Positions 1-64,000 of a stretch of 64,000 nucleotides of DNA are shown here, in pieces. Within the stretch, counting starts at the first letter, position 1. Each line of letters opens with the position of its first letter. The stretch covers positions 6,386,001 to 6,450,000 of the forward strand of contig JBHGNT010000016.1 of assembly GCA_043228905.1 (NCBI GenBank), given 5' to 3'. Below the pieces are notes generated by a model. The model ran no database searches and was not told where the DNA came from. It saw nothing but the letters and a program-made list of their open reading frames with translations. This DNA is from Azolla caroliniana (lineage: Eukaryota > Plantae > Polypodiophyta). Made by a program: the position numbers and the translations under genes.

Positions 1-556
1 GTCAAGCAAAAAAACAATCCTAGTTATTGAAATTCCGTCTCTGTACTCGTAATTACACAATACTAAGAGTAGTTCAATTTCAAGGACAGCACACAGTAAT
101 CACAGTTGAATCATTCAACCATGAACAGCCCCATAGTGGAGCAAGAAAGAAATCCTCATTATCAATAGAGCGTCTTGTCTCTTTACTAGTAATCTCCCCA
201 ACAACCAAAGATGGGACAGCATTTTAAGATGTAATCTCTCATTTGGTCTCATAAGTTAGTTTGGCCTCTTAAAAGATGTTACTACATTTTTCTTTTTTTC
301 TACTGGTAAGGATGCACTCTCGGCTGTTACCTACAGCGTTCAGAAGAATATCAACAGCAAAAGCCAACCGACATCCACCATTCTGAAAACAAGATTGAAG
401 GCAGTGCATAAAAATTTCTACTTATTTAATCTAAACACACATCAATCAAATCAAAACATCAAAAACCATAACTACCCAAAGGACATTCTTACATCTGCTA
501 TAAATCAAATAGAAACATCAGATGGCCCTAGAGAAACCCCCTACTATTACAAGCAC

Positions 557-3500
557 CTTATTAAATCTGCTATCGATATAATCAGCAAATTGTGTTCTGC
601 AGCAAACTTCCGTAGCCAAGGTAAGCGTGCCATTGAACCATCACGTACATCAACTATTTCAGATAGTATTCCTACTGGCGGCAATCCAGCCATGACTGCT
701 AAATCCAAAGCTGCTTCTGTATGCCCTGCCCTCTTCAGAACACCACCCTCTCTATATCTTAGAGGGAAGATGTGGCCAGGCCTTCGAAAATCATCTGGCT
801 TTGAATCAGGGGAAGAGAGCGCAAGAATTGTAGCTGCCCGATCTGAAGCTGAAACTCCTGTGGTAACCCCAAATTTTCCATCCTGGTGAATAACAATTTC
901 CAAAGTGGATATTTAGCATCCCAAACACACAGCATAAGACTAGCATACACTAATGAAAAAACACAAAGTTATTAGGTTCCGATTCACATGTAGTATACTT
1001 ACCACAGAAACTGTGAATGCAGTACTCAGAGCTTCTTCATTATCTTTGTCATTCACCATCAAAGGTAGCCTTAACCGATCTAGATCATCTCCTTTCATAG
1101 AGACACAAATTATCCCTGTACTATGTTGAGTGAGGAAGGCAAGCGCATTGGGATTGGCCATAGATCCAGCCATTATCAGATCACCCTCATTTTCTCTATC
1201 TTCATCATCAACAACAACTACAAACTGTACACAAATAAAAACATTTTTCAAAATCTACTATAAAGACCTCTCTCTCTCCCCCCCCTCCTTTTCAAAACTA
1301 GAATTTGGGCTCTTTATCTTATTGTATTATCTTCTATGAATGTTTCAACTTCTAGTTGTGTTACTAGGATTTGAGCTCTTTATCTTATTGTATTATCTCC
1401 TATTAATTATCAATAAAAGAAATACCAAAAGAGGTATCAATCTTTGGCTCTAATAAGGTATCAAATACTTTGAAAAGGGACAATCCAGCCTCTTGAGTGC
1501 GAATACAAAATTTCTACAAGGGTCATAACGAGAACAAAACTTCTCCAGTGGCGAAATAAGCAAATTTGGTGGTCCAATTGGATTTATTTTATCAGTCTCT
1601 AGAAGTTTTTTAGGTCCATTTAACTTATCAAACCTTGATAAAACCAGTTTTTTATTTTAACAAAACGCTGCATGGCCTATGGATGAATAGTTTGGATTAT
1701 CAACTTATTCCAGCACATGAAACGGATAGAAATGCACTCCTACCATTTGAATATAAGCCTTGATTTGCCCACTTTTTGCCATGACTAAGTCAAAGAGAAA
1801 TAAGAGGTATCTGTGGACACTAGATACAGAAAGAACTTGGTTCCATCGAAAAATCAGCTAAGCAACATGATGTGGCCAGGTATGAGTCTCTTCTTACATG
1901 TATCCCCAAATGGTTTCATTATTCATGCCAAGTATATATACACGGCTCACATGCCCTTTCCACAGTTTAGAGAAATGCACAAGTGATGACGATGCTATGT
2001 AGGAGCAACTTCAGAAGCTGTACCAAAATGTTAAAGCCTTCATCTTGACAGCCCTCTTACCAATCCTTCATCATCCATGTAAAAAATATAATCTCCTCTA
2101 TTGACAATATCTCCTGCTGCAGCTGGATAAATCATCATTATAGGTTGCCTACTAGGACTAAGATTGTTGCAGTTATACATCTCCTTTTTTTCACAACATT
2201 TTGGACATTGATTAAATCGTATAATAGATTCATCTCATGTGCTGGCAGTGCCTCCCGGAATGGGTAGACATTAATTTCTTTCAGTATCTCTCTAATTCTA
2301 CAATTATAACACAGATATCTTGATTGATATCTATCATAGAAAGTTAGGCGAGCCAATGACAATTAGTCTATTATTCATCGCGTTGATCACAAATAAAATG
2401 ACTCTCACAATATATCCATAACAAGTTAGGCAAGAAAAATGCAAACCAGATACTTGTAAACATGTTAATTATAAGCATTCAAAAGAAAAGAACCATAAAT
2501 AATGAACATATTTTTTATGAAGCTTATTAATCTTACATTACTTATACAGTTAGTAAATAATCTATTCGGTCCAGAATAAGAAGTCAGAGAAACATGCCTT
2601 GCCATCACGAATATCCCTCAGGGCATCTTCAATTGAAGCAAAACCAGCAGATGGGCAATCAATATCTTTCATGTCATCTTCACTAGGGAATGCAGAATCT
2701 AGTTGTAGTAAATTGGCAGTTATGCCATCAATGGGAGACTGTACTTCACTAACTGTAGCTGCAAATTCTCTGGACACACAGCTTTGGAAATTATCATAGC
2801 CAGAGTTGGAAGCATTGCTCTTGCTGCTGGCAAAAGCACCATCTCCAAATCCTGATATACAGCTTAATTGAGGATGAATACGATTCTGATTCTTCTTCGA
2901 AATTAGAAAGCTATTAGTATCCACCCTGTAAGACCAAGAAAAACTTAGTATCCATCCATGAGATTTCTCATCTAGAAATATAGAATCATAAGAAAATATG
3001 CATCTTAAAAGCAGTGTAGAAATTGGATAGCGAGAATGATAGAGAAATATGAAAGGTAGTATATGCATATCCTTATAAAGCCATCATATTTTATTTCAGA
3101 TTCTCAAAATGCGGAATACAAAACATTAACAATGGGAAAACATTACTTGATGCAATATTTCATTTGAGAAGATTTAAATTGCAAAATTTCCACTATAACT
3201 TTGAAAAGAAAAGCAATGAATGTCTACCATTTAGATATAAACCTGAAGAGGACAATGAAAATATTCAATACCCATAAAACATGATAAGTCTCTTTAACTA
3301 TGCAAATTCTTGAATCATAAAGTAGATGCAACAAAAGCATCTAATGCTAACAAACTGACCACCCTTTGCAAACAAGCACACAAGACTGTATAAGTACAAT
3401 CTGTACAACAATCAATATACAAAAACTCTTTTTGTACAAACCAATTATTCTTCATGACCAATTGTATTGCAGCAGATGCAATTAATTGCACATACTAGAA

Positions 3501-4482
3501 CATTATAGCAAATAAACTTGGAGGTAAAAAGCACAATGGCATTGTCCTCTATCATTTCAGGAAGTGTACGATTTACTCCATCAGATCTAGGAATGTTTTT
3601 TTGAGAAGAATGCTAATGATTCCATATCATTTAGAAAACCATAAACTTACCAATTAGTCCTTTCAGGTTTAGATATGTATGCATATTGTGTCGTTGTTTT
3701 ATGTTTTAAAATAATGACACAATAGGTGTGGAAGTGTGGGGTTTAAGTACTTGACATAATGACTTAGGCCATGTTTATAACTAGGAGTGGTGCTTTTTTA
3801 CATGGGCACAAAAGAAGATGAAGATGGGATACGTAAAGAAGAAAAAGCAAAAGTTAAGTATACATGAGACATCATGACAAAAATAAAGGAAGGTATATGA
3901 AGCTCCTCCCGTGTCAAAAATAGGGAACTGCTTGGTCCATATAAGTAGTGGTTGCTTAGTTCATTGGCTGTTTTCTGTGTTCAAGGTGTCTTTGGACCCA
4001 TTTTGTTGTAAACCAATTGTCTTATGGGCCAATTTTGGTCTTAGAAGACATTAATATTTCTTTCTTTCTTTCTCGATAAGGCGAATCTAGAAAATTTTAT
4101 TTCCCTCACATCGGAGCTGTATTGGGGGGAGATTGAAACTCTGCAAAGTTTGGCAGCTGTTAAAGAAGAAATCTCGGTTTTTTGGCGGTTCCTAGGTCAA
4201 TTGGTGTTGGAATCACTGCCCACGGCGACCCCTATACTCTCCTCACCAGTCTTTCATCACATATATGTACACACATTGCAAAATTTGGCTCACTTTGAGA
4301 AAAAAACAAAAGGATATCAAATTCCCATGCTCTGAAATGGAGAAATGAGAATAGAAAACATGTAGGGAGAAAAGGAAGAAGCAAAAAAAGGAGGACCTTA
4401 CACACCTGAATCTGATGATGGTGGGAGATGGTATTGGTGCCGAGCACAGGGCTGCTGTGAAATGAGACAGAACCGAATCCAT
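557..4482 (-). CDS. RIBA: Plastid bifunctional riboflavin biosynthesis protein RIBA (DHBP synthase domain visible; 3' exons lie left of the window). Exons 4406-4482, 2598-2925, 1003-1224, 557-882
   Basis: Spliced translation gives a Ser/Pro-rich transit-peptide-like start (MDSVLSHF...), then [16 protein letters not shown]|[19 protein letters not shown]...TAFTVSV|D...[13 protein letters not shown]...RRPGHIFPL...[16 protein letters not shown], the DHBP synthase motifs. Exon phases are compatible; intron 2 uses a GC donor. Confidence 0.92.
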
Positions 4483-4540
4483 CAAGAATTAAAACCCCTC
4501 TTCTCTCTTTTCTCTGCTCTTCTCTTCTCTTCTCTTTTCT

Positions 4541-4543
<3 letters not shown>

Positions 4544-4590
<47 letters not shown>
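4544..4590. repeat. (CT)n/(GA)n microsatellite in the RIBA 5' region
   Basis: Uninterrupted CT run; it produces the spurious ERERER ORFs. Confidence 0.95.
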
Positions 4591-4593
<3 letters not shown>

Positions 4594-4813
4594 CTTTTCT
4601 CTGATCTCTGCTCTGTTCTGATCTGACAATGGCTCTGGCTCTTTGAATGTGGCGTGTGTGCGTTTTGGGGGCGGCTAATACGAAAGAGAGAATACAAAAT
4701 ACAGAGAAGACCCCCAAAAGAAGAAGAAGAAGAAAAAGAAGACAATATAAATCAGAAGAGAAGGCCAATTCAAAAAGCACCTATGCTTTATTATACTGTA
4801 TACATACTATACA

Positions 4814-4814
<1 letters not shown>

Positions 4815-4844
<30 letters not shown>

Positions 4845-4870
4845 CACATACACATACACATACACATATA
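4815..4870. repeat. (TACA)n/(TACACA)n microsatellite
   Basis: tacatacatacata...cacatacaca seen directly. Confidence 0.9.
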
Positions 4871-5132
4871 TATGTATAATATCATACCATCCATCAGTCG
4901 AGAGACTGAACCCGATGAACCGACCAAGCAATCGAACGTGAGGAATCACACATGTGTGTGCGTGTGTGAACACAAGCACAGGTGCTTTTTTACACACGAT
5001 ACTGCAACAACTCGAGAGACTCGTGCTCTCCTCTACCACCTCGATCCACCAGCTGTCGTCAACGCCATTCGTCACCTACAAAAAAAAACCTCGTCCGAGA
5101 TTGTACCAAGTTGCCTCTAAAGTAAGCGAGCG

Positions 5133-5136
<4 letters not shown>

Positions 5137-5164
<28 letters not shown>
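5137..5164. repeat. (TG)n microsatellite
   Basis: tgtgtg run seen directly. Confidence 0.95.
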
Positions 5165-7099
5165 AACCATAATATGAACCATGTGTACCGTACGTGCATT
5201 CGCATTCAAGTATGTATGTTCCGATCATTCGAGTATGTATGGTGCACACCCTCAAAGTATGGTAATTTAATACCATGCTTCTGTATTCGTTATTTACCAT
5301 AAGATAAAACTTTTTTTTTAAGGTATAAAAAGTGAGAAAAAACGATTTAAAAAACATCCACCCAAAAACAAATTTTTAAAAATGAGTATGTTTTCACAAC
5401 ATACGCATTTGTTTGCAAACATATGAAAACAATTGTTTGAGTAGAATAATGTGAATATTATGTTCTATGCTTACACCTATACATTCTTGTTTAGTAGGCA
5501 AATGCATTTCGTGTTCGTGGCCCATCTCCAAGATAATAATAAAAATAACGTCCACAACATTTCTGTATGAACGAATGGATTCGCCACAATCATGATTTCC
5601 CTCGTTGGTAGATATTAGAAATACACACACACTTTCTCTCTCCCCCCCTCTGTTTGGTAAAACATGTACAATTATATTGATAAATGTGTGAAAAAAAACT
5701 ATTCTCTTTCTCTCATGAAAACGCACGCGCCCCACGCCATTATGTTGGTAAATGTGTGTGAAAAACTACTTTCTTTTTTTTCTTTGGTAAGAAATACTAC
5801 TCACTCAAATGTTTGTTTACTTTTAAACATGAGAATACAAAAGGACCCTATTATCCTTACTACAATAGTAAGTATCTTATGACAAGGTAAACTTCCTAAG
5901 GTGTTACAATAGTAATTGACATAAATGCAACTACTACAAGGACCAAGGTGCTTGCAATATTGGTGGCAAATTTTGTCAAAGCAATTTTCCTTCAATTATC
6001 CTAGTGATCTATTGTTATACTCCATGGAGACCATAAAAGAATGAACCTATTTCTCACTCCAATTGTACAACATCCCCAACACCCAAGGTAGTTAAAAAAA
6101 ACAACCACATATGACAAAGAGGTAAATTTCAACTTCCACTGAAAGGGTGACAAAATCATCCATGGTTCATGATACTCAATGTCAAAACATAACAAGCCAA
6201 TTTGCCTTAGCAAATAGACATGTAAGGAATATATGATTGTTATCCTCTTTATTCAATGTACAAAAAAAACATGCCAATGATTTAAATCCATCTCCAAAGG
6301 CAACAAGATCACCATTACCCACGAAAGAAACACTTTCACACATGATGGAAGAGGAGAAATGTCATCCTACATCCAAAAGCCGATCTCGCCATTATATACA
6401 ATGATTAATATGCCATGCATGCGAACCTCTCCCTCTCAAGTCTATACCAACCAGCCTTTAAAGCTCTTACTCATGTTGTACATGCTATGTAGGTATGGAT
6501 TTCATTCATGTAAACCATTTCCCATGTTCATTCCACCACATGCATTAATATCATGATCATGGAGCTTTAGGAAACATAGAACTTTTCTTTTCTTTGGTAT
6601 GAGTAATATGAATTCACTCATGTGTGTAATCATGATTTGTCTCTTTGCCCACTTTCGGCCTCTAGTCAATGTTAAACATAGTGTCTCTCCATGTCTATAT
6701 TACACATGTGCATGTGTTAAATTTTGGAGAAACCTAACGGGGAAACGTGTTAAAAGTTATGGTCAATTATGAAATTCTATATACATCGTAAGCACTTTAG
6801 TGAGCAATCAAATGTCAAAATGAGTATGTATTGTTGTTCTCTTTCACTTGTGCCTCCCTTCTTTATAATTGAAGATGTATGCATAAGGCTTACGAAATTG
6901 GCCTCTAAAACTAGAGATCTTTGATGTATAAAGGCTAAAATACTCAAATGGACAAAAAAGGAAGCACATGCAATGAAGATGTAAATCATGCAAACAATTA
7001 ATGGATTATCACGGTTGTCTCGCCTATGGCAAAACTATTTTGATGGGAAAAGAAGCACGTGCATGGAGAAAGTCATATATTTAATCATGCATTGCAACA

Positions 7100-7980
7100 T
7101 GGCATTGTCCTATTATTGGAGTACAAATTAGATCAAGCCTTTAGATAAAGGTGGATGTGTAAGCTCATGGACAAGTTGGATTTTGAAAACACCATAGCAC
7201 CATCAATCAACGGGTCAACCTTTGCATATTAATGAAAGAATATCATTTGAGAGAGATGAGCTTTCTATTTTTTATTTGTATACTTCAAGAAAGCTTTTGA
7301 TATGGTACCTTGTGAGCATCATTATAGGCATGTGGAAGAACTCATGGTGCGGAGTGAATATATGATTGCAATTCTTCAATCTATAATAAGCCTATATATA
7401 TATTGTATATGGGGATGGAATTTCAATTTTTTTTCAACTGCACTATTTGTGTTAAACAAGGATGCCCACTCTCACCGACTCTACTTGATCTATTCACCCC
7501 TATTGTAAAGGAAGAATGTATTGATGAAGTTGTCATGGAGAATGTGGTCATATTGTTTTTTGTATAATATAAATCATGTGGTGTTTTTTTCAATTGCACT
7601 ATTTGTGTTAAACAAGGAAGCCCACTCTCACCAACTCTACTTCACCTATTCACCCAGATTGTAAAGGAAGAATGTATCGAGCACGTTGTCATATTGTTTT
7701 TTGTACAATACAAATCATGTGGTGTTTATTGTAAATACTTTAGGAGATACACAAAATCTTACGAGGAAATTAGAAGAGTTTTGTATGCATAATGAGTTTA
7801 GTTTTAATAGCTCTAAAACAAAGATTCTGAAGAGCCAAAATAAGGATGACCCATGCATTATATACCATAATGAGCGACTTAAAACAGTCGAAAACTTTAA
7901 ATACCTTGTACTTCAAGTTCCCTCAAATCATAGATGGAATGAATGGCCATTGATCGCTTAGAAGCGAGAAAGAAAGCATA
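7100..7980 (+). mobile_element. Decayed non-LTR (LINE) reverse transcriptase fragment with an internal tandem duplication
   Basis: tttgtatacttcaagaaagcttttgatatggta resembles F(VD)FKKAFDMV. gtgttaaacaaggatgcccactctcaccgactcta translates to VKQGCPLSPTL and occurs twice (~7450, ~7605). ENFKYL lies near 7890. Ends are approximate. Confidence 0.8.
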
Positions 7981-9077
7981 TAGGAAAAATGTCAAGGTTC
8001 ACATTGTCGTGATGTGGCATATGTGCATGAATTCAAGTTTACGGTAGGTTAAGGGTTTGGTCAAAGACATAATTGAAGGGCATGTGACAAGATCAAATTT
8101 ATACTAGAAGTTGAAGTTAGCTCATATGGTAAGAGTAAACCACTGGAAAAATAAGGTCAACCTACGAAAGAGCAATGAAAGAAAATTTTGAGCTAATATG
8201 TGAAAGTGATGAAAATAAAGCAATCATTGGCATCGCAATGAATATTTTCTAGTGTTGGGCACCAATGCTAAGATAAGGATAATTGAATGGTAACAAAAAA
8301 AACAATTATGAAGGGAAATTTTGAGTTAATATTTGAAAGCGATGACAGTGAAGCAATCATTGACATGATAATTGTTGCGGAATCAAAAATAGTTAACCAA
8401 AATAAAGCTATTAAGTAAAAGCAAGATGCATACGAGAAACAAAGACACCAGAAATTTAATGAGGTTCGGCTAATTTTACTTACGCACTCAGACTCTATCA
8501 AGATTAATATTTCTCAAAGAAATATGACAAAAGAAGAAGCAACAATACCAAACTATTAAAGATGAGTTTGGAAAATATGATCCCTAAACTTAGGATAGGG
8601 GAGTTGAATTTATAATACAAGACTTTCCCTCTCCTTCCCACTCCTTTCAATGTATGGGAAAAAAAGGAGCAAGCATCCACAATAATGAACATTTTCTAGT
8701 TTTTTGGGAGTGCGCATTGGTCAAAAAGTCTTAGACTAGGTTTTTGAGAACTTTTGTGATTGCAAGGTGGTTGGGCTTTGTTACATGGGGAAATGTGGTC
8801 TACAGCTCATTCCATAATTCAATTTCTTCTTATGAGGTAGATTCTAATCATTCTTTCTGAATTAACAAAATGGATGCTTGGATTCTTGCAGTATTTCTGG
8901 GATAGATTGGCTCCAATAGTTATATGGTCTATATGGAATCCATGATGTCGTGATGTGGCGGGATCGAAGGTAGGAAAGTGACTAAAAAGAGGACAAGGAA
9001 TGGAGTGAAAGCGTGTGTGAAAAAGTATGAGAGAGAATGTGTAACGCATGAGAAAAGGGAAGCCACAAGTGTAAATA

Positions 9078-9544
9078 TGTTAATATAAATGTAAAGAATC
9101 GATGGTGATTCTTGTGTAGCGGAAGAGATGTGTGTTATGTGTATGTGTGAGAGGAATTAGAGGAGAGATGAGAGAACACAAGATAGATAGAAAAAGGAAT
9201 ACTCAAGAAGAAGATGATGTATATTTCACAAGTAGAATGGATATACAAAATTGTAGCATTACAAGGAATCACAACCGACTTAGTATGAAGTATGAGGAGG
9301 GTGCTTTATACAGAGTCACCCTCTCTCTTCATTAACTTTACAACAACCACTCTCTCTCTTGAGGAATGTGAAGATTCATAGTCATGGGGAATATGTAACT
9401 CATTAGTTATGTGTCATAGAATATGATTCTATGACACATAGTTAATGTGTAGAGAGTAGTGGTGTGACTCTTAACCTTTGACTAATCACGGATTCTCAAA
9501 AGGTGTGTTCACACGTTGCACTATATTGAGCTTGATTCTCAACA
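9078..9544 (-). repeat. 3' LTR of Copia 1
   Basis: Starts TGTTGAGAATC on the minus strand directly after the PPT at 9545-9557. The far end at 9078 (...ATATTAACA) is the best TG..CA candidate but cannot be confirmed without a partner LTR. Confidence 0.65.
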
Positions 9545-9776
9545 CGCCCCCTCAAGGTCAACTTGGGTCGGTTCCTTTTGATTGATGTCCGCTTCGACTG
9601 GTATCCGGTTCAAACGATCTCCGGTTTCCGCTTCGGCTCGTACTTGTTTGGACGGTATATGGTTCTCGCATGTACTCCCCCTCAAGCTTGGCAAGTCAGG
9701 AATCGTCAATCCAAGGTCTGACATGAATAATGGGAGTCTGATCCTTGATGGGGACACCCAGATCCTTCTAAATCCT

Positions 9777-10769
9777 CTAGAGCCATACGGCTTCACATGC
9801 AGCTACGACTGTGCCCCTGTATTCGGCCTCCGTACTCGAAAGTGCGACAATAGGCTGCTTCTTACTACTCCAAGATATTTCTCCGCTACCGAGCGAGAAG
9901 ACAAATCCGAAGGTTGATCGTCGATCGATTTTGTAGCCTGCCCAGTCCGCATATGTGTACCCTTCGAGTCGTATTGGTGTGGCTGATGCGTAGTGAACAC
10001 CGTAATCCATTGTGCTGCTCATGTATCGTAATACTCGCTTAGCGTAATCGAAATGGATATCTCGCAGAGTTTGCATGAATTGGCTAAGGAGTCCAACTGG
10101 ATAGCTAAGGTCAGGTTGAGTGATCGTGCGATAGATGAGGCTCCTGATCAGTTGACGATATTGGGTCGGCTCACATTCTTCTGTGCCGGAGTCAGCATCC
10201 AATTTAAGGTTTCGATCGAGAGGGGCTGCGACAAATTTACACTGAATCATCCCAAACTTGTATAACAAGTTGAGGATGTAGTGTCGTTGGGAGATCATAA
10301 TGCCGGTCGGAGTCTGTATTACCTCGATGCCTAGGAAGTAATGAAGCTCCTTCATGTCTGTCATCTCGAATTTGTTGGAGAGGAGGGTCTTTACCTTGTT
10401 GATGTTGACTAGACTTTCACCTCCAATGACCAAATCATCCACGTATAGGATGATGATAATTAGGCTTCTAGGGTTGTGTCGTACATAGAGGGAGTTGTCG
10501 GATTTCGACATTCGAAAGCCGATTTGATGAAGATATTGCGTAATCTTTGAATGCCAAGCATGCGGTGCTTGCTTGAGGCCATAGAGAGGCTTCTTGAGTT
10601 GGCATACGACTTTTGGATAAATGCGCGATTCGAAGCCGGGTGGTTGTACCATGTACACCTCATCTAATTCGCCTTGAAGAAAGGTGTTCTTGACGTCCAT
10701 TTGGTGGAGGTGCCACCCTTTTGCCGTTGCAAGTGCGATCACGGTTCGCACCGTCGTCATCTTTGCCAC
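9777..10769 (-). pseudogene. Copia 1 reverse transcriptase / RNase H start (disrupted)
   Basis: QMDVKNTFLQGEL, LYGLKQAP, LYVDDLVI, SWSSKKQPIVALSSTEAEY; premature stop and missing RNase H core. Confidence 0.9.
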
Positions 10770-11814
10770 CGGGGCAAAGGTCGCTTCATAGTCGACTCCA
10801 TGTGTTTGTGCGTATCCTTTTGCTACGAGTCGAGCTTTGTAATGGTTTACGGAGCTGTCAACATTATACTAGATCTATCTGCAACCAATTGCCTTCTTGT
10901 GCGGTGTGTGGGGAACAAGATCCCATGTCTCGTTCTTGGAGAGTGCTTGCATCTCCTCATTCGTCGCTTAAACCCATCTAGGGTCCGTCGTAGCTTTAGA
11001 AAACGTTTTTGGCTCCCGTACTGTCGCTACCTTCATAATAAAAGCGTAATGGTATGCCATATAATCGTTGTAGCCGAATCAGCTTACGGGGTTCTTTTCA
11101 TGGGTGGATCGACGGAGCTTCTCGTTTGTGGATACTACAACTTTCTCAAGGCCTTCGAACTCACTATCGAAGGAGTGAGTCGATTAGTTGCCGTTGAAGT
11201 GATCGTCTTCATACTTCGGCATTTTCGCCTTCCCTTTGTCCATCTTCGGACTCGGTCGATATGTGCTTTGATCGCTCGGGGGCTCTTGTGGCCCACTAAG
11301 CCTTGTCGTAATTGGGCTTTCTTCGAACATGCGCGTGAGTCGATCTTTGACTTCTATCTCTATTTCGACGGAATCTGGGTCGAGCGGAATCGAAGTCAAA
11401 GTTGTCTCTGGTGCGTACCAGGATGTGGACTCGTCGAAAATGACGTCTCGACTTACTCGAGATTTTCGAGTTGAGGGGTTGTAGCACTTGTACCCCTTTT
11501 GCTCTAGTGAGTATGCTACAAGGATACATTTCTCGGACTTCGGGTCGAGCTTTTGACGCTTCTCGTCGGGGATGTGCACGTATGCAATGGAGTTGAATAT
11601 CCGAACATGTGATAGGTTCGGCTTCTTTTCGAAAAACTTCTCGTGCGGACTAAGTTCGTGCACACCGATTCATGAGGTATACGACCGTGTTAGCCGCTTC
11701 TGCCTAGTACGACTTCGGCACGTGCTTTTCGTTCATCATGGCCTGTGCTACTTCGAGGATGTGCCGATTCTTTCGTTTGGCCACTCTGTTTTGTTGTGAC
11801 GTATGTCGACACAA

Positions 11815-12280
11815 TGTCAGGAATAGTACTAAACATAGAGAGGATTAGTACTAAATAGAGAGAGAATTAGTACTAGAGAAGGGAAGTACTATTAGTACTA
11901 AGGGGACGGGACTGCGTAAGACTCCCGAGAGAGGAAGAGAGAAGAGTAGAGAGAGAGATAGCGAGGACGAGAGAGAGAGAGAGATGATGATAACAGATTA
12001 TATCTTGTAAGAAGAGTAAGTACAAAAGGGCTATGAGGCTAAAGACTGGCGTTGAACCAATTTGGTTCAACATAATGCCTAGTGCCCTCTTTTATAGTGT
12101 TCTCAAGAGTAATCCTGAAGCTTCTAGAATGTTCTAGAGAAATATGGAATATACATTAATTTCCTATAATAAAATGTAAATGAAAATAATATCCTATGTA
12201 TTACAATAGATGATATAATGGTCAAGAACTCGACCCATATAACCTAAGGTCATGGGTTTGAGTCTTGCCATATCATGACA
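11815..12280 (-). repeat. 3' LTR of chromovirus A
   Basis: tgtcagg...catgaca; matches 17064-17547. Confidence 0.95.
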
Positions 12281-15200
12281 CTATCCCCCCTTTAAAACGA
12301 CGAGTGTCACGAGTCGTTTTGGATGGAGGACCCGGTTTGTGTGGATATTGACGATGGAAGTCTTCAAGAAGCGCACAAGCATTGGTCACATTCTCGATCG
12401 GTTCCCAAGTACGTTCGCTGGGACTATAGCCTAGCCAATCGACTAGATAGTAGAGCTTGTTGCGAACAATCTTGGAATCAAGGATGGCGGTAACCTTGTA
12501 CTCTGGTCCATCTTCAAGCTCGATAGAGGGTGGAGGTTGTATAATACGTCCTGGGATGGTGCTCTCGTGATAGGGTTCGAGGAGAAAACTATGAAACACC
12601 GGATGTATCCGAAGTTGAGGAGGTAGATCGAGAAGAAAAGCGACATCATTAATCTTTCCGATAATATGGAAAGGACCTAATCGCCGATAATCCAACTTCT
12701 CACATGGGCGAGTAGTCTTGATGTGTCGTCGTAACAACCACACACGATCTCCAATGTTAAAACTAGATGGAAGTCGATGACGATCCGCGTAGACCTTGTG
12801 TGTTTGTTGAGCTTGCTGGAGATGAGTAGATAAATCTGCTTGTATCTTGCATAACTGCTCCAAACGATCCCCCGCGCAAGGATTTGTGGACACCTCTGGG
12901 GTTTCAAGTACACTCCACCGAGGGTGACATCCCGTATAAGCATAAAATGGCGTAACTTTAGTCGATGCGTGGATAGAGTTATTATAGGCGAAGTGGAGTA
13001 TATCTGCCCAATTATCTTGATGATAGCTGAGAAAGCACCGCAGATACTGCTCCAACGTTTGATTTGTTCGTTCAGCTTGGTCGTCGGTTTGTGGGTGGTA
13101 GCCGGAGGAGAGGTTACAAGTGACCTTGAGCATTTTAAAAAGGTGCTTCCAGAATTTTGACACGAACTGGGGTCCACGGTCGCTGACGATACTATCGGGA
13201 AGTCCATGATGCCGACATACTTCACGCATGACAATTTCGGCGGTGTCTTCACTGGAGATTTCCTTAGTACATGGCAAGAAATGAGCCATCTTCGTATATC
13301 GATCTACCACTGTTAGAATCACATTGAACCCCTTAGAGACTGGAAGATCTGTGATGAAGTCTAGAGCAATGGATTGTCACGGCTTGCTTGGAATTGGTAA
13401 TGGTTCTAATAAACCATATGGATGATGCCTTGGCATTTTCGCTCTGCAGCATGTATCACAAGTCCGAACAAAATTGTCGACAAATTGTCGCATACGGAGC
13501 CACCAAAATGATCGTTGTACTAAATCTAATGTTTTAGTACTACCAAAATGCCCAACTGTATATGTGTCAGGACAGTTTTGTACTACTCGAAGGCGGCAAG
13601 AACCATTAGGAACATACAAAAGTTCTTTAAAGAAGAGTAATCCATCATGGTATTTGAATTGCCGATAGTCCATACCTGGTGGTTGCAACTGTGAACACGA
13701 CGCTCGAGAGGGGATCAATTTGTGCTAGTATAGCTTGGGCGAAAGCATCTGTCTTCAGGTCCGCACGTATGATATTGATAACGTGGGAATCCATGGGCAT
13801 GCCAAAAACCTGTGTTGCTTGCAGTCGTGCCGGTCCCAAGTTTACTTGCTTTTGGTTATCGAAAGCTGGCTCGCCGGGACGCGGTGTTAGATACGAACGC
13901 CGTGATAATGCATCTGCCTTCCCTTGGTGCTTCTCCGGATGATATGTAATTTTGAAGTCGAAACGCGTGAGGAAGTGGGCCCACCAAGCTTGACGTCGAT
14001 TTAACACATGAGCATCCTGAAAGTAGGCAAGGTTTTTATGGTCACTGAATACAGTGACTTGATGAGAGGATCCCTCTAAAAAATGCCTCCATTGCATAAA
14101 CGAGTCCACTATTGCCAATAGCTCCTTATCATGGATTTCATAGTTGATTTCGGCGACATCAAACTTGCGTGAGTGAAAAGCCACAGGATGTAGCTTCTCA
14201 TAATTACCTCGTTGTGACAGAATGCTCCCCAATGCGAAATCCGATGCGTCAACTTCGATAATGAATGGTTTTTCCGGATTGACATGAGCTAGAATTGGAG
14301 CCGATGTAAATGCTTTTTTAAGACTCTTGAAATCCATATCTGCTTCTTCAGAACAAACGAACGATTGTCCCTTCCTGGTAAGCTGTGTGAGAGGCAGAAC
14401 GAGCTTTGAGTAATCTTGTATAAACTTCCGGTAAAAATTGGCAAAGCCTAAAAAGCATTGCACATCCCGCACCGAGTGCAGAGTCTACCATTCTACCACC
14501 GTCTTGACCTTAGCTGGGTCCATGGAGATGCCTTCTGATGAAATGACATAGCCAAGAAATTCCACCTGGTTGCACCCGAAACTACATTTTTCTAGCTTTG
14601 CGTAAAGACCATGTTCTCGAAGTCGTTTTAGTACTAACAGTACATGAGAATCATGCTCTTCTTCGGTCTTTGAATAAACCAATAGATCATCAAAGTAGAT
14701 GATCAAACACACATCCAAGAGATCTCAGAATATATCATTTGCCATGTGTTGGAAGATTGTTGGCACATTAGTGAGGCCGAACGACATGACCGTATACTCG
14801 AAGTGCCCATATCTAGTGCGGAACGCGGTCTTCCATTCATCTCCTGGTCGGATCCGTACGAGGTTATAGGCCCCCCATAAGTCAATCTTTGTGAAGAACC
14901 TAGCACCATTGATCCGTTCTAAAAGACTTGAGATAAGGGGAAGTGCATACCTATTGTGGATTGTAACTTTATTCAAGCCACGGTAATCTACCACTAGACG
15001 AAGTGAGCCATCCTTTTTCTTGACGAAGAAAATGGGTGCGCCGGTTGGAGATTTCGAATGTCGAATGAATCCATTCTCCAAATTCTCCTCGATATAGGCT
15101 CGAAGGACTTCTAGCTCGGTTGGTGACAAATTGTAGATCGGTCCCCATGGTGGCTCTTTCCCCGGTTGTAAATCGATGGGGCAATCATATGGTCGATGGT

Positions 15201-15825
15201 GAGGAAGCGTATTGGCTCGTACTTTATCAAATACATCGGCATAATGATGATACTTCTTTGGAAGCTGAACGGTGGACTCCTCTTTAATGGTGTCGAAGGG
15301 TTTTAGTGATATTGCGAAGAGAAACATTTCTTCCTTGCGTCCTTCTTCCCGCAACTGATGTAGTGAAATGGTGGCAATCTTCTGAGTAGATCCTCGGGTT
15401 TGTCGACACTGGATTTCTCTTGTTCTCCAATCTATGTCTGGGTTATGTAACTCGAACCATGGTAATCCCAAAACGATGGGATGTTCTGGGATACTGATAA
15501 TGTTAAATGATACTACACATGCTAAGTTATCTAGGACAATATTAACGGGTTCTAACTCTTCTATGATATTTCCGGAAGCAATGGGACGTCCATCAATGAC
15601 GACTACAGAGGCTGGACACGGGAGTTTTCTAAGAGATATCTGATGAGCTTGGGCAAAATTCCTGTCCATAAAGCAAGAATTAGCTCCCGGAGTCTAGAAG
15701 TGCTAAGACGTGTACTGGAGGGGTACTTTTAGTACTAACTATTACTTGGACTACGAACACATTGCAAACTTGCTTAGAGGGAATGGAACCATTAATGGGT
15801 TGCATAGATCTAGGGTTGTCCAACC
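12273..15825 (-). pseudogene. Chromovirus A pol (PR-RT-RH-IN-chromodomain), disrupted
   Basis: Fragments 14725-15669, 14485-14718 (YFDD), 13645-14472, 13377-13718 and 12273-13322 are collinear with the intact pol at 28447-32004. Confidence 0.93.
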
Positions 15826-15849
15826 AAACGGCTCCTATTTTGGCTGGAC

Positions 15850-16992
15850 TTAGTCGTTTAACTCTTCTTCTAACTGACTAAGGACATCAAATTTGTTCGC
15901 TAGATCTAGGCCATTAGTACTATTAGTACTATCAGATATCCCTATTGTAATAGGCTTGGGTTTAGTACAATTAGAACTAGCAACTATTTGGTTTACCTGT
16001 CTTCTTGGCCTATGGGGACAATTTATTGCAATGTGTCCTGGTCCACCGCAGTAGAGACATAGTCGATTTGTTCGACGTTGTTGCTTTTCTTCTTCGGATA
16101 ATGGCCCTCGACGACGTGTAGTGTCAATCTCCATTGGAGTATTCACTGGAGGCGCATTATAGTACTCCCTCGGTAAAGGTTTTGCTACCATTGAGGCGTA
16201 GGTGGGCTCTGATCTTGCCCTCGGCATCTGTAGCTGTTGTTCCGAACGTCGCTCAAAGAGGCGGTTGTCACATCTCACCGCACGACTAATTGCTTCTGTT
16301 AAGGACTTTGGCTCTTCAAGGAAGGTCAAGAGTAAATCCTTGACATCGTTGCGTAAACCATAACGAAATTGCTCCATCAACGCTTGATCATCCCAAGGGA
16401 TGTCAGCGGCGAGTAGGTGGAAATCTACAGCGTATGCAGAGGCTGGACGGTCTCCTTGGCGTAATCGCCGGATTTTGTTGATTGCGGTCCTTATGTTGTC
16501 AGTATCTCCAAAGCATGCTTTAAACTCACCTATAAACTCTTCAAAGTTGTTGAGTAATGGAGACTCCTTTTCCAACAGTGGAGCGAACCATGCCAACGCT
16601 GAGCCACTTAACAACGTCCCTACTAAACCCACTCGTGATGCATCGCTAGGATATCGGGAAGGATGCATTTTAATAACTAATCGTACCTGATTAAGGAACC
16701 CTCTAAACTGCGATTGTGTTCCATCGAACTTCGTGGGAAAGCCAATCTTGGGTTCCTTATGAATCCCTTGTGTTCCGGGGCCTTGTTGTTGCATCGCTAC
16801 GATGGTTACTTCAAGTTGTTGCACGCGTAATGCAAGTTCCCCATGTTGTTGTGTTTGCTGCTTTTCTAAGGAGATTTGTTGAAGATCCCCCAACAACCGT
16901 TGATTTTCTTGTTCCAAAGCAAGGAACTTCTCTTTCAAGCATTGAAACTCTGAGAAAATAGATTGATATTCCTGAGCACTAATCGTGGCCAT
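15850..16992 (-). CDS. Chromovirus A gag (intact; sushi/PEG10-type capsid plus CCHC knuckle)
   Basis: MATISAQEY...PTKFDG...LRQG...PMEID...CLYCGGPGHIAINC. Confidence 0.9.
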   Translation of the reverse strand: MATISAQEYQSIFSEFQCLKEKFLALEQENQRLLGDLQQISLEKQQTQQHGELALRVQQLEVTIVAMQQQGPGTQGIHKEPKIGFPTKFDGTQSQFRGFLNQVRLVIKMHPSRYPSDASRVGLVGTLLSGSALAWFAPLLEKESPLLNNFEEFIGEFKACFGDTDNIRTAINKIRRLRQGDRPASAYAVDFHLLAADIPWDDQALMEQFRYGLRNDVKDLLLTFLEEPKSLTEAISRAVRCDNRLFERRSEQQLQMPRARSEPTYASMVAKPLPREYYNAPPVNTPMEIDTTRRRGPLSEEEKQQRRTNRLCLYCGGPGHIAINCPHRPRRQVNQIVASSNCTKPKPITIGISDSTNSTNGLDLANKFDVLSQLEEELND

Positions 16993-17063
16993 GGGATGAA
17001 AAGAAAAGAGGGATAAGAGATTAGTATGAAGGGAGAGAGACAGAAGGAGAAATTGGTTCAAAC

Positions 17064-17214
17064 TATCAGGAATAGTACTAAACAGAGAGAGGATTAGTAC
17101 TAAACAGAGAGAGAATTACTACTAGAGAAGGGAAGTACTATTAGTACTAAGGGGACGGGACTGCGTAAGACTCCTGAGAGAGGAAGAGAGAAGAGTAGAG
17201 AGAGAGATAGAGAG

Positions 17215-17269
<55 letters not shown>

Positions 17270-17547
17270 GATAACATATTATATCTTATAAGAAGAGTAA
17301 GTACAAAAGGGCTATGAGGCTAAAGACTGGTGTTGAACATAATGCCTAGTGCCCTCTTTTATAGTGTTCTCAGGAGTAATCCTGAAGCTTCTAGAATGTT
17401 CTAGAGAAATCTGGAATATACATTAATTTCCTATAATAAAATGTAAATGAAAATAATATCTTACGTATTACAATAGATGATATAATGGTCAAGAGCTCGA
17501 CCCATATAACCTAAGGTCATGGGTTCGAGTCTTGCCATATCATGACA
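17064..17547 (-). repeat. 5' LTR of chromovirus A
   Basis: Copy of 11815-12280 with a longer GA run, a terminal TG>TA change on the plus strand and a 14-bp deletion at ~17338. Confidence 0.95.
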
Positions 17548-18981
17548 CACAAAAACTCTCGCCGAATTCCTTCTTTCCGTAGATACGCTGTAAACTCATC
17601 CGAGAAATATTCCTTGCCTCCATCCGATCGAAGACATCATACATGTCGGCCCGGCTTTCTCGACTTCATTCTTGAATTTTTGGAAGTGTCTGAACACTTC
17701 GCTCTTTTGCCGCATCGGGTAGATCCAAGTGTGCCTAGAGAAGTCGTCGATGAAGGTCACGTAGTATCGGCATCCGCCGAATGTCGCCGTCTGAGCCAGA
17801 CCCCATACATCAGAATGAATTACGTCGAGTACGCCTTTACTCACGTTCCGCTCCTTCGGAAATGGGTGCCGATGTTGCTTGCCGAATTGGCAAGCGGCAC
17901 ACACGCCTTCAATCTCTTTCTCCGTGAATGTCGGGAGCCTGATGACGACTCCTTTCGATTGCATTGCTTTAAGCTTTTGAAGGTTGATATGGCCAATCCG
18001 CTTGTGCCATAACTCTAGGTCAGACTCGGCTTTCGTGCCTTTTGCGAACATGGCCGATTTCATTTCGTGCGAGTCGAGAATGAACATTTGGCCCTCTCTT
18101 CGTCCGCGCGCGATGAGTCAGCCCTCTTTTTCGATGAAGCAACTGCCTTGATTAAATCGAACTTGCATTCCTTGCTCTACAATTTGGCCGAAGGAGACCA
18201 AATTCTTTGTGATAGTTGGTACATGCAAGACATTTTTAATGTAAGTTTGCATACCTTCTTCTCCGAACGGAACATTGCCGATGTGCCGAATCGGGTGCAT
18301 AGAGTCGTCTCCGGTTTCGACATAGCCAGGTCGGTCCGGCTCTCGAAGTTCTTAGAACCATTCTTGATGCGACGTCATATGGTTCAAGGCACCGGAATCG
18401 ACGAACCATACGTCTTCCGAACCGGAGGCATTAGTAGAAGTAGAGGCCGACATAGAATTCGCTCTATGTCTCATCACGAACATTCCGTCGCGATCGTCAT
18501 AGCCGGAGTTGATGGCGTAGTTGGTGAGTTGTCGGCTAGTGGAAGCCGACTCGCGTATCTCCAGTGTGGTTTAGAAAATCCACTAAGCCCACCCGACTCC
18601 GTGATTGTGTGTTCGAGATGCCGACGACAAAATCCGGCTATCAGCTACCATAGTGTCGCTACGTAGCACGTGTACGTGATCGAAGGAAAGTGAATGGCTT
18701 ATTGGTTAGGGTTATTCAATGTGTGTAGAAGGTGTAGAGTTTGATGCTCGCTTAGAGCGACTACATTAAAATATATTCCTTTTTCTTTACTTTTATATGG
18801 CGAAAGGGACATTTGCATTTAATGCAAATGAGGAGGCTCCTTTTCTATAAAAAGGGGGGAGGGCTTCTTTTGGGTCCTTCGTTCTTCGTTTTTGGGGTGG
18901 TCTTCCTTGACATTTTTGGGAGCTCGAGAGTGTTCATCTTCGTCTTCTTCAGTTTTCCTTTTTTCTTAAACTTTCCTTTGT

Positions 18982-19462
18982 GAGGTTTTGACACTTCAGA
19001 GGAGGAAGTTTTCACTCTTGTCGTTCGTCTTCTTTGGTTTTCTTTCATTCTTCGACTCTTCTTTGTGTCACTCTCGTCGCTCATCTTCTTTGGTTTTGTT
19101 TTATTCTTCGACTCTTCTTTGTGTAGGTTACGACACTTCAGAGGAGGGAGTCTTCACTCTCGTCGTTAGTCTTCTTTGGGTTTCTTTTATTCTTCGACTC
19201 TTCTTTGTCTAGTATGTCAGAGGAGGGAGTCTTCACCCTCATTGTTCGTCTTCTTTGGTTTTCTTTTATTCTTCAACTTTTCTTTGTGTAGGGTTTGACA
19301 CTTCAAAGGAGGGAGTCTTCACTCTCGTCATTCGTCTTCTTTGGGTTTCTTTTATTCTTCGAGTCTTCTTTGTCTAGGTTTCAACATTTCAGAGGAGGGA
19401 TTCTTCACTCTCGTTGTTCGTCTTCTTTGGGTTTCTTTTCTTCTTCAACCCTTCTTTGTTTC
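18982..19462. repeat. Tandem array of about 5-6 degenerate ~86-bp units
   Basis: Recurrent gacacttcagaggagggagtcttcactctcgtcgttcgtcttctttgggtttcttttattcttcgactcttctttgt. Confidence 0.85.
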
Positions 19463-19625
19463 TTTTAGGTTTTCAATGTTCAAATGGAGGAGCTCCCCAC
19501 ACTCGGTGTTCATCGTGGTTCTCAATATTTTCAAGCTCGTTTCGTCAAGGCAAGAAGGAGGTGGTAAGTGACCACATCAGTTGTTTGTAGGGAGGACAGA
19601 GTGGCACAAAAACTCTACCCCGATT

Positions 19626-19956
19626 TGTTAGGAAACAGGTCCCTCCGGATGGGAAGTGAGAAGAACAGTGTTGATGAGAAACTCCGTTGAGGCCGAAACC
19701 GGATGAGGAATACCCGAAAACGGAAGACCCAGTGAGAACCGGATGACAAGTACCCGTCAAGCGCCGGATGATGCAGGCCCGGTGAGGAGTGCTCACCGGA
19801 TGAAGAGACATATTTGTAAATATGTTTCTAAGAGTCCATCGTGGCTATATTTGTAAATAGCCGAAAAGTCATATTAGTATAAATATGACTTAGGGCAAAC
19901 TTTTGAGTTGTGTTGTTGTCATTCTTGTTGGTGCAAGAAGAGAGAGCGTAACAGTG

Positions 19957-20003
<47 letters not shown>

Positions 20004-20271
20004 GTTGTTGCCTCTGTTGTAACCGTCGCCTATGGCGAAGATCGTGAGCACGAGGTTGTTGCCTCCGTGAGCTCACTGTTGTACATTGTGATATAGTGAT
20101 AGTTTGCAGCCTGTGGGTTGCCGTGGTTTTTCCCTAGTTTGGGTTTTCCACGTAAACATCCTGTGTACTCTTCTCTCCTTTTTGTCGTGCATTCTTTCCC
20201 CGTTTTTCTGTGTATGATTCTAAGCTCGGTTGTGGCCGAGCATTGCGCATAGGGAGCGTGAGTTCCAGACA
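19626..20271 (+). repeat. 5' LTR of Copia 2
   Basis: tgttaggaaac...ttccagaca; matches 46386-47064. Confidence 0.95.
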
Positions 20272-20274
20272 AAG

Positions 20275-20286
20275 TGGTATCAGAGC
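20275..20286 (+). promoter_or_regulatory. Primer binding site, tRNA-iMet
   Basis: TGGTATCAGAGC 3 nt after the LTR; the standard plant iMet PBS. Confidence 0.93.
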
Positions 20287-20302
20287 GAAGCGACACAGAA
20301 AA

Positions 20303-20838
20303 ATGGAAGAATCGTTGGGAGGCATGTTCAAGCTCACCGGCTCCAACTATTCCGTGTGGAAGTCGAAGATGAGGGACATGCTCGTGGTTAAAGATCTTTG
20401 GTTGCCGGTTCAGTTCGGGGACAAGAGACCGAACAAAATCGACGCCACAATATGGGAGGTGATGCACATGAAGACAACGACGTACATACGGTGCTTCATC
20501 GACATGAGCCTATACAACAACTTCAATGAAGAGAGCAAGGCTCATGAGCTCTGGGAGAAGATCGACATTATGTTTCAGAACAAAAATATTGTTAACTAGG
20601 TTTCGGTATTCTGGAAGCTAGTAAGACTCCGGTACCAAGATGACTCCAGCATGGCGGAGCACATGAATGCCTTCCAGGGGCTGATACACCATGCAACATC
20701 ATTGGAAGTACCTCTTGCCGACGAGGTACTAGCGCTACTCCTGCTCGGTTCCCTCTCGGATAGCTGGGAGACGTTGGTTGTCACTTTGGACAATGCCGGG
20801 CCGGAAGGGAAACGGTTATCCCTAGCAAGAGTGAAGTC
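20303..20838 (+). pseudogene. Copia 2 gag, N-terminal part
   Basis: MEESLGGMFKLTGSNYSVWKSKMRDML...LLLLGSLSDSWETLV; one in-frame stop; cut by the Gypsy insertion. Confidence 0.88.
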
Positions 20839-21294
20839 TATTACCCGTTCCTTTGGGTGAACACCTTCGATAGATCTGCGTCTATCGGTCTTCAAGGGCG
20901 TGGTACGTGAAGGCTCGTAATAGAGGCGTCGAGAGAGATACAGGGCTTAGAGAGAAAACACTAGCGAGGTCTTGATAGACGTGGCGGCGTGAAATTCATA
21001 GGTATGGATCAAAGCACAGACTCATGCAGCAAAAATAGGCACAAATAAGATATATTACTATGGTAGAAAAGATTACAGAACACGGCCTATGGCTGGTGAC
21101 CTTACGAGTTTATCTAATCTCGAATGACTAAGCTAGTGCTTCCGCCTATAGTTTTCTTCTCTCCCCTTCTGAGGTACTGCTCCTCGTTTAAATAACCTTT
21201 CCCCTAATACACCGCCGAGCCGTCGGTGGCCCGTGATACTCGGACTGGACGTTTGCTAATTTCCTAATTTTACATTTCTGTCCCCTAGACAACA
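20839..21294 (-). repeat. 3' LTR of the non-chromovirus Gypsy
   Basis: Matches 36240-36695. Confidence 0.95.
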
Positions 21295-21393
21295 CCTGGC
21301 ACGCCTGTGGGACAGGACCTTGTCCGTTGGACCCACGACTTACAAAATACTAACAATATTACAAAAAATTGCATTTGAGGCGTGATCCTCGTT

Positions 21394-24300
21394 TCATTCC
21401 TCCTTTAAGATGTCGAGGATGCTTTCGGGGTCCGGGGTGGTGGCAGGGTGGTCTAGTTGGATTGTCGGTGCGGGGGGTGAAGTTTGGTCCGGGGGTGGCA
21501 TAACTTCTCAGACGTCCGCCTCAGGTGCAGCCGATTCTTCTGGTGGGGGTGTGGGTTCGTGGGCGTTGACCTCTACTTCGACAGGCTCTGGTACCGTATG
21601 GGCGTCCATGGAATGTATGTTGGCCGGGGCAAGTTCCTCCTGTGCCGTGTCCGTGATCTCCTTGCTGGGAGATTCTTCTTTCTGCTCTGTGGCCGTTGGA
21701 GGGCTGGTGGGGATGGCTGCGAGGCGTTCTCGTTCGAAGGCTTCGGCTTCCATGCGAAACAACATCTGACCGTCATTGAAGTCCTCCATTATTTGGTCGA
21801 TTGCCGCGGTGTGAGATTTTGCCAAGGACTAGTAATCCTCGGTTAAATCTGCACGCAGGTTTTGTATGCTGCCTTCGTCCATTTTGTAGAAGCCGCGGCC
21901 CTCCTTCCGTCGGTTCTCGGCGTCGGCGCGTAAAATATGCAATTCGGCAGCTTGGGCTGCCCATTCGTCTCCTGCGCGACTTAATGTTTCCTCGACCTTT
22001 TTGGTAAGGTGTTGGCGCTGTTTCTCGATCAATATTCTGATGCGTGTCTCATCCATGCCGGGCTGTGCTCGGATGGCTGCTAATTCCTGTTTTAAGCCGT
22101 CGACCTCGGCCTGAATCTTCTGTGTTCTGAGCTCATAGATGGCCTGAGTGTTCTTTGCATCCGCGGTTACGAGCTGGAGAGCCTGCTCATAACGCTTGGT
22201 GAGTTCTTCGGTGGCCTGCTCCCGTTCTTTCTTACACGTGGCCCGGATATGTTCCCGTTTGACGATTCTCTCTTCTTGTAGGGCGAAGTAGGAATCCGAT
22301 AAGGCGTCTTTTTGCTCCGAAAGTAGCTTGCATTTGATGAAAAACTCGTCAGCCATCTCTTTAAGGGTCGTACGTTGACTCGGCAGCTCGGCATTCTCCG
22401 CGTTCATCCTCTCCTCCCGTTGGCGATTTCTTTCCTCCTGCCGCTGGTTCCAGTCTTTTGCATTGTCGAGCGCGGCCTGTAGGTCTAGAACCTCCTTCTC
22501 TTTCTTCACCATTATGGCTGCGTATTCCTCCAGCTTGCTTTTGAGTTCGGCTTCCTTGCCCGCGGCTTGCGCTTGTACCCAGCCTAGTGCTTCGTTCTGC
22601 TCGTGTATCCTTTGGTCGGCTTGGGCTCTTATCTCGGCCATCTGCTTGGAAGCTTCTTCTTTTAGGCGAGCCATCGCCTCTTGATGTCGTTGTTCGTGTC
22701 TCTCAGTTCGCCGTTCTTCTTCTTTAAGCTCTGCACGCTAAACCCGGAGCGGGGGTTCTGTCTGGGTTGCCACCTCCTTGGGTGCACGAGGTGGTGGTAT
22801 CTCGGTCTTCTCCGTGGGCGTGGGCGCCTCGGTTGTTGTGCATGCATCGACCATTTGTAACGAGTCCGTTTGTGTACTGGCCTGCACCTTCAGGATTGAG
22901 TCGGTGATGGTGCTTGCATCCATCATTGTTATGCGTGGAGGCGCTGGGAGGGCCTCGGTGGTCGTTACCTAAAAGCTCGGGAGTTGTTGTTCCGGCCGGT
23001 TTTGCTCCCAGGCTGCCAGCTTCTGGTTCGCAGCGTGCCCTAGTTCTGTAGCCATCTTAGCCTATTTTTGGGCTATTTTTATCTTTCGGGCCATGTCTTT
23101 GGCTGCCCGCGTAGTGCGATCCAGGTCCCAATATGCCTCGATAAGGGCCGTGTTCAACTCGGGGACCTCCATGAGGAGAGCGGCCTGTTTTGCCTGCTTC
23201 TTCCTCCCGATTTTTTGTAAAGCCTTGTCCTCTTGGGGCTCAATTTCACCTATTAGCGCGCGTTGAATCATTTTTGTTTCGGCGTGCTCTTCCGCCATTC
23301 GAGCGGCTGTCGCGACTTGGGCTCTGGCGAGGAAGTCGACCAGCTCGAATGACGTACCGAGGCGTAGGAGCGCACTAAATTCATAAGGCTCTGCGGGGAG
23401 GTTCTTATACCCGAGGACTTCATCCTTCGAGATCTGTTTTGTCTGCCCATGCTCGATCGTTCCCTGGTTCAGCGATGCCTCCGCAGGGGTGATGGCCAGG
23501 TTGCTCTGTCTGACCACTAAGGCTTGCTCCTGTTGTGGCTCCTTCTGTTCTTCCGATGACTCGCGGTTGAGTCGTCTTCTCTTGCTTGGCTGTGTTTGGG
23601 GTTCCGGGGCCGGTAGTGTCGTTTCCTCCGCCTACTTCCTTTTTTGGGGTCGTGGTGGTGCAGCCTGCTGTGTGTTGGGGCGTGGGCTAGGTCCTGGGGA
23701 CGTTACCGAGGGGCGCGACGTTGGCTATCGAATGGTGACGTTATCGGCCGTGTTGTCTTCCACGGCTACCTCCTCCTCCCATTCTTGGCAGGTCTCGGAA
23801 ACTACCCTTTTTTGTTGGGGTTGGGCGGGTGGTGGTGCAGATGCGGTTTTTTGGTCGGCGGTAGGGGGTGAAGGCGATGTGGGATCCTCCCATGCTTCGT
23901 GGCTGATGGCCACGAATTTCTCTCTCTGCCTTCGTCGTGGTGGTGGGGACGTGAGTGTGCGAGGGGAAGGAAGCGAAGAGGGTGGGTATAGAACCATCAA
24001 AAAGTGGCTAAGAACAGACAACATCTTCTTACCAGACTGAAATGAAGCGAAGGCGGCGCAGAGTCCTTCGCCTGTGATGATTCCCCAATTGATTCTGTTT
24101 CCTTCATACGCGCTGATGATGATGGCTGCCTTGTTCTGCGGCATGCTCGTTGGGTTCGTATGCATGAACACATACTCCATTAATATACGAGCAATCTCCC
24201 CGAAAGCTTTGTTGGGACCGCCATATGTGCGATATGCCTTCCCTGAGGCTGAGTACTCACCGAAGTACGCCTTCATCTTTGATGCCGGGGGTATGTCGAC

Positions 24301-24558
24301 CTCATGGTCCCCCCCCCGTTGCAGGTCCAAAACAGCCCGAAGCATGTTGTTGGTGATGGCTTCAGGACTTATACGTTTAGCCACAGTTTGGGCATCTGGG
24401 TGCGGGGGGGCATCGATGATCTTCAGGTAACTGCCCATTCCTCGTTCTTGGAGCCAGGCGCGGGTTTCTGTTGAGGCGGTAAGAGGCATGGTGGAGATGG
24501 AGGCGGGGTTCGACTGTGTGGAAGCGTGAAGCAAAGTGATGAGGCGAGGGCGAGCCAT
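21394..24558 (-). pseudogene. Gypsy accessory ORF3 (~1050 codons; N-terminal globular domain, Pro-rich linker, coiled coil), broken by in-frame stops
   Basis: ORF fragments 23725-24558, 23062-23517, 22738-22926, 21829-22674 and 21508-21825 all share one frame and are separated by TAG/TGA codons; the frame ends ...DILKEE* at 21394. Confidence 0.8.
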
Positions 24559-25020
24559 AGGAGGAACAGTAGGAAGGGGAAGTCCAGCAGAGAGGTTATG
24601 AGAGCGAAAGAGGGCTTGAGAGCAAGAGCGCTTAGCGTGATGAGAGCGAGACGAGGTTTCTGATCTTGAGAGCGATGGAGATGGGGAGCGATAATGGTCT
24701 GTGTTGCGTTTTGGAAACGGTTTTAGTAACTTATTCCTAGGGTTTTGTGCCTGAAGCGAATCCTAAAGATTATGAGTCGTGGGTGCCATAATAAGTGACT
24801 AGCACCACGTGTCCTGAAGGTGAGTGGGGTACTTCTAGTGCTTTGCATGTGGTTTGCATGTGTGAACAACTTAAATAGGTACTAACTGAGTGGTGGCGAG
24901 GGGTGCTCCTAAAATTGTGGGTGCCTAGGTGGGTGGTGTAGGTGTAGCTAATCAGTGGCTAAACTATGGTTAATCCTACCTACTACTACTTTTATTAATT
25001 TCAAGAAGGTGGGTGAGTCC

Positions 25021-27995
25021 TTATTCAGGGGGACACATGGCGTCCTCCGTGGTGATCTCCCGAGTCTCGTTTGTGCCGTGTGGCTCAGTAAACGGATTGG
25101 GTGGTGTAGTCCCTCGATATGGTCGAAGTCGAAAACCATTGGCCCAGCTTTTGACTGTGTCACCGGCGAGTGTGCCGAGCTGGAACGTCCCGTTGAACTC
25201 GTCGATAATCCAGAATGGACCGGTCCACCGAAATCTTAATTTTCCCGGCATTGACCCGAGTCGTGTTTGGAAAAGAAGAACTGGTTTGCCGATGGTGAGC
25301 TCCTTCTCCAGCCCATGTCGATGTCGATCCACGAAATCCTTGCGTTGCCGTTTGCGTTGTTCGAGTTGGGTCATACTCTCTATCCTATCTTCCCCGAGTT
25401 CGAGGAGTTTTTCCAGCTGGTATTGCTCGGATTCGGCCTCGGGGAGCCATGCTTTGACTTGAACTCGGAGGCTCAGGATCTGGAACTCGACTAGCATTAC
25501 GGCTTCTAACCCGAACGCCATTCGAAAGGGGCTCGATTGGATGCTTGTTTTGAAAGTCGTACGATACGCCCACAACGCGCTCTGGAGTTTGTCATCCCAA
25601 TCGGTCCTGTTTTCATTGACGATCTTCTTCAGTATGGTTTGGAGGATTTTATTGGTCGATTCTGCCAAGTCGTTCGCCTGCGGGTAGTATGGTGTGCTTT
25701 TCTTGTGCACCACCGTGTAGTGGTGTGTAAGCTCACGTACTATGTGATTGATGAAGTGCCCACCTTGGTCACTAACAAGCTCGATTGGACATCCGTAACG
25801 GCACCAAAGGTGCTCGTACACAAATTTAGCCGTGGATGCCGTTGTGTTATCTCGGAGTGCCTTAGCCTCGACCCATTTGGTGCAGTAATCCGTGGCAACG
25901 ATAATATACCTATTCCCTGTTCGGGCCGTGGGTGGTTTGAAAGGGCCTACAAAATCCAAACCCCATTTTTGAAATGGGTCCAACGGAAGAATCGGTTGGT
26001 GTGGCATCCGTGACTGTTCCATTGGTTGCCCCAGACGTTGACACAAATCTCATTGCTGACAAAACTCGTGAGCTTCTTTCTTCATTGTCGGCCACCATAA
26101 TCCACTTTGCCAAACTTTCCTTGCCGTGGAATCCCGGCGTAGTGTCCCCCAGCTACTCCCTGGTGGGCTTCCTGAAGAACGACGTTCTTCTCGAATTGCC
26201 GAATCGCTCGGCGCCATATCCCGTCCGAGCCTTTGTGGTAGAGAATGTCCGAGACGAGGCAAAAATTCCGGCTACGCACTGCTAGGCGTTTTCTCGTGTC
26301 ATGTGCTCGGGAGGTACACTGGTATTGAGAAAATGGGTCATCTCCGTGATCCATTCATCTCCGTTATCGTCTGGTACCGTGGTCAGGTTAAATAGGTTGG
26401 CGTCCGGTAGCTCGTCGTACGTTGTTTTCTCCAATTCTCCTGACTCAAGACGGCTCAAGTAGTTGGCGACAGCATGTTGTACCCCGGGTCGATGCTGAAT
26501 CTGAAAATCAAACACTTGTAGTAGGAGCATCCACCGAGCCAACCGTCCGGTGAGGGCTTGTTTATTGACCAAATAAAGAAAGGCTGAGTGATCCACGTGA
26601 AAGGTAAATTTTCGGCCCAAGAGGTAATGCCGAAATTTATTGATGCTATAAATCATACCGAGGGCCTCCCGCTCGTTGGTGGAGTAATTCTTTTCCGCGG
26701 TCGAGAGCCGTCGGCTGGCGTAGTACACAGGCCTATACCAATTCGGGGGTGTGCATTGCATCAGGGCACTTCCGATGACGATGTCCGAAGCATCTACGAA
26801 GACATGAAACGGTTCGGACCAAACCGGAGACTGGACCATCGGGGCATGTGACAGCATTCGTTTCAAGGTCTGATAGGCCGTGTCCTCGACTGACGTCCAT
26901 TGGAAAGGAAGGCGATGGACTGCCGCGTGCAAGGGTGTCACGAAATCGGCCAGGTGTCGTATCATTCGGCTGTGCCACCGGATCTGTCCCAAAAAACGGC
27001 TTAGTGCCTTATCGTTCGAGGGTGCGGTGGCATTCAGGATTGCCTTTACTTTATCTGGGTCCATAACGATGCCTTCTTGACTGACAATGTGGCCGAGAAG
27101 GTTGCCGCTGGTGACTAAGAACGTGCATTTCGCCGGGTTTAAACTCAATCAAGCTTGGCGACATCGGTCCAGGCAGAGTCGTAACTGGGTCATGTGTTCC
27201 CGTCGATGGCCATACACGTCGAAATCGTCGAGAAAGACTTGCATGAACGTCGGGATGTAGTCATGAAAGATTTCGGTGATGATGCGCTGGAACGTAGCCG
27301 GCGCCGTTTTTAGACCGAACATCATAACTTCTGCTACAAAAACACCCCATTCCGTGATGAAAGCGGTTTTCTCCTGATCCTCCGGGTGCATTCTTATCTA
27401 GTTATAACCGCTGAACCCGTTGAGGAAACTGTAGCATTCGTGGCCAGCTACCGTGTCGAGGACGCTATCCGTGAATGGGAGAGGGAAACCGTCGGTGACT
27501 GTTGCCGCGTTAAGCTTCCGATAGTCGATGTAGACGCGGATTTTTCCGTTCTTCTTTGGGACCACTACGATCGGGCTCAACTATGTAGCCCGTTTAATAG
27601 GGCGAATGAAGCCCACTCAGAGTAGTTTGTCAATTTCCTCTTTGACTTTAGCGGCGTAGTTGGGGTTCATCCTGTAGCACCTTTGCTGAACCGGCCGAGT
27701 GTCGGGTAAAATGTGAATTTGATGTTGGTAGTATTGAGGATCTAGCCCCTTCATATCGGTGTAAGACCAAGCGAAAACATCCTGGTACTCGGTGAGTAAT
27801 TTTACGCGGCATGCCCGTTCGCCGGTTGGTAGATTATTGGCAATTTGTACCGTACAGGGATTCTCGTCCGAACCGAGGTTTATTGTTTCCAGGGTTGATG
27901 CTTTCACTCGTTGTGAAATGGCGAGTTCGCGTTTGAAAGCCTCCCGAGCATGACGTAGCTCGGCAACTGTGGTTGCATCTGGTTCATCCTGGGGT
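25021..27995 (-). pseudogene. Non-chromovirus Gypsy pol (RT-RH-IN), disrupted
   Basis: SPIVVVPKKNGKIRV..DYRKLN, FGLKTAPATFQR, FLDDF, VFVDAS, NYSTNERE, PFQKWGLDFVGPF, YYPQAN, WTGPF. Confidence 0.92.
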
Positions 27996-28121
27996 TGTCA
28001 GGAACTCTATTAAGGCAGAGAAGGAATTAGTACTAAAAGAAGGATTAGTACTATTGTTGGGGAATAGTACTAAGACAGAGAAGGATTAGTACTATGAGAG
28101 GTGTCGAACTTTGAGAGAAGG

Positions 28122-28164
<43 letters not shown>

Positions 28165-28454
28165 TGATGCGAAAGATATATGTATTATATGAAGGAAGAT
28201 ATACAACAGTAGTTAGAAGGCTTAAGACTGGCGTTGAACCGATTTGGTTCGAACTAATGCCTTGCGCCTCCTTTTATAGTGTCTTCAGGAATACTCCTGA
28301 AGTTTCTAGAATGTTCCAGAGAAATCTGGAATATACATCAATTTCCCAATAAAACCTAAATGAAAATAATATCCTTCAAATTACAATTCATAACCTAATG
28401 GTAAAGTCTCGACCCGTGTAACAAAAGGTTATGGGTTCGAGTCTAGTTATGACA
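27996..28454 (-). repeat. 3' LTR of chromovirus B
   Basis: tgtcagg...ttatgaca, adjacent to PPT AAAGGGGGGATAG. Confidence 0.96.
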
Positions 28455-31400
28455 CTATCCCCCCTTTAAAACGACGAGTTCCACGAGTCGTTTTGGATTG
28501 AGGACCCGGTTTCTCGGGATATCGTCGATGGAAGTCTTCTAGAAGAGCACGAGCATTGGTCACATTCTCGATCGGTTCCCAAGTACGCTCGCTGGGACTA
28601 TATCCTAGCCAATCGACTAGATAGTAGAGCTTGTTGCGAACAATCTTGGAATCGAGGATGGCAGCGACCTCATACTCAGGTCCATCTTCGAGCTCGATAG
28701 GAGGTGGTGGTTGTATAGTACGTCCTGGGATAGTGCTCTCGTGATAGGGTTCGAGGAGAGAACTATGAAACACCGGATGTATCCGAAGTTGCGGAGGTAG
28801 CTCGAGACGAAAAGCGACATCATTAATCTTCCCGATAATACGGAAAGGACCTAATCGCCGATAATCCAACTTCTCACATGGGCGAGTAGTCTTGATGTGT
28901 CGTCGTAGCAGCCACACCCGATCTCCAATGTTAAAACTGGATGGAAGTCGATGACGATCTGCGTAGTCCTTGTGTGATTGTTGAGCTTGCTGGAGTTGAG
29001 TAGATAAATCCGCTTGTATCTTGCGTAACCGCTCCAAACGATCCTCCGCGCAAGGATTTGTGGACACTTCTGGGGTTTCAAGGACACACCACCGGGGATG
29101 ATATCCCGTATAAGCGTAGAATGGCGTGACTTTAGTCGATGCGTGGATAGCGTTATTATAGGCAAATTCGGCGAACTGAAGAATATCTGCCCAGTCATTC
29201 TGATGATAGTTGAGAAAGCACCGCAGATACTGCTCCAGTGTTTGATTTGTTCGTTCGGCTTGACCGTCGGTTTGTGGGTGGTAGCCGGAGGAGAGGTTAC
29301 AAGTGACCTTCAGCATTTTAAAAAGGTGCTTCCAGAATTTTGACACAAACTGGGGTCCACGATCGCTGATGATATTATCAGGGAGTCCATGATGCCGACA
29401 TACTTCCCGCATGACAATTTCGGCGGTGTCTTCACTAGATATTTCTTTAGTACAAGGTAAGAAATGAGCCATCTTCGTATATCGATCCACCACTGTGAGA
29501 ATCGCACTGAATCCCTTAGAGACTGGAATATCTGTAATGAAGTCAAGAGCAATGGATTGCCATGGCTTGCTTGGAATTGGTAATGGTTCTAATAAACCAT
29601 ATGGATGATGTCTTGGCATTTTCGCTCTGCAGCATGTATCGCAAGTCCGAACAAAATCTTCGACAAATTGTCGCATACGGGGCCACCAGAATGATCGTTG
29701 TACTAAATCTAATGTTTTAGTACTACCAAAATGTCCTGCTGTATATGTGTCATGGCAATTTTGTACTACTCGAAGGCGGCAAGAACCATTAGGAACATAC
29801 AAAAGTTCTTTAAAGAAGAGTAATCCATCACAGTATTTGAATTGCCGATAATCCGTACCTGGTGATTGTGATTGTGAACATGACGCTCGAGAGGGGTCAA
29901 TTTGTGCTAGTATAGCTTGGGCGAAAGCGTCAGTCTTCAAGTCCTCACGTATAGTATTGGTAATGTCGGAATCCACGGGCATGTCAAAGACTTGTGCTGC
30001 TTGCAGTCGTGCTGGACCCAAGATTACTTGCTTCTGGTTATCGAAAGCTGGCTCACCGGGACGTGGTGTTAGATACGAACGCCGTGATAATGCATCTGCC
30101 TTCCCTTGGTGCTTCCCCGGACGATATGTAATTTTGAAGTCGAAGCGTGTGAGGAAGTGGGCCCACCGAGCTTGACGTCGATTCAGTACACGAGCATCTT
30201 GAAAGTAGGCAAGGTTCTTGTGGTCACTGAATACAGTGACCTGATGAGGAGATCCCTCCAGGAAATGCCTCCATTGCATAAAAGAATCAACTATTGCTAA
30301 TAGCTCTTTATCATGAATTTCGTAGTTGATTTCGGCGGCGTCAAACTTACGGGAGTGGAAAGCCACAGGATGTAGCTTCTCGTCGTTACCCTGTTGTGAC
30401 AGAATGCTCCCCAATGCGAAATCCGATGCGTCAGCTTCGATAATGAATGGTTTTTCCGGATCCACATGACCTAAAATTGGAGCTGATGTAAACGCCTTCT
30501 TAAGACTCTCGAAAGCCATGTCCGTCTCTTTAGACCAAATGAATGATTGTCCCTTCCTGGTGAGCTGTGTGAGAGGCAGCACAATTTTTGAGTAATTTTG
30601 TATGAACTTCCAGTAAAAATTTGCAAAGCCTAGGAAGCATTGCACATCCCGCACCGAACGCGGAGTGTGCCATTCTATCACCGTTTTGACCTTGGCTGGG
30701 TCCATAGATATGCCTTCTGAGGAGATGACATAGCCGAGAAATTCCACTTGGTTGCACCCGAAACTACATTTCTCTAACTTTGCATACAGACCATGTTCTC
30801 GAAGTCGTTTTAGTACTAATAGTACATGAGAATCATGTTCTTCTTGGGTCTTTGAATAAACCAGTAGATCATCCAAATAGATGATCAAAAAATCATCCAA
30901 GAGATCTCGAAATATATCATTCGCCATGTGCTGGAAGACTGCTGGCGCATTAGTGAGTCCGAACGGCATGACCGTATACTCGAAGTGCCCATATCTGGTG
31001 CGAAACGCGGTCTTCCATTCATCTCCTGGTCGGATCCGTACGAGGTTATAGGCTCCTCGTAAGTCGATCTTCGTGAAGAACCTGGCACCGTTGATCCGTT
31101 CTAAAAGACTTGAGATAAGGGGAAGAGCATACCTATTTCTTACTGTGACCTTATTCAAGCCACGATAATCTACAACGAGTCGAAGCGAGCCATCTTTTTT
31201 CTTGACGAAGAAAATGGGTGCGCTGGCTGGAGATTTCGAATGCCGAATGAAACCGTTCTCCAAATTCTCCTCTATATAGGCTCGAAGGACTTCTAGCTCG
31301 GTTGGTGACAAATTGTAGATCGGCCCCCATGGCGGCTCTTTTCCCGGTTGTAAGTCGATGGCGCAATCGTACGGCCGATGATGAGGAAGTGTGTTGGCTT

Positions 31401-32036
31401 GTACTTTATCGAACACATCAGCATACTGACGATACTTCTCGGGAAGTTGAACGGTGGACTCCTCTTTGGTGGTGCTGGAGGGTTGTACTGATATTGCGAA
31501 GAGAAACATTTCCTCCTTGCGCCCTTCCTCACGCAACTGACGTAGCGAAATGGTTGCAACCTTCTGGGTAGATCCTTGGGTTTGTCGCAACCAGATTTCC
31601 CTTGTCCTCCAATCTATGTCTGGGTTATGTAACTCGAACCATGGTAATCCTAAAACTATGGGATGTTCTGGAATACTAATAATATTAAATGATACTACAC
31701 ATGTTAAGTTATCTAGGACAATATTAACGGGTTCCGACTCTTCTATGATATTACCAGAAGCAATGGGACGACCATCAATGACTACTACTGAGGCTGGACA
31801 TGGGAGCTTTCTGAGAGATATCTGATGAGCTCGGGCAAAATTCCTATCCATGAAGCAAGAATTAGCTCCGGAATCTAGAAGGGCTAAGGTATGTACTGGA
31901 GGGGTACTTTTAGTACTAACTGCTACTTGGGCTACGAACACATCACTAACTTGCTTAGAGGGAATGGAACCACTAATGGGCTGCACAGATCTAGGGCTGT
32001 CCAACCAAACGGCTCCTATTTTGGCTGGACTTAGTC
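28447..32036 (-). CDS. Chromovirus B pol polyprotein (PR-RT-RNase H-IN-chromodomain), intact, -1 frame relative to gag
   Basis: ALLDSGA, IIYLDDLL, EADAS, HxxxxxxH..CxxC, DFIT/SDRG/GQAE, GPF, and chromodomain EYEVAAILDSK..YYLVDWLGY..TWEP. Confidence 0.96.
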
Positions 32037-32043
32037 GTTTAAC
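31999..32043 (-). promoter_or_regulatory. -1 programmed ribosomal frameshift signal (G_TTA_AAC plus stem-loop)
   Basis: Heptamer at 32043-32037, 6-nt spacer, 11-bp stem GTCCAGCCAAA/TTTGGTTGGAC; a -1 shift enters the pol frame; identical in element A at 15818-15862. Confidence 0.8.
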
Positions 32044-33200
32044 TCTTCTTCTAATTGGCTAAGGACATCAAATTTGTTTGCGAGATTCGGACTATTAGTA
32101 CTATTAGGACTATTATGACTATGAGGACTATCAGAGATTCCTACTGAAATAGACTCGGGTTTAGTATAGTCAGAACTAACAACGACTTGGTTTACCTGCC
32201 TTCTTGGTCTATGGGGACAGTTTATCGCGATATGCCCTGGTCCACCGCAATAAAAGCATAATCGGTTTGTTCGGCGTCGTTGCTTTTCCTCCTCCGATAG
32301 CGGCCCACGACGACGTGTAGTGTCAATTTCCATTGGAGTTGGAGTACTTACTGGAGGCGCATTATGTGACTCCCTTTGAAAAGGTTTTGCTACCACTGAG
32401 GCATAGGTAGGCTCGGATCTTGCCCTCGGCATCTGAAATTGTCGTTCTGAACGTCGCTCGAAGAGGCGGTTGTCACATCTGACCGCTCGACTGATTGCTT
32501 CTGTTAATGATTTTGGCTCTTCAGGGAAAGTCAAGAGTAAATCCTTGACATCGTTGCGTAGACCATAGCGGAACTGCTCCATCAATGCTTGATCATCCCA
32601 GGGGATATCGGCGGCGAGTAGGCGGAAATCTGCAGCATATGCGGAGGCTGGACGGTCACCTTGGCGTAATCGCCGGATTTTGTTGATTGCAGTCCTTATG
32701 CTGTCAGTATCTCCAAAACATGCTTTAAACTCACTTATGAATTCTTCAAAATTATTTAGTACTGGAGATTCCTTTTCTAGTAGCGGAGCGAACCATGCTA
32801 ATGCTGAGCCATTTAACAACGTGCCTACTAAACCCACTCGTGATGCATCGGTGGGATATCGGGACGGATGCATTTGAATAACTAACCGTACCTGGTTAAG
32901 AAACCCTCTAAACTGCGATCGCGTTCCATCGAACTTCGTGGGAAGGCCAATCTTGGGTTCTTTATGAATCCCTTGTGCTCCGTGCCCTTGTTGTTGCATT
33001 GCTACGATGGTTGCTTCGAGTTGTTGCACGCGTAACGCAAGTTCCCCATGCTGTTGTTGCGTTTGCTGCTTTTCTAAGGAAATTTGCTGAAGATCCCCCA
33101 ACAAGCGTTGATTTTCTTGTTCCAAAGCATGAAACTTCTCTTTCAAGCATTGAAATTCCGAGAAAACGGATTGATACTCTTCAGCGCTAACGGTGGCCAT
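32031..33200 (-). CDS. Chromovirus B gag
   Basis: 389-aa ORF: N-terminal coiled coil, PTKFDG, LRQG, PMEID, CFYCGGPGHIAINC. Confidence 0.95.
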   Translation of the reverse strand: MATVSAEEYQSVFSEFQCLKEKFHALEQENQRLLGDLQQISLEKQQTQQQHGELALRVQQLEATIVAMQQQGHGAQGIHKEPKIGLPTKFDGTRSQFRGFLNQVRLVIQMHPSRYPTDASRVGLVGTLLNGSALAWFAPLLEKESPVLNNFEEFISEFKACFGDTDSIRTAINKIRRLRQGDRPASAYAADFRLLAADIPWDDQALMEQFRYGLRNDVKDLLLTFPEEPKSLTEAISRAVRCDNRLFERRSERQFQMPRARSEPTYASVVAKPFQRESHNAPPVSTPTPMEIDTTRRRGPLSEEEKQRRRTNRLCFYCGGPGHIAINCPHRPRRQVNQVVVSSDYTKPESISVGISDSPHSHNSPNSTNSPNLANKFDVLSQLEEELND

Positions 33201-33283
33201 GGGATGAAGGAAAAGGGAAATAAGAGACTAGTAGGAAAGGAGGGAGGCAGAAGGAAGAGGGAGAGAAAAGACCAGACAGGCAC

Positions 33284-33298
33284 ACCAAATCGGTTCAA
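33284..33298 (-). promoter_or_regulatory. Self-priming PBS of chromovirus B (complementary to LTR 33535-33549)
   Basis: Sense PBS TTGAACCGATTTGGT is the exact complement of ACCAAATCGGTTCAA, which begins 30 nt downstream of TATAAAAG; no TGG tRNA-type PBS is present. Confidence 0.85.
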
Positions 33299-33300
33299 AC

Positions 33301-33426
33301 TGTCAGGAACTCTATTAAGGCAGAGAAGGAATTAGTACTAAAAGAAGGATTAGTACTATTGTTGGGGAATAGTACTAAGACAGAGAAGGATTAGTACTAT
33401 GAGAGGTGTCGAACTTTGAGAGAAGG

Positions 33427-33465
<39 letters not shown>

Positions 33466-33755
33466 TGATGCGAAAGATATATGTATTATATGAAGGAAGA
33501 TATACAACAGTAGTTAGAAGGCTTAAGACTGGCGTTGAACCGATTTGGTTCGAACTAATGCCTTGCGCCTCCTTTTATAGTGTCTTCAGGAATACTCCTG
33601 AAGTTTCTAGAATGTTCCAGAGAAATCTGGAATATACATCAATTTCCCAATAAAACCTAAATGAAAATAATATCCTTCAAATTACAATTCATAACCTAAT
33701 GGTAAAGTCTCGACCCGTGTAACAAAAGGTTATGGGTTCGAGTCTAGTTATGACA
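33301..33755 (-). repeat. 5' LTR of chromovirus B
   Basis: Matches 27996-28454. Confidence 0.96.
33572..33632 (-). promoter_or_regulatory. LTR promoter: TATA box plus extended heat-shock element (also at 28271-28331)
   Basis: TATAAAAG at 33579-33572; TTCagGAAtaCTCctGAAgtTTCtaGAAtgTTCcaGAGaaATCtgGAA at 33585-33632. Confidence 0.8.
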
Positions 33756-33760
33756 GGGGT

Positions 33761-36048
33761 GGTGACTCCTCCGTGACTTCCTCGTCTTTGGATGGCTCGA
33801 TGGTTGGTAAGGCATTGATTTCGAAGAGAGAGATGATCGTGGGATGATCCTCTAGGAAGTCATCGACCTCCTCATCGGCCAACCCGTCGAGCATATGGAC
33901 CCCTTCCGCGTATAACAGCGAAGTGTTGAGGGCGATGGGGACTCGTTCTTCAGTGATGATTCGGACTTTTGTCTTTCCTCTTCGGAACGAGATTATGTTG
34001 TGTTGCCAATGTTGCTTGATATTCGTTGTACGTAACCATGGTCGACCTAGTAACATTGGGTAGGCGCCTTGTGTCTCCAGTCGTAGTACAACGGCCGAGA
34101 TCGTGAACATGTGGCCTCCGAGTGTGAAGTCGAGATGGCGGATTAAACCAATGGGGCGAACGGAGCGGGTGTCGGCCATCCGAAGCCAAACGGGGCATGG
34201 TTCCCATTGATTCAAGCCTAGGTTGAGACACGTTGACTCACTAATAACGTTTACGCCGGATCCGTCGTCGATGATGAAGCCGTGCAGGTCTTGTCCCTTA
34301 ATGATGATTCGCACGGCTGGGTTCTGAGAATCCATGAGTGGTGGACCGGTTCCTGCTTCGGTGAGGTGTACCGGTGGTGTCACGGCCTTAGTATTGGCCT
34401 GGAGTGCCGCCAGGGTGTCCCGAAATCTCGGCATGAGTGGTAGCAGTTTATGTAGGGGCAGCGAGATGCGGGAGTTGGTAAGAACATCCCATAGCTGGTC
34501 GTCCTCCGACGACGTGGATGGTGCCGGGGTTTGTGGTACTTCACTGGGCCCGTCCCTCATGTCAGTTTGCATGCGTACGACATTATTTTTATTGGTCGTG
34601 TCGACCCATTCTTTTGCTGCCTATCGTACGTCATCCTGGATTTGCCACTGAGTAGTCTGCACTTTACTCCGGGTAGTGACTGTTTGAACATCGACCATGA
34701 TACTGTTCACCGCAGGTGCCTTGCCACGGTTGGTTGTCGGACATTGCGTGGCGTAGTGGCCTGGTTGATTACATTTTAAACATGTCACGTTGGCCGAGCT
34801 GCTGGTGTCCGCTCGGTCTGTGTGTGGAAGCTATTGTTGTTGATTCTCAGCCTCGTTTGGTGGTGGGTTGTTCCGAGGTGCGTTAGAGTTGCGCTGGTCA
34901 TGTTGAGGAGCGTCCCGTCGGCGGTTGTGATTAGGTCTTCTATTGTTGCGTGTGTTGCGGTTGCCGTTTCGCCGATCCATGCGTGAGTTCCTTCGGTCAT
35001 ACCGATCATCGCAATCGTCATCGTATCGAGCATAATCGTCGTGTCGGTCATCGCGATAATAATCACGGCGATTATCACGTTGGTAGTCGTCGTTTCGGCG
35101 CCATCGATCCGGGGATCTCGGTTGGTCGTTATCCTAGTCTCGGTAGATATATCGCTCGTCCTGTCGAGAGTATGTATTTCGTGGCTCGATCTGGCGGACC
35201 GGTGCCGCCGTTGTGCGGTTCAGCATATTATATTCGCACTGCTCGATCGTGTGAGCTCGAGACTGACAGATCGGACACTGTGGTCGGTGGGGACATTCGA
35301 GGGCCAGGTGCCCTGATCCTGAACACGTAGTGCATTGGAGGGCTTGGCGAAAGCGATTGTCCTCTTGGGGAAGAGCGTTTTGCAAGGATGTCATCGAGAA
35401 AGCCGTGTCGTGCTGGTTCCGATCGAGGGTGAGAACGCGCGCTATGACTTGTTCGATAGTATGGTTGGCGAAATTTGTAAGTGCGAGAGTCGTTCGTAGA
35501 GGCTCTCTTAAACTGGATAGGAAAGTGTCCGGTATATGTTGTGCCGAGACATCATCGGCCACTTGTCTGTAGAGATCCTGGAACCGGATCGTGAACTGCG
35601 CGACCGTTTCGTGCAGTTCCTGGCATATAGAGAAGAATTGCCGGAACAGTTCCCGTTTAGGCACCTCGCGATGAAAAAGTTCAAGGAACTTTGTGCGCAC
35701 GATTTGGAAAGTGGTGGCCTCTCCTATTTCGAGGCGAGAGTACCATCGTGCGGCCGGTCCATCGAGGGAGAGTGTGAACTCGGCAATCTTCGAGGCATCG
35801 ATTTCGGCCGGCGTGAGGCGGTGCGTGGAGTGGTTAGCCTGCCACGTGGATATGAAGGCACGGACGTGTGACTCCGCATCTAGTTCGTCGGTATATCGTG
35901 GGTATGGGTACGGCATGATGTCGTATTGTGGGTCTTCTGGTAGCACCGGAAAAGGGTTTAGTTCCGGTTGATTGACCTCCGAAGGGCTCGACGGGGGTTC
36001 TTGTGGTGAATCAACTCGCGATCGAGTGTCCGGTGGCGAGGATTGCAC
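33761..36048 (-). pseudogene. Non-chromovirus Gypsy gag and protease, disrupted
   Basis: LSLDGPAARWY capsid-like region; CCHC knuckles CTTCSGSGHLALEC, CPICQSRAHTIEQC and CLKCNQPGHYATQC; protease IIDDGSGVNVI...MLLGRPWL. Confidence 0.88.
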
Positions 36049-36221
36049 TGGACAAGCCCCCGATTGATCGGGAAAGGATTGGTCAGTGACCGCCGAGTCG
36101 GAAGTTCCTTCGATTGGCTCAGGGCGTCGGGCGGGTGGCCGAGACCTCGTGGTGCGAGAGGGCGCCGTAACGGCGGCTGGTGGTTACCTTCAACGAAGTT
36201 CGCTGTGCACTCACAGCTGTA

Positions 36222-36234
36222 ACCGGGCGTGCCA
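36222..36234 (-). promoter_or_regulatory. Primer binding site, tRNA-Arg-like
   Basis: TGGCACGCCCGGT 5 nt inside the 5' LTR; resembles the complement of the plant tRNA-Arg(UCU) 3' end (from memory). Confidence 0.7.
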
Positions 36235-36239
36235 AATTG

Positions 36240-36695
36240 TGTTACCCGTTCCTTTGGGTGAACACCTTCGATAGATCTGCGTCTATCGGTCTTCAAGGGC
36301 GTGGTACGTGAAGGCTCGTAATAGAGGCATTGAGAGAGATACAGGGCTCAGAGAGAAAACACTAGCGAGGTCTTGATAGACGTGGCGGCGTGAAACTCAT
36401 AGGTATGGATCAAAGCACAGACTCATGCAGCAAAAATAGGCACAAATAAGATATATTACTATGGCAGAAAAGATTACAGAACACGACCTATGGCCGGTGA
36501 CCTTACGAGTTTATCTAATCTCGAATGACTAAGCTAGTGCTTCCGCCTATAGTTTTCTTCTCTCCCCTTCTGAGGTACTGCTCCTCGTTTAAATAACCTT
36601 TCCCCTAATACACCGTCGAGCCGTCAGTGGCCCGTGATACTCGGACTCGGCGTTTGCTAATTTCCTAATTTTACATTTCTGTCCCCTGGACAACA
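36240..36695 (-). repeat. 5' LTR of the non-chromovirus Gypsy
   Basis: tgttaccc...gacaaca; matches 20839-21294; TATTTAAA on the minus strand. Confidence 0.95.
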
Positions 36696-36700
36696 AAGTC

Positions 36701-37805
36701 GAGCTTGCTAGATGAGGAGGCACGTCGGAAAGATAAGGATACGAGCTCTGATGCCAAAGCGCTCCTTGCCGAATCGGAATGCGGAAGACAAAGAAACCGT
36801 AGTCCCCAGAACCGGGAAAAGTCGGGGACACGGTCAAAGTCAAGGGGGAGGCCTACTTGCTTCTATTGTGGCAAGCCGAGACACTTCCAGAAGAACTGTC
36901 GACATTTCCGGAAAGACAAGGAAACCGACGGTACCGATTCGAAGCGGACACCGGACCGAAACGGTAAAGACCGGAGGGGGCCGGACCGGAAGGGAACAAC
37001 GGCAATCGCGGCAAGTGAAGAAGAGTTGATGCTCATCACCGAGGAGAGTGAGCTAAACCTTGCCGGCGACGAGATGACCTGGGTGGTCGACTCCGGAGTG
37101 TCGTTCCACCTTACCCCGGACCGGAAATGCTTCTCATCCTACTCAACCAGTGATCACGGATGTGTCCGGATGGGGAATGAAGGTACATGCCGAATTGTCG
37201 GCATAGGAGACGTGTGGCTGTCAACACCAACTGGATGCAAGATGCTATTGAAGGATGTCCGACACGTTCCGGAGGTTCGACTGAACCTGATATCAGCCGG
37301 TCGGCTAGATGATGAAGGATACACGGGTAGCATCCGGAACGGTGTTATGAAGTTTTGCAAAGGGAGCCTGATTGTGGCTCGGGCCCGGAAGGTCAACACC
37401 CTGTACCTGATGAATGCCCGGTTATGTCTGGAGGAAGTGAACGTAGCATCCGACACTGTCGGTGAGCTCCGGTAAACAAAACCGGACCTCCTTCCGATCG
37501 AGGCCACCGATGAGACGTAATGCACCACTGGAGTTGGTGCATACTGATGTGTGTCAAGTGGACACGAAGTCACATGCAGGATCGCAGTACTTCGTGACGT
37601 TCATAGATGACCACAACCGGAAGCTGTGGGCCACACCGTTGAAGACGAAGGATCGGGTGCTATCCGTCTTCAAAGAGCTCCACGCGAGAGTGGAAAGAGA
37701 AACCGGCCGGAAGTTGAAGGTGGTTCGAGCAAATAATGGAGGTGAATACCGGGGGCAGTTCGAGGAGTACTGTCGCTCGAAGGGAATCCGGCTCGAATTT
37801 ACCGT
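36701..37805 (+). pseudogene. Copia 2 gag C-terminus, protease and integrase start
   Basis: CFYCGKPRHFQKNC, WVVDSG, LELVHTDVC, FVTFIDD; deletion of the GAG-pre-integrase region near 37472. Confidence 0.9.
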
Positions 37806-38485
37806 TGTTGTGAAGATTTTCGTCCATAGGCGGAAAACCGAGCGAAGTAAGCAAACCCGCGATGTGCAACGTTGCACATCAAGATGTTGTATTTCTATTT
37901 GTCGATAGTGATAAGTGTGGTGCTAGAAATGCACCTTAGGATTTGTAAAGTGTAAAGGTGATGTGCTTTTCGCGCACATCCACGTGAGAGAGAGAGATAG
38001 GTACATAGTAGTTCGTGTAGAGGTGGGAGTTAAGACCCATCCTTCCCTCCTCCCCTAAAATCAAGGGAAATATCCCCATTGATTGAAAGGGGATATTTTG
38101 TAGCACCCTTTTTGAAAACGGTCTTCTCTCCTTGTGCTATAAAAGGAGAGGAAGAGCACCATTGTGGGGGTTGCCTTATTTTGGAGTGTGAGTGAGGTAT
38201 ACCATTTCGTCTAGGGTTCCTTAGTTAGGGTTTCTTTTCTTCTTCGTCGGATTAGGGTTTCGGGTTTATCATAGTCGTTCGGTGCGGCCTACGTGGCCGC
38301 CATTTTGTAATCGGTTTTTGGTTCTAATATATCTTGTTGAGCATTTGGCCTCCATCTTCCTCTTGTTCATTCTTTCTCTTCTTGTGCTAAGCTCCATTCC
38401 GAAGTCCTATCCCTTCTCCCCTTCTCCTTAGTCCAAGACCCCCGTGGTTCCGCCCTTCTCCACGCACGCGCGTAACAACGCGACA
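37806..38485 (+). repeat. 5' LTR of the gag-only element
   Basis: tgttgtgaag...acgcgaca; TATAAAAG at ~38138. Confidence 0.95.
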
Positions 38486-38489
38486 TCTT

Positions 38490-38507
38490 TGGTGAACCCG
38501 ACGTGAA
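38490..38507 (+). promoter_or_regulatory. Primer binding site, tRNA-Trp
   Basis: TGGTGAACCCGACGTGAA, the 18-nt complement of the plant cytosolic tRNA-Trp 3' end TTCACGTCGGGTTCACCA (from memory). Confidence 0.85.
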
Positions 38508-38527
38508 GGGCGGCAAGGGAGAAAGAG

Positions 38528-41500
38528 ATGGAAGAAGGCTTCGACTTCGAGGAGATGATGACAAAGATCTTGATGGACGCCGGACGGAAGAGGGCGAGGC
38601 GAGAGGCGGCTCAACAAGCGGTCGAAAGGGTGGTCCGTCTAGTCGGCCGGTTCGATGGGAAGGAGGTCCCAAAATTTTTGAGAGCCTACGATGCGGAAAT
38701 GACGAGGATGGGCGTGGACGAAGCGACGAGGCTAGAGTTCTTTCGTCGAGCGGCGGCCGCATCAAAGCACGAGGAGGTCAAGGAGCTCCAAGAAGCTCAC
38801 GAATCGTGGGAGTCCTTTGAAGGGGCTCTAATGGAGGCATACGGGTGCGCGGAATCGGAGGTAAGAGGTCAGCGAGAGTTCGATCGGTGGGTGGCGTCGG
38901 CGAGGCGCCATCGGAGCGCAATGGAGGCATTCCGAGAGTTCGAGCGTCGTTTCTCTCAACTCTCGGAGTGGGAACGAAGATCGGTGGGGGCGGACAAAGT
39001 CCTCCTATTTTTGGAGACGGTCCATCATGAGGAGAGGATGGACATCATGTTCGAGCTTCAAGACGATTATGGGGCGCATGGTCTCACCGAGGAGTGGCCC
39101 GAAGTGGAATGGGTGTGTCGGCAACATGAGGCGAGGCGGTCGGCCACAACACGGCCCGCGAGCGGGGGAGAAGAGAGAGCGACAACCGACTACGCCATGC
39201 CGCCGGACGAGAGCTCATCGCGAACCGGTTTGGAGGGGCCCGACCTACAAGCGCTAATACGGGAGGCGTGCGGGCTCGTAATGGCGAAAATCGAAGCCGA
39301 AGAATGGCTTATGGCGGGGTCGGGCCCGAGCGGATCGGAGGACGCGGAGGAAGGAGCTTCCTCACACATGGAGGACGGGGCCTATGCGGAGGCCGAAAGA
39401 GAATGGTACATCGGTACCACGGGAGAGGGTGCGGAGCGAGCCGCCCTCTCAACATGGGGGAAAAGAACGACCGAGGACGAGGTCGGGGACGGTGAGGCGG
39501 CGATCGCCGATTCGAGCGGACATGGCGGATTCGGGACACGGTGGCCCGAATCATCGAGTACGGAGGAGACAAGCAGAGGTACCGCAACCTTCCACGCACC
39601 GGTTCGAGAGACCACGGCGGCCGGCCCGAGCGCCCGCGAGAGACCGAGGGAGAAGAACGGTGGCGGCGGCAAGGAGGGCAACCGAGACAACGGTAAGGAG
39701 ACCGCGGAAGAGGCGGCGGCAAGCATAACCGATGCTTGCATATACGGAGGCGGGGTAGCCACGGACAACGACGTCCGAGCGGAGGTGGCTACGGACATTA
39801 CATCGACGAGCGGCGGTCCCGCGACCTTACACGCGTCATTCCTAGAGATCACGGCGGCCGGCCCGAGTGCCCGCGTAAGACCTATGGTGAAAGGCGGTGG
39901 CGGTGGCAAGGCGGGCGACCACGGCGTCAACACGAGAGAAGGTGCGGAGCAAGCGACCGTCTCATCTCGGGGAAAAAGAACGGCCATGGACGAGGCCGAT
40001 ATCTACGGAGCGATGGACGCCACTTCGAGAGTGGGCGGAAGTTTCGGGACGCGGTTGCCCGAAACGTTCTACGAGGATTTCGCGAGCATACTCGAGGCTT
40101 GCGAAATGGAGGAGGAAGACGAAACGAGCGATGGTGTCGCGACCTTCCACACACCGGCCCTAGGGGCTTCGGCGGTCGGCCCGAGTGCCGGCACGAGACC
40201 TAGAGCTACGGACGGTGGCGGCGGCAAGGCGGACAACCCAGATGAGGACGAGACCGGCGAAGAAGAGGCGGCGGCAAGCATACTCAATGCTTGCGAAACC
40301 GAAGACGGGGTAGCCACGGACGACGATGTCCGAATGGAGGTGGCTACGGACGAGAGGAGTGGTGGTGTCGCGACCTTCCACACACCGGTCCTAGAAACTC
40401 CGGCACCCGGCCCGAGAGCCGGCGAGAGGCCTAGAGTGACGGACGGTGGCGGCGGCAAGGCGGGCAACCGAAACGACGACGACATGGGAGAGGGTGCGGA
40501 GCGAGCAACCCTCTCGTCTTGCGGCGAATGGACGGCCAAGGATGAGGCCGGTGACTACAAAGCGGAGAGCGCCACTTCGAAAGTGGGCGGAAGATTCGGG
40601 GCACGGCGGCCCAAAACATCGAGCGGAGAGGAGGCGAGCGGTGGTGCCGCGACCTTCCACACACCGGCCCTAGAGGCTTCGGCGGTCGGCCCGAGTGCCG
40701 GCACGAGACCTAGAACGACGGGCGGTGGCGGTGGCAAGGCGGGCAAACAAAATGACGCGGAGAACGGCGAAGAAGAGGTGGTGGCAAGCATACTAGAGGC
40801 TTACGGAATCGAAGATGGGGGAGCTGCGGACAACGACGTCCGAACGAAAGCGGCTACGGAGACAACAAGCGGCGGTGCCGGGTCCTTACCCACACCAATC
40901 CTAGAGGCTCCAATGGCCAGCCCGAGTGCCGGCATGAGGCTTAGTGCGACGGGAGGTGACGGCGGCAAGGCGGGCAACGGAAACGAGAAGGAAGATTGGA
41001 GCGGACGGAGGCAAGACCCCTTGACACCGGGGCCGGAGACTTCGGCGGTTGTGCTCGAATGCCAACGTGAGACCGGAGAGATGGGCGGTGACCATGAGGA
41101 GGTGAGGCCCGGAGAGAGCGGATACGAAGACGAGTATGCGGGGCCCGGAATGGGCGTATACGGTGGGTCCGACGGAGAGGACCGGAGCGGAAACGAGGAG
41201 AGAGTCGGGAACCGACCCGACCGGAATACGGCACGGAAGAAAAAGAGAGTAAGGGCCGGCGAATCGGGCCCAAACCGAAGGAAGCCGGCGAGACCGATTG
41301 GCCGGTTACGGTTACGGTTACGGTTACGATGGGAGCCGGAAAGCGCGAGATGGAGGTTAACCGGGCACGACGACCATGGTTCGGGGGAAAAACGGAAACA
41401 AACGAGACCCTCCATACCCACTCTAGAGACTACGGCGGTTGCGGATCAACATGAGACCGGAGAAACGGCGGGTGGCGGCGAGGAGTCGGAGGCCGGAGCG

Positions 41501-42787
41501 TACGAGGTTACCGGAACGGATATCCGGTACGAGATGGTGGACGGGTGGGTCCAAGACGGCGAGCCCATGTCGGAACGGGCTACGGCGACAAAGGAGGAGA
41601 AGACCGACATGGAGGTCGGGTCTATGGCGGAAGAACGAGACGAGATGCATGCAATACGGCCGATGGAGGGCCAAGAGACAAGCATGCCTACGAAGGAGCC
41701 ACATCGAGCGACCGAAGATGACGGTCGGATCACGCCTTCGAGAGGCGAATACGAGGAGGAAGGCGGCGACGACAAGACCTGGCACGATGCTAGGGAAGAT
41801 TGGTGGGAAGAGGTGGCCTACGGAGAGGCTAAGACCGGCGGCCACGAAGATAAGGCCCGAGAGGGGTCCTCCGCACCGGCTATAGAGACTCCGGCGGTCG
41901 GCGCGAGTGCCGACGTGAGACCAAGAGTGGCGGACGGTGGCGGCGAGGGGACGAAGGCCACAACGGATGAAGGCACCGAGAGAGGCATACGGGAGGTCGC
42001 GGAGAACGAAGATGTATGCGCCCAAAAGAACGAACACGACATCACGAAGGATGTGTGCGGTCGAGCGGGCCAAGAGGGCCAAGAGGGTGTTCCTCCGAGC
42101 GAAACGGAGGTCGGGGAAGAAAGGTACCTTTCCGAAAAGGTACGCGAAGAGGAGCGGAATGCGAAACGTGCAATGCGGCCGCATGAGGGCCAAGCAACGA
42201 GCACGGGAACGATGGTATGCTCTACGGCGAGAGAGCACGGCAAGCAAAGGGAAGGCGAAAAATGCGTGATGGGGTCATCGAAGGACCGAAGCACGAGCAC
42301 GCATTCGGAGGACGACACCGACGTACGGGGAAAGCCTACGGAAGGCAAGCGCGGAGCGAGAAGAGTCGGCACGACGAGGTGCGCGGCACGAAAAAGGCGG
42401 ATCCGGAGGATATGCGAGGCGGACAAAGGGTCGGCAACGGCGTTCGGGAGGACCGATCGGGGAAGAAAGCGCGGGCATCGGAAACGGCGGTCCGGATGTA
42501 GACGGTGGTTCGAGGAAACACGGTGGACGTGGCGGATCGGGTGGAGGCCACGACTCGGCGAGCGTCGTCAAGTGTGGCGGATCGGATGGAGCCGACGGTT
42601 CGAGACCATTCGGCGGAGATGGTGGGCCGGAAGGCGACGGTGGTTCGTGTGGACGGGGTGGACTTGCTCGAAGTGGAAGACTAAGCCGGGCAAGCCCACG
42701 AGGTTGTCAAGGGCTCGGTTGGCCGCCTTGGCCGAAAATCTCGCGTTTTGTTCCCCTTTTGGCACATACCGGTGGATGTGCGGTTAG
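38528..42787 (+). CDS. 1419-aa ORF: Gag-capsid-like N-terminus, long acidic Gly/Ala/Thr repeat region, Arg/Trp-rich C-terminus
   Basis: Uninterrupted ORF filling the element from PBS to PPT; GRFDGKEVPKFLRAY...SWESFEGALMEAY...FREFERRF resembles retrotransposon Gag; repeats of ATFHTP..E.....GPSA..RPR...GGGGK. Confidence 0.75.
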   Translation: MEEGFDFEEMMTKILMDAGRKRARREAAQQAVERVVRLVGRFDGKEVPKFLRAYDAEMTRMGVDEATRLEFFRRAAAASKHEEVKELQEAHESWESFEGALMEAYGCAESEVRGQREFDRWVASARRHRSAMEAFREFERRFSQLSEWERRSVGADKVLLFLETVHHEERMDIMFELQDDYGAHGLTEEWPEVEWVCRQHEARRSATTRPASGGEERATTDYAMPPDESSSRTGLEGPDLQALIREACGLVMAKIEAEEWLMAGSGPSGSEDAEEGASSHMEDGAYAEAEREWYIGTTGEGAERAALSTWGKRTTEDEVGDGEAAIADSSGHGGFGTRWPESSSTEETSRGTATFHAPVRETTAAGPSARERPREKNGGGGKEGNRDNGKETAEEAAASITDACIYGGGVATDNDVRAEVATDITSTSGGPATLHASFLEITAAGPSARVRPMVKGGGGGKAGDHGVNTREGAEQATVSSRGKRTAMDEADIYGAMDATSRVGGSFGTRLPETFYEDFASILEACEMEEEDETSDGVATFHTPALGASAVGPSAGTRPRATDGGGGKADNPDEDETGEEEAAASILNACETEDGVATDDDVRMEVATDERSGGVATFHTPVLETPAPGPRAGERPRVTDGGGGKAGNRNDDDMGEGAERATLSSCGEWTAKDEAGDYKAESATSKVGGRFGARRPKTSSGEEASGGAATFHTPALEASAVGPSAGTRPRTTGGGGGKAGKQNDAENGEEEVVASILEAYGIEDGGAADNDVRTKAATETTSGGAGSLPTPILEAPMASPSAGMRLSATGGDGGKAGNGNEKEDWSGRRQDPLTPGPETSAVVLECQRETGEMGGDHEEVRPGESGYEDEYAGPGMGVYGGSDGEDRSGNEERVGNRPDRNTARKKKRVRAGESGPNRRKPARPIGRLRLRLRLRWEPESARWRLTGHDDHGSGEKRKQTRPSIPTLETTAVADQHETGETAGGGEESEAGAYEVTGTDIRYEMVDGWVQDGEPMSERATATKEEKTDMEVGSMAEERDEMHAIRPMEGQETSMPTKEPHRATEDDGRITPSRGEYEEEGGDDKTWHDAREDWWEEVAYGEAKTGGHEDKAREGSSAPAIETPAVGASADVRPRVADGGGEGTKATTDEGTERGIREVAENEDVCAQKNEHDITKDVCGRAGQEGQEGVPPSETEVGEERYLSEKVREEERNAKRAMRPHEGQATSTGTMVCSTAREHGKQREGEKCVMGSSKDRSTSTHSEDDTDVRGKPTEGKRGARRVGTTRCAARKRRIRRICEADKGSATAFGRTDRGRKRGHRKRRSGCRRWFEETRWTWRIGWRPRLGERRQVWRIGWSRRFETIRRRWWAGRRRWFVWTGWTCSKWKTKPGKPTRLSRARLAALAENLAFCSPFGTYRWMCG

Positions 42788-42798
42788 GTGGGGGCGGA

Positions 42799-43478
42799 TG
42801 TCGTGAAGATTTTCGTCCATAGGCGGAAAACCGAGCGAAGTAAGCAAACCCGCGATGTGCAACGTTGCACATCAAGATGTTGTATTTCTATTTGTCGATA
42901 GTGATAAGTGTGGTGCTAGAAATGCACCTTAGGATTTGTAAAGTGTAAAGGTGATGTGCTTTTCGCGCACATCCACGTGAGAGAGAGAGATAGGTACATA
43001 GTAGTTCGTGTAGAGGTGGGAGTTAAGACCCATCCTTCCCTCCTCCCCTAAAATCAAGGGAAATATCCCCATTGATTGAAAGGGGATATTTTGTAGCACC
43101 CTTTTTGAAAACGGTCTTCTCTCCTTGTGCTATAAAAGGAGAGGAAGAGCACCATTGTGGGGGTTGCCTTATTTTGGAGTGTGAGTGAGGTATACCATTT
43201 CGTCTAGGGTTCCTTAGTTAGGGTTTCTTTTCTTCTTCGTCGGATTAGGGTTTCGGGTTTATCATAGTCGTTCGGTGCGGCCTACGCGGCCGCCATTTTG
43301 TAATCGGTTTTTGGTTCTAATATATCTTGTTGAGCATTTGGCCTCCATCTTCCTCTTGTTCATTCTTTCTCTTCTTGTGCTAAGCTCCATTCCGAAGTCC
43401 TATCCCTTCTCCCCTTCTCCTTAGTCCAAGACCCCCGTGGTTCCGCCCTTCTCCACGCACGCGCGTAACAACGCGACA
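42799..43478 (+). repeat. 3' LTR of the gag-only element
   Basis: tgtcgtgaag...acgcgaca; near-identical to 37806-38485. Confidence 0.95.
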
Positions 43479-43482
43479 CCGT

Positions 43483-45153
43483 GTTGAAGACGTCGGAACT
43501 AAACGGGCTGGCCGAGAGGATGAATCAGACCATAATGGAGAGGGTCTGGAGTATGTTGGTGCATGCAAAACTACCCAAGAAGTTTTGGGCTGAGGCACTG
43601 TCGACGGCGACATATGTGATAAACAGATCACCCTCAGTACCCTTGGACGGAGACATGCCGCAGAGAGTATGGACCGGTAAGGAAGTGTCCTACCGGCATC
43701 TAAAGGTGTTCGGGTGTCTCGCGTATGTGCATGTAGCTAAGGACCGGAGAGGAAAGTTAGATCCAAAGACCCGGCCATGCATATTCCTCGGTTACGGCGA
43801 CGATGAGTTTGGCTACCGAGTGTGGGACCCGGTTGACAAGAAGGTATTCCGGAGTCGAGATATTATCTTCATGGAGGACAAGACGCTCGCCGACTGGGAG
43901 TCGGAGAAGAAGATAATGAACTCCGAGTCGATCGGTAAGGATGCCGAACCGGCAGAAGAAGAAGTAGAGGAAGCTGAAACCGGAACCGGCCAAGACCCCG
44001 AATCGGATTCGGATGAAGAGCAAATGGAGGAGCCGGTTACCGAAGCCCAAAGACGGAGATATCCTCTTAGAGAGAGAAGGCCCCCCCGGAGATTTCCGAA
44101 TGTAGAGCATGTGCTGCTAACCAATGAGGGGGAGCCAAAAAGCTTCGAAGAAGCGAAGGATGACACCCACAGTCGCAAATGGTTAAGTGCCATGCATGAT
44201 GAGATGGATTCCCTACATGAGAACCATACGTACAAATTGATGGAGTTGCCGAAAGGAAAGCGGGCACTCCGTAACAAATGGGTGTACAAGTTAAAACCGG
44301 GAGATGCCGGCAACCCCCCGAGATACAAAGCCAGGATCGTGGTGAAGGGGTTCCAGCAGAAGAAGGGCGTGGACTTCGACGAGATATTTGCCCCGGTAGT
44401 AAAGATGACCTCCATCCGGACGGTGCTGAGTATAGCGGCAAGCATGGACCTTGAGGTAGAGCAGCTGGACGTGAAGACGACATTCCTTCACGGTGACCTT
44501 GAAGAGGAGATCTACATGCAGCAACCGGAAGGATTCGTGGAGAAAGGGAAGGAGCACCTGGTATGCCGGTTGAAGAAGAGCCTGTACGGACTGAAGCATG
44601 CTCCCCGACAATGGTACCAGAAGTTCGACTCCTTCATGACCGATCAAGGGTACCACAAGACGCAGGCCGATCACTGCGTGTTTGTGAAGAAGTTCGAAGG
44701 AAGCGACTTCCTGATACTCCTTCTGTACGTGGACGACATGTTGATCGTCAGACGGGACCAAGCCAAAATACGGATGCTGAAGAAGGCTCTCAATCGAACC
44801 TTCGCAATGAAAGACTTGGGTCCGGCAAGACAGATGCTGGGGATGCATATCATCCGGAACCGGCCAACGAAGCAATTGTGGCTGTCACAGGAGAAATACG
44901 TGACAAAGGTGCTTCAAAGGTTCAACATGTCAGATGCGAAACCGGTCGGATCGACACTCCCGACAAACTACAGATTATCCGGTAAGCAAAGCCCGAAGAT
45001 GAAAGTAGAGAAGGCTGATATGATGAAGGTTCCATATGCCTCTGCCGTCGGGAGCTTAATGTACGCAATGGTGTGTACCCGACCGGATATAGGATACGCA
45101 GTCAAAGTGGTGAGCCGGTTTATGAGCAATCCCGGCAAGGAGCACTGGAACGC
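43483..45153 (+). pseudogene. Copia 2 integrase C-part and reverse transcriptase
   Basis: NGLAERMN, FWAEA, LKVFGC, RYKARIVVKGF, QLDVKT, LYVDDML, CTRPDI. Confidence 0.93.
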
Positions 45154-45717
45154 TGTCGTGAAGAAAACCGGCCATAGGCGGATTCGGAGAGAAAGGCGCG
45201 TGAACCGGCTCTTACACGGGTGGACGTGTAACTTGATATTTTGTACCCGATTCATAAACGGATCGGTGGGTGAAATACGAGGTGGCACGCATTTATCAGG
45301 GGATTGTGCGTATAACTGTTAGAGGGAGGGGAGGATAGGGAATAAAAGGGACTTGACAAGAGAAGAAAGATATCGCGCGTAAGGAGGAGGAAGGACGTTG
45401 CTACAAAACGGAGGCCGGAGCTGTCTCTCTGCTGCTCTCAAATTGTCGCTCTCTGCGTGTGTCAGGAGGTCGTTGCCTCTGCTTCGTGGACAGCCCGTGT
45501 GCTTCCAGCAGAGTCGCTCCCCTTACCCGCTTTTTTTTCGTTTCCTCGAGTCGGGTGACTATCGTCGGTGTGCGTGAGTAGGGTCCCCGTGTTGGGTCTG
45601 TCGCCGCTTTGTCGGTTGTAATCGTCAGAGTTTGTAATCTCTGTCATTATAATTAAGTGTTGTGTTTTGTCTCTCTCTTTCTCGCTTCTACGGGCCAGTG
45701 AATCTTTCTCTCTCTCC

Positions 45718-45759
<42 letters not shown>

Positions 45760-45821
45760 CCTCGGTCCAAGACCCCCGTGGTCCCGCCCCTTTCTACACG
45801 TACGCGCGTTACAACGCGACA
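45154..45821 (+). mobile_element. Solo LTR related to the gag-only element family; 4-bp TSD ACGC/ACAC
   Basis: Shares the termini tgtcgtgaag and gtccaagacccccgtggt..cgccc...acgcgcgt.acaacgcgaca with 42799-43478; removing it restores Copia HWNAVKWIL. Confidence 0.88.
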
Positions 45822-45825
45822 ACAC

Positions 45826-46375
45826 GGTCAAATGGATACTCTGGTACTTAAAGGGCACTTCGGATATGTGTCTTCGATTCGGCTCCGGAAAACCTCAACT
45901 TGACGGTTTTACCAATTCGGACATGTCGGCTGATGTGGATACCAGTCGGTCTACATCCGAGTATGTAATGACATATGTAGGGGGAGCTGTTTCGTGGCAG
46001 TCGAGGCTGCAGAAGACGGTTGCGTTGTCAACCATGGAGGCGGAGTACATGGCGGTTGTGGAAGCCGGCAAGGAAATATTATGGATGAAGGACTTCATCG
46101 GAGAGCTCGGTATCCGGCAAGATGAATACCGGCTCTATTGTGACAGTCAAAGTGCCATCCACCTTGCTAAGAATGCAACCTACCATTCCCGAACGAAGCA
46201 TATCCAGCGAAGGTATCACTGGATCTGGGAAAGAGTAGATGACCAGGAGTTCGCGCTGACGAAGATCCACACGGCCGAGAACGGGTCAGATATGCTGACC
46301 AAAGGGCTGATACCCGACAAGCTGGAAGCCTGCCGGAAGCGGATCGGACTAGTGAGACATCCCATGCCGGAGTGA
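45826..46375 (+). pseudogene. Copia 2 RNase H
   Basis: VSWQSRLQKTVALSTMEAEY, YCDSQSAI, HSRTKHI, SDMLTK. Confidence 0.92.
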
Positions 46376-46385
46376 AGGGGGAGTT

Positions 46386-46755
46386 TATTAGGAAACAGGT
46401 CCCTCCGAATGGGAAGTGAGAAGAACAGTGTTGATGAGAAACTCGGCCGAGGCCGAAACCGGATGAAGAATACCCGGCAAAGGAAGACCCGGTGAGAACC
46501 GGATGAAGAATACCCAGAAACGGAAGACCCAGTGAGAACCGGATGACGAGTACCCGGCAAGCGTCAGATGATGCAGGCCGGTGAGGAGTGCTCATCGGAT
46601 GAAGAGACATATTTGTAAATATGTTTCTGAGAGTCCATCGTGGCTATATTTGTAAATAGCCGAAAAGTCATATTAGTATAAATATGACTTAGGGCAAACT
46701 TTTGAGTTGTGTTGTTGTCATTCTTGTTGGTGCAAGAAGAGAGAGTGTAACAGTG

Positions 46756-46796
<41 letters not shown>

Positions 46797-47064
46797 GTTG
46801 TTACCTCTGTTGTAACCGCCACTTGTGGCGAAGATCGTGAGCACGAGGTCGTTGCCTCCGTGAGCTCACTGTTGTACATTGTGATATAGTGATAGTTTGC
46901 AGCCTGTGGGCTGCCGTGGTTTTTCCCTAGTTTGGGTTTTCCACGTAAACATCTTGTGTACTCTTCTCTCTTTTTTGTCGTGCATTCTTTCCCCATTTTT
47001 CTGTGTATGATTCTAAGCTCGGTTGTGGCCGAGCGCTACGCATAGGGAGCGTGAGTTCCAGACA
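46386..47064 (+). repeat. 3' LTR of Copia 2
   Basis: Matches 19626-20271, with one more 40-bp U3 repeat unit. Confidence 0.95.
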
Positions 47065-47241
47065 CGATTTGAGACATTGTAGCCGTCAGAGGTAGTTGTG
47101 GTCTCGGCGGCCCAATCGACTCACTTACATCGAAATCTTCACTCCTCTCACTTTCTTCTCTTGCTTGAGCTCATGGCTAACATGAAGTTACCACTGTTAT
47201 ATTTCTTACCACAACTTGTAAACCCTATTCCATAAAGGAAT

Positions 47242-47707
47242 TGTTAATAATTAGGTAAATAATTGAGGGTTAATTAGTATCTAATTATGTGAGTAGTTAA
47301 ACACATTTGTGATTAAGCAACGGAAATCTATGTGATATGTGTGAGTATAAGAGGAAGAGAGAAAGAGCACTTATGAATAATAAGACAAGATGGGGGATGA
47401 TTAACAAGAGTGTAGCTAGATAACCAAGCTCTCTATATTAATAAGCATCAGGTTATAAAAATACCCACAATGAGGTATATATACATCTCATGTGCAAGGG
47501 TGCACATGTGTGAGGAGAATATAGGTACAAAGATGTAAGTCCTATATTAAATATACTTGGGAGTGGAGGATCTAGAATGTATCCCACTAAGTACAAGGTC
47601 CTATTTAAGGCTTTAAGGTTAACACACTAACTAGATTCTATTTATGTAACTACTAAGTTACATAATTGACAAAATAACTAAACCTAGTTGAGCTTGATAT
47701 CTCAACA
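47242..47707 (-). mobile_element. Possible old solo LTR of a Copia-1-related family
   Basis: Ends tgttaata... and ...ttgagcttgatatctcaaca resemble the Copia 1 LTR ends and the length is nearly equal (466 vs 467); the interior is diverged and no clean TSD is seen. Confidence 0.45.
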
Positions 47708-50700
47708 AAGATTTTCTTGTATAAACTAAAATTGAGATCCTAATATGATTTCATTTTATCTTAAACTTGTGTTAAATTGTTAATTGTGTATTAATCTCTC
47801 CCATGCATTTGTGTCATCCTTTGCTTGCATCGGCGATCATCTGCACTCCCAAGCATTCATGTCGTAGGAACATTTCAACTAGGTGCTTCTTTCAACTATA
47901 GTAAGCGTTTCCTTTCGACGAAACCCTTTGACAAACTAACTTGGGGTTTCTACGACTAAGCCTATCTTTCGACATATGTGTTTCTTCAACAACCGCAAAC
48001 CTTCAACTAGTTCGATTTTTCGATTAGCACGAGCCTTCGCCTAGTTTGATTTTCCAACAAGCACGATCTTTCAACAAAGTACGAGACTTTAACTTACACC
48101 TCCCTTCGACGTGCTTTGACACCCAAGTCTTTTCAACTCCTAGATCGTTTTTTACCTCATTTTTTTGAGTCCTCCTAACCGTAATGTCCTCTGTGGTCAA
48201 ATACCCACGTGGTCCCATTCAAATAGCACATGCACATGCGTTTACACGACAACTGTGTGTGGATTTTTCAGGGTTCAATAATGTTGGTCAAAGAGATCAT
48301 TACTTCTGTTTTGGTCAAACTTTGCTAGTTCATTAAAAGCTAAATATGATAATATTCTTACACATCAATTCTTGATTGTTATTATAAATTGTTATTCGGA
48401 AGTGTTGGAATTGCATTCCAATTTTTCTTTGTGGGTAAATCATAAGATGACTTGTTAGTTTTCTCCCCCTTGTTAGTTGTTCTTTGCTACTTTAGATGCA
48501 TAAATGTTCACCTCCTTAGCTTATTTAAGGGAAGGATCTTTGGTTGGCCATTGACTATCACAATAAGGGTTTGGTAGTATCTTCTATATAGTAGTGACTC
48601 CAAAATTTATTTACGCAAAAAGTGCATAGTCGACTAGTCTTATCAAATGTGCCGCAAGATCCCATCTCACATCAAAGTGAGATTGAATTAAGTTGTAAAG
48701 AAGCAACATTTGAATGGTAGACAACAAGATGGACTCCAACACATTTGTAAAGTGTGAGCTTCCACACTTGTCCTATGTCATGACACATTAGTGTTGCAAG
48801 GCTTCATTCACAATCTATAGATGCATCATGAAGCTAGTGTGTTGCATCCCAACTTCGAACCCATTTTCCATGTAGTGCATCTAACCAAAACACAAAAATT
48901 TACTTTCACATGTCTCTTTGTTTGATTCCCATGAAGTTTTAGGAAGTCGATATTAAGTATCCAACAAGAGACATCGAGCTCAACCAATCTTAGGAAAAGA
49001 GTGATAGAACAAACCATACAAGAAACAATATAGGCCAATGAGCAACCTAGTGTGAAAGGGAGACACTTGCCCTATAAAAAGCAATAAAAACCAACTTTTG
49101 GTGACACTTGAAGCTCTTCTTGTTTCTCAGGGTTCCTCCATTTCTATTAGTACACTAATAACTCCTCTTTTATCTCCTTAATCCTTTTGTTATAGTTAAG
49201 AGATATTAGGGTTAAGAGCTAAGTAAGTCAATTCCTAATCTCCTCCACTTGTATGGTGCTAAACCTCTTTGTATTGAGAAGTAGTGTCAATAATAATATA
49301 TATTCTTTGTGTAAGAGAGAGAGAGAGAGAGAGAGAGCAATTAATTGATGATAAGTAAATGTTAAGCAAACTAGTAGCTTGAAGGTGCCTGACAACCACT
49401 TTCGCCAGATTTGCCATCAAAAGGATATATGTCGGTTCGGAGTCAAGGATAACGACATCGATGGGAGGCATAGCTCCATCGATCTATGGATATGTCCCGT
49501 GAGGTACATGGAAAGGGTTGTTGAATATATGCTTAAGGTTCAAAAAAGTCCCTCACATCGACTTCCTATAATCGCATGCGAAGCAAGCAAAAAGATCCAA
49601 AAGACGCATACAAGCAAAATTTTGTGTTCCGGTTGGATGTAAGATATGAAAAAGTGGTTTGGTAGATGGGATGCAACACACAAGTGATGAGAGTGGTTGA
49701 TTATGCACACTTTGCCCTAAACAAGTTCAAGAGTCTGAGTATCACACTTTGATATAATGCTCTGCCTTTGATCATATTCGACCATGCTTTCCACACATCT
49801 TTGACCAAGCACAATCCTTGCACGAATTTCTCTCACAACCACATTGTGCACTCTCGATAGCAACATTCATTGATAAAGTTCTTGAACATTGAGAGTCACT
49901 ACTCACTTTCACACGTATCACGTGAGATGTAATTTTTTGGGTCTCGTAGGTCATATTTGACCTCCGAATATGATAATATAATCTATCTATCTCCATCCTT
50001 CTTCTCCCCTTCTCCTTCTTTTGTAAGGTCTAAAAGGTCTTCTCCCAAATAAGAGAAAGTGGGTGTTATTTTGCATGCAACACCTTGCTTTTGGCGCATG
50101 AGTTTAGCAAAAGGTATTGTCACACACACATTTGTTTCCCATGTCATTCATTTCCCCACTTAATCATCCATGGCCCAAGTTGGACTCAAACATTTGATAT
50201 CTCATTCATAGCACACACATTTACCTATTGAACCAAGCCTTCTTGTTGAAGTCTACTTCAACTTATTCATTTCATTTCTTCCTTTCCACACCTTCGATCC
50301 ATCAACCCAGTCTCTTAGTAACCTTAATTTAACTTAATTCCTCCCATGAGCTTCCCACATCATGACAAAGTTTCTCAAATGCACAAAGTACTCTTTTTCC
50401 TACCTCTAACTATAAGTTGCACATTCATTCCATCTATGGTTTGAGGGAGCTTCAAGGTTGATGTATATCTTAAAGTGTTGCACAATTTCAAGGGCTTCAT
50501 CATTGTGCATAATGCATGGTTTAGATAAATACATAGACCGAATTGAGTTGATAAGAATGGGCATCCTTGCTTAACACTGATAATGTCATTGAATTTTTAT
50601 GAAACTCCATCACCCATACGCATACAACCTCCTCATACATTTGGGAAACAAGCATATATTCACTTACTTAAAAGGGAAGAAGAAGCAAGAGCAACTTCTT

Positions 50701-50832
50701 CATATTCATGCCACCCCTCTCCCTACATAGGATAGATAGGTAGTGGAGACTAAGAAGTGTTGTAACCCTGGATTTTACATACAATTAATATAATTGTGTG
50801 GTTTTATTGAGAGAGAGTAAGAGAGCCTAGAT

Positions 50833-50930
50833 GGATGTAGCTCAGTTGGTAAGGTTGCCCAATGGAGACCAGGTGGTCATGGGTTCAACCCCTACATTCC
50901 ACTGCCACGGTGGCATTTAGTGAAATAAGA
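50833..50930 (+). mobile_element. tRNA-derived SINE-like head (Pol III A and B boxes)
   Basis: GGATGTAGCTCAGTTGGTAAG (A box) ... GGTCATGGGTTCAACCCC (B box); folds as a rod rather than a cloverleaf. Confidence 0.65.
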
Positions 50931-52713
50931 GATCTTTTGGAGTAATAGAGAGGTGAGAAATTTGGGTTTCGAACCCAAGATGTAGTGTAAGTGACTTATT
51001 AAATTACAATAAGAGAGAGAGAATAGATTTTCTTAAACCATAAAGCTAAATTTGATTAAAGCAATTACGTTTTGTTTAAATCAAGAATTGAAACCGAAAC
51101 CTCTAGCTAGCATGATAACCAACTACACTATCTAAGCATGTTAAAAAACTAACAGAATTGCCTATTTTAATGTCTATGGGGATGACGAGGCCTAACGCAT
51201 GATGAGGATCAAGTTTGTCCATTGAACCGTAGACATCTAGTGTGTGAGACTAGGGTGATAACCAACTCAATTATCAAAAGAAAGAAAGAAAGGAGACATA
51301 TATATTATTGATTGCACTAACCCTTTCTATCAAATTTATCACTCTTAACCGGAAAGCAAAGAGAAGCAAATGATTACCAAAAGTGTCATTTATCATCTTT
51401 CACATTATTTGGCCCCTTTCACGATATAGCAACCACGGAGTATTTACCTTTTGCCCCCTTCTCCTTGATCTTTAACTTGTCCCTTTGGTGTCAATGCCAT
51501 CATAAAGGCATGGGAAGTAAGTATACCTCAAGATCAAACAACTTCATTGTAGATTTTAATACAATGTCAAATGTAGAAGATGTTAGTATGGGATTCATAG
51601 TAAGGCATAAGACGTCTCAAGAGTTGAATGCATATGTGAAAGGTCATGCCCATATATAGACAAGTAGAAGCCACTCAAATACATGGAACACAATAAAATT
51701 GTGATAAATGCTAATTTAATCGAGTCAAGGCTTGATTCACATTTTCCTCGCCTCTCAAAAATTTCATGCATCAAGACTTCCTTCATTGTCACCAATTTTG
51801 AGAACCAATGAGCAAAGCATGATAATATTGTGAATTATGATCTTATGATGTAGAAACAAAAGAGCGAACATAACATTTCCATGAGAGATCCCTATGCTTG
51901 TTCTCTCCCCCCCCCTCCCCTTCCGTCGTCGTGCAGTGTAATAGGGTGATGTATAACGATGCGCGCTTTTGAACTCCTCAAAGTCTTGTCGTGCTCAGGG
52001 AGATTCAAACCATGGACCATCTATGTACACAGAATCTAAATTCTTAAAGAGTGCGCTACCCGAACACGTGCATGGACCATTTTTTCTACAGAACCTTAAG
52101 TTCAGGTGGTGCTGAGGGAGCCACGACCCCCTCCACCCCACTCACTCCCCCAAGGGAACCATACTCTACAGGATCTTTATATTCTAGGGCGTGATCAGGG
52201 AAACACAGGGACGATTTCGGTACAGGAACCTTAATATAACGAATCTGTGTGCGCTCGGCTGGAGATATGTGAAACCTCGAGGGGATCATTTCCATACATA
52301 CGGAGACTTGATTCTGGGTGTCTGTGTGCGGACTGGGGGGGGGGGGAGGCTCGGACCCTTAGTGGCATTCAAGATGAGAGAGATATGAGTCCACTCCACA
52401 GGTAGTATCTTTTAGTTTCTTTCTTTCTTGTTGGATGTGGACAGTGGCATCCCAAATTTCCACAAGGAGATAATGAGAGCAGAAGGCCATTTATGTAAAT
52501 TTGCCCAAATGATCAAATATCCTTCCTCTTCTTCCCCCCCCTTCCCCCTTCTCCCTTCCTTTTCCTCTTCCTTTTTTCCTCTCCAAAGAAAGAGGAAGAA
52601 CAGAGAGAGCAGAGAGCTTTTCAAGCAGACTGTTAACCGTCGATTTCTTGCTATCTCCGCACACAGGTATTCCATTATTCATCTACCGCCTTATCTTTCA
52701 CCATAAATCCCCC

Positions 52714-52750
52714 CTCCTCCTCCTCCTCCTCCTCCTCCTCCTCCTCCTCC
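52714..52750. repeat. (CCT)n microsatellite in the KH gene leader region
   Basis: cctcctcct run seen directly. Confidence 0.9.
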
Positions 52751-52754
52751 TTCG

Positions 52755-53140
52755 TTCATAGGGTTTTGCGGGATCTCACCGTCTTTGCGGCCACAGTAGA
52801 ATCAAGGCGCTTTTCTCCTCTCATCTCTTTGGCACAGAAATGATTAGGGTTCTTTCTTTCTTTTTTAGGGGGGAGGGGAGGGGTTTAATAGCTTCCGATT
52901 AGCAGTAAGTTTTCCAGGGTTTTTTTTTTTTAAGGCTTCTTTGGTAGTGAGCACCGAAACTAGGGTTTTAAGATCTGCTCAAAAAGCAGAATGTTATTGC
53001 AATTTGAGGGTTTTAGGATTTTTTTAGCATCAGCGAAGAAATTAGGGTTTATTTTGCACGACCAGCTCAGAGGATAGTTTCTTACAGTGCCTTAGTAGCT
53101 TCGCAAATTGCATCCTTTTATGTTTTCTAGGGTTTCTTTA
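52755..53140. promoter_or_regulatory. Telo-box cluster (TAGGGTTT) in the probable 5'-UTR intron of the KH gene
   Basis: TAGGGTT(T) at ~52759, 52845, 52961, 53043 and 53128; probable intron ~52667-53271 (cag|gtat ... ttacag|). Confidence 0.55.
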
Positions 53141-53297
53141 ACTATCAACTGGTGTGTTCTATGATCAGCGGGGAAATTTGGGTTTTCTAGTAGCAGCCTA
53201 ATTTGTAGAATAACATAATCGTGGGCCTGGGGAAAAGCTATATAAGTGGAAGCCTATTTGATTGCTTTACAGAGAAAAAAAGAAAGAAGAGAAAAGC

Positions 53298-56200
53298 ATG
53301 GATGCACCTTTGGGTAAAAGAAAGCGTGACAGAGGGGGCTATACTGGAAATGCTGTCCGAAACCAACCACAGCGGCAAAACAGTCGATTTGGACAAGGAG
53401 ACCAAGAACAAGAAGCCTTGCCAACCCCAGTTGATACCACTTACCGGATTCTGTGTTCAGGTGTGAAAATAGGCACTGTGATCGGCCGAGGAGGAGGTAT
53501 CATCAAATCTCTCAGGAAAGAAACTAATGCAAGAATTAAGGTTCTAGAATCAGTTCCGGGAGCAGAGGAAAGAGTAATCCTTGTTTGGAGTACTCAACGG
53601 GATGATGAACGAAAGAAACATCGAGATGATGCCAAAGATCATAGTGATGGTGTTACAGGAGAAGATGGGGATACCATTTGGAGCAAGAAATCTAAAGGTG
53701 GGTTCTTGTGTGCTGCCCAAGAAGCTTTATTTAAAGTGTATGCGAAGATAGTAGAGGATGATGAAAGGAGTGGGTCTCATGATCAGACAAGAGATAATCG
53801 AAGTGGTGAAGCTATGGTAAGGCTTCTTGTACCTAACAACCAAATTGGATGTTTGCTCGGTAAAGGTGGTCGGGTCATCGAGAAAATGAGGAATGAGACA
53901 GGTGCAAATATTCGCATTTCAAGCAAAGACACTCTTCCTGGGTGCGCACTGCCCACTGATGAACTTGTACAGGTGAATGTTTGCCTTTGTTTTGGAATTG
54001 TGTAGAGACCAACTGATGCACTCCTTTTCAAGCATGTTTATTTTTTTGTTTTGAACTAGGATTCCAAAATATTTTCTTTAGCGTTATGTCCAGGTTCCTT
54101 TTCATACATGAAATAATGGAAGAAAACAGGGAGGCATTTTATAGGAGAAGAAAATTGATAAATTTCTATTGGATATTGTTCCCCTTGTTAGTTCCGGCTG
54201 ATGAGGTCAAATTATCAACTGGTTTTTCAGTAAACGAGTTCAGGAAGCTGTTATGCTTTAAGGGAACTATATTGCTTCTATTGTAGCTGACTAGCACAAA
54301 ATTCATACTGGTTTTTTGGTGGAGGATAAAACGCTGTTTTGGAATGCATGACATTTGTTAAAGGAATTATTTTGCTTTTATTCCGGTCTGCAATTGGAAT
54401 ATTTCTATCACCTACAAGTTCATAATTTCAATTTGCTTTTCTAACGAGTGAGGCTACCTCTATCCAGAATATAGTATTGGATAACATGGCATCTAGTATA
54501 GGAAATAAATTGCTTGTAATCTAGTCCTCAATCAATTTGAGTTCCCATGAAATGCTTGAAAAGTGTTAAATCACTTCCTTTTTATGCTTGAACCAATTGA
54601 TGTCCATATTTATTTGGGCAGATATCCGGCGATCTGACAGTGGTGAAAAGAGCATTATATGAAGTTTCGGCACGAATATATGAGAGTCCTTTAAGAGACC
54701 GACCTCAAGGACAAGCCAGTTCTTTACCACCACCAGTTCTTCCCCCGAGAGGACCAGCATTCCCAACCGTAAATCCCTTATATGGTATGGGTAATGTAGG
54801 GGGTGGTGCCCCTCCCATGTCTGGGTTTGGAATCGACTCTGGTGCGCCTTGGTCTATGGGTTCACACTCAGTCCCTGGGCCTTATCCTCCCCATGGTTTG
54901 AATCCTCTTGAGAGACATGATCTAGGAAAAGAAGAAGATTTTTCAATAAGAATGCTGTGCCCCAATGAAAGAATTGGGATGGTAATTGGAAAGGGTGGAA
55001 ATGTGATTCGACACTTACGAGATATAACTAATGCACGGATCAAAGTTGAAGATGCGGTTCCAGATTCTGACGAGCGAGTTATTTCTATATCTGCAGTTGA
55101 GGTATTTGTTACATGGGAAAGACGCTTAAGTACTCCTAACTTGTTGGATATTTGCAAAAGGAATCCAGCATTTAAACTAATACCAGATTAAGTTGTATCA
55201 CAAAATTTACTGTAAAAAAAGGGCACCTTGGTAAATTTTGAAAACTTAAGGTAGGTATTATTGTCTTTTGCTCTTATTATACTGGGATTTTTTATTGGGG
55301 TACAATATTATTGCGTCTTCTGAAGAAATGTAGGACTAAGAGTGTTTTGGCTCACAATATAGCCTCCTTGTTATAATGTGCAGAGGCTTCATGATCACTC
55401 GCCAGTTATCGAGGCCTGTCTAAAGCTTCTTATCAAGATAAATGATGGTGGAGATAGGGATGATGAGGGGCTCTTGACTTGCAGGCTTTTGGTTCCAACA
55501 AGGCAGATTGGCTGTCTCCTTGGGAAACGAGGAAGTGTTATTACAGAGATGAGAAAGAAGACAACAGCGAGTCTCAAGGTATTGCAGAAGGTGGATTTGC
55601 CTAAATGCGGTGAAGACACCGATGAGCTAGTTCAGGTACGGCAGTTAGCATTGAAGGAATCTTAGCTGAGTTAGCTATGTACAAATTTTGGTATATATAT
55701 ATTAACTTTACCAGAGTGATTTGATGGGCAAACATATATTTGTGCACCTATTGGTTTATATTTTCCACTAGATATAGTATTTATGTCAGGGATATCAAAT
55801 GCTATATGTGGAGTAAACAAATGTAGAGAGAGAGACCTATATGCTGCTAATTCTTTGTCTAGAATATTGACTAACTTGATGTACACGCAGATAATTGGTG
55901 ATGAAAATGTTGCGAGAAAAGCTCTTTTGGAAGTCCTATCAAGACTCAGATGCAATGTGTTTGGCATGGAGCTAGATGAATTTCTAGAATCTGGTGGTGC
56001 TGTAGGTCCACCATTTACTGGGATGGGTATGAATGAGGGATTTGGTGGACCACCTTTTGCTAGGCCGGGTGTGAATGAGGGATTTGGTGGACCACCTTTT
56101 GCAAGGCCGGGAATGAACGAGGGATTTGGTGGACCTCCACCCTTTCCTGGGCTGGCTATGAATGAGGGATTTGGTGGACCTCCACCCACTCTTGGAACCC

Positions 56201-57249
56201 GGCATGATGCTGGTTTTTCAGCTGCTCTTCCATCAAATGTTGGGATTAGGCATGATATGGGATACCGTGGAAGTATGCACTCATTCAATGGGTATGGTTT
56301 GCAAGGTGGACAATACGAATCCAACCTTGCTCTTCCACCTGTATCACCTTTACAGGTATTTTAACCTTGGTTTTTATCTCTTTTGTTTATAATCGGTATG
56401 CTTGCTTAATGCTAGCTACGAAAGAGGATCCAAATATTTGTTTTTAGAGGAGGGGTTGAGTTGCTTTTTATCATGTTTGTGCTCTCACCTTCTATGGGTG
56501 CACTTCATGCTTGTAAACCATCTCCACAATCATTCCACCTTTTTCCTTCAACATTTCTTTGTTGTGCTCTGAATTGGATATCTGTTATGGTTTGAACACT
56601 ACACAGAATACAGATTTATCAGTAGCTCTTGTATTTTTGTAACACTTACAAATCTCTTAGTACCATATGCTAATCTATGGAGATTCTTAATCTGCACAGG
56701 TTTCTGCCAGTGGGTATGGAGGATATTCTGATTTAGACACAAACACATACAGTTCTCGGCTTTTTGGAGAGTATGCCATATAATGCAATATTTAATATAG
56801 GCAAAGATATTTTGTAGATTCCATATCCAAATATTATTAATATGTATGCTTTTGATTTCTTTGTTAATTTGCGAAGGGGTGGAAGTTTTGGTGATGTATC
56901 GACTAGGAGTAAAATATTTGAAATGATAATTCCTGGGGCATCTGCTAGTTCTGTTCTTGGTAAAAGTGGTAGCAATCTGGCTTCTATAAGACAGGTGCAT
57001 GTCTTGAATGGTGATTTATAATATGTAATTTTGTAATTCTGTAATTTTTTATTTAACCATTTTACTTTATTTGATTTGCAGATATCAGGGGCCAAGTTAT
57101 CAGTTCTTGATCCTCACCCAATTTCAGGAGATCGAATTGTTGAGATCCGTGGAACACCAGAGCAAACCCAAGCAGCTCAAAGCTTGCTTCAAGCATTCAT
57201 TTACAGTGGCCAAAGCTCTTCAGGGTCTAGCCTTCATGGACTGCACTAA
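53298..57249 (+). CDS. KH-domain RNA-binding protein (five KH domains, HEN4/RCF3-like family), ~742 aa. Exons 53298-53972, 54622-55101, 55384-55635, 55891-56355, 56700-56770, 56877-56994, 57082-57249
   Basis: GxxG loops VIGRGG, LLGKGG, VIGKGG, LLGKRG, VLGKSG; all introns GT-AG with compatible phases; C-terminal VEIRGTPEQTQAAQSLLQAFI. Confidence 0.93.
56023..56190 (+). repeat. Coding tandem repeat, 4 x 39-42 bp (GMNEGFGGPPFARP)
   Basis: atgaatgagggatttggtggacc (with minor variants) recurs four times in KH exon 4. Confidence 0.9.
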
Positions 57250-59569
57250 CTTGGTAAAGGTGGAGGTAAAGTTATAAAGTAAAACTAAATTTCCAATAAT
57301 GACACATTTGTTTTATTTAATTGTCACACATATAGAAGCCCAACCTAACAATTTTGAGCAATATCAATGTCTTCATGTTACATTTATGACATAGTAAAAA
57401 ACTACAGTTCTGGCAGGTCCTTATTTATATTCTTATCTTGAGGTTTTGATATGATTCTGACACTCTTTTCCATTGTGCCGCTTTTTCATCAATCCATTAC
57501 AGCTGTTCTAGACAAGACCCATGTCGCAGCTCCTTGAAGATACACTGCTATGGAAGCCTATCTTTCCAGAGTAAAAAGTTGACCAATTTAAGTGGACCGC
57601 CCTCCATTTGTGGGCACTTAACTTTTCTTCCATCGGCCAAGATCTAACCTCCAATCCTATTAGATTTGAAAGCCCAAAGAGAAGATTGCCCTTGTGTTAT
57701 GTAACTGGCTCGGAGCTTGTCCCAGACTGTAGGCTTTTTTTGCATGCATATGTAGCCGAAACACCATACCACTTTCTGTTTACCTTCTCGTGGATAAGTC
57801 TACTGCTTGTTATAATAGGGTTTGACATTTGCAGTTGTTCTGGTCTTGCACTGATTTGACACGCTTTTATGGTTAGTGAATGGACCAAATTGCCTTATTT
57901 CTCCTATTACTTCTGGTAGGAACATACCGTACGTACATCTTTAAAATTCAGAAGTAATCTGCTTATTAGTTCAACCTGAATCCTGCTTGACTGAGTTTAT
58001 ATGAATCTTGGATACTATACCTTGAATTAGTCATATAATGTATGATGTTATTTTATTTGAATGCATTAAAACATGAGATTGGATTGAATGTGACCATCAG
58101 TGGCTAGATATTACCGCATGTTGTAGGCAATCTAATGAATTTTATGGACAACAAGCAATGATTTGGTATCGCGTCCTTTAGAATACACAGGTTAGTGGAG
58201 TATTTGTGAGAACAAAGCTTGCTCTTAAGAATACATTTATATCAGAATTATGAGAGTATTATAGGATAGTGAAAGGTTTTACATGTGCAATGTGAGACTT
58301 GTTAGCCTCTGAAAAGAGTTATCTAAATTAGATTTAGGCTGAATTCACATTCTACAAAGATAGTGCCACTGGGGTGGTTTCTCATCCAGGCGGTAGTGGA
58401 CGTGAAATGTCTCACATCCATAATCCTATGTGCTCAATAAAAATGAAAAGTTGAGTTGATTTTCGTATAAGCACTTGTAGGATTCTGATTGTATTATACT
58501 GAAAGCTGGAACCCACCAATAGTAAAAATGCATCGTGTTTTATGCATGATCACCTTTTAGGATTGTGATCTTGTTGAAATGTATGCATCATCATCCCGGT
58601 AATACCAGGGGGGATAGAATCTTTCTGATGACAGGAATCATCAGGGCAACAAACATATTATCAACAATGAAGCTACATCTATGGGCGACAAAACTGCCAA
58701 GCTTTTGATTGTTCACATCCTGTCTTTTAAGCTCTTTGTTGTATTATTTTTTGTTGTCAATGGATGGGATTCAAGATAATCAGTCATGTAATTTGAACTA
58801 TTGTTATTATAAATTAGAGTAAAGCTCAAATAGAGAAAACCTCTTGACAATTCAGCAAATGAAGAATAGTCACAATAGTCTACCTTAATCATGTGTTGCT
58901 GATTGCCAATTAATCTTATAAAAAATACGAGTGACTTGCATTCAAACATTATGAACGTGAAAATATCAATGAAATATATAGGGTGATAGCATGGATTTGG
59001 TGAGCCAAAAGAATTCTGTATGTGTAGCCTCTATGTTTAAAATCGGAAGGGGGTTGGTTGCATGTTTCATATGTTGATTATAACGTGATGTAGCTTGTTT
59101 TTTCTGGTTACACCTTTAGGCCTATATAGACTTTCGGGTCATTGGTCCAGTCAATAATTGTGTGACTGGACATGACGCATTCAACTCTCAATCCATTGAA
59201 GCTGTCCTTAAAATTGTATGGAAAATGTGATTCATTTAAATCATTAATTTCTCTTGACACTTACAATTGCTGTCCTTTTAAGTTGCATGCAAAATGTGAT
59301 TTCTTTCAAATCATTAATATTGTATGATCCACCAACGTTTTTTAATATTGCACTCATACTACACTTACAATGAGTATGATCCATGAGACAAATTGTAGCC
59401 ATATAATTCCACCAATGTTTTTTCATAATGTGCTTATACTTACAATGAGTATATTATGTATATTATTTATCTATCCACATTGCTACACTTTTTCTTTGCT
59501 AAAAGGGAAATGAGTAGAACAAGTTGTCACTTGAGATTTGACATTATGGTAACCAAATTTGGAGACATT

Positions 59570-59972
59570 CAAGTTAATGAAGAGTTGAAGTATTTCTGGT
59601 CCTCATTAAAAAAATATTTTGATCTCAAGATGAATATAGAATTATCTAACACTAAAGAACATTTAAGTTAATGAAGTGTTGTAGATTTCTGATCTCAAGA
59701 TGAATACAGAATTATCTAACCCTAAAAAACATTTTAGTTAATGAAGAGTTGCAATCCCTCAGGCAATCTCCATTTGATTGTTTGGAACTTAGAGATATCA
59801 CGCTACAAATTTATACTCTTTACTTTGAGATCTTTTTAGCTCTTTGGTGTCTAATAGACACTTGTATATTTCTCTTTATTCTTTGTGGGTTTTCACCTCA
59901 CTTTGAGGTTTCCCACTAGTAATAACAGTTGCAGATTACTGATCTCAAGATGAATACAGAATTATCTAATAC
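59570..59972. repeat. Local ~70-bp repeat (three copies of gatctcaagatgaata.agaattatctaa)
   Basis: Copies at 59621, 59691 and 59941. Confidence 0.8.
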
Positions 59973-60589
59973 TATACGTAAACCTGGAGCTTAACTCCTG
60001 TCCTCAACATCCATGGCCAGAAATGGCAGCCAAGCATTGATTTGGAAAAAAATAATGTTAGAAGGGTATGATAGGATAAAATTGTAATATCATTTTCATG
60101 AAACCTGATTGACAAAGTTAATATAACAAATAAACCAACACAGTAATGGAGGGAGTTCGTTATTATCTTGCAAAAAACATCATATAGCATCTGCCAATAG
60201 AATATCTAAATTTTCTTGCATCAACTTCCGTTGTAGGTTATGCCTTTTGCAAATACAAGGTTATGGTTTAATCTCACTCCCCCAAGAGTTATTCGTCTTA
60301 CTTGGTCTGACTTGACCCATACAAGACATGACCACCGGTCTGACTCAAGCTGAAGAGTTGGAAGTTACATTGTAAAAACATACTCTATAAGTTGGTTGAA
60401 TCCAACTTTAAACAATAATCTAGCAAAAATCAATGTTCACAAATTACAATGTTCATGCGACAACAATATGGCAATCTGTTATACATATATATACATACAT
60501 ACATATATGTATATATATACATACAAGTTACCAATCATCTTTGCAGATAAGTAAGGTAACTAGACGTTCAGCTTTAGATAACCAATTAC

Positions 60590-62234
60590 TCACGCTTTAG
60601 CGCCTGTGTCATCAGCAGCACCAGCTTTTTGAATGAAGGAGCCAAAGGAACCATACAACAGACTCTTTGACTTGCTCGATGTTTCTTCTTGGTCACTGTC
60701 GCATAAGGTTGGATTCTCATCAATCACAGCCCGAAGACATACCTCGGCAATCACTACATAAAAGAAACAAGGTAGAAAAATGAGCAAGCAAGGTTTGGTT
60801 TAGTGTTTTATAATTAGTTTTTATCATCTATTACATAAGGTAATTGTCCTAGTACCTAGACAGCTAAAGAGTAATTTCAGTTTTAGAGATTTGGGCACAA
60901 TTTAGGGTCATGTAGTAGCATATATGTGTAGAGAGTGTTTACGTTGATAGATTAAGTTTACGGTTAGATAATAAGAATTAAAGTTCAAGGGTAGGATGTA
61001 TGGTTTTATGAGTAGATGATAAAGTTCAAGCGTATTTACAGACTACAGTTCACAAACGTTAGCAACAGTTTACACAGTGTTAATGGTTGTATGACTATTG
61101 TTAAAGAATGTTATATAGAATCCTGTGCATGTTAAGGGTTTAGGTTTTGTATAGCAACATATATAGATAAAGAGATTTAGGGAAAGAATATTTGCTGACC
61201 AGCTCGATCGTTGGGCTGTAACAGATAGTGTCCCGTTTGCCCAGCCCACACTGAACTCTTATGGCACAAGTCCAATGACAGTTCTGCATTGGTACTAAAA
61301 CTATTTATACAACATTCATGCTCTTCAGTATCACTATCATCAAACTTCTTTACAGCCAGCTTTGTATTTAGGTGACCCAAGGCTTTGTCAAAGATCTTGT
61401 TCATTTGTCTACCAATACTCAATTCCTTTGGTCCAAGCAAACGGCTAACTTCAGCCTCATCACAGCCATTTTCATGAGGTTTCAAATCTTCTTTGTGTAT
61501 GTGCAGAATATGATCGCCTCCTTGCTCTTGTATGAACAGAGAGGCTGAAGCTGTTCTCATTAAAGGTCCACCGACTCGTGTCCAGCAATGATGATTAGTA
61601 TCCATGTTTTCACTCTCGCTATCACTTCCATCACAAAAAGGCTGATGAGATTTCACACTTCCAAATGCAGGACCAGACCAAGGCCCACCCGATGTATGCA
61701 CCGTTTCTATCATGCCATCTTCATCTAATGAACCCCATGAGTTTTCTCGGGCAATGCAGTTCCAAGAAGGGATCCTTTTAGCTCCAGATGATGGTGATCG
61801 AATTGATCCAGATGTGTGTAATGAGTTTCTTTCCAAACTTCTCTTGATTCTGTTTCTTCGATTTAGTTCCGATACACATTCATCCAGCATTAACTCAATC
61901 CCACAGTTGGCATTGATTGCAGAGAGTTTCTCCCACGTACATCGCCTTCCCTGATTTACCGATTTTTGTAGCTCCGCAGCATTTGGATTTTGAATAATTT
62001 TAGCAAACTGAAGGTGTCAAAGAAACGAAAAAACCATTTGAGAATCATTGCTGATGATTTTACATAGTAAAAGAGATCCGAAGCAATCACCTGAGCAAGT
62101 GTAGCAGGCATAACAATTGTCACGTCGCCTTCCCAATCTTGCGCAAACAGCTTAGCAATGCCACCCATAGGGAATCCTAACTCCCAAATTTGGTTGCATC
62201 TGTGCTTCACCTCCATCTCTGACAAACGAGCCAG
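60590..62234 (-). CDS. SDP1: SDP1-like patatin triacylglycerol lipase, 3' exons 62091-62234, 61200-62007 and probably 60590-60753
   Basis: [43 protein letters not shown]|FAKIIQNP...[27 protein letters not shown]...[13 protein letters not shown]...[10 protein letters not shown]. The last exon is supported only by splice signals and phase; an unspliced stop at 61177 is the alternative. Confidence 0.9.
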
Positions 62235-63822
62235 CTGCATGAAGAAAACAACTGCTTAATAAGTAAATGCATAATTATGAAATTTATTGTACCAATTTCA
62301 GCACATTTCAGTGGAAAAAACCAATGCTACCTTAAAAATGTCTGCCATATGGACATAGCAAGACTACTCAGAAGAGCTGAACTGGCATGTACCAAAGCTA
62401 GGTATTTTAAATAAAAAAGTGTAAGTTCAGGCTAGAAATTTGGGACACCCTGTAAAGTGAAAATTTGCCCTGGCACATAGGAATGAACATTTCTGCACAT
62501 ATAAAATAAGTCCAATTTGTAGAAATAATTGTTGAAACAGCATTACACAGGGCCCTGACGCTCAAAGGGGTGAGCCCTTAACAATATGGTACAATTCTAT
62601 TAGAACATTTGTCTATATATATATAATATTATCAGCTTATGAGGAGCACACCATTGTTGCAATGCAACTCCCAAAACCCTGCAAAGTTGTTAGTTGTTCA
62701 TATCTTTCTAACCCACACTGAAGCATGTGTGATCAATATGTTTATTTTACTTGCTGTTCTGGCATTGCATTTCAAGACTATTATTCTGGTTGTCAAATGA
62801 GTTCAATTGTGCGCTTCTAGCCAGCTACCATATATTGGCTAACAATTTCGTCTCTATCTATTATAGCTTAAAATATGGAAGTGAAACTTTCCAAGCATCA
62901 GGATAATATACTGATCGACAGAATTGGTTAGATTTGCTTCAGCGGTTGGTTCCATCTCCTCTGCACAGATACTGGCTTTATTGCCAACTCCAGGATAGTA
63001 AAATTTGACTGAAGTCTGGATTTGCTCATCTACTACATTAGACACTCGTATGGCAGAGGATTTTGACTTTGACTCCTTGGACTTATGCTCCATGTTTTTC
63101 ATTTGCACTAGCGGTATTCTGTTAAGGATAATTTATTGTACTAGAGGAACAACAGTGAATTTAATTGAGGCATAATTTCCATTTACTTCACAAATAACAC
63201 ATTTCCCTTTTTCCATCCAAGTTTTTTTTCCAGATGCATTTTTCTAATGGTACTCCTTTTTTATCCTTTGCATTGACTGGAATCCTGCTTGAAAGGCTCC
63301 ATGGACTTCAAGAGTTCCCCACCAATGTCTTTATTGTGGTTGTATGATTTACTAGAGAATCCTTCCTCCTGGAAATGTTTTTGCCTGGGAACTCTACTTG
63401 GCTGCCTTTAAATCCTGTTGTACTTCCTTGCAATAAAGCAATTGGCCATGTTTTTGAGTGTGACAATGGATGCATTCTCTATACAATTGTGTCATTTTCG
63501 TCACACTAAACTTTCTTAAATATTCGCTAATTTCTTTGGGTAAACCTATTACACAATGAAACTGTCCTGAAAGATCTAACATCTAATAGGACATTAAGAA
63601 TATGACTTTCTTCACTGCAAGTCATTTTAAACTGGCTATGTTTTCACATTCAATCTTCAGATAAAAATATGCAAATGGCCACTATATATTCCTAGCACCA
63701 CCTTGTAGATAACAATTTCCCCTAGCATTTCAGTCCAAGATCATGCAAATATTATAAATAAATCCATTATCGCTCCCTTCCAGGATCTTCCACAACTTTG
63801 GAAGAGGAGAAGATTGAGACGA

Positions 63823-63922
63823 NNNNNNNNNNNNNNNNNNNNNNNNNNNNNNNNNNNNNNNNNNNNNNNNNNNNNNNNNNNNNNNNNNNNNNNNNNNNNN
63901 NNNNNNNNNNNNNNNNNNNNNN
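63823..63922. other. Assembly gap (100 N)
   Basis: Run of N. Confidence 1.
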
Positions 63923-64000
63923 AGCAATCACCCCTCGCTTCTTTTTGGGAAAAAAAAAAAACTACGTCTCTATGTATGTCTCGAGTCTCGAGCTCGAAGC

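Follow-up and report, generated by a model that had tools for sequence, protein, structure and literature searches.

By which primer does a Ty3/gypsy retrotransposon begin its plus strand if the inner edge of its 3′ LTR carries a tRNA-like site in place of a polypurine tract (PPT)? Second-strand priming from a PPT is regarded as near-universal in the replication of LTR retrotransposons and retroviruses, and the question is raised by an element within a stretch of 64,000 nucleotides (the window) of Azolla caroliniana contig JBHGNT010000016.1. Judged from its sequence, the element is a non-chromovirus Ty3/gypsy retrotransposon, with the domain order GAG-PR-RT-RH-INT as in Ty3/gypsy (Table 1). 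The first-pass annotation had placed gag-pol on the minus strand between matching LTRs and an AAGTC target site duplication (TSD); gag, protease, RNase H and integrase domains were indeed found on that strand, the LTRs differ by 13 mismatches over 456 bp and the TSD is present on both sides. The two sites it had reported were also read in place, with CAATT and TGGCACGCCCGGT following the 5′ LTR and CC and TGGCACGCCTGTGGGAC on the opposite strand next to the 3′ LTR. Its treatment of 21295..36239 as one element had to be revised, as about 5.8 kb of this span is a nested chromovirus (labelled Tcn1-like by inference) that splits pol and is separate from the tRNA-site finding. A chromodomain on the integrase was observed in the nested element alone and not in its host (Pfam, window ORFs). 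The extra ORF past pol gave weak leads only, 0.90 or lower, in the ESM Atlas.

Table 1. Features of the element and its surroundings, in window positions
Feature	Position	Strand	Remarks
Left TSD	20834..20838	.	AAGTC
3′ LTR	20839..21294	-	456 bp; U3 end at 21294
CC spacer	21295..21296	+	2 nt, LTR to tRNA site
Candidate plus-strand primer site, part A	21297..21313	+	TGGCACGCCTGTGGGAC; 17 nt, tRNA-Arg(UCU) 76-59
Insert	21314..21326	+	13 nt; hairpin, 4 bp with 3-nt loop; at tRNA 58/59 boundary
Candidate primer site, part B	21327..21336	+	10 nt complementary to T-loop and 5′ T-stem strand; tRNA 58-49
Extra sense ORF region past pol	21829..24762	-	fragmented in window copy; no Pfam family
Integrase core	25021..26049	-	rve, E 2.5e-12
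RT C-terminal part and RNase H	26282..27148	-	RT_RNaseH, E 1.6e-31
Nested chromovirus with chromodomain	27996..33755	-	own PPT; TSD GGGGT
Protease region	33748..34620	-	Asp_protease_2, E 6.7e-4, under curated cut-off
gag	35134..36183	-	Retrotrans_gag, E 3.2e-9
Minus-strand primer binding site (PBS)	36222..36234	-	TGGCACGCCCGGT; 13 nt complementary to tRNA-Arg(UCU)
CAATT spacer	36235..36239	-	5 nt
5′ LTR	36240..36695	-	TATA-like TATTTAAA at 36595-36588
Right TSD	36696..36700	.	AAGTC

The reported lack of a PPT was borne out, as no purine tract was found next to the 3′ LTR in the window and the purine runs of at least 13 nt are confined to the LTR itself and to positions about 1.1 kb or more upstream of it. 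A PPT placed centrally or otherwise displaced was also considered and rejected, there being no purine run of at least 13 nt near the 3′ LTR in four elements. The position is occupied by the tRNA-like site, and the host tRNA-Arg(TCT) genes match the element sites, in agreement with the tRNA-Arg(UCU) identity that had been proposed. On the plus strand, part A has the same sequence as the minus-strand cDNA, and its pairing with the tRNA leaves one tRNA base bulged. The match had been described as stopping at the 18-nt boundary; part A does end at position 59, but pairing resumes for 10 nt beyond the hairpin insert. Part B matches at 8 of 10 positions in the window copy and at 9 of 10 in most copies, and 11 of 18 representatives match at 8 or more of the 10 nt, the mean being 8.1, versus 4.5 when shuffled. 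In the hairpin stem, 67 of 68 cells are paired, a level reached by none of 500 shuffles. Two of its four pairs change on both sides, so that the hairpin at the m1A58 position appears to covary, the covariation amounting to three stem types in related families. The spacer dinucleotide is family-specific (CC, CA, CT or TA) and is likely the dinucleotide trimmed by integrase. Among the 16 correctly registered rows (L292 and L295 left out), substitutions in the site tilt towards minus-strand wobble pairs, with 8 versus 2 distinct changes, a difference that is not significant given base content.

The site is not peculiar to the window copy. It was present in all 30 window-family loci retrieved with a junction query and, when copies were chosen with an internal query from which the site is absent and were aligned inside the LTR, in 28 of 30, the remaining two ending before the junction; no PPT was seen among the window-family copies examined. 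The exact site pattern gave 1310 matches (control, 0), sister families with about 78-80% RT identity included, and the site lies downstream of and antisense to integrase in 12/12 loci with pol matches (16 fetched). Among 35 elements selected by RT only, the site was found in all 20 with a clear LTR pair and at the LTR start in three more, 12 had no located 3′ end, and a PPT was seen in none. Two small elements that have lost pol (L292 and L295) retain both tRNA sites. These loci lie on many chromosomes, TSDs flank the paired copies and LTR pairs reach 100% identity, all of which makes a one-off chimera, inversion or assembly artefact scarcely credible. A single genome supplies nearly all of this evidence; elsewhere, the site was found on one metagenome contig (L147), the only positive among 45 loci screened for ends out of 79 that were mostly distant or short. 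None of the intermediate relatives in the metagenome scan (47-65% identity) spans a 3′ LTR, and no closer complete relatives were found there. The site pattern had 0 matches in viral_contigs. In four DNA sequencing runs, contigs cover the stretch and no listed piece spans the junction with 31 nt on each side.

The 5′ PBS bears on two further readings of the locus. In a reversed orientation, the 17-mer would be the true PBS and gag-pol would be antisense. We rejected this, as rewriting to 18 nt occurs at the 5′ site, where the PBS is lengthened in 2 of 30 copies, and none of ten full 18-mer matches represents an internal 3′ site with its hairpin; the TATA-like box on the gag-pol strand argues against it as well. 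Such elements may be annotated in reverse by LTR-finding tools, since the strand with the better PBS is the wrong one. In the other reading, which the first-pass annotation had listed as an option, base pairing between the 3′ site and the 5′ PBS circularises or dimerises the RNA, and the 3′ site has no role in priming. The sequence TGGCACGCC occurs once per strand within the 64-kb window, and the inverted 9-mer reported as shared by the two sites holds for the window copy, whereas most copies share 11 nt, the window differing at one CpG. The window-family sites are thus complementary over 11 nt, with a duplex of -25.1 kcal/mol (energies are from RNA parameters applied to an RNA/DNA hybrid). 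In sister elements read at both ends, however, the 5′ PBS corresponds to tRNA-Arg(TCG) with the 3′ site unchanged (6/6), leaving a duplex of only -8.9. This tRNA was found with a widened search pattern; the narrower first pattern had returned nothing. Because the 3′ site persists in sister families whose 5′ PBS fits another tRNA, end pairing is disfavoured. It would also leave the plus strand without a primer, and the tRNA match of the 3′ site extends 16 nt past the part shared with the PBS. As the function of the site we regard end pairing as most improbable; a minor role is possible in families with one tRNA at both ends.

The most direct evidence on the primer comes from tRNA sequences left at LTR ends. 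A search for the complete 18-mer next to a 2-nt spacer gave ten matches, seven of which flank an LTR on its outer, U3 side and represent four events: about 57 nt in L138 and its duplicates L137 and L139, 56 nt in L140, and 18 nt in both L145 and L143/L144. These relics are copies of mature tRNA-Arg(UCU) with CCA, 18-57 nt long, attached to the 5′ LTR at its outer (U3) end. All four are independent insertions in sister families, each at the family's own 2-nt spacer, and none was found in the window's own LTR family. The relics of L138, L140 and L145 are not the minus-strand primer, because the 5′ PBS of these elements is of the TGGCGACC type. Three other 18-mer matches (L141, L142 and L146) and L068 were excluded as lying on the U5 side, which is shown for L141 by L295 and inferred for L142 from the LTR end. 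Three later matches were also excluded, two being altered internal sites and one a 12-nt match with a different spacer. In L263, the relic lies inside a junction of the form U5-spacer/tRNA/spacer-U3 with exactly 18 nt of tRNA and an insertion TSD of AATAG; it differs at several positions from the internal site of the same element. LTR-LTR junctions in L077, L364 and L365 stop at the bare spacer or retain CCA, and none of the five matches of one junction scan holds the internal 17-mer.

These relics are best read as the expected leftovers of a plus-strand primer that was not removed. Being products of failed reactions, they therefore show that the tRNA can prime, not that it always does. Because relic tRNA at U3 ends is joined by bipartite tRNA complementarity at the internal site, we consider it probable that both cDNA strands are primed by host tRNA in this clade, which was one of the three options first put forward. 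Another of these options, a genome-encoded mimic of the tRNA end as plus-strand primer, is conceivable but gives no account of relics bearing tRNA rather than element sequence.

Two other explanations of the relics were weighed. The RNA of the element could be the usual plus-strand primer, its 17-nt stretch surviving RNase H, with the tRNA priming occasionally by a chance match. The RNA strand does carry the sequence of the tRNA end up to CCA 2 nt from U3, the GTGGG...CCCAC pairing could also fold on RNA, and the clean junctions of L077, L364 and L365 fit either primer equally. Yet there is no known reason why RNA of mixed sequence should resist RNase H, nor does this explanation give a reason for 27 nt being kept identical to one host tRNA across families, and tRNA sequence was found in 4/4 long U3 relics, even where the internal site differs. 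We consider it unlikely. Alternatively, reverse transcriptase could have switched template from the tRNA-like RNA stretch to packaged tRNA, followed by recombination, with something else as the normal plus-strand primer. Identity over 17 nt would favour such a switch, and rearrangement or duplication has affected three of the four relic loci; but the switch would leave a tRNA 3′ end annealed at the site and ready to prime, the L263 junction joins two complete cDNA ends with exactly 18 nt of tRNA, and no other primer candidates adjoin U3. This scenario appears very unlikely.

With tRNA as the primer of both strands, replication would proceed as follows. A tRNA-Arg would prime the minus strand (UCU in the window family, UCG in the sister families), RNase H would clear the RNA, and tRNA-Arg(UCU) would then anneal to the new minus-strand DNA through its 3′ 18 nt and its T-arm, with the hairpin looped out at m1A58. 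Its CCA end would be extended by reverse transcriptase across the spacer dinucleotide and on into U3. RNase H would normally remove the primer at the boundary between CCA and spacer, and integrase would trim the 2 nt; on failed removal, the minus strand would copy the tRNA up to m1A58 or further, giving the relics. On comparative sequence grounds, these elements probably form an unnamed, recently active non-chromovirus clade that dropped the PPT and in which full-length tRNA-Arg(UCU), on a bipartite hairpin-interrupted site, primes the plus strand, some families using two tRNAs, one per strand. No sister PPT was found, the site matches a host tRNA, and a prior description of a tRNA-primed plus strand was not found in the literature searched. 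If this reading is true, a clade of over a thousand copies does without PPT priming, so that the step is replaceable, a gypsy reverse transcriptase is able to extend a structured tRNA annealed to DNA, and one cycle can require two tRNAs. The clade would then be a natural system for studying how reverse transcriptase, RNase H and Gag select and remove primers, and 3′ tRNA fragments are predicted to have a second target.

Template pairing with both the T-arm and the acceptor end of a tRNA is familiar from the bipartite PBS of Ty1 and Ty3 and from the HIV-1 primer activation signal. There it takes place on RNA and serves minus-strand priming, whereas here it would take place on minus-strand DNA at the plus-strand start. 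In hepadnaviruses the primer is a capped RNA. Primer choice can vary, as illustrated by self-priming in Tf1 and Tcn1 (in the part of PMC6317226 available) and by HIV 3′-PPT mutants (likewise for PMC11680205), but none of these systems has a tRNA as plus-strand primer. The available part of PMC6317226 describes primers of three types, each acting at the PBS, and places a PPT ahead of the 3′ LTR. The element resembles canonical Ty3/gypsy elements (Metaviridae) in its LTRs, 5-bp TSD, domain order, PBS after the 5′ LTR and a plus-strand start that would lie 2 nt ahead of U3. It differs in having, in place of a PPT (a typical feature that does not define the taxon), the antisense bipartite tRNA site and the U3 relics.

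By the features tested, the clade is not Phygy, Selgy, Athila or Tat. It resembles Athila in its 5-bp TSD (AAGTC, TACAA and CCGAA among clade elements, all of 5 bp), absence of archaeal RNase H (aRH), length of about 10 kb and extra ORF past pol, and its RT-RH is 41-47% identical to an Athila-like clade, so labelled by inference because its PBS is Asp/Asn and its hosts are seed plants. However, the Athila PBS corresponds to tRNA-Asp/Asn and that of the element to tRNA-Arg, and a purine tract was found at the end of the Asp-/Asn-PBS elements L161 and L222. The RT branch falls outside the Asp/Asn-PBS clade with an SH-aLRT of 99, in quick trees with inferred labels, no bootstrap and no REXdb references. 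A tRNA-Arg PBS is common in Tat/Ogre/Retand elements, but aRH is absent here (no Pfam match in the window ORFs or the nearest homologs P0004-P0006), RT-RH is 35-40% identical, and L191, which has an Arg PBS, has a purine tract. Phygy and Selgy are also non-chromoviruses without aRH. The accessible text of PMC6317226 gives Phygy (a moss and lycophyte group with Selgy) a tRNA-Trp PBS and a 4-bp NCGN TSD, and Selgy a tRNA-Ala PBS, a 4-bp TSD and a length of about 5 kb, none of which the element has. Trp-PBS elements of the same genome, taken as a proxy for Phygy, are only 23-26% identical to it in RT-RH and have a PPT wherever the 3′ junction was read. The nearest named relatives are found in liverworts and ferns, and the acidic residues of RNase H are present in all seven uninterrupted clade ORFs that were read.

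The window element carries gag, protease, RNase H and integrase in gypsy order on the minus strand, and its coordinates, as proposed in the first-pass annotation, were all confirmed. It is inserted within a copia-like element and is itself split by a chromodomain element. On the sense strand, CAATT and then a 13-nt primer-binding site (PBS) come after the 5' LTR, and a tRNA-like end takes the place of a purine tract before the 3' LTR, where the opposite strand reads CC followed by TGGCACGCCTGTGGGAC. Both controls in the window, the tRNA-Trp element (TSD CCGT) and the nested chromovirus, have a polypurine tract (PPT). Twenty of the 21 matches to a T-arm/acceptor pattern were fetched; ten are tRNA-Arg(TCT) genes according to ARAGORN and the other ten are non-genes, namely partial tRNA copies ending in CCA beside LTR ends. 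The 3' end of the host tRNA-Arg(TCT) with CCA shows a 13-nt match to the 5' PBS and, at the 3' site, a match of 17 of 18 nt that includes one bulge, which agrees with the earlier reading of the 17-mer as the plant tRNA-Arg(UCU) 3' end minus one base.

A junction query for the window family gave 790 candidates, of which 40 were scored and 30 fetched, and the 3' site lies 2 nt from the LTR in all 30 copies, the window copy counted. With an internal query 600 bp from the junction, chosen to avoid selecting for the site, it was found with 0-3 differences in 28 of 30 copies, the remaining two being broken by insertion or rearrangement before the junction. Both searches bear out the site as family-wide and not a one-off. 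The 5' PBS is present in 30/30 copies and is stretched to 18 nt in two, matching the expectation for a copied primer tRNA. In the genome searched (G000), the 17-mer following ACA-NN has 1310 exact matches across many LTR families (reversed control, 0); of 16 loci fetched, 12 contain pol, and the 3' site of each of these is antisense and downstream of integrase. Thirty-five elements were also fetched from 150 RT matches, with long frames favoured. The site was found at the 3' LTR in 20/20 of these with a clear LTR pair, the majority coming from one family, and in three others, while 12 are without a located 3' end; no PPT was found among these 35 clade elements. In some clade copies the LTRs are identical and the frames uninterrupted, so the clade was mobile in the recent past.

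The 3' site consists of the 17-mer, a 13-nt insert and a 10-nt stretch that is the complement of tRNA positions 58-49. This last part matches at at least 8 of 10 positions in 11 of 18 LTR-cluster representatives (mean 8.1 against 4.5 shuffled), and four representatives scoring 7 have a one-base insertion. A 4-bp stem in the insert occurs in three forms (GGAC/GTCC, GTAC/GTAC and GTGC/GCAC) and is paired in 67 of 68 cells, with 0/500 shuffles equal and slid controls at 60% or less; double changes were seen at two pairs, a covariation that is drawn from related families and thus reflects few independent events. Co-folding with RNA parameters predicted 27 tRNA-site pairs and a looped-out hairpin, with energies at locus L002 of -56.5 when the tRNA is UCU and -38.5 when it is UCG. 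The balance of substitutions favours those that retain a minus-strand wobble pair (eight against two), a tilt that is not significant. A small hairpin with GAAC also follows the 5' PBS in several families, and no consistent T-loop pairing was found there by co-folding.

Pairing of the two RNA ends had been offered earlier as one explanation. In all six sister-family elements for which both ends were read, the 3' site is retained and the 5' PBS begins TGGCGACCAC, for most of them a 13-nt match to host tRNA-Arg(TCG), and the predicted duplex between the sites drops from -25.1 kcal/mol in the window family to -8.9 in the sister elements. These observations argue against end pairing, and the constancy of the 3' site alongside a differing PBS and a weakened duplex indicates that it is tied to tRNA-Arg(UCU) and not to the PBS.

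If a plus-strand tRNA primer were left in place, tRNA sequence would flank the 5' LTR beyond its U3 end, and such a relic would be expected to show the family's own spacer, CCA and the base missing from the internal site. Ten places carry the complete 18-mer next to a 2-nt spacer, and seven of them, in four events, are of this type. The other three are U5-side, and seven U5-side extended copies occur among the T-arm/acceptor matches, so that relics on the two sides are of similar number. The tandem junctions at L263 sit inside an insertion with TSD AATAG, and their 18-mer does not derive from the element's own internal site because the latter reads GGCCCACGTGCGTGCCA; the clean TSD implies that such tandem-LTR forms are able to integrate. 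Reverse transcriptase copying of a primer tRNA stops at m1A58, and the 18-nt relic length fits this stop. A scan for LTR-LTR junctions gave five matches (control, two), namely L263 twice, L364, L365 and one chance flank. The L364 and L365 ends, with the L077 junction that, like L364, terminates at the bare spacer, indicate that plus-strand DNA begins at the spacer immediately after CCA. No relic of the window's own LTR family was found in these scans. Clustered tRNA-Arg(TCT) gene variants with badly paired acceptor stems (CCAGGCGTG ends; L070-L073, L078) are perhaps pseudogenes, and their variant base is also present in relic L145 and in U5 copies L075 and L079.

Coordinates and composition of the annotated features
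Feature	Locus	Position	Strand	Details
LTR element	window	20839-36695	minus	two 456-bp LTRs, 13 mismatches, TSD AAGTC
3' site	window	21297-21313	opposite	2 nt from 3' LTR
5' PBS	window	36222-36234	minus	13 nt
ORF after pol	window	21829-24762	sense	
Nested chromodomain element	window	27996-33755		PPT, no tRNA-like PBS, as in self-priming Tcn1
Related chromodomain-type element	window	about 11817-17548		87% identical to the nested one
Copia-like host element	window	about 19624-47064		tRNA-Met-type PBS at 20275; received the gypsy and Trp elements
tRNA-Trp element	window	37806-43478		680-bp LTRs 99.7% identical, tRNA-Trp PBS, TSD CCGT, PPT; long ORF 38507-42787
Relic	L138 (local duplicates L137, L139)			about 57 nt tRNA, spacer, LTR, TGGCGACC PBS, gag
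Relic	L140/L292			56 nt; small pol-less element, internal site shares TA spacer
Relic	L145/L293			18 nt, then LTR, TGGCGACC PBS, gag-pol
Relic	L143/L144 (L263)			U5 end, its spacer, one T, exactly 18 nt tRNA, AG, U3; tandem x2
LTR-LTR junction	L364			tRNA-Arg(TCG) complement at U5, bare spacer at U3
LTR-LTR junction	L365			TGG at U5; CCA + spacer at U3
Tandem 5' LTRs	L263	564-1998		two or three LTRs, joined like cDNA ends
Tandem 5' LTRs	L077	1029-2043		as L263
Tandem 5' LTRs	L364	1069-1985		as L263
Small pol-less element	L292	7226-9901		2-3 kb, both tRNA sites retained
Small pol-less element	L295	6207-8420		as L292
Window-family copy	L378	907-937		inverted gag-protease region fused to 3' region just inside tRNA site
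Tandem array	L120	473-5950		~560-bp units, adjoining LTR with extended tRNA copy

Alongside the observed anatomy, conservation and tRNA identity of the site and the observed relics, we regard it as quite probable that tRNA-Arg(UCU) primes the plus strand on minus DNA and is then removed at CCA; the main rival is that the element's own RNA is the usual plus-strand primer. Under tRNA priming, RNase H, whose acidic residues are intact within the clade, would clear the RNA, and the tRNA would anneal to minus DNA and prime through the 2-nt spacer before being cut off at CCA, after which integrase would trim 2 nt. The internal site would be passed on via RNA and not rewritten by the tRNA, which is consistent with the abundance of the 17-mer in G000 against no internal 18-mer with hairpin.

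The closest RT-RH homologs are relatives at 60-80% identity, followed by Riccia, Marchantia and Adiantum proteins (44-54%) and seed-plant elements (39-46%). In quick trees, the families with the 3' site form one clade (SH-aLRT 99-100), nested in a larger group with elements of seed-free plants and others (SH-aLRT 92-96) and apart from the Asp/Asn-PBS clade and the aRH-bearing Tat. The host is probably a land plant without seeds. By the features tabulated in PMC6317226, the window family fits none of Phygy, Selgy, Athila and Tat. The first-pass annotation knew no description of the inverted arrangement, and a narrow phrase search confined to openly available papers likewise found none of a second inverted PBS or a tRNA-primed plus strand. 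The window element belongs to a known kind, and one step of its proposed replication could not be matched to any known system.

The tRNA-Trp element in the window agrees with the Phygy features tabulated in PMC6317226. In G000 its PBS pattern was matched 5660 times, with some overlaps, and the members that carry RT share no more than 23-26% identity with the window family. Finally, an extra sense ORF of ~1000 aa downstream of pol, present in L125, other sister families and the window, belongs to no Pfam family, and in the ESM Atlas it points weakly to proteins of plant transposons and to ORF1 of Athila.

What the first reader, a model, noticed from the sequence alone, without database searches (positions are those of the whole stretch)
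33689..33755. Antisense tRNA/SINE-like hairpin module at the U3 tip of both chromovirus LTR families
Seen: on the strand opposite to the element, the last ~65 nt of each LTR have an A-box-like TAATGGT and a B-box GGGTTCGAGTC. They fold into a long imperfect hairpin closed by a 7-bp stem whose sequence differs between families (B: TCATAAC/GTTATGA; A: ATGATAT/ATATCAT), with inner CTCGA/TCGAG and CCC/GGG pairs. Copies lie at 12210-12276, 17477-17543, 28388-28452 and 33689-33753. The SINE-like head at 50833 shares GGTCATGGGTTC with family A and has the same rod layout. Established: Cassandra TRIMs carry 5S-derived Pol III promoters in their LTRs. Inference: a captured tRNA-SINE head may act as a Pol III promoter or TFIIIC insulator. 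From the 3' LTR it would make a short antisense RNA across the PPT, ending at TTTT near 28490; from the 5' LTR it would fire into flanking DNA.
Basis: partly seen in the sequence, partly recalled or inferred. Interest (0 to 1): 0.7.

Follow-up and report, generated by a model that had tools for sequence, protein, structure and literature searches.

The report
tRNA promoter boxes in fern retrotransposons
A lineage of protein-coding fern jumping genes keeps the two promoter boxes of a tRNA gene, pointing backwards, at the outer tip of each terminal repeat while the surrounding DNA has drifted apart, and these boxes likely recruit the host's tRNA-gene transcription factor, which would help shield the element's own promoter from silencing.

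Summary
The motifs are real; the hairpin is mostly not the conserved thing. The four copies lie antisense at the U3 tip of two self-priming, Tcn1-type chromoviruses in a fern. A matrix trained only on E. coli tRNAs scores this tip at 10 bits or more in 24 of 31 related families and 0 of 17 in a distant clade, always with tRNA spacing (G18 to G53, 34-36 nt). Box columns are 78-85% conserved against 50-57% beside them, while fourfold sites in integrase are near saturation, so the boxes are under selection. The cloverleaf is gone, the 7-bp closing stems of A and B are not homologous, there is no consensus fold and no conserved terminator. The 50833 head is a separate SINE-like repeat sharing only the T-arm motif. 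Best reading: a TFIIIC/Pol III site acting on DNA, likely as a boundary in front of the Pol II promoter; binding and transcripts are not shown. Main rival: tRNA pairing by the sense RNA, as in Ty3 U3. It differs from Helenus (non-coding, sense). The scan has noted tRNA boxes in chromovirus LTRs of another, fungal genome (e1-10420520, unchecked).

The parts
33692..33702 (+). A box (tRNA positions 8-19) in the 5' LTR of element B
33727..33731 (+). variable-loop motif AGGTY (positions 44-48), element B 5' LTR
33736..33744 (+). B box (positions 53-61), element B 5' LTR, 19 nt from the LTR end
28391..28443 (+). A box to B box module in the 3' LTR of element B (identical to the 5' copy)
17478..17531 (+). 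A box to B box module in the 5' LTR of element A
12211..12264 (+). module in the 3' LTR of element A, B box with C56 to T
33301..33755 (-). 5' LTR of element B (TGTCA...TGACA); TSD GGGGT at 27991-27995 and 33756-33760
   Evidence: 455 of 455 aligned bases identical to the 3' LTR
27996..28454 (-). 3' LTR of element B; the pol stop codon lies in its first 8 nt
17064..17547 (-). 5' LTR of element A; TSD CACAA at 11810-11814 and 17548-17552
   Evidence: 437 of 452 aligned bases identical to the 3' LTR
11815..12280 (-). 3' LTR of element A
33600..33617 (-). core of a heat-shock-element-like array (alternating GAA/TTC units) between the module and the TATA box
   Evidence: motif definition recalled
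33573..33580 (-). TATA box of the LTR's Pol II promoter, 122 nt inward of G18
   Evidence: function inferred
33534..33548 (-). predicted self-primer at the start of R, 30 nt after TATA
   Evidence: 15-nt complement of the PBS
33285..33300 (-). primer-binding site of element B, self-priming type, not tRNA type
28455..28467 (-). polypurine tract of element B
   Evidence: sequence
28447..32058 (-). pol of element B: protease, RT, RNase H, integrase, SH3, chromodomain
32031..33227 (-). gag of element B with CCHC knuckle
50831..51022 (+). separate tRNA-headed, SINE-like repeat (A box 50838-50849, B box 50883-50891); not the source of the module as far as tested
   Evidence: 25.9 bits; second copy in L015, 76% over 173 nt

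Best explanation
The U3 tips of this fern chromovirus lineage carry tRNA-derived A and B boxes, antisense and at tRNA spacing, that are conserved well above their neighbours, and they likely bind TFIIIC on the DNA, which would set up a tRNA-gene-like boundary between flanking silent chromatin and the element's Pol II promoter 120-210 nt further in. Shown: the boxes, their spacing, their distribution, their conservation, the loss of the cloverleaf, the self-priming PBS. Inferred: an ancestral tRNA gene or tRNA-SINE head entered U3 once in the ancestor of the clade and was copied to both LTRs by reverse transcription; TFIIIC binds; the 5' copy faces outward and acts as a barrier or nucleosome-clearing site, useful to an element whose chromodomain is expected to guide it into heterochromatin (here both copies sit inside other retrotransposons); any short Pol III RNA is a by-product with family-specific ends. 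The module cannot make the genomic RNA: it points the wrong way.
For: Matrix trained on 15 E. coli tRNAs: at least 10 bits on the antisense tip in 24 of 31 clade representatives, 0 of 17 in the distant clade; 0 of 100 shuffles reach the score in each of the 24; the sense strand of the same tips never exceeds 4.8 (Fisher p 1.6e-7 ignoring relatedness). Spacing 34-36 nt in all 24, as in the short-arm E. coli tRNAs (35-36), while B box to LTR end varies 19-71 nt and G18 to TATA 122-207 nt. Reverse test: a sequence-only model of 23 modules finds, in 76 kb of E. coli DNA, tRNA T-arms in 6 of its 7 hits. Unanchored alignment of all 31: A-box core 0.78, positions 44-48 0.85, B box 0.80, against 0.50-0.57 for spacer, downstream and inner U3; fourfold sites in integrase agree with element B at only 25-45% in the distant families. 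The pattern is that of a TFIIIC site (consensus recalled; Helenus paper gives TRGCY, YGG, GGTTC): T8 19/23, A14 22, R15 23, G18 21, G19 21, G53 23, T54 22, T55 23, C56 22, A58 22; position 57 is G or A only, position 59 takes all four bases. At the CpG 56-57, G to A is seen 9 times and C to T once (p 0.02 ignoring relatedness). Stems and terminator are not conserved, which points to DNA rather than to an RNA product. Precedent for a divergent, decayed tRNA-like unit whose boxes serve a neighbouring promoter: Leishmania U2 (PMC4950102, abstract read).
Against: No binding, chromatin or transcript data; RNA reads were too few and unspecific. A-box positions 9-13 are decayed (G10 in only 6 of 23). 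Conserved bases outside the minimal boxes (T35 23/23; A44 22, G45 20, G46 22, T47 23) are not explained by TFIIIC. The G57-to-A bias is also what G-U wobble pairing with a tRNA would give. An inner helix (26-35 with 49-59) is Watson-Crick in 77% of cells in the A/B subclade and 47% in the other 14 families, against 13-30% slid, so an RNA or cruciform role is not excluded. 7 of 31 representatives scored under 10 bits; the model recovers full or partial modules in 3 of them (L016, L035, L037) and none in 4 (L034, L039, L077, L079). The 10-bit cut was set after seeing the scores. The barrier role itself rests on analogy with yeast and mammalian tRNA genes and SINEs (recalled).
Confidence: 0.55

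Rival explanations
1. The sense genomic RNA uses this U3 stretch to pair with the T and D arms of a host tRNA, as Ty3 does with the U3 part of its bipartite PBS, for dimerisation, packaging or end-to-end bridging rather than priming.
For: Same place (U3), same polarity (complement of the tRNA) and same arms as in Ty3 (PMC5371799, passages read). Conservation runs through 44-47, beyond the minimal B box, and G-to-A changes that wobble would tolerate dominate at 45, 51, 52, 57. A tRNA-like antisense stretch in HIV-1 U3-R is recalled; the paper was not held and two searches did not surface it.
Against: The elements self-prime: in all 8 clade copies where the script found a PBS with an upstream complement (7 loci and element B), a 10-15 nt complement lies 30-34 nt after TATA, the PBS changes between families together with it, and none starts with TGG. 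Position 59 takes all four bases and 48-52 vary, so no 11-12 nt perfect block is kept; an isolated T8 is conserved with 9-13 free.
Confidence: 0.17
2. The module is a real Pol III gene whose short antisense RNA, folded as a SINE-like rod, is the selected product (self-regulation, dsRNA over the PPT, or interference with the 3' LTR promoter).
For: A box retained as well as B box; partial inner helix; strong rod in family A (z -5.0); T4 within 20 nt after the B box in 10 of 23 families.
Against: Antisense rod z of -2.5 or lower in only 4 of 24; RNAalifold gives no pair on 23 or 37 sequences; Watson-Crick count of the inner helix 134 against 124 shuffled, 26 of 2000 shuffles as high, a margin that relatedness alone can give; transcript ends differ among families; no read pile-ups.
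Confidence: 0.13
3. The conserved words are read on the sense strand, by Pol II factors or by integrase and RT near the U3 end, and the tRNA ancestry is incidental.
For: They sit beside the att site and the PPT; T35 and AGGT are conserved without a box role.
Against: Distance to the LTR end varies 19-71 nt and to TATA 122-207 nt while box-to-box spacing is fixed at 34-36; the free and fixed positions match the tRNA boxes.
Confidence: 0.09
4. A neutral relic of an old tRNA or SINE insertion.
For: No transcript or binding shown; 7 of 31 representatives are decayed or lack it.
Against: Boxes 78-85% conserved where fourfold sites are near saturation and adjacent U3 is at 50-57%; asymmetric loss at one CpG; heat-shock-like arrays in the same U3 are lost in whole families that keep the boxes.
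Confidence: 0.06

Closest known systems
Helenus / TRIMp3 (Kojima 2024, PMC10886601; parts 1-4 and 6 of 6 read, supplement searched for four terms)
   Same: tRNA-derived sequence in both LTRs, boxes A and B conserved, tRNA function lost, origin by tRNA or SINE capture proposed.
   Different: Helenus are non-coding TRIMs of 311-1263 bp with tRNA-type PBS; in the one plant family (Helenus-1_SMo, sequence seen) the tRNA part is on the sense strand in mid-LTR and is thought to transcribe the element. Here the carriers are 5.8-kb gag-pol elements that self-prime, and the boxes are antisense at the U3 tip. The paper argues that autonomous partners must use Pol II, and remarks only that 'not a few LTRs' in Repbase resemble part of a tRNA.
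Ty3 bipartite PBS, S. cerevisiae (PMC5371799, passages read)
   Same: U3 holds sequence complementary to the T and D arms of a tRNA.
   Different: Ty3 primes with tRNA-iMet and has a 5' PBS for the acceptor end; these elements have a self-complementary PBS, and the conserved positions follow the promoter boxes, not unbroken blocks.
Tcn1 clade chromoviruses (PMC6317226 and PMC2864245, passages read)
   Same: Domain order, chromodomain with aromatic residues of the cage, self-priming, non-seed plant host, LTR of about 450 bp, 5-bp TSD.
   Different: The passages seen report no tRNA-like part in the LTR; 17 representatives of a more distant clade lack it.
Cassandra TRIMs (from PMC10886601 and PMC12786077 passages)
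   Same: Pol III promoter of small-RNA origin in the LTR of a plant retroelement.
   Different: 5S type, sense, non-autonomous, shown to drive the element's RNA.
tRNA-like unit upstream of the Leishmania major U2 snRNA gene (PMC4950102, abstract read)
   Same: Decayed tRNA-like sequence kept for boxes A and B, lying upstream of another transcription unit that needs them.
   Different: There the served gene is Pol III-transcribed and the effect is shown; here the served promoter would be Pol II and nothing is shown.

Membership tests
Helenus / TRIMp3 | tRNA-derived sequence with boxes A and B in the LTR | tested here: met
Helenus / TRIMp3 | non-coding TRIM under about 1 kb | tested here: not met
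   5.76-kb element with gag and pol
Helenus / TRIMp3 | tRNA part on the sense strand, able to transcribe the element | tested here: not met
   antisense here; sense in Helenus-1_SMo
Helenus / TRIMp3 | PBS complementary to a tRNA | tested here: not met
   self-complementary PBS
Tcn1 chromovirus | gag, PR-RT-RH-IN and C-terminal chromodomain with aromatic cage residues | tested here: met
   cage positions judged by eye from recall
Tcn1 chromovirus | self-priming PBS | tested here: met
   feature from PMC6317226
Tcn1 chromovirus | non-seed plant host | tested here: met
   host KH gene: best named hits are ferns, 58-65%, seed plants 55% or less
Tcn1 chromovirus | groups with reference Tcn1 elements in an RT-RH-INT tree | not tested
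   no named reference elements were held; the tree has none
functional tRNA gene | cloverleaf stems and score on tRNA models | tested here: not met
   acceptor 37%, anticodon 35% paired; ARAGORN 0; no Rfam tRNA hit at E 10
Pol III type 2 promoter / TFIIIC site | A box and B box at tRNA spacing | tested here: met
   A box 9-13 decayed
Pol III type 2 promoter / TFIIIC site | short transcript with T-run terminator | tested here: inconclusive
Pol III type 2 promoter / TFIIIC site | TFIIIC or Pol III occupancy | not testable with these tools
   needs ChIP or CUT&Tag
Ty3-type bipartite PBS | U3 segments complementary to T and D arms of a tRNA | tested here: inconclusive
   true in outline; host tRNA set not available; blocks not invariant
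Ty3-type bipartite PBS | 5' PBS complementary to the tRNA 3' end | tested here: not met
tRNA-derived SINE (element at 50831) | A/B-box head on a dispersed repeat | tested here: met
   only two copies seen
tRNA-derived SINE (element at 50831) | tail and target-site duplication | not tested
   AG-rich flanks seen, not resolved

The most novel reading that the evidence does not exclude
An autonomous, heterochromatin-seeking retrotransposon lineage has domesticated a tRNA promoter as a built-in insulator: every LTR, solo LTRs included, plants an outward-facing TFIIIC/Pol III site in the fern genome, so that one repeat family shields its own heat-responsive promoter and scatters chromatin boundaries and Pol III start sites wherever it lands.
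Probability: 0.35. Interest if true: 0.8.

Novelty: new variant of a known kind. Interest (0 to 1): 0.6.

Why it matters
Small-RNA promoters in LTRs are described for short non-coding elements, where they transcribe the element. Here they are kept, backwards, by protein-coding elements that cannot use them for that, so selection must act on another function. If it is insulation, it would explain how a chromodomain-guided element stays expressible inside silent chromatin, and would make a high-copy repeat a source of TFIIIC sites in fern genomes. If it is tRNA pairing, it would show a tRNA role in an element that does not prime with tRNA. Either is testable with point mutations in a 60-nt module.

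Tried and rejected
No whole genome is held, so no genome-wide copy set and no host tRNA set could be compared. ARAGORN and Rfam find no tRNA in the window, in 60 of the 79 loci (ARAGORN) or in the two short stretches scanned alone; ARAGORN at a relaxed threshold calls something in all three test pieces, on the wrong strand for A, and was discarded. Viral contigs hold no relative. Consensus folding gave no pairs; cloverleaf rejected; mutual information showed no rod pair at the top. Descent from the 50831 head: 10-15 of 18 matches at 44-61 but 4-13 of 22 and 1-5 of 11 beside it, so only the generic T-arm motif is shared. Landing-pad idea from the scan's notes: 4 clade LTRs of 47 rows show a break, at 50, 59, 106 and 179 nt, no common offset; not supported, small sample. 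Pairing of the B-box complement with the self-primer: rejected, since the PBS changes between families that keep the boxes. RNA: 24, 24 and 31 reads from about 12% of three poly(A) runs of a related organism, both orientations, no pile-up of ends; library polarity unknown; a fourth run is contigs only (23 reads). This is no evidence either way. DNA contigs laid list 40 of 146 variant sites, 7 in the module and none in the box cores; too partial to count. mis-registered L015 by 8 nt and included the chimeric L044; counts per position are taken instead. The tree is the quick search; the careful one did not finish. A hairpin just before the PPT was not supported as a consensus.

Full report
Setting. 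The window is plant DNA filled with nested LTR retrotransposons. A host KH-domain gene at 53262-56364 has ferns as its best named relatives (Adiantum 65%, Ceratopteris 58%). No whole genome is held. Two related minus-strand elements carry the motif: A (11815-17547, TSD CACAA, broken frames, LTRs 437 of 452 identical) and B (27996-33755, TSD GGGGT, open gag and pol, LTRs 455 of 455 identical). Pol ends in SH3 and chromodomain. The PBS is complementary to the element's own sequence 30 nt after the TATA box. Chromodomain, self-priming and a non-seed host are the marks of the Tcn1 clade (PMC6317226, passages read); placement against reference elements was not tested.

Observation. The copy at 12210 has C56 to T. 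The copies fold better than shuffles on both strands. Neither ARAGORN nor Rfam calls a tRNA.

Relatives. An LTR start after a PPT was found in 73 of 79; 69 had 120 nt or more of U3; with the window copies and removal of near-duplicates at 85% this left 48 representatives. A quick tree of the last 400 residues of Pol splits them by one long branch (0.64, SH-aLRT 100) into 31 that include A and B and 17 distant ones. Hosts of these contigs are not verified.

The tip is tRNA-derived. A position matrix for A box, D-loop GG and B box was trained on 15 E. coli tRNAs only. It scores the antisense U3 tip at 10 bits or more in 24 of 31 and 0 of 17; no shuffle of 100 reaches the score in any of the 24; the sense strand never passes 4.8 bits there; G18 to G53 is 34-36 nt in all 24. 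One of the 24 (L044) is chimeric and holds only the B-box half. In the window, B's copies tie for the top score, and 9 unrelated positions in 128 kb reach 12 bits. In reverse, a sequence-only model of 23 modules hits E. coli tRNA T-arms in 6 of its 7 E. coli hits and the head at 50849; over all 79 loci its 42 hits fall in the clade of A and B, none in the distant one, and include 3 of the 7 low scorers.

The boxes, not the fold, are conserved. In an unanchored alignment of all 31, the share of the commonest base is 0.78 in the A-box core, 0.85 at 44-48, 0.80 in the B box and 0.88 in the last 9 nt of the LTR, against 0.57 in the spacer, 0.54 after the B box, and 0.56 and 0.50 further into U3; fourfold sites of integrase agree with B at 25-45% in the distant families. 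Among 23 modules G53, T55, T47 and T35 are invariant, T54, C56, A58 and A14 are at 22, position 57 is G (14) or A (9), position 59 takes all four bases. The B box lies 19-71 nt from the LTR end and G18 122-207 nt from TATA (13 measured). Cloverleaf stems are lost (acceptor 37%, anticodon 35% paired). RNAalifold finds no pair. An inner helix is partly kept: 73% of cells with G-U; Watson-Crick 77% in nine families near A/B and 47% in the other 14, with 26 of 2000 column shuffles as high. A significant rod is seen in 4 of 24. The first T4 after the B box is inside the LTR in 10, beyond it in 7 and absent within 150 nt of the LTR end in 6 of 23.

The head at 50831 is a separate tRNA-headed repeat, with a second copy in L015 (76% over 173 nt). 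It folds cloverleaf-like (z +0.1) and matches the modules only over 44-61. The shared GGTCATGGGTTC can arise by CpG decay of a common tRNA word; forms with CG, TG and CA at 48-49 all occur among the modules. A SINE origin stays possible but is not shown.

Mechanism. The module points away from the element, so it cannot make the genomic RNA, which has its own TATA box and self-primer. Fixed and free positions follow the Pol III type 2 boxes, and fold and terminator drift; this points to a protein site on DNA. I commit to TFIIIC binding at the outer edge of the 5' LTR, acting as a boundary ahead of the Pol II promoter (0.55). Barrier activity of tRNA genes and SINEs is recalled, not read here; a decayed tRNA-like unit serving a neighbouring promoter is reported in Leishmania (PMC4950102, abstract). 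The chief rival (0.17) is pairing of the sense RNA with a host tRNA, as Ty3 does through U3 (PMC5371799, passages); self-priming and the free position 59 count against it, the conserved AGGT and the G-to-A bias fit it. A functional antisense RNA (0.13), a sense-strand site (0.09) and a relic (0.06) follow. Expression is untested: three poly(A) runs of a related organism gave 24, 24 and 31 scattered reads.

Known and new. Helenus TRIMs carry tRNA boxes in LTRs (PMC10886601; parts 1-4 and 6 of 6 read; supplement searched for four terms) but are non-coding, tRNA-primed and, in the plant family seen, sense. Five searches for a precedent in autonomous or Tcn1 elements (listings, with passages of PMC2864245, PMC12786077 and PMC13570524) showed none; the library lacks most subscription journals and Repbase notes, and the Helenus paper itself says that other LTRs resemble tRNA parts. 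The scan's notes describe tRNA boxes in chromovirus LTRs of a probable gut fungus and antisense tRNA-like units inside fungal Gypsy elements (unchecked AI notes); no look-alike of this sequence was on record. Their landing-pad idea found no support in this small sample. Verdict: real, under selection, a new variant of small-RNA promoter capture in LTRs; function inferred. Interest 0.6.

Noticed in passing
window 33590-33625, 28289-28324, 17375-17410, 12108-12143 (-): Arrays of alternating GAA/TTC units like heat-shock elements just upstream of the LTR TATA box; present in 17 of 31 clade representatives and 0 of 17 distant ones. The elements are likely heat-inducible.
   Followed up: partly
window 33534-33548 and 33285-33300; L008, L010, L012, L024, L027, L033: Self-primer and PBS change together between families, 30-34 nt after TATA; the R start is itself a short palindrome. 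The 5' LTR of element A has lost the self-primer by a 14-nt deletion.
   Followed up: partly
window 28447-28454 and 12273-12280: The pol stop codon lies inside the first 8 nt of the 3' LTR, with the PPT coding for the last residues; many relatives end in the same GIVS/GIMS.
   Followed up: partly
window 28464-28495 and 12290-12321: A short palindrome just before the PPT, within the coding tail; present in many relatives by eye but without a consensus fold.
   Followed up: partly
window 50831-51022; L015 270-510: tRNA-headed SINE-like repeat with an inner direct repeat and AG-rich flanks; candidate fern SINE family.
   Followed up: partly
window 37806-43478 (+): An LTR element (LTRs 99.7% identical, 680 nt) holds a 1426-codon open frame with no Pfam match and GC-rich repeats of 230-320 nt spacing at 39400-41950; it interrupts a Copia pol.
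   Followed up: no
window 19626-47064: At least four levels of nesting: LTR pair 19626/46384 encloses pair 20841/36242, which encloses element B; element A sits inside a Copia at about 9700-18700.
   Followed up: no
window 28125-28160, 33430-33461, 17209-17266: An AG microsatellite lies inside R/U5 of both LTR families and is the only difference between B's two LTRs.
   Followed up: no
window 53262-56364 (+) and 61177-62016 (-): Host genes: a multi-exon KH-domain RNA-binding protein (HEN4-like by hits) with a Pro/Gly repeat exon, and an exon without a Pfam match.
   Followed up: partly

Follow-up and report, generated by a model that had tools for sequence, protein, structure and literature searches.

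A pol-less, capsid-bearing LTR satellite of Azolla caroliniana whose long reading frame is kept open while its amino acid sequence drifts

Introduction

Among described retrotransposons, the closest counterparts of the element analyzed here are the TR-GAG elements, which are bounded by LTRs, contain a primer-binding site (PBS), a polypurine tract (PPT) and one open reading frame (ORF) with a Gag domain, are flanked by a target-site duplication (TSD), lack pol, and occur in many conserved copies (PMC4350172). The element from the fern Azolla caroliniana shares these features but departs from the published TR-GAG description in its length (5.7 kb versus less than 4 kb), its 4-bp rather than 5-bp TSD, its ORF of 1419 amino acids as against 433 in TR-GAG1, its internal repeats, its lack of a zinc finger, its identifiable helper, and selection on its frame without amino acid constraint (PMC4350172). 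It works like TR-GAG, but it is not TR-GAG in the strict sense because the size and the 5-bp TSD of that class do not apply to it; Gag-bearing families above the TR-GAG size range are also known (PMC13570524). A second likeness is to the non-autonomous barley families RLG_Sabrina_A and RLG_WHAM, which retain Gag, share DNA homology with their partner RLG_BAGY2 only at the 3′-end of the LTR and the PBS while the Gags are homologous as proteins, and have relatives that have lost their coding capacity to varying degrees (PMC5738225). These families belong to the Athila lineage, and the barley report, so far as it describes them, mentions neither a repeat-filled ORF reaching the PPT nor a comparison of selection on frame and on sequence (PMC5738225).

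The Phygy elements, a non-chromovirus Ty3/gypsy lineage defined from autonomous Physcomitrella elements (7.7–10 kb), carry a 4-bp NCGN TSD in 100% of cases and a tRNA-Trp PBS in 81%, and the TatI elements carry a tRNA-Trp PBS in 75%, a 4-bp TSD and an extra RNase H (PMC6317226). The Azolla element and its putative helper agree with Phygy in the NCGN TSD, the tRNA-Trp PBS and a helper order of RT, RNase H and integrase without a chromodomain, and differ in that the helper is 7.2 kb long and the element itself is pol-less (PMC6317226). The original prediction, made from the sequence alone, had treated tRNA-Trp priming as a rarity among plant elements; it is instead ordinary here, since NCGN and tRNA-Trp are marks of Phygy. 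A disordered Gag segment that tolerates sequence change has been described in the prion-like domain of Ty1 Gag, which is N-terminal, short, part of an autonomous element, and needed for particle assembly (PMC10372613); unlike that domain, the corresponding spacer exceeds 1000 amino acids here, and capsid lobes can be lost.

The class of the element is thus known; new and testable is the separation of the frame from the protein. A long intact transposon ORF is commonly taken to encode a conserved protein, but in this family stops have been purged and amino acids have not. No report of selection on the frame alone in a gag-only element was found in listings of the freely accessible literature.

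Structure of the element

The element lies in a 64,000-nucleotide stretch of contig JBHGNT010000016.1 (assembly GCA_043228905.1, positions 6,386,001–6,450,000), hereafter the window, and has a total length of 5673 bp (Table 1). Its predicted architecture was recovered in full: the near-identical LTRs differ by two substitutions and have TG...CA ends, the same 4-bp duplication stands on either side, the PBS begins 4 nt past the LTR and is complementary to the tRNA-Trp(CCA) 3′-end with CCA added, and the single ORF stops 11 nt short of the 3′ LTR. Host tRNA-Trp(CCA) genes fitting the PBS gave 63 pattern matches, and ARAGORN called tRNA-Trp at 6/6 loci. A Pfam search of the whole ORF returned no match and a pattern search for CCHC, protease and RT motifs found none, in agreement with the prediction that pol domains and CCHC are lacking; retrovirus-like pro, pol and env genes are likewise absent from the element.

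Table 1. Features of the element and its surroundings, in window coordinates
Feature	Position	Strand	Remarks
Interrupted Ty1/copia element, upstream part	37029..37801	+	Pol_BBD, rve; Pfam
5′ TSD	37802..37805	+	CCGT, NCGN type
5′ LTR	37806..38485	+	680 bp; last ~75 nt (U5) related to helper LTR end
PBS for tRNA-Trp(CCA)	38490..38507	+	18 nt; identical in helper
ORF	38528..42787	+	1419 aa; spans 20 nt after PBS to PPT
Capsid (CA) domain (predicted)	38528..39148	+	aa 1–207; lobes ~aa 33–107 and 111–207
Low-complexity spacer	39149..42322	+	aa 208–1265; frame kept, length and sequence free
Six internal repeats	39563..41018	+	spacings 237, 318, 231, 279, 231 nt, each a multiple of 3
Seventh internal repeat, partial	at 41874
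Arg/Trp-rich tail	42323..42787	+
Cis region	42757..42798	+	PPT at its end
3′ LTR	42799..43478	+	680 bp
3′ TSD	43479..43482	+	CCGT
Interrupted Ty1/copia element, downstream part	43483..45153	+	SH3, RVT_2; Pfam

Among 2000 shuffled or Markov sequences of matched composition, the longest frame was 808 amino acids and none (0/2000) reached 1419; the remaining two forward frames of the element contain 33 and 26 stops. T makes up 12–14% at each codon position of the ORF, and the third-position G+C is 67.5%. The spacer had been described as acidic low-complexity repeats, and its low complexity stands, but it is rich in Gly, Ala and Glu and its acidity is mild (net charge −0.095 and −0.068 per residue). 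The part beyond the capsid has the composition of a disordered chain by the charge-hydropathy boundary, a weak measure that flags the folded part too. That the tail is a relic of pol holds in small part: the pol-end/PPT region found also in the helper covers its last ~14 codons, for which all three reading frames are used. A pol origin was dropped for all but these last ~42 nt, as the remainder has no pol homology.

Predicted capsid fold

The capsid fold suspected at the N-terminus is borne out by an AlphaFold model (56 aligned sequences), in which residues 1–210 have a pLDDT of 92 and the structure matches are capsids. In a VIA structure comparison the best matches were Arc, copia and PEG10 capsids, with a Z of 11.1 to the dArc1 capsid (rmsd 7.0 over 158); taken one at a time, the lobes gave Z 9.0 (rmsd 1.9 over 69) and 8.1–8.4, with lobe rmsd of 1.9–3.1. 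PDB sequences searched with an HMM of the Gag alignment gave no match, and Foldseek returned nothing at E 0.001, although the nine rows that it ranked highest were all capsids, of Arc, copia and Ty3. The region is 37% identical to the helper Gag, and the capsid reading is accepted despite the moderate Z for a helical domain because this homology and the position of the domain concur. As modeled, residues 1–207 are a two-lobed capsid; it is not followed by a zinc knuckle.

A young family of pol-less copies

A protein search of the genome, in which the best 150 of 10,366 candidates were scored, placed the capsid region at ≥94% identity in at least 66 loci and in partial form in at least four more. 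From 68 loci examined, L029, L080 and L097 were dropped because the stretch contained no pair of LTRs, and L010 because its flanks equal those of L006, so that the final set comprised 64 copies and the window copy. All 65 are pol-less, with 3.0–4.5 kb between the LTRs and no internal region of RT length. LTR divergence averages 0.19% and the LTR pair is identical in 27 of 62 copies, which supports the predicted status of a recently mobile pol-less satellite. An exact 4-bp TSD is present in 56/62 copies, the other six lacking an exact match, and every one of these 56 TSDs has the form NCGN. Recombination among copies was observed, and two young sister copies that both still read through have a 44-amino-acid deletion of the N-lobe in common. 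None of the runs listed as matching the element is recorded as RNA. Four of them, consisting of contigs whose RNA origin is only guessed, indicate no more than that the element is present, and the joints in them reflect differences between repeats or copies rather than clear introns.

The putative helper

The original prediction had called for a partner supplying pol, and a pol-bearing family just as young was found whose PBS, LTR ends, PPT region and preferred target match those of the satellite. The pattern of LTR end and PBS has 2015 occurrences, and an RT motif of this type was present at 7/20 of those sampled; the RT-bearing elements encode Gag, a zinc knuckle, DUF4100, protease, RT, RNase H and integrase. 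Where LTR pairs were found in the first autonomous copies (L044, L048, L051–L054, L059), they are 96–97% identical, which makes these copies older than the satellite. An RT search, with the best 150 of 16,762 candidates scored, uncovered a large family of near-identical pol-bearing elements with a pol frame of 1167 codons. Twelve copies were examined: each is 7.2 kb long with 0–2 LTR differences, has the PBS of the satellite, and is flanked by an NCGN TSD (12/12). Gag-pro and pol are their only genes, with Pfam domains in the order RVT_1, RNase H, integrase and no Pfam match to a chromodomain at E 0.01; the nearest named relatives of the RT-RNase H region are proteins of the liverwort Riccia and the fern Adiantum (~65%).

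Satellite and helper DNA are similar only at the U5 end plus PBS (78%) and in the PPT region (92%), and the cis region plus the first LTR bases of the satellite have 92–96% identity to the pol end/PPT of autonomous elements. Because the PBS, PPT, LTR-end and target signals are shared, this family would provide RT and integrase to the satellite, and it is likely its helper. The sequence evidence as a whole makes it nearly certain that the element is a pol-less, capsid-bearing LTR satellite of a likely Phygy-type Ty3/gypsy lineage, and a probable satellite-helper pair is thereby described for a Phygy-type lineage that has been little studied.

Selection on the frame

Variants were scored against the window copy using rates estimated from the data for each sequence context (680 single-copy and 331 shared variants). 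Across the 65 copies, 6 stop mutations were observed against 28.6 expected, and the two other frames match expectation (48 vs 50.1 and 48 vs 53.7). Within codons 1–1240, single-copy variants gave 5 stops vs 20.0 expected (P = 0.0001) and shared variants 1 vs 8.6 (P = 0.002), both P-values being optimistic because the copies recombine and the events are not independent. Five single-copy stops are about what post-insertion decay should yield, as estimated from LTR divergence. A stop at codon 25 common to L026 and L089 is probably recurrent rather than inherited: the change lies at a CpG, and the 5′ tree does not place the two copies as sisters.

Net indels before codon 1150 are in frame in 15/15 shared and 20/28 single-copy cases, and net shared indels after codon 1150 in 3/10. 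Frame-breaking indels at neutral rates, which would have been expected of an unselected ORF, are therefore not seen among the shared indels before codon 1150, and together with the stop depletion this establishes that the frame is kept open across copies. Among the shared indels that stay in frame, many involve a repeat unit or 6 bp and are incapable of breaking it.

The amino acid sequence behaves differently. The dN/dS of the young family is 1.04 and 1.01, and in the spacer no missense class is depleted, as against 4 stops where 23.3 were expected. Codon models gave 0.91 for the CA and 0.97 and 1.34 for the spacer in the young family, as compared with 0.22 for the CA and 0.14 for the RT in the older helper; several pairwise spacer values against the 55% subfamily described below and against L078 were saturated and were left unused. 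The same scoring of the 12 young helpers gave shared dN/dS values of 0.20, 0.12 and 0.21, a control for dN/dS and not for stops, as these copies were chosen for long open pol frames. In 47/65 copies the ORF reads through and ends no more than 30 nt short of the 3′ LTR, at three different stops and with lengths of 984–1489 amino acids; the tail is read in the Arg/Trp frame in 29 of the 47 and in another frame in 18. The notion of a giant Gag whose sequence matters is consequently not supported for the young family: dN/dS is ~1 along the ORF, the tail is out of frame in 18/47, and lineages missing some or all of a capsid lobe have multiplied. Selection is shown to oppose stops and frameshifts up to about codons 1150–1240, and not changes of amino acid, length or tail frame or the loss of a lobe.

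Related subfamilies

An older subfamily with a reduced capsid lobe was sampled through a search in which the best 40 of 1407 candidates were scored; 38 loci were examined and 29 had an LTR pair. In 28 of these 29 copies 83 amino acids of the C-lobe are missing, and the frame is ~1000 codons long. Variants present in at least three copies include 0 stops vs 4.4 expected (P = 0.013), so that the pattern of stop depletion is repeated, more weakly; the dN/dS of the subfamily is 0.98–1.11. Stops shared by pairs number 5 vs 8.6; single-copy stops (31 vs 32.7) are at the neutral level expected for older copies, by which the stop-count method is calibrated. Three copies of this subfamily have a common 19-nt frameshift leading to a stop at codon 345.

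Subfamilies at ~72% Gag identity have the same frame open, with 3 and 7 stops against 36–47. In a sister subfamily whose Gag is ~55% identical, a stop at codon 480 is found in 14/14 aligned copies, with ~1.9 kb devoid of an open frame beyond it, yet this subfamily has multiplied. Between subfamilies the dN/dS is 0.15–0.55 for the capsid and 0.31–0.34 for the tail in 2/5 pairs, and relatives at 50–60% Gag identity, P0007–P0009, also carry the tail's Trp motif.

Possible explanations of the open frame

The reading preferred here, with a probability of about 0.6, is that a pol-less satellite, likely copied by a helper, keeps its frame while its amino acids drift, likely because an RNA translated throughout escapes nonsense-mediated decay (NMD). 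The satellite RNA would be packaged in helper particles and would use the helper RT and integrase. Selection for read-through quite probably operates in cis, on the RNA being translated, since the stop depletion sits in each copy's own ancestry; a benefit in trans would be common to all copies and poor at purging stops from each. An early stop would create a 3′ UTR of kilobases, which would invite UPF1-dependent decay, and the RNA would then rarely be copied. NMD escape is favored because the tolerated changes all keep the stop near the 3′ LTR and because long 3′ UTRs trigger NMD, as reported in a flowering plant, where the effect is length-dependent (PMC1693880). Counter-evidence comes from the codon-480 subfamily, which multiplied with an early stop, from the frameshift trio and the five pair-shared stops of the lobe-less subfamily, and from the helper itself, the RNA of which lives with a long 3′ region because ~3.5 kb separate the end of its gag-pro frame from the LTR. 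The chance that NMD escape is the cause of the stop depletion is put at about even, and much the same applies to the wider proposition that ribosomes are kept running through the whole RNA by selection, which leaves the protein, capsid included, free to decay. The protein had a function, which it may retain in trans: the deep capsid dN/dS and the old Trp motif indicate that it once mattered, and the capsid, under purifying selection on deep branches, may still co-assemble although it is dispensable in cis.

It is possible, but unlikely, that the giant protein itself acts in cis, either through a capsid tethered to its own RNA by the ribosome or through RNA binding by the basic tail; the spacer would then be indifferent to sequence, the tail would replace the missing zinc knuckle, and the RNA would be drawn into helper particles. 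The intact capsid fold, the constraint on the capsid on deep branches and on the tail in two of five pairs, the Trp motif of the distant relatives, and a Ty1 Gag disordered domain that is required yet interchangeable (PMC10372613) would fit such a protein. It accords poorly with the 18/47 read-through copies that have a Gly-rich or other tail, several of them in multi-copy groups, with the loss of the C-lobe in 28/29 lobe-less copies that still keep their frame, with the N-lobe deletion common to two young copies, and with the lack of cis-preference of Ty1 proteins as reported (PMC3945221). Translation to the end could also be selected in cis independently of NMD, by keeping the RNA from siRNA bodies (SGS3/RDR6) or by bringing it to an assembly site. 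This proposal is consistent with all of the selection data and tolerates the exceptions better, and according to a review, ribosome stalling sends plant transposon RNA to siRNA bodies (PMC12786077); the third-position G+C of the ORF might be counted in its favor, but synonymous and missense changes are not depleted and so give no sign of codon selection, and the proposal is judged rather improbable.

The view that there is no selection, the frame being open through youth, descent from one intact copy and T-poverty, could appeal to the low LTR divergence, a dN/dS of ~1 and the low T at every codon position. It is largely refuted by the stop counts, since among the same single-copy and shared variants stops are missing only in the ORF frame and the same frame is open at ~72% Gag identity, and it is now very hard to credit. 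Even less credence is given to a dominant-negative role in which the protein would serve the host by poisoning helper particles: a capsid that lacks a nucleocapsid and carries so large an appendage would suit that role, but the copies are dispersed, young and LTR-bounded with no locus singled out, and satellite and helper expanded simultaneously.

Should NMD escape be the cause, it would explain long ORFs in some non-autonomous elements and caution against calling them functional genes, and the family would offer natural, near-identical RNAs with and without early stops for measuring RNA surveillance of plant retrotransposons. If selection does keep ribosomes running to the RNA end, the copies would amount to a population-scale readout of RNA surveillance on a plant transposon.

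Insertion site

The window copy is inserted in the integrase region of a Ty1/copia element, the two parts of which are listed in Table 1.

Relatives of the Satellite Element

Searching the whole host genome (G000) for the LTR end followed by the tRNA-Trp primer-binding site (PBS) returned 2015 matches. Pol was borne at 7 of 20 sampled places, and at the remainder of these 20 the element showed no RT motif of the helper-lineage type; these non-pol-bearing places represent at least three pol-less subfamilies. The 3′-end pattern of tRNA-Trp itself gave 63 matches in all, with clusters and tandem arrays in this genome at C8:17.80–17.82 Mb, C16:4.99–5.11 Mb and C5:10.11 Mb.

Other observations concern copies and relatives of the satellite, the pol-less element of the window. 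Loci L068 and L069 are chimeras (about 890–4500 in oriented coordinates), in which the capsid region is 75–85% identical to the young family and the 3′ two-thirds are 97% identical to it; each carries an ORF of about 1195 codons that is open as far as the LTR. In L050, a family member outside the 65-copy set, the capsid N-lobe (about aa 27–110) is missing by in-frame loss, and the frame of 752 codons still reaches the LTR despite this loss. L017, L082 and L128 are tandem elements with a common middle LTR, and a PBS follows their second LTR.

Coding Frames of the Satellite and Helper

Within codons 201–1240 of the satellite ORF (window 39128–42247), changes that create Asp or Glu are in excess (79 observed versus 52.2 expected), which may stem from the mutational context or from weak selection favouring acidic residues. 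In the pol-bearing helper family, a same-strand frame overlaps pol in 12 of the 12 copies examined (L151–L162), about 3665–4640 from the LTR start; it comprises 325 codons (260 in one copy) and may reflect composition and youth only.

Surrounding LTR Elements

The satellite lies among stacked, nested LTR elements that include Ty3/gypsy- and copia-like frames. The copia element that holds the satellite also carries, in its RT region, an inserted solo LTR from a related family, bordered by ACGC and ACAC. Over the final 62 nt of this solo LTR, identity to the satellite LTR end is 87%.

Coordinates of LTR features in the window
Feature	Position	Remark
Nested stack	9800–47100	
Repeat pair	11810/17059	in stack
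Repeat pair	28121/33422	in stack
Repeat pair	19966/46759	in stack
Repeat pair	20834/36235	in stack
Solo LTR	45154–45821	from a related family
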